Positions 1-64,000 of a stretch of 64,000 nucleotides of DNA are shown one piece after another (position 1 is the stretch's first letter; every line of letters starts with the position of its first letter). Where the stretch lies: positions 744,001 through 808,000 of the forward strand of contig CM114271.1 of assembly GCA_050084515.1 (NCBI GenBank), in the 5' to 3' direction. Source of the DNA: Blasia pusilla (Eukaryota). The position numbers were made by a program, and so were the translations under genes. The notes under the pieces were generated by a model. The model worked only from the letters and a program-made list of their open reading frames with translations. It ran no database searches and was not told the DNA's origin.

Positions 1-138
1 GTTGTGTGATCTCCATGTATATGTATGAGTTGATTTTTGTACATGTGTGGATCGACCCGTGTGTGGGGAAGATCGGTGTTGTGTGGTGTAGATGTGACGA
101 GCGATGTATGTTGTGTAGCGATATGTATGCGCACGACA
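1..138 (+). mobile_element. Terminal part of an LTR (ends ...gcgcacgACA), same LTR family as 59582/60227 but in the opposite orientation
   Basis: Reverse complement of ~95-138 (tgtcgtgcgcatacatatcgctacacaacatacatcg) nearly matches tgtcgtgcgcatacacatcgctacataatatacatcg at 59582; it ends in CA. Confidence 0.7.
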
Positions 139-229
139 AAGAGATGCAAAGTTCACCTTTGAGTTTTGGACTTTACTAATCACGCATCTTGGAACCAATC
201 TCTGTAACCTGCAAGAAGTGCAAAATTAT

Positions 230-1160
230 TCCTAACCCATGTGTTTTGATTGCATGAACTCCCAAGAGACATTGTGAGTGAAAGAGATGAAACGTTCATC
301 TTTGAGCTTTGGAATTATCTATTTAAGTTTAGTGCTGCCTATCAGTCGCAAACGGACGGCTAAAATGAACGAGTGAACCATGTTCTAGAATAAGGCCTGT
401 GCAACTACATTGTGGGTGATCAAAGAGATTAGGTATACCATCTAGCCTTTCAGGAATTTGCATATAACTCCACTTGCCATTTGAGATGATCTATCGAGAA
501 CGCCACCTACTACTCACACCCTTATCCTTGTCCATGTGGAATGAGGCACACCGGCCTAGGGCTTTAGCCATGCCCAAAGTTGATTTTTTTCTGAATATGA
601 ACGAGTTTGTGTTGGATCTCGTCACCAAAGCTAACATGGCGAGCACTCAAAAACAGTGCGCCAAACACGCCAACTAGCATCCACGCGATGTGGAGTATTA
701 GGTGGGGAACAAGGTTTGGTTGAAAATGAGGAATTTTTATTTCCCGGCAAGCCATATGTGGAAGCTAGTACCCCATAGGGTGGGACCTTACAATATTATC
801 AGACTAGCTGCCAAGGTGGCTTATAAATTTCAGTTGTTCGCCACTGTGAAGAGTTGTCATCAGATCTTCCCTGTTTCATTGCTAAAAAAGGTTGTCGAGG
901 ATTTGGACCAATTCTCGTCTCAAGAACCAAATTGGCACCATTTTTTAGAGGCTTTACTAGAGTTGCAAGGCATGCGAGTGGAGGAAATACTGAAGGGGAG
1001 AATGATCGCGAATTGCGAAGGTCACTTTCATGGTGCGTTTCTATGGACATGGGCCGGCCCCGAGGGGTGGAGGCTACTTGGGAACCATTGAAGGCGCTTC
1101 CTAGGCAACAGATAAGCATCCCACTCAAACGATGGTTGGAAACCCAACTTAAGCAAACGT
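230..1160 (+). pseudogene. Degenerate Ty3/Gypsy integrase C-terminus with GPY/F motif and chromodomain-like tail
   Basis: AYQSQTDG*NERVNHVLE at ~337-390. ORF 702-1091 contains GNKVWL..KLVPHRVGPYNI..AYKFQL..IFPVSLLK, followed by a VEEILK...ATWEP chromo-like remnant. Stops and frameshifts are present. Confidence 0.85.
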
Positions 1161-2773
1161 GAAGAGACTGATTCCAAGAATCAATTAATTGGTGTGCTAT
1201 GCTCTTGGAATCAAGCTCTCATGGTCCACAAGTACGTCCCAATTGTGGAAAATAAACTCTCTAATCATATAAAAAAATGAAAAACCGTCTCATATCAATT
1301 TTCTTCATGTGAAATTAGTTTGAAAATTAAACCAAACATGAAGAAATGCAGAGGAGAACCCTAAAGATTTTTTTCAGGAAGCCAATAAATTTGAAGATGA
1401 CAATCAAGGAAGAGAAAGAAAATCATCCGGAAAGTCACCTTAGTCAAAAATAAAAACATTATATACAAGGAATCTCAACAACACTAACATAGGAGTTGGT
1501 GGATGATTCTTTATGTCTCATGATTCCGAGACATGAAGAAACGATGTTATCGTGGATTCAGTTAGCATATTTTTATTTTCTTTCTAAATAAAAATTTTAA
1601 TTCAACCTTCCCAGACGCTTTTGTTCCAGTTCTATTTTCCCCCACACCCTACAGTAGCAGCTCATAGAAGAGGGTGGAAGCAGTTCACCGCAGTCCTGAC
1701 GTTCCGACTACGCTGTAACTGAAAGTTCATGTTTAAGGAATCGCAGTTTGAGGCTAATTCGCCTTAATGACAATTCCACTAGACTCGTGTTCTCGTAAAC
1801 TGGACTTAGTGCTTGTCTGTCCAAATCCAGCTATGACTATAGTTGGAGGGATCCGATGCCTAACTTACGACTTGATGGAGGCTGGAGTTTCGTGCCACTA
1901 GTTTCGAGGAGGCCAAGGGATAGTAAGTACTAAGTAAGTGCCAGTGCTGCACACACGCGTGATTAAAGTGGGACCCTGAGGGTTAGTGGACGTTGCGGTT
2001 CGCGTACTGTAGTTTGGAGTACAGTGGGATACTCTGCGAATGTCCGTGATGTACGACTGGTATCTTCCGGTCCGTGACTAGAGGAAGGAAGGAAGGAGTA
2101 CGAGGTCGGTCGGATAAAGAATGTCACCAGAGTGGACGGAAGAGCTCGTCAACTCCGTAACTCGCTTTCACTTTTCACTTTTCCTTCCACATCCGGAAAT
2201 TCCTCCTGCGATATCTCAGGGAACCACAGTTCAAGAAACTTAATTCGGAATAAAGCGTTTAGATGACAGTTTTCCTTACGTATGGTGTTTACTCTTCCCA
2301 ATATATGGGTGTTGAATTATTATTTTATTGTATTTTTCTTGTAAAACAATCTTATTCTTTCTAAATGTTACTTTTCTCTGAATTTTTTTCCCAAGTAGCA
2401 TGATTCAAATATAGAGACTCCTTAGAAATATCAGGGTATGCCCATATTGATTTGTGTTGAAGAGTTGGAATGATAACTTATATACCTTGCTTAAGTCAGA
2501 TTTTCGAGTTACATGAAGAGTTGGAATGATAATTTATATATCTTGCTTTAATCAGATTTAAGAGTTATAGAGAACCCTCTTTACTTTTCCACTCTCTCAT
2601 TCATAAGTTTCCCTTCAACAATGCATGGTGGGAGAAAATGATTTCTTCTTGAGTTGAAATTTTTGTCATTTAGTGACACATACATTCTTTTTAAATATAA
2701 AAAATAAGCCTTCATTAATAGTGTACATTTATTTCAAGGTTTGAACTTCTCTCTTTTATGAGTATTTTCTAAA

Positions 2774-2870
2774 TCTATATTATTAAGAAAAGAATGGGGT
2801 TAGAAAAACCCTCCTCTAGTGTTGACACATGTCCTTTCAAACCTAAACATACGTGTCAGATTTAAAGAAT
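2774..2870 (+). mobile_element. Helitron 5' end, same family as 56713-56963
   Basis: A|TCTATATTATTAAG start. The following ggggttagaaaaaccctcctct..gacacat sequence aligns with ggggtttaggaaacccctcctct..gacacat at ~56733. Confidence 0.55.
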
Positions 2871-4562
2871 AGTTAAATTGAGAAGAAAAAAGACTTAAAG
2901 GGATGCGAAAAAATTCTCCTCACATGTGCATGGCTATCCCATTACACGTGTCTCTTGTTTAGTTAAGATCAAGCCCTCCTTTCCTCTAAGTCATCCCCTT
3001 CACTTATGTTCTCCCTTTTTAATGTGTAATTAAAAATTCCCACTCCTCATCTTGACTTATAGTGTCTTGAAAACCCATGGCCAAAACTTCCAAGGATATG
3101 CGCTCGTTTTTATCTTAAGGGTTTTCCCATGCATTGTATCTTTCTTATATGAAAACAAACTTACAACGTAAAATTGGAAGAACTCTAAAAAATATCAAGG
3201 TGCTTGTAAAACAAAAATTGTGAGGTCCCCCTTCAAACTGATGAAAGTATATAGAACTTAGGAACTTGCATTGGTGATGGGCATCCTTTCAATCCAAATG
3301 TCCTTGGGTTTTCCCTACGAGATCCATGGAGATTCAAATATGAGTTAAGACAACAAATATTTCTACCCAAAAGGCTTGGTGTTCATACAAGGATTTGAAC
3401 TTCAGACCTAGTTCTTTGGACCGTGGACTCCTGACACTTGTTTATAGTTCTATGCATGTCATAAGCAAAGAAAATGCATGATATTAATATCACATACTCG
3501 AGGTTAATTTGCCTCGTTGAAAGATGAGGGCGCCTAGGGCCAAAGTGGGCATCATATCACAATTGAATCATCCTATTGCATATGATTGACTTAAGACAAT
3601 ATCTTGAGTGACTTGAAAAATGCTTGAGGTGTAGAATTCAATGATGAGAAATCATTGAATTCAACACTTTCAACATTTTTCAAGTTGTGAAACATTAAGA
3701 AAAAGTGTTATCCTCCATTCATATCCAAACTTGTTAATCCCTAGCCTTGCACTCCTCCCACATGAATTATGTATGCTAGTCATAAAGCCATCAATATTCT
3801 CTAGAATGTTTTCTTACTATCAAGCTAATAGATTTTGCAAATAAAAAACTATCTTCCCTTAATACTATAAATTATATCTTAATTGAAAGATTGAAAACCT
3901 ACCAATTTACTCAGGTGATATTCTCTAAAATAATACTTACTTTAAAGAATTTTTTTAAAATTTCCTTACTATAAAATATCTCAGTTTTTCCTTGCCATAA
4001 AGAACGTCATTAAATGCTATATTTTAATTAAAAAGTATTAGTCATGTCCCCTAACATGCAAACGACTAAACTAACTAAAAAGAAAATAGACCTGGGCGGA
4101 AAGAAAACCATCGCGCAAAAGTGAATCTTTCCCGATCTCGCAAACCGAATCTCGTCCCGAATGCTCAGAGTCACGGACGAACTCTTAGGTGAAAAGATAA
4201 CGCGCTGGATTCCTGGGTTCAAAAGACGGATGGCCAGGACCGCCAGAGGCGGGTCGTTGTCCGCTGTCAGAAGGACACTAACAGCGACCGGGTATTCACA
4301 CGTGGCCCGCGGCGCGTGAACACATTCGATCCCCAGATCCCTGTCCGGTACGCTAGCCTACGGCAACCGGGTATGTCCGGTGTCTGGCTCAGACTCGCGT
4401 ACAGATGAAATATGCTCTCGCCGAAGTCATTTTTAAATGTTATTTTTCATTTTGTCGAAGAAATATAAAATATATTAGCATAACATCCTTTTCGCTGTAG
4501 ATACTATAATAAGAAAAGTTCATAAATAGGAAAAGTACAAAAGGAGTCCAACAGAAACTCAA

Positions 4563-4659
4563 ATACCTTCCTCAGGCTATGTATGAGTAGTCTTTTTGGT
4601 ATTTTTTAAGTAAGAAAAAATACCAAAAAGACTACTCATACATAGCCTGAGGAAGGTAT
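4563..4659. repeat. Perfect inverted repeat, 45 bp arms with a 7 nt loop
   Basis: 4563-4607 is the exact reverse complement of 4615-4659; the loop is aagtaag. Confidence 0.95.
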
Positions 4660-5477
4660 GAAAAAATACCAAAATTCTTTTTGTTTCATGCGTATGACTT
4701 TTCTCTCATTCGAGAATTATGGAACGAGTTGTCTTTTTGGTATTTTTATTAATTAATAAAATTATTTTTGTTAAAAAATTTGCCATGAAAGTCTTAACCA
4801 AGCACTTATTAATCATTCTTAAGAAATAAAAATCCAACTAAAAACTAAGAAATAAATAAATATTAATTCCTTAAAATGTTTTTACTCTGAGTAGAATACT
4901 AAGATGGAAAGTGACCCGTAGTACCATGAATCGTAATGTACGCTAAAACACGGAGGACAGAGCAGGTAGGTGCCAGATGGCGTCGCGTCTCTCCTCTCGC
5001 TGTCAGACTTCAATAGTCCCAAGAAGTTGAAAGTACCGGTACTGCACCGTATGGGCATGGGCCCCACAGGAAGCAGGGGTAACTGAGAACTGTAAGGGCA
5101 ATGGACGACGGCGACGGTCAGGTACGTAGTCCCCCGCAGCGAAACGCGACAACTTGTGCCGTCGCTGTCTGCCTGGACGACCGCCGGCGCGCCTGCGTGC
5201 GTGCGTGCGTGCGGGCTGGTGCGTGGGTGGGTGCCACTGGGTGGAGGGCACCGTTCGTGCGTGGTGGACGAAGAGGGATGGAACTCTCCAGTGATAACGT
5301 GACGGAAAGTATTATTAATTAACCAGAGAACTAACCAGCTTAAGTAGTCATTGGGCCTTCGATTAACCGACGGTCTCCGGTTTTCGGAATATATTTTAGT
5401 TCGTAAGAGATCTCATGGGCAGATTTTGATATGTAAAAATTATTTAGAATTAAAATCTATGTAATTAAAAGAAGATA

Positions 5478-6368
5478 TCTAATCTAATCTCATCTTCAAT
5501 ATACTTTAATGCAACTCAATATAATACACATCAACGCCTGTCATATTGAAGGCGCCTATCCTATTAAGTTTTGGCCGTTAAAGGGCCAAAAACTTAATAG
5601 ATGCTTTTTTCCTAGCCACATTTGACAAATGAAAAAAATTCTTCACCCGCTCATAGCACATGCATTATATTTGTATTTAGGTAATTGGAAGAAGGAGAAA
5701 GAGTACATGAGAATGACAAGAAGGAGTAGTGGAGGGGCCAAATTGGGGGCTTTTAACTTGTAGATGGCTACTAGGGTCATTCAAAGTGGGATTTGGGTTA
5801 GATATTGCAATTCTTGAATTGAACTCCTCCATCGACTGATCATAGGAGAGAACAATATATTAGTTCTAACTCTTTGCTCTTTATGTGGTTGATTACTTTG
5901 TGAGTTTTAATTATAATGTTAATCCACTTTTGTTGTCCCAAGAAATTAGGATGGTAGATGCGACAAGCGACTCCATCACCATCCTCACACATGTGAGATA
6001 AGCTTTGAGTGGTCATCCTAATACTATTCTCACTAGTACTACATTGCTTGCTTAGGCAATGCATTGGGTTTGATGTGCATAAAGCCCATTATATGACCTC
6101 TTCTTCTTCAAGAGGGCTTCCCGTCTATTAGTAATTGTCAACTTCTATTCCCAATAAGAGTCTTAATGTCTTAATCTATATTATTATGGGAGGGTTCTTC
6201 CTTGATTTTCGACCACCTTTTTTTTTGACATCTTGTCTTCTTGACCAATAAGATGACTCACTCTCTTAGTCAAGAGGCTTGTTTGATATTGATTCAAAGG
6301 ATTTGTTGTATTAAGTCCTTAATCACATTTTTATATAATCAATTGTGCAAAGCACGAGCATCCACTAG
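5478..6368 (+). mobile_element. Putative non-autonomous Helitron
   Basis: A|TCTAATCT 5' start, hairpin at ~5562-5600, 3' gtgcaaagcac hairpin followed by CTAG|T at 6365-6369, and an AT-rich non-coding interior. Confidence 0.55.
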
Positions 6369-7983
6369 TAGTATAGGTTACAATAGTACTTCCTAGGCGA
6401 TTTAGATTAGTCATTGCGTGTAAAGGAATGAGTCACTTCAAAGGCATACCATGTACGTTTGTAAAATCCAAATTTATTTTCGAAATTTTTGATTTATATT
6501 AGGGTTACTTCTACTTGAATAGTAAGAGTTGATTTCCTCTTATATTAGAAATAAGGGGTCTCTATTGTTTTTCATTGTATCATGCTAATGGATTTGAGAT
6601 GCGCTCTAACGTTAGGAGAAGTCACCATAAGAGACCTAGGTATTTACCTTGTATGTTCCATAAGACCCCCAACACCGTGGGCATTAAGTGGTTATGGTCT
6701 AAAAGGGTCATTGAATTTTCTATGGCCAAAACTTTTGGACATAAAAAAGACCGACATTTTGGTGACCTTGATTATTAGACACACCGATTGTTTGTCAGAA
6801 TTTCTTAGTTTGTGTGTGTTGGAAATATGTTTTGTCTCAATATCGACAATATCTATAGGATGGGACCTTAAGGCAACATTAGGACTGCTCAACAATGGAG
6901 CATAGCAATTGTCCCCCTAAATAACAAGCATGAAAATTGCAATGGGAGGAAACGACAAGCCACAAGTGCATGCTATTCATCACCTATGACACTTAATTAA
7001 ACATGTCGTTGTGCCTCTCCTGGGGTGAGCAAATTAAATGATTCACTCCTGCTAACAAAAATCAAATTCTTTATCTGATGAAAATAAGGTGTGTCACTCA
7101 ATTGCACGTGAAGGGGGATGGCCATGTGATGGGCTATATGTAACTCCTAATGACCGACAATCGAGGGAATAAGACGGGGAAATTTGCATAATCTTTGGAG
7201 CATGGTCTGGGGAGTTTTTCCGCGAGAACCGGTACTCGTCCGATATGTACCAAACATGACGGTAAATCTCAAAGTTTTGCTAATTTCATCCGGCCAGCTC
7301 AACACGTAACCCCATACAATGCTTTGGAGGTTCAAGATTGATAGGTCCAAATACACTACCACTTAGGTGCAAACATATCCCGTGCACCTTGACCCTTCAA
7401 AAATTGACCATAGCTACCCCATATGGATTGCCACGGACCTAAACGACTCGCCCTACTAGAACACTATTTCCCATGCGAGTTCGGAATCCCTACTATCGAA
7501 CTTTGATGCCACACCCCTTTAGGGCAGCCCCTCCGCCCTCCCCTCCCTCGTTCTAAGAAAGATTCCCTTTTCCTTTCTCCGGGATCCGGCCCTCCCGTCC
7601 CCTCGTGCGGTCAGTTCCCCCGTCCTTCCTTCCCCGTGAGGCAGCAGGCGACGGTGGTCCGCCGTCGCGCTACGGCGGAGCTCGGGGCGCGACGGCGGAT
7701 CAAGATCGCAGCGCGGCGCAGCCCCTGCAGGGGATCCTGGGAACCACCTCCGGGGAATTCCCTCGCGATGAGACGCTGTGACAGAACGACGGCGTATAGA
7801 ATCGCATGCGCTGCGCAACATCACAGTGATCGAAAGAACTCATTCAGAATTCGGAAAGCTGTCCCGAGCAGAGAGGGAAGGTGGTGAGAGAGAGAGATGA
7901 GGAGGGAGGGGAATTCACAGGAGACTGAGAAGCTTGAGGAGAAGTCGAGTTCCCAAAGCGGACAGCTCCCGCCTCGCCGGGGA

Positions 7984-10900
7984 ATGGATCGCCGCGGGCT
8001 CTTGAAGATGTCGCCGGAGGTCGGAGGGACTGTGGGGAGCTTGTGACAGGAGCACGGGAAAGCTCTGGTATGCTCGGAAACGGTAGCGTGCGATTCGACT
8101 GCTGCGGAGGCTATCGCCACAGGAGCCCCTTCGAATTCGCATCATGGTCAGTACTGGATCCCCGCTCAGCGATGTCCCCCACAGCGGGAGCTCGCCGCGA
8201 TTTCTGCAGAGCTCTGGCGTTTAGGCTCAATTGAATCGTTTCGGGGTTTCGATTCTCGAGCAGAGAGGAGCTGTGTTCTAATTGTTGTGCGTTGCAGGAA
8301 TGGTCGACCTGTGAATTTTCTGTGCTTGTCGAGTCTGGTGGTCGGAGAGAGCTCCGTGAGCTCAAGTGTTTTTCTCGATACCATCTCCTCCTCCGTCTCC
8401 CCAAATTCTGCCTCAGGCTGTTAGGAAGACAGGCATGAGCTGCGACTCGGGAGAAGGAGAATTTTTCAAAACCTCCATCTTCTTCGTCCTGACGGTTTTG
8501 TGGAACGTCTTGTGTGCTTCCAGGAGTACGAGGAATCGCCAGAGCGGTACCCACCGGTGATCCGAGCTCCTCCGATGATCAATGCAGCTAATCCTGCTCG
8601 GCCCGGCTCCGCTCAAGCTTCCAGGATCAACTCCAGCTCTCAGCAAGAACAGCAGCAACGTAGATTTTCCCCAGGTCCTAGCTATGAGAGCACCCGAGCT
8701 CCCAGATCACCACCACCACCATATCTGGACGAGTCTCCCCGCAGATTCGCTGCTGACAGCCCCCCATATTTTCCTGCTCGCCCCCCTCCTCCACCACCAC
8801 CCGGTTTTCTCGATGAATCTCCCCGGAGGTTTGCTGGAAGCTCATCTCCTTATCGGTACTCTGAGGGCCTTCCATTGCCTCCTCCGTATCAGGACGAAAG
8901 CCCGTATCGGTACCACTCCGAACCCCCTTCTCCTCCTCCCAGCTACTTGGACGATGCTCCTCGACGATTCGCAGGTGGGAGCCCAGGCTTGGGAGGTGCT
9001 GCAGGGCTTGGAAGATATGAGACAGAGAGTCCCCCTCATAGATATGTGGACGAGAGTCCTCGCAGATTCTCAGGTTTGTCCCCTCATCGTTACTTGGATG
9101 AGGGCCCATCGAGATACGAGAGGGAGTCGCCTCAACGGTATCTGGAAGATGTGCCACGAAGAAGATACGAAGTTTCTCCCCAGCGCTACTTGGAAGCTCC
9201 TCCTCCTGGCTATGGACGAGGTGATCGATATGATGACAGCCCTCCTGGAGCTTATGCCGAGGACGGTCTCAGACGATTTCAAGGTGGTAGCACTCCTCCA
9301 TCACGGTATGCAGACACTGCTGCAAGATTCGAAGGAGAAGGTACTCCTCCCAGGTACACACCGGACGGGTCGCCCCCTAGTGAGTTCCAACAAAGATTTC
9401 TGGTGGGTAGTGAATCACCTCGATTCCCAAGTAACCGTCCTTCACCCACACGCCCAAGCTACGTTGCAGCAGCAGGAGGCGCCACTCCTCCAAGATATGA
9501 AAGTAGAGCTCTTCCACCTGCGTATGGAAGCCCTTATCGACTCGAAGGGACTCTATCAGCAGCTCCAGCATATATGAGTCCTACTCGGCATGATGGCAGT
9601 CCACCCGGCCCTGGATATCGGGGGAAAGGTGGGTATGAATCTAGTACTCTGCCTTCGGCATATGATGTTGCTCCTACGACAGTATACCCACCTCGACAAT
9701 CACCACCCAGTGCATATGAATCTGAGGCTGGAGCTTCTGGGAGCAGGCGTGGATCCTCTCCTTTCCTCACATCCGATTCTGCAGACAGCACTCCTCGACA
9801 CCGTGATAGCTCATCATCACCTCTATCTGACCATTTTCCATTGAGAGTACCCCCAGGTATGAAACCTGTTTACGGAGGAGAGGATCTCCCGGGTCGCCAT
9901 CCTGATGGCACTCCTCCCGATGTGGTCATGGGTGGTCGGCCTATGGACTCTACTAGTCAGGGTCCTCTTCCTGGTTTTGCGACTGCACCCCGAGGATATA
10001 ATACTGGTGCTCCAGGAGGGTTTGCTGCTGTCCCACCCCAGGGCATTCCTGGAGGCTATGGCATCCCTGATCGTTCTTATCAAAATGTGGCTCATCCTTA
10101 CTTCCGGGATAATCCTACACCTTTCGTACCTGTAGCACTTCCTCGTCGACGAGCTGATGGGTACACAATTCGCACACCTCCTCGGGATGATACTCGCAGA
10201 GCTCCTCGAGACGAGATTTATACTGCTAATGTCACGCCCATTAGTATCGATGAGAAGCTGAAGGTTGATCCATTTTCCTTGTGTTTCTCCGCTCCTTTTC
10301 CTTCGTTTGGTGTTTGCGATGTAGAGTTAATGTCATGAAGCTGAGCGTCTCTCAGCTCCATGTAGGAAGGCTCTCCAGACTCTGGAGAGCCTCACTGCCA
10401 ATTTCGTGTCGACTGTGATGAGAGCAACTGATGGCGTTTCTCTCCTTTTTTGTGGGGTGTCTCATGGAGCATTGAATCTGTGAAGTTGAATAACTTCTTT
10501 CTCCTCCTCCAGTAGCCTTCAGAATAGTCTTTCCATAGATAGCCTTCTTGGAACCTTATGCAGCCTCGCACCTGCTGGGTAGGTGCCAGTTACTTGTATG
10601 TGTGGAGAATGAGGTTTTAGAGGAACGAGAAGTAGTGTATGTCTTAAGAACTCCTGTCAGTTCATTAGGTTTGAGCACTGATTCCAAGGAGCCCAATACC
10701 GTGGAGCCGACGTCCCTACACGAGCTTAACTCTTTCAAAATGTAGTCCCCGACTCTTTGTGCTGTAGATTGCTTGCATGAGAACAGAAAGTGAAATTCAG
10801 TCATATCCCAGATTCAGAGTAAGGTAGTATAGGGCACTCTGTAAGGTTTTGACAGCAGAACTGGAACATAGTCAAAATCTTGCAGAGTGCCCTATACTGC

Positions 10901-13900
10901 CTTACAATGTTCCAATTCTGATCAATGGGAGAGATTCTACTGCCCTTGACTGAGCAAGCAGTGGCTGCCTTAACGTATAGTTCTGGACCTAGCTGGAAGA
11001 TGGTAGTGACAGGGATAGGTGCAGGAGGATAGATTTGTGAAGAAAGTTTCATGCGAGTGACTTGAGTAAGTGTGCGCTGGATAGTAATAATGTTTTCAGG
11101 TGTAATCAGAAGAACTTTACTTTGAATGAGGAAGTCTTGAAAACCAGGATTACCATCGCTGCAGCTTTGGTTAGGGACACCCGGATACTGAATGTGAGGA
11201 AACCTTGTGGTGAAATCAGTGTAGCAATTATGACGTTTGAGATGGTAGATAAGAAAGTGTATCATATCTGAGTTATGAACCTCGTAAACATAAGTTTCTA
11301 GTCCAGCAGCTTTTGCGAGTGAATCTTGACTTCTAAACTCAAAGGATAGCTTTGGTGAAACCAGCTTAGCAGTTTTGTTTCCGGTGGTTCAGGGGTTGAA
11401 TTCATCTATTGGCACTAGATCTTGACCGACCACTCAACTGGAAGAAAAGCTTTAGTGAACGTCGCTTAGCAGTCATGTAGGAGGTGGTTTTGGAAATTCT
11501 TCTAAGTTCACTGTGTTTAGAAATCTTATCCCCACCATTACACAGTTCGCTTTTCCAGTATTGTTCTAGTCCATCCCATCTTACTCGTTTTGTGGTTAGA
11601 GGTAATAGTCCCCTCTCTCAACCCTTGCCAGGTTCTTGAGTAAGGAACTTTCCCTGACAGTTGTCCAGTCAGTAGAGAAAGGGCTGATTTACTTTTTTTG
11701 TTTTCTGACATGGACTACCCTCTACTGAATGTGGGAAGGGATCCAAATCTTAGCAGAACCATACTGCGGGAAAATGTTGCTCAGGTTTCCAGGCTTCCTG
11801 AAACGTAGATTACCATTTGAATCTGAGTGTGGGTCGACGATGTGCAGAATGTGGGACCTCTTCCAGGGAACCCTGGAAATACAACTGGCGGGGCTTGGAA
11901 AGATATGTGGTTTGCACTTGTTTTCATTCTACACATTGGGGGAATCGCTGCTTTGAGCGTCATATTTGGGCTGCATGCAATCAAGAAAACCATTAATACC
12001 TTCGATACCTCAGGTGCCTACCGGATAACCAACTGGTTCCCCCAGCTGGGTGCTGCTGCCATTGTGGGTACCATATTTGCATGCGTCTGGCAAATTGCGA
12101 TCAGGATTGCCCCGGTGTTCATGATATTATTTACAATATGGTCCGGTGCTGCAATTATGACTCTCCTCGGAATTGTCCTGATAGCAACAGGGAAGACCAC
12201 TGGTCTCATTGGCCTCCTGTTCTTCTTTGCTGGTCTCTCACAAGCTCTCTACTCATTTGTGGTCCGAGCAAGGTGAGGACCCAATAACCATCATGTTTCC
12301 TGGATAGTTCTTAGAAAGGGATTTCTGGATAGGAAGCGGTTCATAAGGCCACTGATGAGGTAACCAATAGTTATGCAGAAACTCAAACCTAGGATTTCCT
12401 ATTGGGAAGGACTAGTACTAAGAGAGTTTGTCTGTAAACACGTTTGGAAGCTCAACTGAGAATATTTACTCTCCAGCGGACATGGAAAATATTAATGTGC
12501 ACAATCAAAAGTTTTCAGATGTGTCGAGTTTGCTTATTCCCCCGAGTAGATGAGAATATCAGATCATTGTCCAGTGAGAGTATCCAAGATGACGGTATGT
12601 TGTGGCACACTGTCTAATGGGATCCTTCTCTTGGTGTCCACCAGCAGTTTGTCTACCTTTGCTAATTCCATGTGAATTTTGAATCTTCCATGAATTCTAA
12701 CTTGCTTCTTTTGGTTTTTCAGGATACCCTTTGCTGGTGATATGCTGAGAAAAGTTATCACAGTTTTGAACAAATATCCATCGACATATATTGTGTCATA
12801 CTTAATAGTTTTCGTCAGCCTTGGTTGGACGTCCCTTTGGATATTTGGGGTATCAGGAGCAGCCTTGCAACCTTATTATGCTTTCATCATAGTTGGTTTT
12901 GTGGCGAGCCTGGTGTGGACACTGCAGGTGCTAAGGAATATAGTTCGAATGGCGGTCGTTGGGACGGTGGCAGCTTTCTACAACCATGGGCCATCTAATA
13001 TGCCTAGAATGCCAACGTACATCGCGCTTATTCGTGCCTGCACGTCATGCCTAGGAAGTGTTTGTTTTGGATCCCTGGTTGTTCCCGTTATTGAAATTCC
13101 ATGCCATGTGGTGAGTGTTCTGACCTGTTGGTCATATGTAGCAAATCGCTATTGCCCTGAACTAGGCATGGAGAATGTGTGCAGACCTTGTTTACTTAGT
13201 TTGAATAGGGCTGACTTCATACTGTGAAGCTTGTAATGTTCTATTTTTGTATGGGATATGCTTGGGAGCTCTCAGAGCTTTGTTTGTATGTTCCCTTAGT
13301 GTTTGGAAAGACCCGCCACACACAAGAGAAGGTTTGCCATGGATTATTTGACTCGGTCAAAAGCAGCACAAAGGGTCTTAGGATTTTGCATCATGTTAAC
13401 GCTTCCTTAAATGTCTCACTGATGGATACTCGAAATGCAGTTACGCCGAATCAATGCTCAAGGTGGAACGAATGAGTTTCTCTTTTCCTGCATAGTATGC
13501 TTCCTGGGATGTTTTGATACAATGATCAGATATGCCAACAAACTGGCATATATCCAGGTAAGTTATAGTTCTGTTAGCCCTGCATATATGTTGCATTCGG
13601 AATTGTCTGCATATCATATTGGTGCAAAGTACTCGAGTCTTTACTCACCTGCTTGCTGGAGGCTAGAGACTCGAAGAGGAAGTACTTGGATCCACTGTGG
13701 AAAATTATGCTAGACATCGACTGTTCCTATGGGAGTTGTCCTTTGTTGAGTTTATCAGAAAGTCCAGGCACCTTGATTACATACTACTGACAGTTGGTTG
13801 TGACCAATCAAGGAGCAGACATGTCCCTTGTCCACTGGTCATTAGTTTACCCATGTATTGATAGGCCTTAGTGTACACTCAACTCCAAGGCTGTCAGTAG

Positions 13901-15045
13901 AACGACTTGGAAATTGTAGACATGGTCAAGGGAGCTGCGGATCCAATTATTTGTTGTTCCTATAGGGCTAACCTTAGCATCTTACAGTATGATGCTTATA
14001 CTACTGTTCTGAATCTTATGTAACAGCTTGACCACTTTTGTGAATAGCAATAACAAATGACATGAGCGCTAGTTCAAGGGGCTCATCCAAAGTGGCGTCT
14101 AGTTTGTCCACTACTTATGTAATCATTGGTTGGTTGATTTTTGACAGATTGCTGTTTACGGTAAACCTTTTGTGACAGCATCCAAAGATACCTGGGATCT
14201 GTTGAAGGGACAGAAAGTTGATTGTCTTGTTCACGATGACCTTGTTTGTTCAATTCTCTTTATAGCATGCGGAGTTGGGGGTTCTGTCAGTGCCCTTGTT
14301 GGAGGCATCTGGACCTTTATTGCACACAAGGGTCTCACAATATCTATCGCAGTAATATGTTTCATTATTGGCTTTTCAATTGTAAGTATCAGTCTTGAAA
14401 CCTTTCTTCTATGTCTGGTTCTTATATACTCACTTTTCCAACATGCCTCATTATTTTTCTCTGGGTACCTTGTTTTTTGAAATGTTTTCGTCGAATTCAC
14501 TTCTCCCTGATATGGTGATTTGGTCAATTAATCTGTTGTTGGGTGAGGCAAAGAATTACGACTTTATGTTACTCCATACAACACTAAGATTAGTATTTCC
14601 TATTTTGAAGACTGTTAGAACTACCACACATAAGAGAACATGTGAGAAGATGCTATAAATCTTGACTCATTCATCAATAACTTTCATCTGGGATTTCAAT
14701 CATGTGAAAATATGTACTAGAAATAATGTGAGATGGTTATTGTAAGAGTTGATCGCTGACAGAGCCCCAAACTCAGGAGGGTCTTTAGCTCTAAAATTGA
14801 GATACTGTCTAAATTTTTGTCAGTTGAGTTTACTTTTTTTGTTTGCTTCACTGTGGCTGATGTGGTAAACATTCATGCAGAGTTATATCACCTTAGCGGT
14901 TTATGAAAGTGGTGTGATGACGTATTACGTTTGCTTTGCTGAGGACCCGGGCTTACTTCAGCGACACGATGGTCCTCTCTTTGAGAAAATGTGGGTTCGT
15001 CAGATGGAGTTGCAGCAAAATCCCTTGTCTGAAACCATGGCATGA
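7984..15045 (+). CDS. Choline transporter-like (CTL/SLC44/PNS1 family) membrane protein with a long Pro-rich N-terminal extension, ~1030 aa
   Basis: GT-AG exons in phase: 8524-10263, 11848-12272, 12723-13110, 13441-13557, 14148-14381, 14881-15045 (TGA). The first exon 7984-8019 (MDRRGLLKMSPE) is tentative; otherwise the start is ATG 8575. Family motifs: WKDMWFALVF, RIPFA, CLGSVCFGSL, NKLAYIQIAVYGKPFVTASKDTWDL, YYVCFAEDP. Confidence 0.9.
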
Positions 15046-16489
15046 ACCAGTTCCACTATAATCTTCCAGCAATGGGAGGTCTGAGAACAGACAGATCTCC
15101 AGCAATTTTACAACTAGACTCTTGGGTAAGATGATGCCGAACATTTCTCGTATTTGAGAGAAAATGTGTATCCAAACTGGTTCACCATCCCAGGACAGAT
15201 ATGAAAATGGAAGCTCAAGTAGATAAAATAAGCAAGCAAGTCTAAAAGGGAAGGCAGATAGAAAGGTGAATTGTAAGCCATTTGTGCATTTTGTGCAGTG
15301 TATACACTCATGAGTTGGGGCCTGTGTAGGTCAAAGCCATGATTAATTTTGCAGGCCAGTGTAGCTAGGATTTTATATGGCAGGTTGAGAGGACGAGAGA
15401 AAGTTCTCAGCAGCTTCAGTATCTGTTGAGGGAGCTGAGTGGGTTGATATTCCTGTGAGATCTTCTCACAAGATTTTCCTCAATAAGGTTTCAGTGTATA
15501 TAAACGCCAAATTTTCCCCGTGCCACAATTGCAAGATTAAAATTCGAAGGAAATATAATATCCACAGAAAATCACGAGAAATGAAACTAGCTCAAATCTT
15601 AATGTCAATTTTAACTAGGACATGAAAATGTGACTGGACTGAAACTATGTTGGAACTAGCCCAAAGTGAAGATATGTATCATTTGTGGCAAGATAGGAAT
15701 ATAGTACGTCACATCAGCACATGCAGCAAGAGAAAACAATGCGAGTATGACACTAGTTCAGGGAAATGATAGCAAAGCACATATTCCGTGTCCCTCAAGT
15801 GGCAGACATGTAAGCACCTGTATACCTACCAGACGAAACATCTACTCTTTCCATTGACTGAAGAATTATACCATAGCGTAAAAGTAGCCAATGCAGTCAG
15901 CATGAAAGCATTCATTCCAGAGCTTGTGACTTAGTTGATATGCCGTGCGCATGCCCAACGGAGGTGACCCCACTACTCATGTTTGACTGGTATGACCCCA
16001 CAGCTGAAATCGATTTTTTCCTCACACAGACTATAACCTTTATCGTAGAATACTAAAATTCCTCCATCAGGGAGAACTAAAATTCTCTCTGATGATTTAA
16101 AACTCAGGAAGTAGGAGATTCCTGTTTCTTCTCCCCCAATGGGGATCCCTGAGGAAACCCCCCCTCTTCCCTCCCTTCCCTCCCCTCTTGTACTAATGGG
16201 TTCCCTCATCTTTGACTCTAATCTTGGATTCCTTCTTAAGTCTGCACAATCCACATTAAACCAGAGTACGCCAGTGACATACAAAAAATGACATCTGAAG
16301 AATCGGGTTGGGGCTTGGTAGAGGCAAGACTCCAAGGATCCACCAAATAGTGGAGCGTCTGATGCCATCATAGTCCAAAACTAGACACCCATCTCTGCAT
16401 GTAGTCCCGTGAAATTTCATTCGAATATTGAAGATGATGGTGGCAGTCATCTCTATTAAACAAATCATTATGCAATTCCTTCGAACAGC

Positions 16490-16920
16490 GCACCTACATC
16501 TCAGGGATGATGTATATCCTCAATTAGAACTATAGCTGCCTAGTAATAGTGAACAATACTCCTGGAGCTATCCATCACCTATATTAGTACGATGAGTGTC
16601 TATTATGTGATCATCGAGAATAATACATGAACGTAGCACAAGTGTGGATGCAGTCGAACGTCAGTAAAGTGGACTACCTACACAGCACAGCTGCACAAAC
16701 ACTGCCCCTAAAGCTCAGGGATAATCCATGTCCTACATCAGTGCAATGACTGTCTAATATGTGGTAATCGTGAACAATACCCCCTAGAGCCCAGGGATCA
16801 TCCATCACCTACATTGGTCCAAAGAGTGTCTATTACGTGGTCGTTATCGAGAATAATGAATGACTGCAGTAGAAGTGTGCACGCAGACGCAGCCCAGGAA
16901 TGTGGGCTACTTACACAGCT
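16490..16920. repeat. Imperfect ~220 bp tandem duplication downstream of the 17-20 kb gene
   Basis: gtgaacaatac...atccatcaccta...gagtgtctatta.gtg occurs at ~16549 and ~16770. Confidence 0.7.
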
Positions 16921-16961
16921 CAACTGAGCAATGAATTTCTTTCCATGTACCAAGACTCTGG

Positions 16962-19900
16962 CTAGTAGGCTATGCCGCCTTTGATCCCTTCACCATCGTG
17001 CCTAAGGCTGTCCGTGAGCCAGTAGCCATCCCAGTTCCCACCCACTCTCTGCATCTCATCCAAAGACACAGGTCAATTTGTTACAGCCAGTGGTGAGCAG
17101 TGGAGCAGAGTGAGCTGCTCTTATTAGATACAAAGAGAACATGTCAAACGTGGAACCATTCCAAGAAAAACTTCCAGTATTTGTATATGGTTCACAAGCA
17201 TTTGGGGGCAAGGATAAGAAGAGGAAGAGTACATGAAAAACATGGCAAGATCACTCGTACTGACAACCATTCCAGGAATCTCATCCAGTAGTTGTATATG
17301 AGTCGCTGAAGTATCAAATCTTCTAGCATGAAAGGGGGAAACAAATCATCAGAATATCAAGGATTTCTCCAGTATCAAAACGCTATGTTGCTTTCATGAT
17401 ACCTGGACAAGCGTCAATTCAAAGATCTCCTCCTCGCCAGGTCGTGCTCCGGCGATCCAGACCCTTTGTTTGAAGCAATGCTACAAAAGTGCACACAAAA
17501 AGAAACATCAACTCTTCTTTTCAAGATTTTCCAAACACTTCCCTTTTGGCAACAAGGAAATAGCTAACATCTGCATGAGAGTTTGCTGATCCAGAATGTA
17601 ATTGCAGTTAAGAAGCTAATTTTCTGCAGGCTGTCTCCTTAGTTCTTTCTGGTGATGAGTTTGAGCTTCTGGGTGATACTCCAACCTCATTCAGGTAAAG
17701 GCTACTCAAGATCTGTCGTTCCCTGTGTCCAAGCAGCACTCGGTATGTGGAGTGATGAAAGATTCGTCGAAACCGCTCAAACTGCATCTCAAAAAGCAAC
17801 AGAATTGCAACAAGAAATTAATCTCAAGCAGTCCATGGGTATGAGACTGGTGTATCTTCAAGTGCTTCTGAATGGCAAGCTTTGCTTTGGTTAATAGATT
17901 GATTATATCTTAGACAATCACTCGTTTCCATGTGAAACTACTGCCCAGTTTCATTCAGACACATCTCATTTGACAGCGACAAGAACATTTGATGTGCATT
18001 TATACTGGTGCGGTTCTCTACCATTACCTGGCCTAGATCAAAGAATGGACCAAAATATCTCGACCTCTGAAAGGGATCAAATCCAGCGAACTGCACCCAC
18101 AAGCAGAACATCCCATCAAGTCAATGTCTTCCAGTTGGTCACCTTTCATGCAGATTATGGCTTGACTCCATTTACCATGAAGACTAATCAAGTACTTAAT
18201 GGAATCTGGGACAAAAATAGTCAGTGCATCTGATTTTGTCGATCCATGTAAACTACTTAGCCAAGTGTGAGACACATATGATACTCACCCTGTACATCAC
18301 TTCGATACCGTGATCTGGATAAGGCTTGTCATTGTCAAGAAGGGCGTTGAGTTGTCGAATTGTAGCCTCCTCAGCTGTCAACTAGAATCAAAGTGTCTTC
18401 AGTTATCCCTCGATCCAAGTGAATTCTCAATTGCTAGAATGTTTGTCACAGGTTTCACCCTAGGTTCACCAGGGGGCTGCCTACTGACAGATGTTCATCC
18501 TCATGAAGACCTCGTTGGCTTTGGGTTTATTATCCTGAGACTTAAGTTTGAGTTGCCCCCAGCCCCATCTTACACGTATCCAACGGCATAACCTTTTCAA
18601 AACACCGAAAGTTCTAAAAGAAGGACTTCGATTGTCTGGGGCCATGTAGTCCAACAGCTGTTCCAGGTGTTATTAGCCTTGTCTCTCGCTGTATTTCTGA
18701 AATTGAAGCCCAAACTAGCTGCACACCATGATTGACAATGCTTCCAATAGACGACAGGTCGTAGATAAATTTATGTAGCGATTCTACCAAGTGACCTGTC
18801 CCTCTTTCACAAAACAAGACAGCACTGTGTAGAAGAACACAGCAACTTCCCATGAACTTCCAGCTGAAGGTCCTTTCGCCCACCATTTATGATTGGGAGA
18901 GTAAATTGGGCATGTCCAAACCCTTTCATGGAACCATCTACCAAAGCAAAACTACAGTGATCTTGTTGTGAAGTGCGAAAGGGGAAAGGAGAAAAGGAAG
19001 TAAGGAAGTGACCCATACATCGAAGCTGGGCCCAATCGGCCTAGGCTTCTGCCCTTTACTCCTGCAGTCAATCCACAATTCGCCATTTAACACAGGTAGC
19101 ACTGTGGCTCAAAAGTGAGAGAGCACCAACAGTGAGAAAATCAAGTTCACGTCAAACTTGTAGTACAAGAAGCTCTCAAGCAGCTGACTCATAAGAATCA
19201 CGCAACCCCAACCTCATAAGGAAATTATAGTCCCAATTCGGATTTGAATAGGACGAACGGACTGCTCATACACACCAATTTCACAGAGTATGCACTTCAA
19301 GAGAGAGAATTGGTGGACCCAGATACCATGAGAAAAACAGTCCCAATTCAGACTTGAACTGGACGAACTGACTCACATGCAGCAGTTTCACAGAATGGGT
19401 AGATGAAGGGTGAGAATAGCTCAACCCAATCCTCATGAGTAAACAACAGTCCCAAATCAGATTGCTACTGAACGAACTGACTACTCACTTGCTCCAATTT
19501 CCCCGAGTGAGCATTGTTCCCACTCGCAGGCACTATGCTCACACAGTGGACAGATGAAGAATGAGAATTGCTCAACCCAAACCTCATAACGAGAAAGCAA
19601 TTCTGACTTGAACTTCACGAACTGACTCACATAGACCAAGACCAAGATCACAGGTCTTGGTCTATGAGGAGGAGGATGGATGACAAGGCACAGACTGCGA
19701 ATCTAAGATCAGTGAATTGGAAGGCATCATGAAGAAATGAAAACGAGAGAGGGCAGGGAGAAACGAAAGCGATGGTACCATGTGGCAGGAAGGAAGTCGG
19801 GAACTTCCATTGCACACGCGACTGAGGATTTCCTCTGACGCCGCTCAAACATAACCGAATTTCCCTGCCACCCCTTCCATTTCCGGTTGCACGAAGTCCC

Positions 19901-20029
19901 GAACGCAAACGATGCTGTGCAGCGGGGGCTCCACTGAAGAGCTCCGGTTCGCTGCAATCGCTCTATTGGGGAGCTGCAACGCCATGGGGAAACTGAGACA
20001 GAGACGGCACTCCAACTGCAGGCAGCCAT
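16962..20029 (-). CDS. Conserved plant plastid-targeted protein of unknown function, 236 aa, 7 exons
   Basis: Exons 20029-19779, 19061-19019, 18381-18289, 18090-18028, 17781-17686, 17480-17403, 17048-16962 are all GT-AG and in frame (711 nt). A Ser/Arg-rich transit-like N-terminus is followed by QLNALLDNDKPYPDHGIEVMYRFAGFDPFQRSRYFGPFFDLGQFERFRRIFHHSTYRVLLGH...RVGGNWDGYWLTDSL, which I recognise as a conserved green-plant family. Confidence 0.92.
19200..19640. repeat. Three to four imperfect ~110-120 bp tandem units in intron 1
   Basis: Recurring caaccc..cctcat..agtcccaa(t/a)tc.ga.ttg..ac.aac.gact at ~19230, 19340, 19448 and 19600. Confidence 0.7.
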
Positions 20030-20169
20030 GTGCTCGAACGGAAACACCCACCCTCAGTTTGTTACATATCACAACCCATAAGCCTCCGTTCTCTGCACTT
20101 CCAACTCTCTTCTTCAGTCCAATTCTCAGATTCTTCGCCTGAATCTCTCTTCTTCTAGCCCCCAGCACC

Positions 20170-21020
20170 CTCCAAACAGGGCGCGGGGTCTGCGGTCGCA
20201 AGGCTAGGAGACAGTAATTAACCAGTACAGTCTTTTCTGCACCTGAAACTCTTTCTTTCTCTCTCTCTCTCTCTCTCTCTCTCGCTCTTGCTCTCTCTTT
20301 CTTCTATCTCTGGCGCAAGGCTACGACAGGCACTACTTAATGAGTACAGTCTCTCTCTCTCTGGTCACTAGGCTACGACAGGCACGACTGACAAGTACAG
20401 TCTTTTCTTCTGCCCAATTCTCAATTTCTTCACCTGAATTCTCTCTCTCTTTCATTCATTCTCTCTCTCCCTCTCTCTCCATAAGCCAAGTCGGCTTCCC
20501 ATGGACTAGAAATCACCTCTTCTTCTCTCTCTCTACTCTGTGCTGATATTGCAAACACCGTCCAACCAGGGCGCGGGGTCTATGGTCGCAAGGCTACGAC
20601 AGGCACTACTTGATGAGTACAGTCTCTATCTCTCTCCATAAGCCAAGTCGGCTTCCCATGGACTAGAAATCACTTCTTCTTCTCTTTGCTGATATTGCTA
20701 AACTGGTAACACCAGAATTCTTCCGTAGCCTAGATTCATTGCGCAAAGCTTCCTCACTGGTAAGTCTATTGGGGATCCCAATCAAGTAAAGTAGATGGTG
20801 TGGTGAAGAGTTTCTTGGTTGACACTTGGAAGCTCCGTACCAACACGTTTTTTGGTCAGCACTCACACTATATGAGAGTGTCTCCCTCCTCTCATATGGT
20901 ACCTTCTTCACATCTTCCTCTCTCTACACCCATCCCAGTCTCAAACACCGTCCAACCAAGAAACTCTTCACGGTCGCAAGGCTACGACAGACACAACTTA
21001 ACGAGTACAGTCTCTCTCTC
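20170..21020. repeat. Repeated upstream module (4-5 partial copies) plus a (CT)n microsatellite at 20259-20283
   Basis: gcaaggctacgacaggcactactt.atgagtacagtctct-type unit at ~20198, 20315, 20370, 20588 and 20977; a longer duplicated block at ~20477 and ~20634. Confidence 0.8.
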
Positions 21021-21224
21021 AATTTCGATGGTCACAGCGTTTCTTTTTGGTTTTGCAGAAGAGGGCTTGAGCCAGAATTAACGCAGCTGAGGCAAAATGT
21101 GGATGGTGGATCTACAAAGACCAACCACGTGTCTTGGGTTTCTGCCTGACGCAATAGGGAGAGGTGTTGCTCTTGCTTGTGGGATCTTCCTAAGGGTGGC
21201 AGAGCCAGTCGTCATATGACGACA

Positions 21225-22150
21225 ATCGCTTTCCACTTTTGGCTGATTCTTGCGAGATGCAGAGAGGACTTCAGCTGATTCGTGGGGAACATTGGAAGGG
21301 AGCTTAGTACGACAATGTTGGAGGTTTTGGGTTCTCTAGCTCTGTTTGGGAAATATTCCCTTTGCATAACTTCAGCTGATGCTTGAGAACATTGGAAACT
21401 GCGACAGTGTTGAGGTTCTGGTTTCACAATCTCTCTTTGGGAGACATTCCCTTTCCACGTTTGGCTGATTCTTTGGAGATGCAGAGAACTTCAACTGATT
21501 CTTGGGAGGTTCAGATAAGATTGGGAGGATGGTTGACTAAGAAATCTTCTTCACCAGCTGTGTCTGGAATACACTCCCTTTCCACTTTTGGCTGATTCTG
21601 GGAAGATTCAGAGGGGAGAAAGGGTGATAAAGGTTTTGGTTTCGCCACATCTGTTTGGGAGTCATTCGCTTTCCACTTTTGCCTGATTCTTGGGAGATTC
21701 AGGGGTGAACTTCAGCTGAGGCTTGGAGAACATTGGAAGGAAGGTTCACTACCACGATATTGGAGGTTTTCAGTTTCACCAGCTTTGTTTGGGAGACACT
21801 CCCTTTCCGCTTTTAGCTGATTCGTGGAGATTCACTGGAGAACTTCAGCTGATTCCTGGGAGCTTCAGAGAAGATGGGGAGGAAGGTTGACTTAGAGTAT
21901 GTTGGGAGTTTGTGGTTAGACCGCCTCTGCTTCAGAGGATGACATTGGGAACATGATTAAGTGAGACAATGCTGGTGGTTGTAGTCTCACCAGCTCTGTT
22001 TGGGAGACATTCACTTTCCACCTTTGGCTGATTCTTGGGAGATTCAAAACACTGGGAGAAACACTAACTACCCAATGAAGGTTCTGGTTTCACCAGTGAC
22101 CAGGTACGTTTGGGAGACTTTCACTTTACAGATTTAGCTGATTCTCTCGA
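21225..22150. repeat. Degenerate tandem array, about 7 units with irregular 90-220 bp spacing
   Basis: The ctttccacttttggctgattc core occurs at ~21229, 21451, 21578, 21669, 21803, 22014 and 22123, usually preceded by tgtttgggagac. Confidence 0.85.
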
Positions 22151-23705
22151 GATTCGTAGAGCTTCAACTAATTCTTGGGAGTGTCAGAGAAAAGGTTGGA
22201 GGATGCTGACCACGACAAAATAATTAAACCAAAACCTCGGACATTGTCGTAGTCCATCCTTCTTCCCAATGTTGGTGATTTTGGTTTGTCACTACCTTTG
22301 CTTGGGGTGGCAGATCTGCAAACGCTTCTTGTATGAATCTACCGATGGGAAATCCCAAATTTCTTTCAGTGAAGGGAGATGAACTGGATCTTGAAGGTTA
22401 CGGTTTCACCCACCTCTACTTTGGGTTACCTTCCCGACAATATTAGAAAGACTGGATCTTTTGGGTTCTGGTGAACCCCAGTTTTCTTGCAGTGAAAAGA
22501 TGGACTGGATCGGTTTGACATACTAGTAGTTTGAATCCGCCAATGTGGAATCCTATAGAAGAGATCCGTCGTATGTTTTTAGTGAAATTAAAAAACAGAT
22601 GGAAGATATTTATTTTATGAACTACCAGATTTCTTTCAGTGCAAAGATGGAGAAAGCAACCAGGAGGAGACAGACAGACAGAGCTCCTTCATGCACTTAA
22701 AAACTCCAGACTAATCAAAGTCTACACGTTCATGGTGGTTCAGCTGTATCTCATCCATTGAGTGGCCTCTGGTGTGATCATAGCCTTCGACTTAGAGACT
22801 CGGTACCAGTCCTTGCAGTGCTGCCTCCTTCGAAGGTACTAAAGTTCCACTGCTCGGTTCTCTGAGGACAAGTATTCACGGTATAACTCAACTGTCGAAA
22901 GTTCGATGCCTTCCCACTCACTGGCCCTCGGCTAATTGGCATTCCTAGGAAATGCAGGAGGTCGCAATTTCCACAATCTTATTCCAATATGTCAGAGGCA
23001 AGAGAGAAATGAACATGCAATACAGATTTAGAGATGCTCTCTCTGGTCAAAATCAAAACGTGACGGGCTGATAAAACGCAGCTCAAAGGAGCTGTGTCAT
23101 ACATTTCATACTTGAACTATTCATGAGCACCAGCTTCCCAGTAATTGTAATTGATGAGGGAAGCTTGTACACCGGATTGACTATTGTCTGCTTTTAGGTG
23201 TCATAAAAGCATGGGACCTTGCCATTGCTCTTACAGCCTAGGAGTTAAAAACCTAAAACCTAAGAGACCCTTCTGTTGAGTCCTTAATGAACAGTCTTCT
23301 AGCCCTACAATGTTTCCTCTGCATTGATTGTCTAGATTCTACACAAATTCTTGTCAAATGTAACACCATCACATAGGCTTCCGACCCTGCCTGGCTCCAT
23401 GCCTTCTTTGTCACTTTCTATGACACATGAGAACAAGCAAATTGTTCATTCTCTGATAAGTGTCTTTTTACCTTTGTAGTGGCTTTGATGGCATTCTCCT
23501 ACGAGTGGAGAGACACTCTTTGGTTGTGGTGGCTGGAGCATCAGGTGCAATATGCACTTGAATAAAAGATCAAGTCCCAAAGCATCTCTTGAATGGTTTG
23601 AACCCCATCTCCCAATTGACAGAACATTCAACAAGACTTTTACTTAATTCCATGCACTGCTAGCCTAAACGTAACTTCTAAAGCATATCTCCGTGTCCAT
23701 ACCTT

Positions 23706-26700
23706 CTAATAACTGGATGAAGCCATATTTTGAGCCCTGAGTCGCTCAAGTCTTTTTACAATAGGAATTGTATCAGAATATCTGCCAATGTTCATCAGCA
23801 ACATGCTTAGCACATCAAGAGCTTCCTCTATATCTGGATGGTCGGGCCCAAACTCCTTGTCTTGTATTTCTATAACCCTGTACATAAGGTGCACAGCCTC
23901 CTCATCTCTTTCTGATTGATGGAGTATAGAAGCCAGTTGGCTGCATGCCTCTCCTGAAACATGGAGAAATAATGGTGTATGTCATCAAACTGCACCTCGG
24001 ATAGAAAACAGAGCAAAGTTCACAGAGGCGAAAGAAAGCCGAAAAATGGTTAACCAAATTAGAAAGCACAGGAACTTTCATGGAGATACAGATCACGACC
24101 TGGACTTGACCGCTCACTTCATTTTATGGGATCATGGATAAATCTCAGAACTCAAGGATGATGAAGACCTGAAGAGATGCCAGGTCTTGGCTATGTCTCT
24201 TTGGGCTTCTTGTTCCAGGTGGTCTAAACCATCATTTGATATTGCCATGTCCAGGGCAACAAGTCATGCTCGCATTAGGTAATCAAGGCTGAAAATTGAA
24301 AGCTAAACAGCTCTTTGACAGGAGTGGTGTGTACAGCACCTACAACACTTTCAGAGGGACAAGTCCATGAAATCCAAATACCCATGTATTCTCCCCACAA
24401 AGATCTGAAGCATTCTCGTGACTTTATGAAGGAGATGCTGATTGGTTCACTTACCCTTTCTACTCCAAGGGGTCTACCAGAACTATGGCTGTTAGCTCTG
24501 TAACCAGGGTCCTCATCCAGCATACCCTGAGAAATCAGAGCAGTGCATTCAGAATCATCAGTGTTGATTGTCTACAAGGTATTATGTCCAGGGCCTACTC
24601 TTGGGAATACAGGATCATGACAAAAGGAAATTCCTTCTCTTAGTCTGATAGCCTTCGAATGCCCGTCGATCATAAAGCACCTCGTTCATTCACCAGTACT
24701 CTACCGTTATTTCGTATCCTGTCCTTGCTTTCCTGCCTCTTGGCCCCTGGGCTGGCCAGAGGTTAAATTAGTTCAATAATAGTACTGGGAAACCTGCCAC
24801 CCTTGACAACGAAGATAAGGTGGCTGTTAAAGTACTGATGTGCTACAAGAATAATAGAGACCGTGACTAGAACTCACCAACACTTATGTGGTGCTTCCCA
24901 AAAGCCTTTTCTCGAATCCGAAGTGATTCACGAGCAAGAGGTTCAGCCTCTGATTCCCTGTCAGGCTGGGAGTGCAATAACGTGGCTAGAAGCTGTAAGA
25001 TAACTGAAACCTGAGGAGCATCCGGGCCCAAGTTTGCTAGCAGAAGCTGTAAACAGCGCCTTAAAGCGGACTCTGCTTTTTGCAACTCTCCCTCCTCAGC
25101 ATACTTCTCTGCCAACTTCTCCAGGTGTTCCACCAGCTGAGAAGAAAAGTACTCCAACGACTTTTTGTCTTTGAGATCTAATCCCTTCAGAACTTCATTC
25201 ATCTCTGTTTCCCTGCAATTGGGGAGACCGGAAACTGACCGAGTGTGAGGTACGCTTGCTAACAAGTAATGTTATCAAAATGTTGACACATGCATAGTTT
25301 GCTTGTGTATCATTGAAATCACCGGGAGTAACAAGTACTAGTATCAGAAAGTTAACTCACGTATCATTGAAATCATCAAAAGTTCTTGGGATATGCAAAA
25401 ACAAACCAAAATAGCACACACCTTCCCAATACATTGAGAAGAGCTGCTAAGTCCATGCGGATAGTCTCTAGAGACTCATCTTCTGCAAAGTCACTGCAGC
25501 TCTCCATAACTTGTAAACCTTTTCTATACCAGTCTACCGCTGCATCAAATTCACCTGGACATTGCAAAAGGTCACGGAAATGGTTTGAGAAGCCAGCTAT
25601 ATATCTGAATTGCAAAAGATCATGGAACGGTCTGAAAGGGAAGTGAGCTCCTCTTGCCTTTGTTCTTGCATCCTCCCACCACCTACTAAGAGAATTCAGT
25701 GTCCCTCAAAGAAAAGATAAGATCCAACAAAAGCAACAACTTACAGAAGGAAATCCAAACCAATGCAAAAAGACACTAGCGAGACCGAATCTTAAAACCA
25801 GGTAAGGAGATGTGCAATAGGGTGTACTCAGATGTAAATCATTAGTCTAGGGACTATGAACAGCATGTCACAAATAAAACTGGGATCACATTCTCAGACC
25901 TCATGATCTCCTGTACCATTAGCATAGATGCTGACCACTACCACCTACAGACATTCTCTCATTGATGTTAAAGAAACAGAGTCCCTTACATAACAATAAT
26001 AATACCAATTTCTACTGAACATCAGAAATATAAAGACATTGGATATTCAGGTGTGAACAGGCCATCTGTATTGACTAGTTCATTATTAGCGATGCAGTGT
26101 GAATCATTCATAGGACGAGTTAATAGACAAGCTAACTACTCTCAGCCATCCACAGGTGGTAGGAGGTTTATCTAGGATGCATTGTGGGAGCAGCTCATTC
26201 TTCTGTAGATGGATCCGCCTCTGTTGGTGGTTGATCAGGGGGGGGAGGATTGGAGTGACATGGACATGGGATGTAATTCTGCCATGTAAATGAAGTGTCT
26301 GATCCGAGACAAAGAGGCATAGCTCTCATAAAAGAGTTGTGCCTGTAGGTGAACCAAAATGATCCATAGCTTAGTCTTGAGGGATCACGACTTACATTTA
26401 GTCCTGCCAACAAGGCGTTGGAATCACTTTTGAAACAGGCCCATTGCATCATCTCCTGTGTGCTCTATGTCTGGTTGTGTTCTTGATCCTCAATCTTCAA
26501 CCCTTACTACGGACTGAGTGAATTCTTACAAAAGACTTGCAGTCCACATAAAAAATGAGCATGAACACAACTTCTGAAAGATTTATTCAAGCACAGAGGA
26601 GAATGAAACACCTTTAGAACTTTTAACTTGGGCAAGTACGCATGCTGCTACTCCATATCTTCCATCAGTATCACCATAGGTCTTTTCAGTCAATGACAGC

Positions 26701-29071
26701 GCCCTGCACATAGGCCAAACAAATTCTATTGAGACTATCTCCCAGCAAAACTTGAAAATTGAATAAGTGAACAGCAACAAGCACATAAAATGGTCTCATG
26801 TATCCAGTGGAATTGTTGTTAATGGTACAACAATTCCAACTTTTCAGGTGAAGTGGAGGCACTGAGAAACCTTCTTATAGCTAATTCTGCCTCCTCGAGC
26901 TTGCCATCTTCCAGCAATGAGCTGCCAAGATGCATAAGAGGTGCAGCTAAATCTTCATCTTCAGTGCCCAATGCTCCCTCTGCATGAGCTAAAATTTGCT
27001 GATATAGCTCAATACTCTTGCTGGTCATATTAAGCTCACTGTAGGTATTCGCAAGTCCTAACATGGTTCTCACCACCGATGGAATATCCTCCTCTGAAAA
27101 ACAAATGGGATTAAAATCAGCCATTGTTCACATGGATACAAATAATAAACTGCAGCTCCTTCGGATGTAGAACATATACAAGGGCAAGGTTCCTGTTCAT
27201 CACTTTATAAACCCAAATTTCCACAGAAATTCTGTTTAATTATAGGGTTTCATTTCTGTGGAAAGTGGAGCCTCCAAACCATGCTCATTTCATCCAGAGA
27301 CCTACGCCTCAGAGTGACAATTGTCTACTTGACAGCACTTATTGCAATATGGGATTCGAACTTTCTTTCCTCATACCTTGAGCACCCTTTTTAATTCTAA
27401 GGCTCCGAGTGAACAATGGAAGAGCATCTTTGGGTTTGCCCATTTTCAAATACATGGACGCTAGGTGCTCCAATATGTTGCCAACAAGAACCTCTGAATC
27501 TGACATCAGTTCCAAGAGCTGCTTCGCCTGCAACAGTCATATGGAGTGAGTCCCCACATGGAGTCAGCCTTGGTTCCAAAGAGTGGTAATACACCAGTCA
27601 TACTGACTCATTACAAATTTCATTACACAGCCCCATCAACCTCACTTCGATAAGACTTGTAGAACTTTGTACGTTGCTACCATCTCTGCCTCATAGAAAT
27701 CTCCCCCACAATCATCCAAAAATATGCATAGAAACTCACCATAGCAGTGAGGGTAAGAAATTGACCTGATCAATGAGCATCTCTGCTGATTCCTGATCCC
27801 CCAAGTTCATATATAAATGAGCTAATATATCCAGCATAGCTGCTTGTTCCACTCCAAACACACCACCATCCAACTGCTCTAATACAGCCTCATAATTGCC
27901 CTCAATAATCTCCCGTGCTGAGTCCGGATCACCTCTGCCTATCATCTTCTCCACCTCAGCTAAAAGTCCACGAAAGTCATCATTGCCACCATACATGTCC
28001 ATCAACAGGTCCTCCACATCCCCGAGGCCTTCCTCGAGCTGTTTCACAATTTTATTTGAAGAAGGGTTCCTGGATTGAAAGACGACTTAATTCCTGTCAG
28101 ATATGAGTAGAGGTGTTATGGTCATGCTCGCAATTTCCATGAGCGGCTCCTGCGGTCGCGACAGACCCAGGCCACCATGTTCTAGCCTGTGATGTACACT
28201 ACCATACCTGGATTCAAGTTGCAATTCTTCAAAAGGAAAGAGATATGATGTTGACTGCTTGCAAGTTAAGCACCCTGTGTTTTCTGGAATACGAAGAAGC
28301 TAACGGTTTGAAACTATGCTCTCGACGCGTGAAATTGGATAAAAACAACTGTAGTTCAGAGCCTTGATGGCAGTACTGCAGGATGGAGTTCCAAAGCCTC
28401 AAACTCGTCGGTAATGACTCAGAAGATGACAGAACAATTAAGAAGAGAAGATGTGTCAATTACGTACCTCATCTTATCAAACAGTTTCTCAACAACGTCA
28501 CTATCTTCCAACCCAACTGCAGCTGCAAATCTCTTCATGAGCTCCTCTTCGTCATCTTTATCATATTCCTCACTTTCTTCGTCGTCAATGTCATCCTCGT
28601 CGTCGCCATTATCGTCCGTGCCTGCCAAAGTGCTGTACTCCCCGGTCTTGGGGTCGAGGACTTCCACATCGATATATCCATCAGAGCCTACACCTCTGCA
28701 GATTTGTGGTATAAGGAGCACATCATACAAACTCCAATCACTCGCATTGAACTTCTTTGTAAAGTAGCTCAAATTCCTTTCCACTGAATTCACTGTTCGG
28801 TCCACAAGTAGCAAAGAAACGGCAAAAATCACAAACCAATTTTGCAGCATTCTTACTTGGCTTTGACGGGGCTCCGTTTCCATTCATGCAGCTTTCCCCC
28901 GTCCTTGTACCTCAAAGGCACATGCGAAGACGTCAGCGAAGTCCATGGATTCACTTTCCATGTTGGAAACCGACAGCAGGACCGGCCACATCCCACCGCT
29001 GAACAACTCTGGATAACCACTGTGCCCGGTGCAGCAATTCCAACTGCAGCAAACCCCAGTGACACAGCCAT
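23706..29071 (-). CDS. Plastid TPR protein (kinesin-light-chain/nephrocystin-3-type repeats), At5g53080/WTG1-like, ~642 aa, 9 exons
   Basis: Exons 29071-28857, 28695-28468, 28069-27766, 27527-27377, 27093-26871, 26703-26612, 25554-25422, 25212-24878, 23953-23706 are in frame (1929 nt). Transit-peptide-like start and an acidic tract. NYEAVLEQLDGGVFGVEQAAMLDILA, RMDLAALL, LRIREKAFG and IQDKEFGP match my recollection of At5g53080; orthology is not verified. Confidence 0.9.
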
Positions 29072-29084
29072 GTCTACTTACTCC

Positions 29085-29475
29085 TGCAACCGTAGCTCCA
29101 ATTCCAGTCCCAGATACATCCACAGCCACAACGACGCACCCCAAGCTCCAGGTATAAAATCCACCACCCTCACAACGCTCTCAATCCTCCTGCAACCGCA
29201 GCTCCAATTCCAATCCCAGCTACATCCACGACAACAACGCACACTGAGCTCCAACTCCACAACTACGTAATCCCAGTCGCAAATGTGAAATCCACCCTCC
29301 AAACGTTCTCAATCCTCCTGCAACCGCAATTCCAACTCCGGCTCCGATTCCAGTCACAAACACATTCACAACCTCAACAGCAACAATGCTCACTGAGCTC
29401 GCACTCCTCAGCAGCGGAATCCCAATCGCAAATGTGAAATCCACATCCACAACGCTCCCAATTCTCCAGTCGCGA
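29085..29475. repeat. Three imperfect repeats in the 5' leader of the TPR gene
   Basis: aaatccac..(c/a)acg.tc.caat.ctcc units at ~29157, 29288 and 29437. Confidence 0.65.
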
Positions 29476-31179
29476 GGACAATCAAAACCCTCAGACGCTT
29501 CCGAGTGCTCCTCCAGATGTGGAGCTCCTTTTGATAAACCCTAAACCCCCTAAAGGTTGCGCTCTGTCTGACCACCTCTACTCTGTAACCGCGAGCGCGA
29601 GCGTCTGGAATCCACGGTGCATGCGACACGTGCGCTCTTCTACGCCGAGTGCTACCGTATTAGCGACTCCCGTCAGGACACGTGCGCAGATTTACCCTCA
29701 CTGCGATAAGATCTATACGTGCTTTAAATGATGTCTCCCTTCACTACCTCTTCCCACGGGCCATAGAGATATATATACGGGAGCTTAGGGGAGAAGTTTG
29801 ACTCGCAATCTTCCCCTTTAGTGAAACACCAATGTTATGGGGTCTTGAGAAACTGGAATTTGAAAGGAGTTTTAAATATGATACTTGTGTGACATACATG
29901 TGGATGGGTTAGATTAGTAAGGTGCATGTGCGATACAATAAAAAAGTGTTTGAAGAGTTTTTCTAGTGAATAGTCCATAAAATAAAAAAATGAATATTGC
30001 ACAAAAGTTCAAATTTTTTTTTGTTATCATGACTTGTGAAATATTTTTTTATTGTCCAATGACCAATTGTCATGTGTTAATAAAAGGGCCTTAAAAAACA
30101 GATGTTAATAGTAGTTTTTAAAATTTTAAAATCATATTTAATTTTAAAATTTAAGTATAATTTTCCTTTTTTAAATCTTAAAAGAGTAAGAAAATTTCAC
30201 CTTTAAATAATACCCATCTCTCTTAATAATTTCACTCCTTCGTAAAACCTCGAACAATAACTATTCTCCCCCAAAACTCCCCCAAAACTTTCCCACCAAA
30301 ATAACATTCACTAACCAAAATCTTAGCTAATTTTAATTAACAAAATTATTTCCTTTTCCATTGAAATTTATTTTCCATACCCAAAATATCACATGTGAAT
30401 TAATAAGATTATTTTAAAAAATAATCACATTATTCATATCAATTTTTAAATATAATTTTTATTTTCTAAAATCTTAGAAGATCAATAACATTTCACTCTT
30501 CTTAGTAATTACAACCCTCCATTCAAATTTAATTATATCCCTTAAGTAATTTTATCCGTCCATAAATTTTAATCAAAATCTACTCTTTCTCCATTAAAAT
30601 TTTATTTTCCCTTTCCATAAAAAATGGAGGCAAAAATTCTAGTTCTTTATCATAATTATTTTGTTTTTTAATATTTATAATCACCCGTTATAATATTAAT
30701 TAAATAAATAATTTATTAATATATTTTCTTTCTATTCCTCAGTCCCTATCTATTTCTACCCATCTAATATGGTTCAAGCAACAAAATTCAAACAATAGAA
30801 TAAAATGTTGCCTATTTTGTTCTATTGTCTCACCATCTTGTCCAATTAAGCAAATGGGGTTGCTGATTATTATATAGATAGCGAGGGAAAAAAAATGTAT
30901 GCAGAGGCCGTAATGAATTTATTTTGCTATTGTGCTCGATATTATTGATAACGAGAGTCCTAAGTTAATGGGTTTTTGCTAGAGACCTCTTATGATAATC
31001 ATGTTTCTTTACGTGTAATTAATAAAGTTTATGGTGTTGGTAAGTTTAGCTTGTAGGGGGCTTCCCCTCTTCCTTTACTCTCAGCCTCATGTGGTCTTGA
31101 TATTCTTGACTCTTCCTGTCTCCCTTGTTTTGTGCTTCCATTGGTTTCCCCCATCTCCTTTTGTTTGAGTCTTATTTGC

Positions 31180-32420
31180 TATGGGCCTCAAAGAAGAAAT
31201 AAGACATAAACAAAAGTTGTTATTGGAGATAGATCTACATCCTACTACATCAAAAAAGTTAGAACGTGTTAACTTTAATGTAATTTCAACATCAAATCTA
31301 ATAGTGTTATGTGTCATATTGATTTAATGTCAAATAAATAATGTTTTGACAGGGTTGTTTTGTATCAAACAACCTTCAATGTCACTTTTATGCATAAAAA
31401 TTTTCTATAAAAGATATGCAATACATAAATGATATTATAAATATGTGAAATATAAATTGCATTCAAAATTTGATTGATATCAAAATGACATATTTATTTG
31501 GTAGTTCGTCGTGGTAGTTTATGGTGTCGTCATCTTTGTGACGTCAACAATATTTGGTGTAATAGTAGTTATGCCTCATCGTGCCCTTGGGAACTCGTTG
31601 TGTCCAATGGGAAAATTTACGTCTTGTGGCTATGGCTATTCTTGCTTGGGTTTATTTTTTCATTCAACTATGGTAACTAGAGATGTTTGCGAGTTATGAT
31701 TATTTAAATGAATGCATCATGTTCTAGTCGTTCAAATGAGTTCATCCATTGAATTATTGTAACAAATTCTTGTTTTTTATGTAGATTCTATTTAGTGATT
31801 TCATTACTATGAAGAAATTCTTGTTGTTTTCTCATCTCCATATTCTTCGGGCCACCTTTAAGGCGGCCTCGTAGGGGTCGAGCATTCCCATGGGCCAATA
31901 AGAGTTCTTTATCATTGAAGCTAAGTTGTTATTGGAGATAGGTCTCCATCCTACAACATGTCTTTATTTGGAAATTTGTTAGAGTTTCAAGGGCATCACT
32001 TTGTGGCGCCAAAAATATTGGGTGCAAAAGTAGTTATGCCTCGTCACACCCTTGGGAACTCATTACATCAAGTATGAAAATTTCCATATTTTGTCTATTC
32101 TTTGATCACAACATCATGTGTACCACATGAAGCAATGCCAAGAGTAAGAGGCATGGATAATACTTGTGGAGGAGGCACTAGAGCACAAAAATTAGAGGAT
32201 GCTAATTTTGATATACCTTTTGCACGAAATCTAATAGTACTAACCTTCATATTGATTTGACACCAAATAAATATGTTTTTGATATAGATTTTTTATATCA
32301 ATCAACTTTCAACGCCAACTTAATGCGAAAAAAAGTTTGTAGAATATTAAATACACAAATGACATCATAAATACATAAAACACGTGTTACATTATGATTG
32401 ATATGAAAATAACATAGCTC
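31180..32420. repeat. Degenerate duplicated blocks in AT-rich intergenic DNA, probably a TE relic
   Basis: gttattggagatag..catccta at 31219/31928; agtagttatgcctc..cccttgggaactc at ~31564/32027; aaatctaatagt..catattgattt at ~31295/32227. Confidence 0.6.
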
Positions 32421-35400
32421 CAAGTTTTGTGATGTGGTAAGCCTCTCCCAAGCACAAGGAGCCAGTCTACGACGAGCTCCATTAATTCCACCACCACACA
32501 AGATAGTACAAAATTTTGAGTCGATGGCCACGAGGGTAGAGTTGACTATGGCTAGCGAGGCACTTGCCACTCAATACGTGGAGCAAGGGAAGACCAAATT
32601 GATCACTTATGGTTATCTGACGATATCAAAGCCAAAGAATGTTTTTGCTTGATCATGTGATAAATGTGCAAGCAACACATGCCTATGTGTGAAATAGGGA
32701 ACTACCATCCATCGTCATATCATCAAGTAATCTAGAACATTATTATAGATGAGTTGAGAACACACCTAACATTTTTTTGGAATGTATACAATATATACAA
32801 TGTTCGGCAAGTTCATTTCAGATTGTGGTCATTTTACTACAACGACCATTTGCAAGGCAATACAAGGGGGGCTCTAGAGTTGGAGGAGGAGCGGGAGCCA
32901 TAGGTGTAGGCTGCATTAACACCCGAAAACTACAATAAGGCAACATTGGTGTCTATTATATGTCACCAACAAGAGACATGCGGAGAGAGCAAATGGGCTC
33001 AAAACTGTTGGTGAAGGCACGACATTTATCTCACTCCTTTTTCTAGGGAAGATGGGAAGCATTTTAACATTATTTTGTAAGTAACTCTTATCTTGAAACT
33101 CTAGTACTCATGTAGTGTCTTCCATTTCTTATTTTCAACACAGATACTAACTCCACTTTGCATTTATGATGGATCATGACATGACGCATCCTCATGAATC
33201 CAAGATGGAGTTGAAGCAATGATGAGTATGCATGTGGGAGTCAACCGAATTGGATCCGTGTACCTCAATAGATGGACTCGCTGGAGGAGACAACCATCCA
33301 AATGGTATTTCCTTCAACAAGGGTGACGAGGAGGCGAGGGGGACGAGAAGATTTGCCTTAAAATGTGTCTCACCACTCTAAAGCAAAGTAAGAGGCCCCT
33401 CGCTGGATAATGCACCTACTCGACACACAAGGCTTATTCAAAGTAGGCATTTCCACACAAGATTAGGGGGCTACAAGAAGTGGATAGATATGAGCGACAG
33501 TGGTGTCCATTGGGACGTCTTCTAGCTTTGGACCTTCTACTGGTCTAGTACAACCCCATATATGTTGCATATCTGTGGCATAAGTAGGTAATGAGACACT
33601 AGTGTTGATGGCATCACACAACAATATTTGTAAAAAATAATTTCATACATATACATATATTTCTCATTGTGATCACATCATTTGGCTCGTGTGATTGGAT
33701 GTCGAATGTATGGAATGAAAAAGAATTTCGTGAGCTTGAAAATTATTATTTTAATATTTTATTTTTAAAAATCAAGTTGTTTGCACCTTAGACCTACAAA
33801 GTGCATTACAACTGCATAATGCCTCAATTGCAAGTCTAACTTGCATTTGGCTTGGAGTATAGTCACAACGTTGCAAATAAATTGTGAGTCTAGTGCACAT
33901 GAGTATGAGACAATTGTATCTGGGCTGCGAGTGTAATTAAACACAAATTTTGACTTGCATCGGTGTCATAATATGGAAGTCAGATTTTCCTCTTGCAAGT
34001 CAATTGCAAGTGCAAAACTATAAAAGTTACACATGGAGAGTTACTATGGTGCAGTTGGTGGGACTCACAAGGTCATTGTGAATGCAATAGTGGGAAGAAA
34101 ATATGAAGAACAAAGCCTAGGTATATTTAATAATATAAGAAGTAGTAATCTATGGGAAGTCTAAATCAAATTTGTTGCTTTGAGAGAGATAGTACACAAT
34201 TGACAACACTTATTAGTGTCATTCATGAGAGGACACTTAAAAAAAAATTGACTCATCATAAATATTTTCAAAGATGGCTCTAGTGGATTGGTAGTAAGTT
34301 TCCTCATAAGCATAGGTCATGGATTTGCATTATCTCGGATGAAGATAATAAATTTGAGAAGTATTTATTCCCTCTTGGAAGGAATCTTATATATTTGGTC
34401 TATAAATTGATTGTACTATATGTTATCAATAAATATTTAAAGTTCTTATTTTGTAATGATTTATGAGAAGGATCAAGAAGTGATGGCTTTTCTAATCAAG
34501 AGATATAAAATGACGAGGAGTTTTAGAAAATAAATTATATTCAAGTTGTTTTGTGGAGAGTGACAAGAAGGTCAAGGATATCGTATGTATCAATATAGAG
34601 AGAGTATATATCAATAGGTGGAGAAAGAGAGAAGTCATCAGGATTTATGATAGATATTATGAGAATGAAAAGATAGTAGAATAAGTACACAATAGAGAAT
34701 CCCGTGTGTTTTGAAACGTCAATATAGAGGTGAAATATATTAAGAAAGTACAAAGGAATTCATTGTGGAATTCACCATAAAGAAAGACAGCAAAATACAT
34801 TTCATGATGGGAAAATCCATAAGTCAAGTATACAACATTAGATAAACAATATCGGAAGGCAGCGGGAAAAGTTACAATAGTGAAAAAGCTTATCACATCC
34901 ACATTAACAATTATCGTAAAGATATATAGATATGAGCATGAATGGAATAATTAGTACCATAATGGGAGATAGTATACATTTAAGACCACTCTTATGGTGA
35001 TCAAAAGGGCCAAGTTGGCATACATACACTCTCATATTCACTAGTGTGCGGCCCTTTCACGAGGAAATTACATCTCTTGAACCCTCCAACCCTAACCGAA
35101 ATAGAGTGGCACGTATCTTTGTTTCTAAAAGTATAAATTCTTTATACTTTTAGAACCAAATGAGAGCTCGTTTCTTCTTAAGAGATGGTGTGGCACAACT
35201 GGACTTTTATATTAAAAAAATCACATTATATTTGGGGCCGTAATTAGATTTGGTTGCATCATATCTCTTCGAAAGATGCTCCTCCTCCTTATAATGTCCT
35301 TTCTACCAGATTATGTTTGGTTTGTATGTAGCTATCATCATAGTCTAGGATGGGTTGGCAATTGTAGCAAGATTATGGTTAACTCCAAGAAGAGACCTTT

Positions 35401-38400
35401 GCCTTGTCATTTTATTCCACAAGTAGTATATCCTTATATTTGGCTTTCTTGTCAAGATCCACTTCTTGTTAAGATCCACTTGGTCTAGTTAAGTCATAGG
35501 GCATCTCTTAGTTAAATCTTGGCTTCAACAGAATTTCCATCACATTACGACATAGTCTTTGTGTTGATAAATGCCTAAACTCAAAATTACTAATGTGATG
35601 TATATTGCTTGCTTGTGGTGGTAAATGCTTAAAGGTAGGTCAGCCACCTTGGGAGAATGAGAGCACTCTATGGAATGAACAATAGTTCACCAAATGGGTT
35701 TAGATCAATGTTCATACACATTCAATCACTATCAAGTGTGCTCTTGTAGAGCTTCATTCACATCTTGTGATGGACTCCAAAACTCTCAAGGCAATAACCT
35801 TGAGAGAACTACAATGCACTACGATTCCACTGCTAACCTTACATACATTCTATCGTGAGAACTACATTGTACACGGTTTTGCATTCCAACACGAGAGACA
35901 ACACCAAAAGAGTACATCCTCCATCGATGTCGCCAGTCGTGTGCACTTAGTGGGATCAATACCTACTTGGTCACATAACAACGATGACCATGATAATGAC
36001 AAACGGATCTTTTGGACCTTCTCTTATTTCCGGAGACAGTTGACTTGGATGACAGGATACAATTTTCTCATGGTCTCCAGTGATAATGCGATTCCTCCTG
36101 TAACATCTTTTCCAGGTTCTAGAATTGACAATGGTGCAGATGCTCGGGTAGCTCGGTAAGTTCGTTCTCCACACTCGGTTCTTGCTTATGTAGGCAATTA
36201 CTAGAGCATTTTGGGGAGTTTGGGATTGAATGCAGGGATGGGACCTCGCCTGGAAAAGTGCCGTTTTTCTATCTGATGACTGCTTTGAGAGGACTGTCAC
36301 AAACCACTAAGAAATGAACCTTCTTTAGACTTATTCAAGAGAATTTGATTGAACTCCGAGTAACTCACATTTCAACGGAAAACCTCTGAAGTTACACCTA
36401 CACATGTTGCCCTTCACACTTGGAACAAGTGCTTCAGCGAGAAATTAGAGAGAACTAAAAAGCGTGGGAGTTTTAAGGAAAGGCAGAACCCTGGATTTAG
36501 GGAGCAGAATGCCAACTACTTCCTTGGGAAGATAGGGTGGGATAATGGCGTTGGTTAAATTACAGAACATAGACCCCGGCTGACCTAGTTTGCCCACATA
36601 TATGGTGTGGTAGAAAGAGTCAGACATAACACAGTAACAATCCAGAAGAGCCCAGATTTTGATTCATAACCCATGTGCGAAATTTAGCATTTATCAGGAA
36701 TTATACAGCTGGAAACTTAACAGTACACAGATAATTGAAAGACTACCAGGGTGGAAATTGTGCTTGGATATTACTCTACTTATGAAAAATGTCTGCCATG
36801 AGTTTAGATCCCTAAAAAGGTCTAAAACGCTCGTCTCAAGACAGTGTTACCTGTCATCTTTGATCTCACCGTTTGACGACTAGGTTTTCATGGCCTCTGT
36901 CCAAGAAGCCTACAAAGAATTGCTACCAGTTTCTTAGATACTCTCATGTCAAACATTGGTCCAAAATTTTGAGACAGATGTTCTGAGTGTCCAAAGAAGT
37001 TGGTTTGACTTCTTAGTAAGGTGCCAGGAGCATCATGTGACCTTTCTGTTAACCTTCATAAATAACAGACTTTTTGATGACGGGACAAGTAAGACTAGAC
37101 ATGGTTCACAGATGTTGCATCAGCCTAGAAGACTCATAGAAGTGTTTCATATGAAGGGGAATAATTTCCAGGTAGATGGATCAAAACCACAATGAAATAT
37201 GGTCAGATCTCCGTTATCAAAAGGATGGCCGGGACAGGATCCTAATCACTATGTGAAGGTGGAAATGGCTCCTAAACGGGAAAACTGGTGTGGCATGGTA
37301 GGTGAGAAGATGTTCTAAAACAGGAATATTAGAAGGCAGATGTGATCAATTCTCCATGTACCATATGCAGAGAGATCTGATATGTGGTGCAAGATGTTTG
37401 TCGTACCGAGTGATGCTGATATTAGAACGCTGCACCAGTAATCAAGTAACTTGAAAGTGTACCCCCAGCTTCTGGGGCCCAAAACAACGGGGCAGAGTCG
37501 ATATGGCAGCCCTTACAAACGCCCACCACACTCAAGAAGAGGTACCAGAAATACAGCAAAACTCCAGCTTTCTAGTGCCACACACCCTACTCACTACCCA
37601 CTCCACCAATTTCTTTGAAAACCCCCTTTTCACATGCAGAAAAAATGCAAATGGTTCTAAGCTTCAAGATACATTGGCGCCTTACAACAATGCCATGTCT
37701 GCAGCAAGAGCAGGTGTATGAACAGTACCAGCGCCTTCCTGGCAGCTTCCTTCGGTACTCCCAATTGCTCATCCGCAACAAATGTCATTCAGATATACAA
37801 ACAAGCCACCGGTTTTGAGTAGAGGAAGATATAAACCGGATCAGGTGTTAGAAACTACTCAATCAGACAGGACCTCAATTTGACCTGATTAAGTGTAGAG
37901 ACCTTCGCACAATAGCCCAAGCCTTTCATGGACAAAAGTCATATATGGGACCAGCAAGATTGGGAGTAGGAAAATAGATAGAGAAGCAAAGCCCATATAA
38001 AGACTCTAATGACGATATTTTCTCCGATACAGCGATACATACTCTAAGACTCTACACTTCAGATTCTACTAACATCGACAAAAATTACAGTGACGCCATC
38101 ACGAGCCCTTGTCCACCCTCAGCCTTGTGGTTGATCATTAACCTTTGGCTCTCTACGTACAAGTTGCTGTATATATCCTCTTCTTTGTCTAAACCACAGG
38201 CTAGACTGGCTAACCCATCTGGGATTCTCTCAACAGGGTGCTCATGACAGAACCTACAACCATAATGTTCTTGAACTAGGGATGAAACTCACCTACTATC
38301 TACCCAGAACAAGACAACAAGTGACTCAAATGGATATGTGAACCAGTCCACCTAGCTGATCTTGAGGAACCCATCAACCCTGCTTGAATGCCTACAGATG

Positions 38401-38729
38401 GACACCAAACTCGGTACCATACAAGCTTCTACCAATTTCACTGCATGTCACTTCATGGAACTCCAAAACAAGCTACATGATAGGTTGCACACTGCTGACG
38501 CTGACGTGACAACGGCGCCAACAACATAATATGCCAATCCATCCAGGGAAGCAGCTGCTAAATCCCTATGGAGGTCTGGCCCTTTGGAAATACTTGACCG
38601 CGAGACGACAGCAGAGAAGACGGCCGCAACAAGACACCTCAACAGACTCCTGACACACCATTGTATGGTAGAAAATGGCACTGTCGACGACCACTCTGGA
38701 CCTCCACCCTCACAGTGCGACAAGGGCAC

Positions 38730-41700
38730 TCACTGGAACAGTTGCAGAGGGAAAGAATCAATCATGAGCCAAAAATGCATCGCTCCAGGTGTCCAAGCTA
38801 CATGTATAACTTTGAGTGCATGACAAGCTAAAAGACTCATGATAAGAAGTAATCTTGAATGAGATAAGACAACTTTGAAAGCCAAGGGATCAAAACACCA
38901 AGCACCAGACAATCATTAAACAAAATATTTTGTACAAACAAGAGGCACTGCAACAATACAGCATTCCCTGCTGTGCTTAGAAAACAAAAGATTATTGACG
39001 AACCTGATCAGAAGGGAGAGGTGAGCTAGTATTTGCTGTCTGCTTAAGCTCTGTTGGTTTATCTGCTCCACAGTTCCTGCGATTGCACTTTGTTCTGAAA
39101 GGATAGTTAACATTGCCACAGGCCTCACACGTCCAGCTCCCATCTGGTGGTGGACCCTCTGGAAAATATCCAATGATTTACAATTAGAATAACCGTTGAA
39201 AATGACAAAATGTGATAGGAAATGCAGGAATGAGGCATCCCCACGGGAATGGAGAAATTCAATGTGTTCAACCATCCAGAAATATGTTTCACAACTATGC
39301 ATTTTGATCAAACTTACGTGAGGCTGCAGGGGCTCGAGCTGTAGGGCCATTTCCATACCGGTTGGCCTGAAGAAAAAGAAAAAAGGCTCAACATTTGAGA
39401 GATTCCAGGTGGGACAAGTATGAACAGTTTAAAGTAGGGAGTGAGAAATCCTGTTCACATATCCTGTGATTCAATTCATTAACCTTCTATTTTCCAAGGT
39501 CAACAAAAAGTATTCATATGACAGGCAGACAGAGACTCTACTCATAAGTAGTGCTGGTTGTAGCCTGGCGACTATAGACCCCAGCCAGACTGAACAGATC
39601 CTAGAAATGAAATGAATAAGATCTGCACAGACTGGTAAAAAGTCAAACTGCTCAGCTCTGAACACCTGTGAGGGCAACTGACATGATGAAAATTTTGAAA
39701 AAGGACAGAAAGTAAGCAACTTACTGTCTCTGTAGGCTTTGGTGCACCACACTTTCGCATATTACAGGTGGTTCTAAAGGCAAAGTTTGTATTTCCACAT
39801 TTTGGACACACCCAGTCACCTTCAGAGAAACCATCTGGACCTGGTTGGAATGAGACAGACGACCCCAAATTCAGTGCTTACATATTCGTACCAGCAGCCC
39901 CACTTTGAACCAGATTTACCACAATTGAGTTCGCAGGCCAATTTTCAAACACAGGCTAACATGTACCCACCTCCTCTGCGTTTCCTGGAGCCATTCTCTT
40001 CACCATACATTACAGGTCCTCCTCTAGGTCCTGCCATCTATAGAATCATCACAGAACCATCAATATGCCATATCATACAACAGGATACTCAATGCAACCA
40101 ATTCCCACAGGCACCCAAGCTTCGAGACACAGTTTGTTTACCGGTGGGGCTCGACCCATGCTCATATTCATTCCATATCCATCCATAACCGGTCCAGTGC
40201 CATAGCCAGGACCTGAGAAACAAAAGAAGGAACCTCTGAAACTCTTTGAAAGGGTGTAGACTACTTATCCAACTCACCAATAGCAGAAAGTGGATAATGG
40301 ACGAGTCATGCCAATGTCAAAAGTAACATAACAGCTCTATTACTTCAGAAATCTTTGGATAAAAATCATAACGGTAGAGAAGAAGCACAAAAAACCAATT
40401 CCACAATATGAAAGTAGTCAATGACTTACCTCCACCAATAACTGCTCCTGGAGGTCCATAGGATGCTGCCATAGGCATTGGTTGATAAGGTTGTACTGTA
40501 TTGACTGATGCCCCATAATCATATGGAACAGTAGATGCCACAGCTTGGGGCTGAATGGGCATTGGTGTACCATAATTTGCCGGTAAAGCCAGTGGAAGAG
40601 AAGGGGGTGCACCTGGCCCTCCCATATACATAGGAGCAGGGGCTTGTTCGTACATAGTGGGGGCAACCATGGGCCCCCCAATAGCCCTTTGTTCACCCAT
40701 GTAAGCCTGAACAAGAAGAGACAATAAGCCCTTTAGAAAATCATGGTAATCAAGTTTTGCAGGCGTTGGATCAGCTAACAAAATGCACTACCAACCATAC
40801 TCAGTGCACTGACACTGGCATTTCAGAAACTGTCAACAAACATCAACCTTCTTTCTTGATTGGGGTTGAAATAACGTGACAGCTACTAGACAGCCCGCAG
40901 CACAAGCTTCTTTCAAAGCTGTGCGAAGCAAGTCAGATTAGAAATACCAAAAGTAGGACTGACAGTACCTGTGTACCCTCAGCTGGCTTTGACGCTCCAC
41001 ATTTCCGCATGTTACATGTAGTCCTAAATGCAAAATTCACATTTCCACATTGTGGACAAGTCCAGTCTCCTTCTCCACGGACAGCTGGAGTTCCATTACA
41101 CATCGAAGATTCACAGGAGATTTAAGTAGGAAACAACTCCAGGTTCCTCCTGCATGAAACCTAAAATGATGTATCTACATAGACAGACAGACAAGTTCTA
41201 AACTCATCTCGAGACAACTCTTACATGATAAAATTCACAAGCATTTGGTACACAGCTAAAAAAACCCTCCCACGAGGATCAAACAAGCAAGAAACCCATA
41301 CCAAGCCCCTGTATCATGGAAATTTCATAACGAGCCATGAAGAGTCCTTCATGATACAATAACAGCGAATTGAAAGAGATACAAAGAGAGGAATGTATCG
41401 ATTCCACTCCAAAACCCACCATCCGTCCTTGCACGCTTCGGTCCAGGCTGCCCTCGAAAATCCGCCTGTACACATTTCGTTGAAATTATAAACAGCCAAC
41501 ATTATGAACAGGACAGTTTTCACGTCATTCCCTATACTTCTCAAAGTAAACATGCCATCGAGAATCCGCCTGTGCACATTTCGTTGAAGTTATAACATTG
41601 TGTACAGGGCATATTTCACCTCATTACCTATACTCCTCAAAGTAAACATGAGGAGAGCTTACGTGACGGGTCATGTCCACCACGGTATTCTGTGGGGCAG

Positions 41701-42404
41701 CCTCAACAGGGGGTTTTCCAAACGGGATGTAAGGTTTCGGGGCTTGTCAAAAATTTTCCGGTGCTTGAAATGTGATACCCAGGAGACATAACTATTGTGC
41801 AAGAGGGTAATTCGGTTTCCTTTCGAAGAAAACCCCTTAGACTAGGACCCCCGTGCTCCCAAGGCTTCCAACAAAACCGTTAAAATTGGGCGACGGTAAT
41901 TCTCATCAGAAAAGGAGGTCAGTTCAGTTGCGACAAACTCCTGGCTGGAAGAAAATATACAATTCCTAATTCAGTGGCTACTGGACGCAACCACTTCTCA
42001 TTCAGTGAAGCTTTGCTCACACCTCACCTAGCGTTAGCAGCGAGAGACGCAGTATGGCTGGGGAAACTCAGCGAAGCACTGTCCAAATACCACTCCAGCG
42101 GGACAATTATGCAACGCAGCTACTAGAAAAACCTACAAGCCTAAGGTCGCGTAGCAAGCCTCCGAAGGCCCACAGTAGCACAGGTTACAACATACATCAA
42201 AGACCACCACGAGAAGCTGCACACGACTACCTCACTCCTCCAGAACCCCACGAGATCAGTTTCCGACGTACACGACGTTCACGAGCCTACCACAAAGCTT
42301 CTCTTAGTCGCCACAACCACATGAAAACCGATATCCAAAGACTGCAGCCAACGCTACGAACCCTGCTCCACACACCAAACACCCGAAACACATACCTGAA
42401 TCAT
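38730..42404 (-). CDS. RanBP2-type zinc-finger (x3) RNA-binding protein, At1g67325-like, ~305 aa
   Basis: Coding exons: 42404-42396, 41689-41663, 41447-41420, 41084-40969, 40706-40430, 40212-40142, 40037-39971, 39840-39725, 39366-39318, 39158-39004, and TGA at 38732-38730. Fingers: DWTCPQCGNVNFAFRTTCNMRKC, DWVCPKCGNTNFAFRTTCNMRKC, SWTCEACGNVNYPFRTKCNRRNC. Also PKRARTD (NLS-like) and a C-terminal DQ. Confidence 0.92.
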
Positions 42405-43593
42405 GTTCACAGCCCCTTCTTGAGGCTGGGCCGTTGTAGCTCGCAGCAACGCAGCGCTAAGCAATGCCGCAGGCCCAACGCGCTAAAACCCTAACAACCG
42501 GACTCGTGCTCGCACTTCACGCCCGCACTCGCTCGCGCACCACCAAAAGGAGCAGTTGCTTCTCTTCTCGCTCCTACCGAACGCGACGGCAGAAGAAAAA
42601 GACTCCGCCAACTACAACAACACCAACCACGACGACGACAAACAACAACAACGACCGCGATAACGATAATCACCACGAAGGAGAGCAAGAAGACGAGCTG
42701 TGGCGAACGGCGATGGCGGCGGAGGGACGCGGCACAAGCGCAAAACGCACGAGCATACAAACAGCGCGCGCTGCCGGAGTACAAGATGGCGAGCAGCAGG
42801 AGCAGGAGTAGGAGGAGGAGCGAGGGAAAGCGGACATCACATGAAAAAAGAGAGAGAGGGAGAGACACAGACAGACAGGGCGAGGAGCGACGCGATGGAG
42901 GTAAAGCAGAGGTTTGATCGCGGACGCCTCGCAACAACCGAAGGGTGACAATCGCTTGGGAACACGGACGGGCGAACGACTACGGGGGAGGAGGGGACCG
43001 CTGAGGACAAACAAAAAGACGTTACTCTGCACGCGACGGACGGGCTTCCGTCGCCCGTTCACGGACGGACCTCTAGTTCACCGGACGGATTGGGGGCTTC
43101 CGTCTCAGCTATTCCAACGCTCCGTCACACGGACAGCTTTCCGTCTCCCGCTCGCGGACGGATTCCTTGCTCCCCTGTCGCGCTACTGTGATAGGGCGTC
43201 TCATTTAAAGGACGTAATTCTTGTGCGGAATCCCTCCATTTATGTTAGAAGAAGTTACATATTGCTAGACTACTAAAGTACCCCGAAATGGGTGAAGAGA
43301 TTAGTATGTGTGAAGAGGAAAGATTTAATTCAATTATTTTCCCGTTGTCCGTAGCATGTGAAATAAAAATTTTTTCAATTATCATCGGTTAAGTAGAGAG
43401 TTGTTTGCAAATGTAGAAGGCACTCTCCCATAACAAAATAGCTTCCATGGTGTCTAGTCCATATGAGTTAAATAAACTAACAATAATTTTATTTTTTCTT
43501 CCACATGGGTGGGACGTATTTTCCTGGGTTGCCATTGTCTAAAACTACACACATCATTAGAAGAAAAAAAAAGCGGGAATAAAAACTACCATG

Positions 43594-45950
43594 TTAATGT
43601 TGTCCAAAAACCTGAAAGTCGGCGGGATTTTCTTCTCCCGGAATTCGCGGTTGTGAAAGGGTCTTAACTCTAGACAGCATAGCATACATAAGCCCAAGGG
43701 AAAATGTAGATTTAACAACTAAAATGCACTTGCCATGTATTATAAGTCCTTGGATTTTATGCCTAGTCATTGCACAATCAAGGCTCAATAAAATGGATCC
43801 AAAATGATCCACTTTTGCTATGACTTCACCAGTGTGCATACTACTCCACATATTTTTCAAAGCATGCTTTTTTAATATTTCTCCTATATCCTCCAAGCTG
43901 ATAATCAGCCTCTTACACACACACACACTCATGAACATACGTCCACATGGGTGAGCGTGATGACATTGTCTCAGATTCTATCATACAAATTATGTGGCGT
44001 GATAGCACATTGTAAAAAAACTTATTATATTGATGTAGGGAATGGTATTCAATATATTGCACAACTCTATCTATGGTGAATATATTCCAAATTTCCCAAG
44101 GAATCGGCATCAAAAAAGTTGACTCCTACTTCTGGGGTGTGACTTCACCAGTTCATGTTTTTCAAAGTATTTGGAACATGTTGAATCAAACCTGCAAGCC
44201 AGATGGTGGAAGTACAACATAGTGGGATGTATGAATAGCACAGAGGACTTGCGATATAGGCTTGTGTACATGTGCGGAGGACTTGAGTCCACATAGGCGA
44301 GAGATTGGGAACAGTATATAATTGGGATATGTAAGGCTATTATTCTTGCCTCTATAGATCGAGGACATTATCTTATTTAACACTGTACCTGATATCATAC
44401 CCAAACAAACGTCATCAAATTCCTCGAGGCCGAGGGCCTTTGATGATTTTGTATCAATATTTAGTGCCCTTGTAGGCTGTGATTTCAGTTCATACTTTAT
44501 AAGGTAAAGGGACTAATCGATGTTTGTTACGTGTTGTATGTTCATGTGCGTTCCCCAAAATAAAAGTACAACTAGGTGGTATGGAACAACATTTCTATGA
44601 TCTATCTCAGGCTTATAATACTTCCATCACATAGTCATGGGATCAATAGATGGACGCATGTCCATGTTTATATCAGTAGGGAATGTCAACTTACAGTGTG
44701 GGGTCTGGGACCTAGTTCACTTTATCATACAGACTCCTTGTTTACATGTGTGAATTTTTCTTCACAACATAGGTATGCAAAAAAGTGTCAATAAAGGATG
44801 TTGTAACGTCTAGAGTAGGACGTAGGTTGTGGCATATGGCAACAGATCTTAGATGTAATCAAATCAATGTCTTCATATTTTATCCATAAAATCATGTGGC
44901 AATGTAAACTTCCCCTTCCCCATAGTTCATATCGATAATTAACTATATGCCCAGGTATCTTAGAACCCCTAAGTATGTGGTAATGAAGGCATGCTCGTAA
45001 CCGAACAAGGAACAACATGCCACGCTCGATTGGGCCGTCCCTCCAAGTAACGTTGGGATTCATTTTGCGTAACACTTGCTCAATGTCATCTCTTTCGACC
45101 CACCTAGTGTCAGACAGTTTTTTAGACATAAGCATAACAAAGAAGTGCAGCACTCCCCATTTCCTTACCATGGCCCTAAGATTGTGCAAGTGGCGACGAT
45201 GCCATGTTGGGCTCCCTTTATAAGTAACATAGTGCTTACATAATCTACCATACAATTCCCCATTAGATATATCTAGATTGTCCCTCCTCAAATTCTCCAA
45301 ATCCTGGTTTAGTATGCAAACCCTTGTTGATGAGGCAAGTGCAATAGATTTCCTTAATTGATGCATCAATAGTGGATATGGCTTATGGAGGATAAATGTA
45401 GTAAATAATTGTCTTGTGCGATGGTGCATGTATTCACCAAGAGATCCACTTCCAAAGTAATGACCACGTAAGTATGGGAATTAATAAGAATGGAAAGATC
45501 CCATTTCAATGATAAGGCGGCTATCTGATAAAACACCACAGCTATTACTAAGAAAGTTATGACGTAAGTGGCTATTTTGCCTCATATACAGTCACCCACT
45601 TTTGAATATGTCTGATGACATTCTCTGCTTCATAGGAAGAGTATATTGCACATCCTAGAGTATGTTAAGTTTGAAACTGTACGGATGAAAGCTCATACTA
45701 TCGATCATACTACCCTTTTTTGTGATGCTTAAATGATTCTCTGAACAGACTCAAGGGATCAAATGACTAATCTTGTGTTCGGACTTGGAAGTTCAATTAG
45801 GGGTGGGTAGTCCCTATAGATTGGATTTACCTTTAAATTTACAGCTATAACTTTTCTAAATAGGGTGCAAAGAAATTCCTTATTATTTTCATTGCCCTCC
45901 TCGCCACCCCAAGAGATCAATGGATTGTCCAATAGAGATGTCACACGAAA
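43594..45950 (-). mobile_element. Decayed Helitron Rep/helicase (HUH endonuclease plus PIF1-type helicase)
   Basis: Rep motifs GSPTW..NLRAMVRKWGVLHFFVML and YELWGRGSLHCHMILW in 44788-45429. Helicase motifs AMTRHKIQG and FSLGLMYAMLSRVK in 43594-43938. The reading frame is fragmented. Confidence 0.85.
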
Positions 45951-48900
45951 AATCCTGTATGAAATCCGTTTTATTTTGTGTGTATACCTATTATTGAATC
46001 AATAATGAAATTTTTTTTGTAAATATTGAAGGAATGATTTCAAGAATGATGTGGTATATAATAGTGTCATATACACAAGAATGCATATGTACTACACTTA
46101 TGGATCCTCCTAAGCAATACGAATTAATTGTTGAATTAAGTAAGTAGTACTTTATATTCCCCCAAAGTTGGAAGAGATGATAGGGTCCTTATTTAGAAGT
46201 CATACTTATGCTCAAATTAACACAAGTAGGGGTTGGAGTGTTATCTATCCAATGTTATTTCTAAAATTTATTACATACCATTGGTTGTCTGGTTGGGAAG
46301 ATGCTAAGTTGCACATGCAATGTCCGCCAGTCTAATCTCTTGGGTGGGACAGAGGAAGTTCCTTGATTGCTATCACACCAATATTGCCAATGCAAGGATT
46401 AACTCAATGGCTTAAGGTTGTTCAATTTATGCATTGCTACCTGTTTATGGTTCTATAAATGATAAGTCAAACAATTGTTATCAAGCATTCTAAGCTCCTC
46501 TGTGGCTACAAGAAAGCGTACCAATTTGCTACTACAAGAGTACTGCCATCCAAGGGATTGTCTCAATGGCTACAGCTTATAAACATAAGTTTCCACTAGC
46601 GTCTCTATGGATTCCAAAAAGATGTATAGCTTTTCGATTTCTCGATGACATCACAACTAACTCACACTTTGTATTTTTTTGGGAATGGTAAGAGTTGTGG
46701 GTGGGACATTAGCAGCAAATTGACAAACTCTCCTACAACCATTCAGAAGGTTGATTATGGGAGGCACAAAGGTGTAACCAAATATGGGAGGCACATATGG
46801 TGCCAAGGGTAGGAACATATTGCCCAATATACGTTCATTTCCCTCCCTTCCACCAGTTTTCAAAGCACCATATATGCAAATCTATGTCCCAATTTACACC
46901 CCCGAGCTGTTAATCACCACACCGCTTAGATAGAAGTACCGTAATGATGCAAAACATCCACGTGTAGATGAAGCAGTATCCAAATCAAGGGCAAACAAAT
47001 CTCATTTCTTAGCAATTTGAGGCACATCAAGGTATACAACATATAACTCTCCTCACCATCTGCCACTAACTCCTTTCACCTCTCCGACTTGGACGAAATG
47101 CAAAAGCAGAATTCTTGGGAAATTCCAATGACTGGAGTATTATTAGCATCCACAGATCACTTTAAATTAGTATTACTTTGACATGAAGTATTAAACGTAG
47201 TCAAGAGATGACCCGGAGGTAGACTGTAAACGTTAAATTAAATCTTATTGTCCCTAAAATCCTAAAGATGAAAAGTTAATTGAAAAACTTAGAAACTTTC
47301 CCTGAATGTTATGATTTTTATGGACTGAAAGCCTCATTTTGGCGGTTCAAAACACTTATAATTTCTCGGAAGCTTCATTGATAGGAAAGATTGGAAAGCC
47401 TCACCCTCATGTAGCTTGGTTTCCCTCATCGGTCCGTCCCTGACTCCCCTCTAGCACTTCGTGAATGGAACAATTTTACAATTGTAGAATTTATCATGGG
47501 GCTCGGTTAACCTGAAAGTTTGTTTTGCCCATCGCCGCACGTCTCGTAGTGACCCACCAACATCTCACTAAATTTTGACAGTCCTCATGTATGATTATAT
47601 GACAGTGTTCCCTTGTAGAACACTGAAACAACTTGAGGCCCGGTGGTTTCAAGCCTGGCGTACCGGAAATAAATCCTTGCCAGATGACTCCTCTAGCTTT
47701 TGCTTCCCTGTTGACAGTCTTATATTCCAGTCAAGACCTCAACATCTAGAAACCTTTCAATCGAATCACTCATTCACGAGAGCAAATCTTCCAACTTGAG
47801 CTTTAGAGCTACTTTCATAGAGATTGCAAGGCTCCTTGCGTTGTACTTGCATTACATGTTGTATCTCTTCTTTATATTTATTTCAGGAGTTTTGGCGCGA
47901 AGCAAGTGAGATCTATGAGAGAGAGGGTGTTCAATTTCCTTGTTGTAGCTTGCAGGTCTCTTGACCGAAAGCTTTGGCAAAATGCTTGCATCACCAAAAG
48001 CTCCAAAAGTAGGATGGGAACACAACTAATCTCTAATCCTGAACCTTGAGATGGTGTGAGATTTGAACTGAGAGTGGCCAACATTTCAAGAAGCAGGAAA
48101 AGAAGGTAGACACTCTAAATGAACAGTGCCATCCTCCGAACTCCTACTAGAATTCACAACACTTGAATTGCTTAACACATTTTATAGCCTAGTTTCATTG
48201 CCCAAAGTTGCTCCAATGGTAAGTAATGTACTCTCACTCACCCACTCCCTCACTTTCTCTACCCCCCTCAAGCTACTACCTAATGAGTACAGACTCTAGT
48301 CCATGAGCTCTACATGTGGTGTCATGCCAACATCCACAACACACACACACATATAGCATATGTTGATATTGCTAAGCTGGTAGCACCAGAATTGGAGACC
48401 ATATGCAATCAATAGCAAGGCCTCATTGCCCAAAGCTCATGATTATATTTTCTTGTTTCACTCCATAACCCAAGCAATGGGCAAACGATCACAACTGAAT
48501 AGCATGGAGGAAGCGATGAAAATGTCTGACTCTCTCTTTTGACGGTATATCCTGAGAAGGCAGAATTGAATAATTATTTGCGGGGAACCCCTTGCTTGGG
48601 AATTTGGCTGAAGTTGAAGTTCAGGCCTGGGGCAATTGAGGAAGGGAATTGTTGAACCTTTCCTACCTACATTGAGGCTTGGCCACGTAGGTATGATCTG
48701 AAATTCTGTCTTACTTGTAGTGCATTGTTGGATTGAGTGATTGATTAATTTGCATTGGTGGGAATCTCTTTGCATGGCTTGCACAGGAAGGATTTGTAAA
48801 TTGTTGGAATAGTGTTCATTTTTGGTGTACATTGGAAGGAGGCAAGAGGTAGCGGCTTGAAGTGGACCTATAACTCGACTAAGTTAATGAAAAGAAAAGC

Positions 48901-49274
48901 CAAGGTATTTTTCAGAGGACCACTACTTTACCCTGAAGGATGAATCGAGATGACCAACCACCACTTGATGTACAAATTGAACTTCATGGCAGCCTACGAC
49001 TACATCAAAGACAACCTTCCTTGGTTCAACGCATCCAAAGTCTACCTACTGAAATTCAAGTGATGATTTAATCTTTACACTCACGTCACTATTGGTATTG
49101 GACCTAACATGAACGAATTGAGAATTGGCGCTTTCATTCAAAAGCACGCCATCTATATGTGACGGTCTCTGATTTCGTGTCTAGGCAAGAGGATCGATAC
49201 TGCATCCTTCTTTGGTTGATGATGGGTGTTGCAGAGATCATGACCCTTCATATCTGTCGTGATTCTGATGGCAT

Positions 49275-50887
49275 TTGTTTCCTCCAAAGACTCATCCGGG
49301 GATCTTGGGTTTTCTGATTCATGTGGGCGATGAGGTTCAACTCCTAAAGGCCAAGCTCAGTAGGAAAAATTTGGGCACTGGTGTTGTAACTGGTTTGAGT
49401 GGACAACACAAATTTCATGGGAGTGATATCCCCTCGGGGGTGGTACGGGTGGATCTGAAGATTGTCCGTCTTGCATTCTTGGATCGTAAGTTATGGCAGC
49501 CAAATGAGGTTGATATGCCACCCCAATACACTCTGGGTGATGCTCTTGGAGGTTTAGTACTTTGGCGTGAAGTAAATTTGAAGAAATCATAGGCTAATAT
49601 TAGACGTTCATGCCTACATGTAGACAATACTTACTTACAGTAGTGCATGTTTTGTTGACTCGTTCTCTATGAAATCTCAAACTCTCCACATAAATCACTG
49701 TTGATTACTTGTAGTAATCTTTATGACCACTTTCTTTGTTGCTGAATTTACTTTTCTTCAATATGAGAGTACAGAATTTTATTATAGTTCCTGCATTGGA
49801 CAATTAGTTGTTTCCAATCACATATTTGTTTTTACACCGCATTCTCAATTGATGAATGGAGTGTCTAAACTAAAATCTCCACCTTTCCTTTGATTTGGTT
49901 ATTTTATCGATGCCTTGTGAGAATCAATGCATGAATGGATAGGCTACATTCTGCAAAGAGAACCTTAGCCTTCGATCATGAGACCTACTTGTGATTCCCA
50001 TATCTCCAAGTCATTTAAATATCATATGAATCATACTAGTCATAAGTCATTCAGTCATATAATGTAGCCAAAATCTAGTCATATCACACCATATGTAGTC
50101 ATTTAAACTAATGATGTCAAACATGTACCAAGTCATACTAAAACAATATGCAATCATTTAAACTATTGATCCAAACATGTACCAAATCATACTAAAATCA
50201 TATATAGTCATTTAAAAGTCAGATATGTAGGTACCTAGTCATATTCATCTATCATGCACTCATATTAATGAATCATGGAGTCATTCAGACCTATTATGCA
50301 AAATATCAGTCATATAGAAGTTAGATTCTAGTCATGAGAAACAATGTATTAAAAAAAAGATGGAGCCATTTAAAACAATCACATATTTAAGTTCCTAGTC
50401 ATATTCACAAAGCATGGAATCATACAAAGTAGTCAGACTTGAGTCATACACAAAGATCGTGTCATTTATTGAGTCGTATATAACCATTTAAAGTCATTTA
50501 GACGAAACAAAATGATCAATATGACTTAGTCATATTTGAAAGCTTAGTCATAGAATTCAATGTGAAGTCATTTTTATGAAATTCTCCGAACAATATGACT
50601 ACATTTCACTCATACAATGTGACATGTGTCATGATTTAAGTAGTCGTACTTGACGACTTGCCACGTCCTATGTTGAGATGGCCATCATATTATATGACTT
50701 TAGTGATGTGTCAGTCATTTAAATGAATGACTAGGTCTCTCATCCTAAAATGACTTGAGTCATGGTATGGTAGATGACTAGGCTTTTATGACTCCATGAG
50801 TCATCAGTCATTTCCTGTCATTTTAAGGCATATATGACTTGAGGGAGTCATATGAGCCAATCATAAAACTATGGAATTGTTCTAGTG
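49275..50887 (+). mobile_element. 3' part of a CACTA (En/Spm) DNA transposon: TnpA-like C-terminal exon, subterminal repeats and terminal TAGTG
   Basis: ORF 49275-49592 (VGDEVQL..GTGVV..FHGSDIP..VRVDL..LWQP..TLGDALGGLVLW) resembles the Tnp1/En/Spm-type C-terminal domain. Dense AGTCAT/ATGACT repeats run 50030-50865 and end in TAGTG at 50883-50887. No matching 5' terminus was found; the element probably extends left to ~47.5 kb. Confidence 0.8.
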
Positions 50888-52700
50888 AACGATGGCCGCC
50901 CCCAACAACGTGCTTCACACATGCTCCTCATGAGCATCAACAATAGGAGTCGTCGTACTTGCTTCTCCCATCGCCCTCCGTGCCTGCACACCGACAACAT
51001 CACCAACTCTCCAGGAACTTTGATCAGGACCCATCGATGGTGTCCTCATTGCCTCGGACAACGTGAAAGACTGAGGAAGCCTAGTATGTTTCCTAGGTTC
51101 CCCTCATTGTGGATCCAACTCTGCGGTTGCACCATACATCACAACTACGGTTGCCTCCATCTGGGCAACCCCGCACATCCAACCAGGATTCTCCAGATTT
51201 ATGGCTGCTCCATATGATGTCGATGCCACGGATCCGGCATCGGGTAACCTCAATGCCATAACGGCAATCTCCTCCTGTAGCTGTTGTATTTGAGCAGCCA
51301 TCCCAGGCTCACGTCCGGCGTCTCCCTCGGCGCATCTAGGTGGTGGTACTCCACCTCCTCCACGGGCAGCTCCACCACCGTGTCGGGCAAGTCCAGCTCC
51401 TCGTCCTCCAACGGGACCACTTGGTGCACGATCTCTAGGCCCACTCGGACCGGATACTCGCTCTGGTGCCCTCTCTGGCCCTCGGTTTGGACGTAACTCA
51501 GGACATAAACTGAAACACCTGGCGCGTGTATGACCATACCTGTGACAATAGGCACACTGATAACCTCCTGGTGCAACACCATCTCCTCCTCCATGCAGAG
51601 GCACACGTCCATGACCGTGACGAGTGCAATCGCGTTGATGATGGGCTCCACGACATGACCAACAAGTAATAGTAGGCGGCTGCTGCTGAGCCGCATATGA
51701 AGGTGCAGGTCTCTATGGCACGGCCCCCCGATATCCTCCCTCAGCTTGTGGTGCCACAGTTGACCTATCTCGAGTCACGTTCGCAGGTAGTGCGCAGCAA
51801 TCGTGGATCGCTCTCGCCTTGAGAACCCATGGTGGCTACGCTCTCCTACGCCATGTTGCGCTCAATGTTCTCAACGGTCCTAAAAACATCTCTCAACGTA
51901 GGGGGGGTGTTCATATGAAGCACCCCCTCCCGCACCCGTGTCCTAGGGTCCGATCCAGCATCGTGTACCATGACTGGATAGCCCGAGCCTCTGTCAACCC
52001 CTGAGTGACGTTGATCAACCGGGCGCAAGTGAGTGTAAGCCTCATGCAAACTCTCACCCGGGCGCCTCTGGACATCATGGATGCTCTGCAACTTCTCCGT
52101 TCGTACCCCCTGGTAGCTCGCCCTCAACTCAGCAAAGAACTCAACCACGGGGTTGAACTTGGGACGAACACGACTAGACGGTGCAATTGCTCCCGTGCGA
52201 GTGACCCCTCCTAAAATGTCACTAGTGGAAGAGGAAGTAGCCTCTCCTAACTCCTCCTCCTCATTTGGGAACGGCTCCGTCCATGACACATAATGTGGGT
52301 TATAGTAGTGCCTCTATGCCTCGATCTCATGTGCATATCTGAGAGAACTCATGGTAATCATCAATGGGCGCACCCTCTAAATGCTGGAACATACCGTTCC
52401 ATGCTATAAACGGGTTGAACTCTCTAGAGTTCCTGGCCCGTTGGGAGTCGCACCAACTCCTAAACTCTGCTATGAAATCGTGCCTACTGCACCTGAAAAC
52501 CTACGCGGTCCTCTACCCCGATCGTCCATCTCGTACGCCCAAGTGGTAGGACCACTCACAATGTGTGGCGATGTGCTCACAAACTCCTCTACACGCTCCC
52601 CTCATCTGAAGACGACACAAAAGGAGATCGAGGTGGTCTCTCATGTGGAGACCCTCGAAACCTCACACCACTCCGGGTAAACCCTCTAGAGCTACTCTCA
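50888..52700 (-). pseudogene. Retrotransposon gag relic with a CCHC zinc knuckle
   Basis: FFAELRASYQG..QRRPGESLHEAYTHL (gag-like, 51846-52289) and CAYCHRYGHTRARC (51104-51604). The frames are broken and the relic abuts the CACTA end. Confidence 0.8.
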
Positions 52701-54399
52701 AGTCCACTACCGTGCCTCTCAAAATCGTGAAAGGAGGCCATGATGGCCCTCGTGCCCCTCTCACATAATCACTCTCAACCTCGCGAGTAATCCCTCAATC
52801 ACTCATCCCAAACATGCGGCACTCGATCTATACTCTCCCTCCCCGAGACGTGTAACGTGCGGCAGCAAGCGGCGTGGTGCGGAAAATTGACTAGGCTATC
52901 ATCTTCTCGACAACCTACCCTCAACTCTGGATATCCCACACAGGTCTATGTCCCTTAAACCACATACATAAATGATGCTCTCAGCATCCACACAACCCAA
53001 TATCCCCAAATAAACTACCCAAATCCGAGAATCCCTCACGCATCCAGGGTAAAGGACCAGAATGGATAACCTGAACACATGTCGATGTCGCTCCTCAACA
53101 ACTGCAAATCTCGATCCCAACTTGGTCGTGGAGACAACTCCTCCAATCAGCAAGTCATACTCCTCCCGTACTGACGGTGCTCAAAACTCCTCGATGGACA
53201 GTGCGGTTCCAATGAAACGGTGCGGCATTGTAGGCGGTACAAAATGGCTACGAATGGCACGGCCCTCGATGGTGGGATGCGGCACTTGGCGGCATACCCT
53301 CCTCAATCATAAATAAACCCACACTCTGCTCCACAATGACGATGCGGCTCCGCGATCGAGACCGTACGTTGCGGCCACAAGGGGCACAGCGCGGCAATCG
53401 GCGGCGCGTTGCGGCTACGGGCATCACGGCACGGTACTCGATCGTCGTCAAGCGGCTACCAATAACAACATAGTAGCATGAAATCAAAACTCAAACACCA
53501 AAACCGGAGGTCATTTGCCATGACTGGTTGACGATGAAACTTCGATGACGGTGGCGGGCAAAAAAAACAAACGTTTGTTAATGCAGAGAATCAATGAACA
53601 TCGTGGAAGACCCTCCACTCCGTAATTGTGGCAATGGCAACCAAAGGCTGGAAAACAGCCGAATGCGGCTCTGAGCAACGCTGGGCAACGGCAACGGCCG
53701 ATGGTGGCCAGTGGACCGTGGACCGTTGCACGTTGATGATCACGGTTGACCATTGATGGTGACGATGGACCGTTGATGGTGATGGTTGACCATCAACGAT
53801 GACAATTGACCGATGATTTTGTCTATGATGGCGACGGCCGCCGCCGGCGTGGCGGCTGGTTTAGGGTTTGAACAATTTAACCCTAAAAATTGCCTAACAA
53901 TGGCAGTTTTGCAAGATTGACCATAACTTTTTACTCGCAACTCCAAATTACGCATTATTTTTGCACAACGTGCACAACTTCATGATCTACAACAATGTCA
54001 AAAAATATTTGGAATTGGACATTCAAGTAAAAACTGACAGGGATTGTCGTAAAGCCCAATGTCTCTTTCTCCTACACAAAATTTGGTAGCGCTTCCGCGC
54101 TGATTTCTCCCAACCAAAATGTAAAACCTGTAAAAATACATATATGCAAGCTGCATGATGCTCCCAAGAGCACCAACATGGGGCAACCCGCATCCATAAT
54201 CAATCCCTATCAGAAATTGGGCAACGCTTCCGTGCGCCACTCTTCCACACAAAAAATCGGCAAATGCAAAGATCAATCAAAGCAACCCTTGCTCCGGTGA
54301 GCACTCCCATGAACCGCTGAACGGGAACACGGTCCCCAACCTGCAAAAACATCGAGTGACCAGCGAGCTCCCCCATGAAGCTTTCTCACTCTCTCATTC

Positions 54400-55870
54400 T
54401 CTCTTTGTAAAGTAAGATCCAATCTCTCTCACAACACCATAGTTCTCACATGTGTACACTCTCACATGTCTCTCTCAATGTCAAACTAAACCCACTCTCC
54501 TAATGAGAGACTTGGGTTACATACACAAGGCAAGCAAGACCATAGCTCCGCCGCCTCATGCCAAAAGTTCAACAAAGAGAGAATGAGCTCTCAAGCTCTC
54601 TCTCCTTGAGGTATACCCCTCCCCTCTCCCAAGCTCTTTCCATGGTAACCTATTCTCCCAAGTCACCTCCTTGGCTCTTGACCTGATGTAGGAGGTCAAG
54701 GGCCACTTACCAACAATAGAAAGTTGATCATATACTCAAAATGGTACTTACTTAAAATAGTAAGTTTCTCAATATGGTTCCAAATGAGCCGAAACCAAGG
54801 GAAAACCTGCTCTCTCAGGTTTCCTAAGGCCTTAGCATGTCATCCTCAACCTTCTGAGTCTGTCTTCCACTACTCACGAAGGCGCTCTACTAGATCTCAC
54901 CAATCTATCCTAAAAGATGTGACACTATACATATGAGACTCTCAAACTCGCGAAGAATAGATCATGGCCAAATTACTCCCTCAAGAGGTATAATCCACTC
55001 TCATTGGAAGAGCAAGTAAGCTCAATGCCATCCATTCAAGAGTGACAAGAGGAACTCGAGAACTAAAGTTCAAGGTGAAGAACCCTTGAAAGTCCCTCCT
55101 CTTTATATACTCATAAGGGATCCATAAGAGTACAAAATAAGGCCAATCTTATCTTGTGTCGTATGACTTCCTCTCAAGGCTTAGATAATCCCATTTTTTA
55201 CATAAGTAGATTACTTTTTTCCTCCTAAAATATCCTCATATATCTATTTCATATCCTCCCAACTATCCTAACTATTATAGTCTTGACTTCTTCACTAACC
55301 AAAAATACTTTAGTTTTATTTTTGATAGTACATCGAACCACAATTTTTCTTTTATTACCTCTTTTCCTAGAGTTGGGCCCGCATAAATGAGGCACCATTA
55401 AGAGATTTAAACATTAAATTCTATTTTTCTAAGTTAATTATTTAATACTTATAAAAATTCTCTCTAACATTGATAAGCGTGAAATATACATGTTTGATTA
55501 TTTTACTACACGACGATGTTCTGTACAATAAAGTATCTAATTAAATAAAATATCCTTAACCATAAATGGTTATCTAGCTTTGCAATCAAGCATCAATAGG
55601 ACGTGGCGAGATATAAGCACCACCATATGAGACACTATTTAAAATCAAAGATGTAAGTGATGTCCAAATGTCCCTTATGTCCTTCATCTTGCATAAAAGT
55701 GGGCCTTTCCATAAAAATGGGGTGTATGGATCTTAAAGCCAAGGGATTAGGGGATATCACCACCCGTATGTCACGCTCTCTCATACCCCCAATTAGAGCG
55801 TCTTAAAAATGGACCCTAGGATCTTACGTCCTAATCTATAATTTGCTATACAGTCAAAATAGGGGGTATC
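54400..55870 (-). mobile_element. LTR of a minus-strand retrotransposon, boundaries approximate
   Basis: 54414-54922 is repeated at 59714-60224. Minus-strand TATATAAAG at ~55100-55110. The ggggtatca end at ~55870 is followed by a pyrimidine tract and a weak chromodomain-like relic at 56070-56150. Confidence 0.55.
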
Positions 55871-56712
55871 AAAAATCTCCCTATCCGAGAGTTCTTGGTC
55901 ACCCACACTTGTCTCAACTGAGTTTTCTCAGCTCCAAAACGGATAGCTCTTGAGCTTCTCGTTTTGGTATTCCCAGAAGGCTTCAAAGTCCCTGCTCCTT
56001 GCTAGTTTCTACTCATAAATATGTGGGTGTGCTGGCTTGACATATTTCCAGATCTTTTAATATGTCTCTCTATAAAATTGTTACATCCTCTTGTTCCATA
56101 AAAAAGCAAGCTAGTGTTCGGTCTAATATCGTCACCCGGGTTTTATTTGTTGAGGATGATCTCTGACACCCCCTAATCCTTCCGCAAGTGTGGAAGGATG
56201 AGGGGGGTGTCAAAGATTCACCTCTTACAGTCAAACGTCCAAGTCCATGTTGTACCACCAATAACATAATCTCCAACTGGGCATGCATTGGAGCCACAAC
56301 AATAGCATGCGTTTGGTGCACATAATCATTCTTCCTATTGGAGTACTTCTAGTTACTCCCAACACTCAGGCTACAACAATTCCAAACAAGCATGAAACAA
56401 AACAGATATATATCTCAGAGTTTTTTTTTCCACAAGGTTTAAAGTTTCTCAATTGTAACTAACATAAACACATCCAAATACCAAAAACTTACCTTCACTC
56501 TGCAAACATCATCCTAAGTGACATGTCGGAGTTACCTGATGACAATTTTCCCCAATTCATCATACCTAATGATGCATAGTTAAGGTATGGTGAAAATTTG
56601 GCCCTTGAACAATAACACAAGGAGAGTAGTATAACTAATCATGGAATGAGCCATCTTATTGATGAGCAAAAAACATGGGCACATGCCTTTTGCGATAGGA
56701 AAAAAATAGCAA

Positions 56713-56963
56713 TCAATATTATTAAAAGAGGACGGGGTTTAGGAAACCCCTCCTCTGGTATCGACACATAGGCTTTTTCAAGCCTTCCCGTGTCGACACG
56801 TGGACAAGAAGACTTAATTAAGATGCACGGGTGAACAAACACGTAAGTAATTACAATAAAGTAGTATTTATTAATTCATATTCTTCCTCTCTAATAGCAC
56901 AATATTTTTAGTTCGTATCGGTTGGGAGGTTCTTCACCTATGTGGAGCACGGGCACCAACTAG
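56713..56963 (+). mobile_element. Short non-autonomous Helitron (251 bp)
   Basis: A|TCAATATTATTAAAAG 5' end. 3' end is gtggagcacgggcaccaaCTAG|T, with no TSD. Confidence 0.75.
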
Positions 56964-59581
56964 TTGCATATGGTAAGTACATCATATCATTCTATATTTC
57001 TTTATATTTTCCTCACGATCCAATCTTCCTAGTATATTCACATGCCAAATACTACTCCACTTTCTGCAACTTATCTATTGCATGCATGGTTTTGTTATTA
57101 ACACGACAGACGTCGAAAAGGAAGCTCTGATCCACAATGACATTGACTATAAGAATCAGGAGTTAACAAGGGATGCAACCAACAAGCAATGTTCTCTACT
57201 CACAAGAGGCATACGCCTTCAAAAATTCCGTGAGCTTAGGGTCATAATGCGCATGCCGCTTACTATGCTTATGAAGCTATCCTGTGCTAAAGGTATTCAT
57301 CTACTTTCATGCATGAAATCTTCCAGAGAGAGTGATGACATCAAGTCCTCTCCAAATACCCCTATTTATGGCAACTCCAATCATAGCACATACTCTCGTA
57401 GTAGAAGTGGTCGGAGTGGTCTAGTTCCTTCCCATCCAGACTATAGGGTGAGACATGGAACTTCAATCTCATCTCCCATCCACCTCAATAACAAAAATCC
57501 TACATATGAGTTAATGCAACTTCCAGAATCATCGAATGAGAAGAAGTATCACTCTTTTTTAGCTGTGTATGCCATTTTTTATGCCCTTGCACTATAACTT
57601 GTGCACTATTTAAGTCCATTTTTTGCTACATATCTCATAAGTAACTATGTCAAAAATCAGAATGCTAAAGTAGTTTCCTTTTGTTGATAATGAAGATCTG
57701 ATGCAATGCTCTTTCCATCAAATGCATTAATGTTATACCATGTTCCCGTTCTATTACCATTGATGTGATGTTGGCCTTGATTTGAGCCAGTATTTTGTGG
57801 TGGCATTTTCACTCCTAGAGGTGTCTGCTTATTTCAATGTTGATACATTTTTGAGCTTGGAGCTGCGTGGTTAACACTAAAGCTACTAGACATTGATATT
57901 GACTTATCTAATGTATCTTTTTGGATTTCATCCTCCATAGGAATGTAAATGTTGGTTAAAGTGTGTTTGTAGATGTCGCATAGCAATTACCTAAAATTGA
58001 TCATCTGCTACATGCAATTATGTTGTATTTGCGGCTTAGTTTTGCGAAGTTTTTCAATAGGACATTATCTCCATGTCCTTATAGCCAACTTGTAACTTTA
58101 GGTCTCATATATTCTTTAATTTCATTTTCCTATATCATCATTATGCAGATGGATGTATATGCTTTCATGATAATTTGGTTGTTTGCAAATACCTTTTGTC
58201 AATTTTCTATTTTTCACCATAAACTTTAAATGACGAGGAGTCTTTTATAGGATTTTATATTCTTTCCAATCCTGGATACCTTAGATACCTACTTGGGCAT
58301 CTCAATCTACATATACTACTCTTGACTACCTCATACTTCAACTTCTCTCAATGTTATTTGTCCATTGTAGTTGCTTTGGCATAGTTTTCCACCTATGTTA
58401 ATCATACCCGACGTGGGTCCAAATGCATGTTCATCACCACAGTTGCATACATATTACATTATTGGCTTTGCACAACATTATTCAAGTTCATATCCTTTGA
58501 TTTGTGTATCCCGATTGCAATTTCGTCCCTTCCACTTACTAGATTTGAAAGTTCCATAGTGCATGAAATCCAAGAGCGTTGCAACAACATTGCTATGCTT
58601 TCAAAACATAGGAGGAGGCATTTTATAGCGGCGAAATATCATTGTGAAGTGTAATTTCCTCCACCAAGAAATGCAACTTGCAAAAATGCCTTAGTCCTAA
58701 TGCATGTCTATGATGCAACAGTTGCCAATATAAAGGCTCCGAGTTCAAAGTACGATGAATCTGATCGTCAAGTCTCCCTACTCAATGACGTCGCAACCTA
58801 TCTAGAGGAGGATATTCTAATGAATAATGTATAGATTAAAGACTAAACAGACACTTTGGCTACTACAAAATAGGAATTCCTTGCATTTGTTGCAACTATG
58901 TGACCCATCATTGGAAGACATTTTTGGATTCAACAAGTTTGTAAAAGCTATGATAATAATATTAAACATGTCAAATGTAGCAAGTCTAACTTGAAAGGGA
59001 ATTCCCAATCTTGTGACAAGCCATCCCTCATCGACATCTATCCTTTGTGGTATTTTATACATGCAAAATTTTTTGTCTACCCATGTCAATCTTCATTTTG
59101 TTACACGGCAACATCTACTCACCTCCTATCAAGAATAACTCTTTTTTGATTAATTACCACTTCTTTATTTTCAACAGAAATGAGTTTCAAAGCGTGCAAT
59201 ATGTAAATGCTTTTTAGATAGTGCATACTATTTCTATTCTCTCAATTTTCACTGTTGGAATTTACATTCCATATGTCATATTTCCAACATTTCCATTGTT
59301 TCAATTTGGCTATACTTCGGAGTTTTATAGAAATCACTCGCCATGCTACCTTGGAGGTCTTCATACTCTTACATTATAGACCATAATAAGTAGTTTATTA
59401 TTAAACACCAGTTGCTCTTTTAGTTCTTTTGTTTCGTGCCTCAACCAAATCATAAGAGGGCTATCTGTAAAATTGGTTGCGTCCTCCATGCCCATTTACT
59501 AACTCTAAATTGCCAAAACCATTCCCACAATTTTAGCCTGCCACATATCTCTCATATCCAATTTCTAAGCATGGGCTCCTA

Positions 59582-60224
59582 TGTCGTGCGCATACACATC
59601 GCTACATAATATACATCGTTGTCACCGAACACACACACAAACACGCACGATCTCATGCTAACTCATGACATCCAAACAACGAGACAAGAAATACCAAAAT
59701 ATCTCCAATAAAATAAGATCCAATCTCTTTCACAACACCATAGTTCTCACATGTGTACACTCTCACATGTCTCTCTCAATATCAAACCAAACCCACTCTC
59801 CTAATGAGAGGCTTGGATAAGACACTCAAGGTAAGCAAGACCATAGCTCCGCCGCCTCAAGCCAAGAGGTTCAACAAAGAAAGAATGAGCTCTCAAACTC
59901 TCTCTCCTTGAGGTATACCCCTTCCCTCTCCCAAACTCGCTCCTCGATAACCTATGCTCACAAGTCACGTCCTTGGCTCTTGATCTGCTGTAGCAAGTCA
60001 AGGGCCACTTCCCAAAGTGAAAAGTCAACTCTAAAAAAATGGAAACTTACCAAAAATAATCAGTTTCTCTATATGGCTCCAAATGAGCTGAAACGGAGGA
60101 AAAACTTGCTCTCTCAAGTTTCCCAGAACCTCAACAAGTCATCCTTAACCTCTTGAGCCTGTCCTCCTCTACTCGTGAAGGAGCTCTACCAGATCTCTCC
60201 GATCTATCCTAAAAAGTCGTGACA
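59582..60224 (-). mobile_element. Chimeric LTR-like unit: ~126 bp copy of the 60227 LTR end fused to ~510 bp related to 54414-54922
   Basis: 59582-59708 is about equal to 60227-60353; 59714-60224 is about equal to 54414-54922; the unit is bounded by TG...CA. Confidence 0.7.
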
Positions 60225-60534
60225 ATTGTCATGCGCATACACATCGCTACATAACATACATCGTTGTCACCGAACACACACACAAACATGCATGATCCCA
60301 TGCTAACTCATGGCATCCAAACAACGAGACAAGAAGTACCAAAATATCTCCAATCTTCCTCCTAGTTGGTGGTTAGGTCCCTCTAACTCCAGATAACCAT
60401 CTATCCCTACCTACCATGACATACATCTCTCGGACGCTAAGTGCAAGAAATTTGGGTGCTCATGTGGCCCCATTGTTAGTCGCCTTCTTGTCATCCATGT
60501 CACAGACACAAGTCGGAATGTAGAACTACCTACT

Positions 60535-60675
60535 CTATATATATTTGGGACACATCAATCGTCCATGAGAAACCCTAGTGAGAGGTGGTGTCAAGCATGC
60601 CATATGCTATCCTCTCAAACATCCATCACAGACTAGCATAGTGGTTGCACCACGGGCAGAACCACACAACATACA
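60535..60675 (-). pseudogene. PHD finger at the integrase C-terminus
   Basis: CMLCGSARGATTMLVCDGCLRG*HMACLTPPLTRVSHGRLMCPKY shows the C4-H-C3 spacing, with one in-frame TAG (probably TGG originally) and the last Cys changed to Tyr. Confidence 0.88.
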
Positions 60676-63279
60676 TCGCAAGTCTGTAGGAACTACTGCT
60701 AAGTTGAGATCAAATGTATCATCAATGTTCGGAAGGTGACACGGCACACAGTTATGCACATGGTCCTTCCAAATCATACGATCGCATCCCTCCAATAAAA
60801 GAACACCTGATGGCAAAATCTCACGCACTCTCAAGATGGTGCGACCTACAGTCACATCCAATGTCGTGGGTGCCGTCTGCTGCAAGTAGATATAGTCTCC
60901 CTGATGAAAGGTTTGGATAGTAGGTCAATAACCGCCCCCCCAAATAGTCGCAACCTCACGTTGTAACCTGGTCTGTCAACACCTCACGTTGTAACCTGGT
61001 CTGTCAACACCTCAACTGCTGCACTGTAATGACTCTACACTCGATCTAGGAAGGTATATGCTACTCCCTCACTCGCTTTGTGAGGAAATGCAACCAACTC
61101 TATCCACTTCAAGAAGTGCTCGACCATCACCAACAAATAACGATTATGGCGCTCTGTCAAAGGCAAAGGTCTTGCAAAATCCAAACTCCATCTATAACCT
61201 AAATCCATGATTGGAAGTGGATGCAACTGTGAAGTCGGTGCTCGAACTCGATCACATACCTCGCATCTGGCAACAAATTGTTGAATGTCAATATGCATAT
61301 CTCGCCACCAATACTGAATTTGGAGCAAGATGTACTTCCGCTTCACTCCAAAATGACCCAGATCCTCATGGGCATGACGCACCAAACGTGCTCTCTACGG
61401 AGGATGAGACACTACACGCACTCTACCATCCTCCCATACTCGCAACACATGTGTCCCCTCTCACCATAACCGTCTGGCTCACTGTAGGATCCGATCCTGC
61501 TCTCTAGCACCCATTGTGCTCGTGACGCTGCCAATACGCAGGTAGTCCAAGACCAATCCATCGTCGTGAACGTCTCGTCCATCTGTCATCTCCTCACCGA
61601 CATTTGCATCTAAGGACTCTCCATCAAACCTCGCCATCGAAGTCTCAAAAATCTGGCTCTCCATAGCCAACAAGCCCAAATAGGCTCACTCATGCCATCC
61701 TTGCACCCACTCCTCATCACTCTCACCATACCAACGAGCTCCAGTCGCATCTTGCTAACTCGAGCATGGGTTACGGCTCAAACCATCTGCATCTTGGTTG
61801 AGCGTCCCAGATCTATGCATCATCTGGAAGTCATACTCGTGCAACAAAAGAGCCCACCTCGCAAGCTTCCATGTAAGCTTGTCGGACTCCATCAACCACC
61901 TAAGTGGATGATGATTAGTAATGATGGTAAAGTGATTTCCGAATAGATAACATCTGAAATGTGCAACAACCCACACTGTAGCCAAGCACTCACCCTCATA
62001 CGAGCTATACTTTGCCTCTGTAGAGTTGTTCGAGCCACTAGCATAAGCCACCACAAACTCTCTACCATCATCTTCATGCTGGGTGAGCATGGCTTGAAGC
62101 CCCAACATGCTCCAATCGGTATGCAACTAGAAAGGACGCCCCCTGATCCGTCTCCTCAATATGGGCGCAAACATCAATCTATCCTTGAGCATCTGAAATG
62201 CTCTCTCTTGTTCATCCCCCCAGTGCCACCCTTGATCCACCTTGGTCAGCAAGGTCAGCGGCTTTGCAATCAAGCTAAAATCCTTGACGTACCGTCGATA
62301 GAAGTTCGCCAATCCCGTGAATGCACGAACTCGACTCACATCTGTATGGCGTGGAATGCGTGGAATGCGTGAAATAGCCTCTGCCTTTATCTGTTGCACA
62401 CCAAGGCCCCCTAGGTATATCGTATGACCCACGTACTCAATCTGGTTGTAGAAGAACTTGCACTTGCGTGGATGTAGCTTCAGCCCATGTAATTGCAATC
62501 GTCAAAACATCTCCTCTAGATGTTTCTCATGCTCCTCAACCGTGGCGCTAAAGACTATGATATCATCAATATAATACCTAGCAAAATCCACACCTGCCAA
62601 GATCCTATCCATGACCCTCTGAAACTCAGCCAGGGCGTTCTTTAACCTAAATGGTAAGAATCGCCATAGGTACAAGCAATCCTTCCCGTGAGGATCGATG
62701 CCCCAAAATGCCGTCTTTTGCCTTTCCTCCAATTTGATAGGCAATTGATGGTATCCGGCTTGAAGATATAATGAAGTGAAGACCTTTGCATGCTTGTAGG
62801 ATCGTCGGAAGAGCGGTGTATCACTCGACAACTCAATGCGGATCCCTGGACCCTTCAGTGTACCAAAATCATGCATACTTAATGCAAAACATCTCCTATA
62901 ACTCCTAAGGAACTAGTGTATCCGGCGCCGCTCTCCTCTTGTCAACTTAGGGCCAATATCTGGCTCCCAAGTCTCCATCGTGACTATGGTAGGACTCTCC
63001 GGTGCGGATGTCAATGGTTGTTATGGTGCAACCCCGTCTCGGATAATAGAACTCTTATCTCCACGCGCAGTACCCGAAACCATGCTTGATGCTGTGGCTA
63101 TCATCTCCTGGCGTATCTGCAAAACATCCGAAGAAGTCCAAGGGTACCTCTCCTGATCACCCCTGGTGTGTCGATCTCCTCGAGTCTTGCCCCCGGCCAT
63201 TGCCTCAACTATCTCGGTAGGCATGGGCTCACCAACGCAACAGTTGTGATCTATCTCATCCTCAAACGACCTTGCTCAA

Positions 63280-64000
63280 CTACTCCTAAGTTGAGAATCC
63301 ATGTTAAGCAGTTCATGTCCATCGCCTGATCCAAGACATGATGTCATGATGCCTTTGATAGTGACGGTACTTCCATCACTCCTAGGGTAATTCCATCGCT
63401 TGCTCTCGCTCATCGGCGTTGGGCTCCACCAACCTCTGTACTTGGTCATCCCAAACTAAGCCAGGTCCGGCCTCCTTGTATGCAAAGGAAGCAAGAAAAC
63501 TCAAAAATGTGGGAATGGTTTCCCGTGGCATGCCAATCTTGTTGACCACAGTCAACGATGGTCGATCAACGTGCCTCATTGCCTGTGATCGACGACCTGG
63601 ATCCACAATAGAATCCACCAAAAAATCTAAGGGGCGCTCCACTCTTGCATATGCCCTCCGAAATACCTCGTGTGATACCAAGTTTGTCCACCAAAGACAC
63701 GGACGATATGCTCGTGAACCCATACTCGCCGCATCCAACAAAACTGCCGGGCCGATCCATGCGCGCACCTGATGTGCATTCGTCACCACACAGGACCTCG
63801 AATCATCCAAAATTGGTACATTCTCCAGAATGTATGCTCGAGGACGAGATTGATGCTCTTGCAAGTGTTGCAAGATCCACATCATCTCCCAAAACAACAT
63901 GGACCGAGAGTCAGCTAATCCGCTACCTCGTCCAGCACTTGACAGGCCCTAACATGGCCAACCAGCAATGACCACGACTATGGCCCCTACCAGTTCCAAG
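63280..64000 (-). pseudogene. C5 cytosine-specific DNA methyltransferase domain encoded inside the retrotransposon
   Basis: Motif IV VVIAGWPC*GLSSAGRGSGLADSRSMLFW (stop at 63951-63949), motif VI YILENV, motif VIII DAASMGSRAYRPCLWWTNL, motif IX-like EPNADEREQAM. After a frameshift comes motif X-like VLDQAMDMNCLTWI. Motif I would lie beyond 64000. Confidence 0.9.

Follow-up and report, generated by a model that had tools for sequence, protein, structure and literature searches.

Organization of the element in the window

A degenerate retroelement was identified on the minus strand of the window, the whole 64,000-nucleotide stretch of DNA that was analysed. From 64000 down to 59582, it comprises a DNMT3-type domain, reverse transcriptase (RT), RNase H, integrase (IN), a PHD finger, and terminal repeats (Table 1). 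With a probability of about 0.9, we interpret this region as a decayed Ty3/Gypsy-type retrotransposon of which the 3' two-thirds lie in the window, and whose Pol carries a DNMT3-type C5-methyltransferase and a PHD finger. All features listed in a first-pass annotation, made from the sequence alone, were found, and they lie on the minus strand. The element end, which that annotation had placed at 60227, is in fact located at 59582. As it had proposed, the methyltransferase match lies upstream of the RT match on the same strand, and the Pfam matches to RNase H and the integrase zinc domain come after it on that strand. The Pol order of RT, RNase H, and DDE integrase with an H2C2 zinc domain is that of Ty3/Gypsy elements. 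Neither the window ORFs nor the relative L068 yielded a tyrosine recombinase; the integrase is of the DDE type.

The window contains another copy of this family, truncated and here called the second copy, of which a lone long repeat (its 5' end) and a Gag-like region were recognized. By blastx, this region matches residues 9–500, the N-terminal part, of DNMT-bearing Marchantia polymorpha proteins. Gag with CCHC knuckles was found in the second copy, and protease was found in the relatives L068 and P0020. Searches of the window with Rfam at gathering thresholds and with ARAGORN gave no matches, and a megablast of a phage collection gave none either. The observed/expected CpG ratio is 0.69 in the element and 0.58 in the window; the element is no lower, and the ratio is hence uninformative. 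The window also contains a choline-transporter exon with a single protein match, from Calypogeia fissa (62% amino acid identity; 49–63% per exon). This similarity is too low for placing the host, and labels from a protein atlas went no further than the phyla Streptophyta and Chlorophyta.

Table 1. Features of the retrotransposon and of a second copy of its family, in window coordinates
Feature	Position	Strand	Evidence
Partial DNMT3-type C5 cytosine methyltransferase domain (motifs IV-X)	63263..64000	-	translation, PF00145, alignment of relatives
DNMT-RT linker	62976..63262	-	alignment with relatives, reads
Reverse transcriptase and RNase H, single frame	61755..62975	-	Pfam RVT_1 3e-11, RT_RNaseH 1.1e-29
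Integrase: H2C2 zinc domain (61394-61239) and rve core	60867..61754	-	Pfam Integrase_H2C2 2.3e-14, rve 0.022
Integrase C-terminal extension	60544..60990	-	54% identity to L068 residues 1615-1762
PHD finger inside integrase C-terminal extension	60675-60550	-	PF00628 E 1.2e-7, 32 bits
Purine-rich tract, candidate polypurine tract	60355..60380	-	adjoins first short repeat upstream; context conserved in L052 and L065
Short repeat, internal copy, ends ...GACA	60227..60354	-	94.5% identical to 59582-59709
2-nt spacer after internal short repeat	60226-60225	-	spacer varies among junction reads of other copies
Long repeat, 3' copy, begins TGTCAC	59710..60224	-	84.6% identical to 54408-54924
Short repeat, terminal copy; element 3' end ...GACA at 59582	59582..59709	-	repeat comparison, reads
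Lone long repeat, 5' end of the truncated second copy	54408..54924	-	repeat comparison, reads
Gag-like region of second copy	51026..52684	-	blastx, ORFs; CCHC knuckles in 51712-51104

The methyltransferase motifs on which the first-pass annotation had relied (GWPC, ENV, and RxxLWWTN) are present in the translation of 63999–63385, as GWPC, AYILENVP, and RPCLWWTN. GWPC, which holds the catalytic Pro-Cys of motif IV, is encoded at 63963–63952. It is directly followed by an in-frame TAG (63949–63951) where relatives have Q, and the residue after the catalytic Cys has been lost. Motif VI (ENV) is present, and motif VIII reads RPC, with one arginine changed, versus RPR in the family. The frame changes near 63394–63385; beyond this point the motif IX/X region resumes and aligns with relatives, and more in-frame stops occur downstream in the domain. 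Motifs I–III lie outside the window, past base 64000, and where relatives have the complete domain, motif I reads LFGGISTG. The fragment alone matched PF00145 (E 1.4e-4), as had been expected, but its score of 21.8 bits falls narrowly short of the curated threshold, 22. Whole-domain relatives score 27–51 bits, for example 46.1 bits in P0026 and 46.2 bits in ORF2 of L068. The fragment shares 46–62% amino acid identity with relatives across approximately 200 residues. The match is collinear with protein relatives and ungapped, and therefore the domain contains no introns, as had been claimed. The linker between the methyltransferase and RT matched no known family, and a short HPW..WD-like stretch within it is common to relatives. 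At 63224, the linker differs in length by one base from most reads of other copies.

The first-pass annotation had called this copy dead, and the stops, the frame changes, and two internal deletions bear this out. The RT/RNase H frame is broken by stops at 62913–62915, 62502–62504, and 62127–62129, and approximately 80 RT residues near 62790 are absent relative to L068. The integrase region, which was aligned to residues 892–1509 of L068, carries stops and a small tandem duplication near 61010–60960, and lacks approximately 105 residues of its C-terminal part relative to L068. The PHD finger has an in-frame stop at 60609–60607; with the stop read as X, its PF00628 score exceeds the cut-off of 24 bits. 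The window copy itself is a relic that matters only in pointing to its family.

Terminal repeats, abundance, and transcription

The first-pass annotation described a plain LTR at the 3' end. Instead, a short repeat, two nucleotides, a long repeat, and a second short repeat follow one another there. In the family as a whole, a long repeat stands at the 5' end and a short-NN-long-short arrangement at the 3' end, not two equal LTRs. Two complete metagenome elements of about 9.1 kb, L052 and L065, have the same split layout and the same end motifs, together with 4-bp target duplications. The element ends are of the integrase type and read TGTCAYG...CAYGACA in the window, L052, and L065, with the 5' end of L052 mutated to TA. 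DNA reads agree with these boundaries. At 54924, on the lone long repeat of the second copy, 502 reads diverge into diverse sequence, and at 59582, 933 reads pass into unlike, mutually differing sequence. Both junction types were seen in reads from other copies.

These repeats might also be ordinary LTRs that were rearranged, for example by a tandem or partial duplication of the 3' LTR, and not a designed split structure. The long and short repeats together (60224–59582) start with TG and stop with CA, like one 643-bp LTR, and recombinant LTR arrays are common in plant genomes. We consider rearrangement improbable, since the short repeat is missing from the 5' copy in the second element of the window, in L052, and in L065, and the 4-bp duplications flank the long...short unit rather than two equal LTRs. 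Furthermore, other copies contribute DNA reads by the hundred that show the short-NN-long junction, and an element with the same layout has been described from Klebsormidium in the published account (PMC5890265). The split layout also upholds the connection with Klebsormidium suggested in the first-pass annotation, in that the arrangement described there as 'A-coding-B-A-B' (PMC5890265) is common to the window and the two complete relatives.

A total of 68,117 of 12,434,590 DNA read records match the window sequence. DNA depth is approximately 600–2600 on the element versus approximately 0.5 on 55707–59202, and the family has roughly 10^3 copies in the source organism. Summed over both directions, depth is 336 and 179 in the two methyltransferase bins, 2–7 times lower than in the RT bins (approximately 790–1270), so many copies may lack the methyltransferase or be more diverged there, and edge effects may add to the difference. 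In three RNA runs, depth is 13–60 with the first mate on the plus strand versus 0–9 on the minus strand. This excess is RNA of the minus (sense) strand, and the family is transcribed. Two joints seen only in RNA (61837/61993 and 62009/62853) were considered as introns and rejected, having non-canonical ends on the minus strand; deleted copies are a possible source.

Relatives and affinity of the methyltransferase

A phmmer search of 1.84e9 proteins with the methyltransferase fragment retrieved 1006 matches at E<=1e-3, including 22 at E<=1e-30, indicating a similarity far beyond chance. Many of the 1006 relatives are Gypsy polyproteins. Marchantia polymorpha, with 14 gene models, is among the named sources of relatives; the others are M. 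paleacea, Riccia, Calypogeia, Sphagnum, Closterium, and Scenedesmus. The first-pass annotation regarded such an element as out of the ordinary in a land plant. Its presence there holds, as the family occurs in bryophyte assemblies according to source names; the family is not rare and sits unremarked in public protein sets. Klebsormidium was found neither among the 30 proteins looked up by name nor in the named search rows.

Domain order was determined with Pfam for 30 of 150 listed relatives. RT and/or RNase H, then the methyltransferase, then IN is the order in 15 of these 30. The methyltransferase lies ahead of RT or behind gag/protease in three of them: P0020 (CCHC-protease-DNMT), P0026 (a single ORF of 2188 amino acids encoding CCHC, DNMT, RT, RNase H, and IN), and P0035 from Closterium (DNMT-RT-RNase H-IN). 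In L068, PR-DNMT and RT-RNase H-IN-PHD share one frame with one stop between them, and P0206 from Marchantia polymorpha has the order DNMT, RT, RNase H. The first-pass annotation had suggested looking for copies with a continuous methyltransferase-RT ORF; among the relatives, P0026 is continuous and L068 near-continuous. Of the 30 relatives, 14 have a PHD finger, and Tudor or G-patch domains are added in some. Among 45 proteins with both methyltransferase and RT, the methyltransferase comes before RT in 7 and after it in 38.

Trees of the methyltransferase and of RT-RNase H were built from 38 rows each, with 8 near-duplicates removed, using quick searches and SH-aLRT support only. Both show the identical topology ((P0026, Closterium), (L068, (Marchantia P0206, window))). 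The group with the methyltransferase first forms one split in both trees (SH-aLRT 99 and 100), although only five sequences have this order with both domains. In a 39-row methyltransferase tree, the window falls inside a group of 27 rows (support 94) in which every named member is a bryophyte, and Closterium stands apart (98). The closest RT-RNase H relative of the window is from Marchantia polymorpha, with 67% identity over 325 columns. These placements favour a bryophyte as the probable host of the window. A streptophyte alga such as a zygnematophyte is an unlikely alternative, for which the low identity to the Calypogeia fissa protein and the shared architecture in Closterium would speak; the window would then add nothing to the published charophyte case. 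Collectively, these relatives form part of an ancient green-lineage family in which two domain orders occur. In streptophytes the methyltransferase precedes RT; in the other clade, whose single named member is from Scenedesmus, it separates RNase H from integrase.

These comparisons bear on whether a host DNMT3 fragment or a processed retrocopy came by chance to lie beside an unrelated Gypsy fragment. The copy is broken, the stretch 63262–62976 between the two domains is without a family match, and read depth is lower over the methyltransferase than over RT, all of which would fit such a juxtaposition. Yet the same order recurs in the 2188-aa ORF of P0026, in L068, in Marchantia P0206, and in Closterium P0035; the two trees are congruent; and the linker itself is common to relatives. 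We consider chance juxtaposition extremely unlikely, and the methyltransferase is assigned to the Gypsy element, as first proposed, and not to a host gene or its retrocopy.

Relatives, rather than the broken copy in the window, were used to judge the type of the methyltransferase. Against PDB, the family profile matches DNMT3A best (2.4e-15), followed by DRM (2e-8) and the bacterial M.HaeIII (7e-5). For the predicted model of the relative P0200 (pLDDT 90.7), the top matches listed are all DNMT3A/B/C, with a target-normalised TM of 0.84; sequence identity with DNMT3A is low, at about 22%. The profile and the predicted structure indicate that the element enzyme is of DNMT3 type, nearer to DNMT3 than to DRM or bacterial enzymes. 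It resembles host DNMT3 and DRM in catalytic fold and motif set, with DNMT3A/B/C as its best solved matches. The relatives show the motif order I-IV-VI-VIII-IX-X, which is not rearranged, unlike that of DRM. In contrast to the host enzymes, the element domain forms part of a transposon polyprotein and lacks PWWP/ADD or other host companion domains. Among pairs of stop-free copies, 7 of 10 are 64–77% identical at codon positions 1 and 2 and 33–50% identical at position 3, a contrast that points to long-term constraint on the domain. The dN/dS values between copies are 0.57 and 0.64, from the only 2 of 10 pairs with usable dS, and give no sign of constraint among recent copies; the input was limited to the 5 of 80 metagenome loci with a stop-free ungapped match, and the comparison of codon positions tells more.

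Predicted function and comparison with known systems

From the layout of the family, we infer how intact copies may have worked. The sense strand would be transcribed, Gag and Pol would be produced, and the protease would cleave Pol, in which the methyltransferase would have sat between protease and RT. The internal short-NN-long junction would represent two element ends joined, and probably served as the template restoring complete ends in reverse transcription. Linear DNA would then be inserted by the DDE integrase, and the PHD finger probably steers the integrase to a histone-H3 state. The DNMT3 domain is predicted to carry out de novo DNA methylation, most plausibly of the new cDNA or of the insertion neighbourhood. 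De novo CG methylation by retrotransposon DNMTs has been described in published work (PMC5890265).

A broader proposal is tentative, and we think it rather doubtful: that a lineage of DNMT3-carrying Gypsy elements, its split repeats resembling those of DIRS but its integrase of the DDE type and joined by a PHD finger, passed from streptophyte algae to bryophytes, is still active in land plants, as the roughly 10^3 copies and sense transcripts here and the many Marchantia polymorpha gene models would suggest, and adds de novo methylation to the plant methylome through its enzyme. If it is true, a transposon-encoded enzyme would mark, for example, its own cDNA or insertion sites. By source names, the family is already in public protein sets from Marchantia, Riccia, Calypogeia, and Sphagnum. 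Marchantia polymorpha is genetically tractable, so that why a transposon carries the enzyme that normally silences it becomes directly testable, as does what this enzyme does to the plant methylome. The combination of split repeats, a DDE integrase, and target duplications poses a replication puzzle of its own.

A full-text literature search found no land-plant report of DNMT-encoding retrotransposons, and a 2025 survey merely restates the 2018 finding for "streptophytes".

Several known systems share parts of this organization. Chromoviruses are Ty3/Gypsy elements in which a chromodomain follows the integrase. Like them, the window element has the order RT-RNase H-IN, with a chromatin reader joined to the C-terminal end of the integrase. 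In the window element this reader is a PHD finger, no chromodomain was found, and the element differs further in its methyltransferase and in having split repeats instead of LTRs.

In the published account, DNMT-encoding retrotransposons are described from dinoflagellates and one charophyte alga (PMC5890265). SymbioDIRS-Dnmt3 of Symbiodinium is described as combining a DNMT3-type domain with a split-repeat arrangement, both as here; it is a DIRS element with a tyrosine recombinase (PMC5890265), whereas the window element has a DDE (rve) integrase with an H2C2 zinc domain. KnitGypsy-Dnmt3 of Klebsormidium nitens is described as having a Gypsy-type Pol ORF in which the DNMT3-type domain is intronless and not rearranged (de Mendoza et al., 2018; PMC5890265). 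A PHD finger is unmentioned in the passages of that paper searched (PMC5890265), whereas one is present here, and KnitGypsy-Dnmt3 comes from Klebsormidium, whereas the relatives of the window come from bryophytes and Closterium. An intronless DNMT3-type domain in a Gypsy Pol ORF and the A-coding-B-A-B repeats, complete in L052 and L065, were both found in the present family. By published description rather than by sequence, KnitGypsy-Dnmt3 shares with the window element the long-coding-short-long-short repeats and a streptophyte host (PMC5890265).

Layout and decay of the element

A decayed Ty3/Gypsy-type element was identified on the minus strand of the window. As the first-pass annotation had claimed, the methyltransferase (DNMT), reverse transcriptase (RT), RNase H and integrase (IN) regions are all present on one strand. 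For PF00145, which it proposed as a check, the DNMT fragment by itself reaches 21.8 bits, under the cut-off of 22; DNMT motifs I-III lie past base 64000, outside the window. The stops in RT-RNase H, the DNMT frame change, and the loss of about 80 RT residues and about 105 residues in the C-terminal part of the integrase relative to L068, a near-intact metagenome locus of the same family, confirm the earlier view that this copy is dead. The window copy itself is an ordinary relic.

Features of the element, of related repeats and of the remaining window
Feature	Position	Strand	Remarks
C5-methyltransferase fragment	63999-63263	minus	GWPC, AYILENVP, RPCLWWTN; motif IX/X region after frame change near 63394-63385
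Unassigned linker	between DNMT fragment and RT	minus	
RT + RNase H	62975-61755	minus	single frame, three stops inside
Integrase (H2C2 zinc domain + rve core)	to 60867	minus	
PHD finger in C-terminal extension	60675-60550	minus	32 bits against Pfam cut-off of 24, on a translation with X at one stop
Short repeat, internal	60354-60227	minus	followed by two bases
Long repeat, 3' copy	60224-59710	minus	
Short repeat, terminal	59709-59582	minus	
Lone long repeat, second copy	54924-54408	minus	84.6% identical; short repeat on neither side
Gag-like region, second copy	52684-51026	minus	matches residues 9-500 of DNMT-bearing Marchantia proteins
Match to terminal part of short repeat	94-141	plus	46-48 nt, 87-89%; orientation opposite to the 59582-60354 copies; possibly the tail end of a third copy that begins before the window
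Tf2-1-type integrase SH3 domain	702-1088	plus	PF24626, 1.4e-12; different Gypsy family; no match to DNMT family proteins
637-aa open frame	8425-10335	plus	GC-rich (55%), long frames on several other phases; no Pfam match; possibly an ORF of low complexity or of an unknown repeat
Choline-transporter-like host gene	11836-15033	plus	PF04515; multi-exon; exons 49-63% identical to Calypogeia fissa protein
TPR repeats (TPR_12, nephrocystin-3-like)	24870-27127	minus	two frames; probably exons of a host gene
RanBP2-type zinc finger	39575-39877	minus	PF00641, 1.9e-8
Helitron helicase-like N-terminal domain	44791-45480	minus	PF14214, 5e-8

The methyltransferase as part of the element

A phmmer search of 1.84 billion representative proteins with the DNMT fragment gave 1006 matches at E ≤ 1e-3 (354 of them at ≤ 1e-10, 22 of them at ≤ 1e-30); many of the matched proteins span 1000-3200 residues. 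Pfam domains were scanned in 30 of the 150 matches listed, and two architectures were found. Fifteen of these proteins have RT and/or RNase H followed by DNMT and IN, mostly with a PHD finger. DNMT lies ahead of RT or behind gag/protease in P0026, a single 2188-aa ORF (CCHC, DNMT, RT, RNase H, IN), and in Closterium P0035 (DNMT, RT, RNase H, IN) and P0020 (CCHC, protease, DNMT). At L068, gag is followed by protease-DNMT and RT-RNase H-IN-PHD, which share one frame with a single stop between them. Marchantia polymorpha P0206 (DNMT, RT, RNase H) is collinear with the window, sharing 56% identity in DNMT and 53% across 550 columns of RT-RNase H. Among the compared proteins with both domains, DNMT precedes RT in 7/45 and follows it in 38/45. 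Additional domains occur in some members of the family: P0022 has a Tudor domain (PF21743) after the integrase, and in P0138 a G-patch separates DNMT from integrase.

DNMT and RT-RNase H trees were built with 38 rows each, after removal of 8 near-duplicate rows and addition of the window. The group with DNMT before RT forms one split in both trees (SH-aLRT 99 and 100), with the common topology ((P0026, Closterium), (L068, (Marchantia, window))). The shared domain orders and the same topology indicate that the two regions travelled together. As quick trees with only five rows of this group, they establish congruence and give no date for the capture. The continuous or near-continuous relatives P0026, L068 and P0206 and the congruent trees thus uphold the proposal that the DNMT belongs to the retrotransposon.

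Against solved structures, a profile of six full-domain relatives matched DNMT3A best (2.4e-15), with DNMT3B and DNMT3C close behind and weaker matches to DRM (2e-8), M.HaeIII (7e-5) and M.HhaI (3e-4). For the AlphaFold-predicted structure of relative P0200 (30-row alignment, mean pLDDT 90.7), only DNMT3A/B/C appear among the top matches listed (target-normalised TM ~0.84, identity ~22%). The motif order in the family DNMT alignment is not rearranged.

Relatives at 46-62% identity come, by source names, from Marchantia polymorpha (14 gene models), M. paleacea, Riccia sorocarpa, Calypogeia fissa, Sphagnum troendelagicum, three Closterium strains and Scenedesmus, the last with the other architecture. 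When a DNMT tree of 39 rows is rooted on that architecture, Closterium branches first; the window lies within a group of 27 rows (support 94), and all named members of this group are bryophytes. Sphagnum (moss) sequences nest among liverwort sequences on short branches. The element tree is therefore no plain copy of the host phylogeny, with old subfamilies or horizontal transfer as possible reasons.

Metagenome contigs gave 316 pattern matches, of which 120 were confirmed and the best 80 kept as loci. Stop-free ungapped DNMT matches were found in 5/80 loci, and dN/dS was 0.57 and 0.64 in two recent pairs only. In 7/10 pairs, codon positions 1+2 are 64-77% identical vs 33-50% for position 3, a pattern that would be expected if purifying selection had acted between lineages over the long term and copies had then decayed neutrally once inserted.

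Copy number, age and transcription

About 1 in 100 reads from one DNA run of the source organism were mapped at ≥88% likeness; of 12,434,590 records, 68,117 were placed on 50900-64000. Depth is ~600-2600 over the two element pieces vs ~0.5 over the unique stretch 55707-59202, so the family has roughly 10^3 copies, with a wide error. Only 132 of the placed reads are ≥99% alike, and the window copy is therefore old and diverged. The predominant differences are T or A in this copy versus C or G elsewhere in the family (253 and 219 places; 79 and 82 in the reverse direction), consistent with decay through C-to-T change.

Three RNA runs show a depth of 13-60 with the first mate on the plus strand vs 0-9 on the minus strand, which by the strand convention of the read-mapping tool means sense RNA. 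This RNA covers the DNMT bin 63136-63572 at a depth of ~14. DNA depth in the DNMT bins is 2-7 times below that of the RT bins, which could stem from divergence, from an edge effect or from a subfamily without the DNMT. RNA-only joints at 61837/61993 and 62009/62853 (5-13 reads per run, absent from DNA) skip 155 and 843 bases of RT-RNase H, with ends non-canonical as minus-strand splice sites. At both edges of the 54-nt stretch 55361-55414 (depth 19-25 in RNA, ~60 in DNA), 80-178 reads in each of the three RNA runs end in identical loose sequence. The stretch resembles a small spliced exon belonging to a minus-strand unit that is repeated and expressed.

Split repeats and comparison with known elements

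The LTR of the first-pass annotation is present as a terminal repeat but not as a plain LTR; its place is taken by short repeat, two bases, long repeat and short repeat. The long repeat begins TGTCAC and the short repeat finishes GACA, so the two ends of the element make up a short, integrase-type inverted repeat. This layout and these end motifs recur in L052 and L065, complete metagenome elements of ~9.1 kb, which also have 2 nt between the internal short repeat and the long repeat and carry target duplications of 4 bp. In source-organism DNA reads, the short-NN-long junction (NN variable) and the long-short junction occur in many copies, and reads run off into diverse sequence exactly at 59582 and 54924. 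No tyrosine recombinase is present in the window ORFs or L068.

At 54924-51026 a second, truncated copy of the family is represented by its 5' end: a lone 5' long repeat, a ~1.7 kb leader and a gag in which two CCHC knuckles occur. Matches to family proteins end at 51026, and high DNA read depth goes on to the start of the mapped stretch, 50900.

Intact copies would be transcribed, with Gag and Pol made and Pol cut by the protease. Full ends are probably regenerated with the internal junction, where both element ends meet, as template, and the DDE integrase would insert linear DNA and thereby duplicate 4 bp. The PHD finger is probably a reader of a histone H3 state, and the DNMT3 domain would methylate DNA de novo. 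For retrotransposon DNMTs, CG methylation has been shown and cDNA self-methylation proposed (de Mendoza et al., 2018; PMC5890265).

No report of DNMT-carrying elements in land plants was found in the full-text literature searched, from which ~1.7 million PMC articles and all supplements are excluded, and a 2025 survey cites for "streptophytes" only the 2018 work. The family is worth attention because its hosts include a tractable model plant. Its repeat arrangement is the same as that published for the Klebsormidium Gypsy-Dnmt3 element, which is stated to have A-coding region-B-A-B too, and is shared with DIRS elements, described as "A-coding region-B-A-B" (PMC5890265).

Follow-up and report, generated by a model that had tools for sequence, protein, structure and literature searches.

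KnitGypsy-Dnmt3 from Klebsormidium nitens is a Gypsy element whose Pol carries an intronless DNMT3-type methyltransferase. According to a figure legend, its terminal repeats are DIRS-like and arranged as A-coding-B-A-B (de Mendoza et al., 2018, PMC5890265). The text of that article has 0 occurrences of PHD and one of its supplements has none; its Fig. 4c may show one. A 2026 preprint uses the name 'streptophyte Gypsy-DNMT3' (10.64898/2026.05.21.726589). In the searched literature, as far as the sources were available, DNMT-bearing Gypsy elements are described from one charophyte only and a PHD is unmentioned. Histone readers have been described on other retrotransposons. Chromoviruses are Ty3/gypsy elements whose integrase ends in a chromodomain, exemplified by MAGGY and H3K9me (Gao et al., 2008, cited in 10.1101/2021.11.30.470311). 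PHD fingers have been reported in Gypsy-7a_cRei and REM1 of Chlamydomonas (PMC9940879) and in CR1-like non-LTR elements (Kapitonov and Jurka, 2003, cited in PMC9940879). Fusions of PHD or Chromo domains with transposable elements have been surveyed (10.1101/2021.11.30.470311). In EpiLTRs, an LTR element combines an adenine methyltransferase with a DNMT and a chromodomain (10.64898/2026.05.21.726589).

The element in the Blasia pusilla window

The window analysed here comprises 64,000 nucleotides from Blasia pusilla (contig CM114271.1). Its positions 64000-59582, read on the minus strand, cover the 3′-terminal two-thirds of a dead Ty3/gypsy-type retrotransposon from a bryophyte-like host (Table 1). 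Pfam and protein similarity searches on pieces of the window yielded a DNMT3-like methyltransferase, a reverse transcriptase (RT), an RNase H, an integrase and a PHD, in this order. RT, RNase H and integrase follow the Pol order expected of Metaviridae. The same succession, DNMT-RT-RH-IN-PHD, is present in the intact relative P0212 (1516 aa), and Ty3 Gag-Pol is the top PDB match (E 4.4e-98) for ORF2 of another intact relative, L003. The best matches of the window element are from liverworts and Sphagnum. The end of the window truncates the element within the methyltransferase, placing the 5′ end beyond it.

Table 1. Features of the two element copies in the window.
Feature	Position	Strand	Evidence or remark
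DNMT3-like C5 cytosine methyltransferase remnant	63388..64000	-	PF00145, protein identity, tblastn with P0212 q79-279
Reverse transcriptase remnant	62420..62999	-	RVT_1 E 3e-11 on ORF 62502-62912; tblastn segments
RNase H, Ty3/gypsy type	61833..62222	-	RT_RNaseH E 1.1e-29; RT_RNaseH_2 E 2.5e-18
Integrase zinc-binding (H2C2) and N-terminal half of catalytic core	61035..61394	-	Integrase_H2C2 E 2.3e-14
Tandem duplication, 28 nt, 2.2 copies, 100% match	60953..61014		Tandem Repeats Finder; at deletion junction
Integrase C-terminal beta-barrel (SH3/Tudor-like), 65 residues, with the family motif 'NCxPCHLP' at its end	60730..60924	-	alignment A1
PHD finger, broken	60541..60675	-	PF00628; ligand read-out; alignment A1
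Pol stop codon	60535..60537	-	two codons past the finger; start coordinate of the initial annotation
3′ split repeats A (60354-60227), B (60224-59709), A (59709-59582)	59582..60354	-	element end at 59582
Second partial copy, same family, same orientation	51026..54924	-	blastn; tblastn

The methyltransferase remnant scores 21.8 bits against PF00145, just below the cut-off of 22; the domain's first ~78 residues fall beyond the window end. The remnant contains 'GWPC*', with a stop right after the catalytic cysteine, and 'ENV', and homologous sequence carries on in another frame to about position 63227. The remnant shares 62% identity with a protein of Calypogeia fissa and 54-56% with proteins of Marchantia. 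The PDB matches of the DNMT of the relative P0009 are DNMT3A/B/C in all 24 cases. The family consensus retains FGG..GL, CQD.S.AG, EN and ERE..GY..G.T, and only the catalytic domain is seen with Pfam. A DNMT3-type domain within the polyprotein, here upstream of RT on the same strand, is the mark of Gypsy-DNMT3 elements.

Decay has left the copy with shifts of frame, two deletions and 13 in-frame stop codons. Compared with P0212, the RT remnant is devoid of ~84 residues (q507-590 in tblastn). The second deletion removed ~134 residues (P0212 q1231-1364; tblastn gap 60996/60990), comprising the second half of the integrase catalytic core and the stretch behind it. The remaining core covers only positions 6-57 of 102 of the rve profile, at 15.5 bits and under the cut-off, and lies in a different frame from the barrel and the PHD. 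With these stops, both deletions and a broken finger, the copy is dead and a function of its own is impossible.

The translation of 60532-60924 (minus strand) comprises the integrase C-terminal region, a linker and a PHD pattern in a single frame. The pattern reads C-x2-C-x11-C-x2-C-x4-H-x2-C-x14-C-x2-Y. Once the in-frame TAG is translated as X, PF00628 matches with 33.0 bits (cut-off 24, E 6.2e-8), and residues 84-126 cover positions 1-45 of the 47 in the profile. The 105-aa ORF ending at this TAG has no PHD match in Pfam. Seven of the eight zinc ligands are left (C, C, C, C, H, C, C, Y), the eighth cysteine being replaced by tyrosine at 60543-60541. The TAG (60609-60607) is located inside the finger, at a position occupied by W, Y or F in most relatives of alignment A1, and the 'PxGxW' stretch has become 'SHGRL'. 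The initial annotation had reported a C4HC3-pattern PHD in frame behind the integrase C-terminal region. Pattern and frame are borne out; a complete C4HC3 set in an open frame is absent from this copy, and the core upstream is half deleted and out of frame. Bryophyte-clade relatives terminate Pol 4-9 codons beyond the last cysteine.

The 3′ end of the element is a split A-B-A structure, not a simple LTR. Over 128 nt the two A repeats share 94.5% identity. Relatives carry a single B at the 5′ end and A-B-A at the 3′ end, and this layout, B...coding...A-B-A, is present in L026, L044, L059, L017 and L062. The second copy starts with a 5′ B repeat (54924-54408) that is 84.6% identical to B of the first copy. 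A gag remnant (52517-51026) was recognized in tblastn with the N-terminal residues 8-499 of the Marchantia Gag-DNMT proteins P0009, P0011 and P0012, and ORF 51104-51712 has CCHC-type motifs. No DNMT or Pol was detected by tblastn after this gag remnant, and further Pol copies were not found within the window. A pair of copies, 4.7 kb from each other, is not enough to demonstrate targeting.

Pairing of PHD finger and methyltransferase in the family

The 131 residues translated from 60532-60924, used as a query, retrieved 476 cluster representatives at E<=1e-10, and 1613 when the threshold was relaxed to E<=1e-3. The best match has 57% identity (E 1.9e-42), and most alignments cover the integrase tail and the finger. 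As judged from these alignments, the PHD match is far beyond chance. PF00628 was found in 21 of 21 scanned matches, 20 of them with integrase domains as well, and relatives score 31-50 bits; the sets of 1613 clusters and 21 proteins were picked by similarity to the PHD region, so that a universal PHD is partly circular there. Metagenome loci and 120 chlorophyte relatives are less biased samples for co-occurrence. A metagenome scan with alignment A2 provided 80 loci (P0212 alone gave 131 pattern matches, 0 confirmed). Of the 52 related loci that extend far enough downstream, 45 have the PHD, and PF00628 was found in 118 of the best 120 DNMT-IN relatives from chlorophytes. All eight zinc ligands are invariant in 15 bryophyte-clade proteins. 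Among 51 fetched loci the finger is strictly intact in only 10, most related copies there being decayed too.

For the methyltransferase, PF00145 is too insensitive a detector and was found in only 3 of 21 PHD-bearing proteins. A family DNMT profile identified the domain in all 15 of the PHD-bearing proteins that have 1000 or more upstream residues, and in 16 of the 17 that have 800 or more. Full-length DNMT domains occur in the RH-IN interval at E ~1e-120; these proteins had also served to build the profile, but the scores were judged to leave no doubt. Among the 37 metagenome loci that extend far enough to both sides, 29 have the two domains together; the other eight are truncated or rearranged copies. 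Three loci with a PHD only (L001, L002 and L043) were rejected as complete DNMT-less members, the whole Gag-PR-DNMT ORF being gone by truncation. The pairing extends over liverworts, mosses and green algae. It is a rule of the family and not an accident of the window copy. The proposal that the element combines a histone-reader-type PHD with a DNA methyltransferase is supported by the remnant upstream on the same strand, and absence of the PHD from most members, named in the initial annotation as a refutation, does not apply. The ESM Atlas offers, as a lead, one integrase-PHD protein cluster, commonest in Mollusca, with a score of 0.94.

The two domains are arranged in two ways. In the bryophyte clade the DNMT precedes RT, and RT and RNase H stand between DNMT and PHD. 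In the chlorophyte clade the DNMT is located between RNase H and integrase. The PHD is always directly behind the integrase barrel, whichever place the DNMT takes. Only the DNMT differs in position from clade to clade; the constant place of the PHD on the integrase tail ties the finger to the integrase rather than to the DNMT. In L003, one nearly intact relative, DNMT and PHD are encoded in different ORFs separated by a stop codon. A programmed read-through between DNMT and RT could not be established for the family: one in-frame TAG (TAG CAG TTA) is present in L003, and the aligned position is ACA in 10 other loci, at only 23-26% identity.

This arrangement bears on the suggestion that the finger serves the element's own DNMT in place of an ADD domain. 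In this view it would not choose the integration site but would direct or license methylation of chromatin unmethylated at K4, the new copy included. Both domains co-occur almost without exception, the DNMT is of the DNMT3 type with its catalytic domain alone seen, and the PHD resembles K4me0 readers. The chlorophyte order DNMT-IN-PHD could place both in one mature protein. However, RT and RNase H part them in the bryophyte clade, to which the window copy belongs, the in-frame stop of L003 assigns them to different ORFs, and only the DNMT has been relocated between clades. Such a coupling is considered rather unlikely. The initial annotation had combined reader and writer in one element; both are present, but the intervening domains, the separate ORFs and the shifting DNMT position lend no support to a direct coupling.

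Ligand class and proposed role of the finger

Sequence, profile and fold comparisons found the closest PDB matches of the finger in Lid/KDM5A/B PHD1, CHD4/5, BHC80, BAZ2A/B, UHRF1, ATXR5, DPF2/3, KAT6A and AIRE. Unmodified H3 is named in several entry titles (3zvy, 3t6r, 4q6f); for the matched proteins as a group, K4me0 reading is in part presumed. A model of the relative P0028 displays a confident barrel and PHD (strands pLDDT 77-95, finger pLDDT 90-96), and its top fold matches are Tudor-PHD histone-reading cassettes (PHF1, MTF2, UHRF1). Among solved structures, the PHDs closest in sequence and fold recognize H3 tails that carry no methyl group on K4. This is the mark cited in the initial annotation for the ADD domain of DNMT3, in agreement with the link to H3K4 drawn there.

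The likeliest role that can be inferred for the PHD is a tethering of integration to K4-unmethylated chromatin. In active copies the finger would bind the N-terminal tail of histone H3 with K4 unmethylated and would hold the intasome on chromatin, like the chromodomain in chromoviruses. Integration would be steered off H3K4me3-marked promoters, towards silent or non-promoter chromatin. The DNMT would be a separate module, delivered from a Gag-side ORF in at least one intact relative, and need not act via the PHD. This ligand is predicted from the sequence class of the finger. The account as a whole, a dead Ty3/gypsy copy from a green-lineage group with a DNMT3-like domain and an integrase-barrel-PHD unit, in which the PHD of active copies is an H3K4me0 tether, is regarded as fairly probable.

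PHDs of the K4me0 class vary in the extra marks they read (K9me3, K14ac, R2, A31 of H3.1), and some bind non-histone partners. The finger may be directed to a host protein, a nucleic acid or another integrase subunit, or be a structural zinc module. For PHDs of the UHRF1 type, the entry titles of 6iiw (PAF15) and 8xv7 (Stella) show that non-histone peptides are bound too. The closest solved relatives, however, are overwhelmingly histone H3 readers, and the finger occupies the position of the chromodomain in chromoviruses; a non-histone role is improbable. Still less is to be expected of a reading of H3K4me3 that steers integration to active promoters, although PHD fingers are commonly H3K4me3 readers and one fold match is a UHRF1 PHD-H3K4me3 peptide entry (3sow). 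Classical H3K4me3 readers are absent from the 60 best profile matches, with no ING, BPTF or TAF3 entry among them. In alignment A1, ligands 2 and 3 are separated by an acidic stretch that has hardly any aromatic residues. H3K4me3 readers have a cage tryptophan two residues before the zinc histidine; the family consensus has glycine there. An origin peculiar to the window copy, such as the capture of a host exon or a Cys/His pattern arisen by chance, has nothing in its favour beyond the decay of that copy and is refuted by the 476 cluster representatives aligned over integrase tail and finger and by the PHD in 45 of 52 loci.

A bolder extension of the tethering account is put forward as a doubtful conjecture. 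A Ty3/gypsy superfamily of chlorophytes and bryophytes would carry a host-like de novo methylation kit in split form. Its DNMT3 domain and the H3K4me0-reading PHD of the integrase would cooperate, the element landing in K4-unmethylated chromatin and then writing its own methylation on and around the new copy, which would shape its treatment by the host epigenome. The PHD would be a second, independently evolved histone reader borne by integrases beside the chromodomain and specific for a different mark.

The integrase chromodomain is the textbook retrotransposon reader for the choice of a landing site. If the tethering role is true, a second type of reader at the same position, with unmethylated H3K4 as its predicted mark, widens this principle. 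The constant pairing with a DNMT3-like domain offers a natural system for how mobile elements read and write host chromatin. Protein and metagenome searches suggest a lineage much wider than one charophyte, and Marchantia, Haematococcus and Chromochloris, among the named matches, are experimentally usable. The window itself contributes one dead copy.

Comparison with known elements

KnitGypsy-Dnmt3, as far as its published description goes, shares with the window element the DNMT3-type domain joined to a Gypsy Pol, a streptophyte host and a DIRS-like order of the terminal repeats, to which the layout B...coding...A-B-A found here corresponds. The likeness was drawn from that description; the named matches of the protein searches include no K. 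nitens sequences. The host of KnitGypsy-Dnmt3 is a charophyte, whereas the host here is bryophyte-like.

As in chromoviruses, a histone-reader domain directly follows the C-terminal barrel of the integrase and presumably takes part in the choice of chromatin for integration. In contrast to them, the reader is a PHD of the unmodified-H3K4 class; a function has been shown for chromodomains and is predicted for this finger. PF00385 was detected neither in the window nor in the best 120 chlorophyte relatives. P0226 from a chlorophyte is the only scanned relative with a chromodomain, which is placed after the PHD. The tails of 300-360 residues behind the PHD in chlorophyte relatives were considered as a site of a hidden chromodomain; they share a C-terminal block of ~90 residues with P0226, but not the chromodomain. 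The initial annotation had the PHD replace the chromodomain. The equivalent position is retained from this claim, and a replacement finds no support, since P0226 has both.

Host DNMT3A/3L combine an ADD reader and a catalytic domain on one polypeptide, and the reader gates catalysis. In the family described here a DNMT3-type catalytic domain is likewise associated with a zinc finger resembling H3K4me0 readers, but a long stretch of polyprotein lies between the two domains, or different ORFs encode them.

The accessory PHD is shared with published PHD-bearing retrotransposons, green-lineage Gypsy elements included, for which the sources available propose an avoidance of harmful insertions. In Gypsy-7a_cRei the PHD lies between RNase H and integrase, according to the legend, and no DNMT is reported there (PMC9940879); here it is found on the integrase tail and accompanied by a DNMT3-like domain. 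EpiLTRs, to the extent of their description in the preprint, likewise unite a DNA methylation writer and a histone reader on one LTR element. They differ in domains and origin: their DNMT is sister to DNMT4, a DAM and a chromodomain are added, and the hosts are Cymbomonas and Euglena (10.64898/2026.05.21.726589).

Domain layout and decay of the window copy

The element occupies the final 4.4 kb of the window on the minus strand and is read 5' to 3' in the order tabulated. The first ~78 residues of its DNMT3-like C5 DNA methyltransferase (DNMT) domain lie beyond the window end.

Features of the element and of the second family copy in the window
Feature	Coordinates	Strand	Remark
C5 DNA methyltransferase remnant	64000-63388	minus	cut by window end
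Reverse transcriptase (RT) remnant	about 62999-62420	minus	
RNase H domain	62222-61833	minus	
Integrase zinc-binding domain and first half of integrase core	61394-61035	minus	
Perfect 28-nt tandem duplication	60953-61014		at second deletion junction
Open stretch after break: integrase C-terminal region running into Cys/His pattern	60924-60610	minus	
Pol stop	60537-60535	minus	two codons after Cys/His pattern
A repeat	60354-60227	minus	downstream of Pol stop
B repeat	60224-59709	minus	
Second A repeat	59709-59582	minus	
Second B repeat	54924-54408	minus	84.6% identical; 5' part of another family copy
gag remnant with CCHC motifs	52517-51026	minus	behind second B; matches N-terminal part of Marchantia Gag-DNMT proteins

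The PHD finger (PF00628) that the initial annotation placed behind the integrase C-terminal region is real and located where stated (60535-60885), as judged from the Pfam score (33.0 bits, E 6.2e-8, cut-off 24; window translation with X at an in-frame TAG) and from the Cys/His pattern obtained by reading through this TAG, C-x2-C-x11-C-x2-C-x4-H-x2-C-x14-C-x2-Y. A Pfam search with the ORF ending at the TAG alone gave no PHD match. The finger is broken: the stop replaces a residue that is aromatic in most aligned relatives, the eighth zinc ligand is Tyr, and the 'PxGxW' stretch is degraded. Aligned to P0212, an intact relative of 1516 aa with the same domain order, the window copy is split into four segments that lie in two reading frames and contain 13 in-frame stops. 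Missing relative to P0212 are residues 507-590, within the RT, and 1231-1364, which cover the second half of the integrase core and the sequence behind it. The window copy is a dead element of a Ty3/gypsy lineage that combines DNMT3 and PHD, and any function is therefore that of the family, not of the locus.

All eight zinc ligands are invariant in 15 bryophyte-clade proteins; the finger is strictly intact in only 10 of 51 genomic loci with a tail/PHD match. Substitutions of Cys ligands were counted in 42 loci, and 24 of 35 are Cys to Tyr, i.e. G-to-A, the copies being related and the events thus non-independent. The Cys-to-Tyr ligand change of the window copy is of the same kind. By our reading, its TAG, where the closest relatives encode Trp (TGG), would be another such change. 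The substitution pattern suggests a transition-driven decay of silenced copies. The observed/expected CpG ratio of the element is 0.70, that of the window 0.58.

Relatives and co-occurrence of PHD and DNMT

The DNMT piece of the window has its best relatives in liverworts and Sphagnum, among them Calypogeia fissa (62%), Marchantia polymorpha (52-56%) and Riccia, which makes a bryophyte host probable. The DNMT of a Marchantia relative matched only DNMT3A/B/C in the PDB (24/24). A query of 131 residues comprising integrase tail and PHD retrieved 1613 cluster representatives at E<=1e-3, 476 of them also at E<=1e-10, and most alignments span the whole query; these representatives, the 21 proteins scanned and some of the relatives in the window's clade were chosen through the PHD region. 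PF00628 was present in 21/21 scanned matches and integrase domains in 20/21, and the long ones are ordered RT, RNase H, integrase, PHD. The clade nearest to the window, which includes P0212, metagenome loci and one Marchantia gene model, is ordered DNMT, RT, RNase H, integrase, PHD, with 4-9 residues between the finger and the protein end. In a large chlorophyte clade, with Scenedesmus, Haematococcus, Monoraphidium and Chromochloris as named members, RT and RNase H are followed by DNMT, integrase, PHD and a tail of about 300-360 residues. These tails (P0057, P0062, P0079, P0101, P0132 and others) end in a conserved block of ~90 residues without Pfam match. Precomputed annotation lists a G-patch (PF01585) in some members of this clade. 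The nearest feature-space neighbour in the ESM Atlas (score 0.94) is a cluster in which 99% of the 80 integrase proteins have a PHD and Mollusca are the most frequent source. Fusions of integrase and PHD may occur beyond the green lineage.

The Pfam DNMT model is insensitive, detecting the domain in 3 of the 21 PHD-bearing proteins, and a family profile was therefore built. It was applied to the 150 best integrase-tail/PHD matches, grouped by upstream length. DNMT was found in 15/15 proteins in which 1000 or more residues precede the tail, in 16/17 with 800 or more and in 26/30 with 500 or more. The sole exception at 800 residues, P0029, starts at the RT; P0212, 71% identical to it, has the DNMT further upstream. 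At the DNA level, 37 of the 80 best among 499 confirmed metagenome loci offered room for both domains: 29 carry both, three PHD only, three DNMT only and two neither, counts that are not independent events because the copies are related. Each of the eight exceptions is a fragment: in the 'PHD only' loci the whole Gag-protease-DNMT ORF is missing, the 'DNMT only' loci break off before Pol is complete, L041 is rearranged and L080 truncated. Among the 120 best relatives of a chlorophyte DNMT-integrase region, 118 have PF00628 in precomputed annotation. No intact family member without PHD or without DNMT was found in the proteins and metagenome loci examined. The family-wide pairing of both domains, which the initial annotation proposed to test, is borne out, and the interpretation given there is supported in part; the replacement of a chromodomain by the finger is not established, since the chlorophyte-clade relative P0226 has a chromodomain right behind its PHD.

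Predicted histone target and ORF layout

By single sequence, family profile and fold, the nearest solved PHD fingers are those of Drosophila Lid, human KDM5A/B/D (PHD1), CHD4/5, PHF12, KMT2C/D, WSTF, ATXR5, UHRF1/2, DPF2/3, BAZ2A/B, BHC80 (PHF21A), ORC1b, KAT6A/B and AIRE. The titles of several matched entries (3zvy, 3t6r, 4q6f) name a complex with an unmodified H3 tail; ING, BPTF and TAF3 entries were absent from the 60 best profile matches. The loop that connects ligands 2 and 3 has an acidic character and hardly any aromatic residues. Most proteins with these nearest fingers presumably prefer H3 with unmethylated K4. In a model of the relative P0028, beta-barrel (pLDDT 77-95) and finger (90-96) are both predicted with confidence, with a flexible linker between them. 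Compared over both domains, the model is closest in fold to the Tudor-PHD cassettes of PHF1, MTF2 and UHRF1, at TM-scores of only about 0.27 because barrel and PHD are oriented differently.

In both clades the finger follows the integrase barrel directly; the position of the DNMT differs. In L003, a nearly intact metagenome locus, ORF1 (1369 aa) encodes Gag, a weak aspartyl-protease match and DNMT. A single TAG separates it from ORF2 (1047 aa), which continues in the same frame and encodes RT, RNase H, integrase and PHD; the best solved relative of ORF2 is Ty3 Gag-Pol (E 4.4e-98). The context of this TAG (5083-5085), GAT TAG CAG TTA, resembles the leaky UAG CAR YYA motif of plant viruses. The aligned position reads ACA in 10 other loci, in a poor alignment (23-26% identity), and the relatives P0212 and P0008 read through continuously without a stop. 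Six Marchantia gene models end 82-85 residues behind the DNMT domain and several relative proteins start shortly before the RT, which fits a two-ORF layout.

The constant place of the finger, the ORF split in L003 and the Marchantia ends tie the finger to the integrase and favour a chromatin tether. The PHD would anchor the intasome, analogous to the chromodomain behind the integrase of chromoviruses, and may be directed at H3 tails without K4 methylation, which would lead integration away from active promoters. A tighter coupling of PHD and DNMT as reader and writer, proposed in the initial annotation, may hold, especially with the chlorophyte order DNMT-integrase-PHD; for the window's clade its support is weaker. 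Family-wide pairing and a predicted reader of K4-unmethylated H3 give a clear, directly testable hypothesis on targeted integration.

Terminal repeats and published elements

The terminal repeats form an A-B-A arrangement at the 3' end, the two A copies being 94.5% identical. Five metagenome loci (L026, L044, L059, L017, L062) share this layout, with a single B before the coding region and A-B-A following the PHD directly. A second, partial family copy (51026-54924, minus) has the same orientation as the first and is found 4.7 kb further downstream; no DNMT or Pol homology was found behind its gag remnant. The 4.66-kb spacer between both copies (54925-59581) is AT-rich (about 37-40% GC), has short ORFs only and gave no repeat match elsewhere in the window. 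At 94-141, ~46 nt match the start of both A repeats in inverted orientation (87-89% identity), possibly a remnant of one more family copy at the opposite window end. An ORF at 44788-45480 (minus) has a Helitron helicase-like N-terminal domain (PF14214, E 5e-8). Another at 12694-13227 (plus) matches the plasma-membrane choline transporter family (PF04515, E 1.5e-23) and is probably a host-gene exon, so that the region mixes genes and transposons. The most GC-rich part (55%) holds a 637-aa open frame (8425-10338, plus) without Pfam match.

Full-text literature searches returned no description of the window's family in bryophytes or chlorophytes, and none that places a PHD behind the integrase in DNMT-bearing Gypsy elements; Fig. 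4c of PMC5890265 may already show the domain. In the texts searched, DNMT3-bearing Gypsy elements have been described in one charophyte, Klebsormidium nitens (de Mendoza et al., PMC5890265). A 2026 preprint names them streptophyte Gypsy-DNMT3 and also describes elements in which methyltransferases are combined with chromodomains (10.64898/2026.05.21.726589). A survey reports PHD and Chromo domains found together with domains of RT and integrase (10.1101/2021.11.30.470311), and PHD-bearing REM1 and CR1-like elements are cited in PMC9940879. A legend in the latter places the PHD of Chlamydomonas Gypsy-7a_cRei between RNase H and integrase, whereas that of the window's family stands behind the integrase barrel. 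The A-B-A layout of the window copy and its relatives corresponds to the 'A-coding-B-A-B' of the DNMT3-bearing Gypsy of K. nitens (figure legend, PMC5890265).
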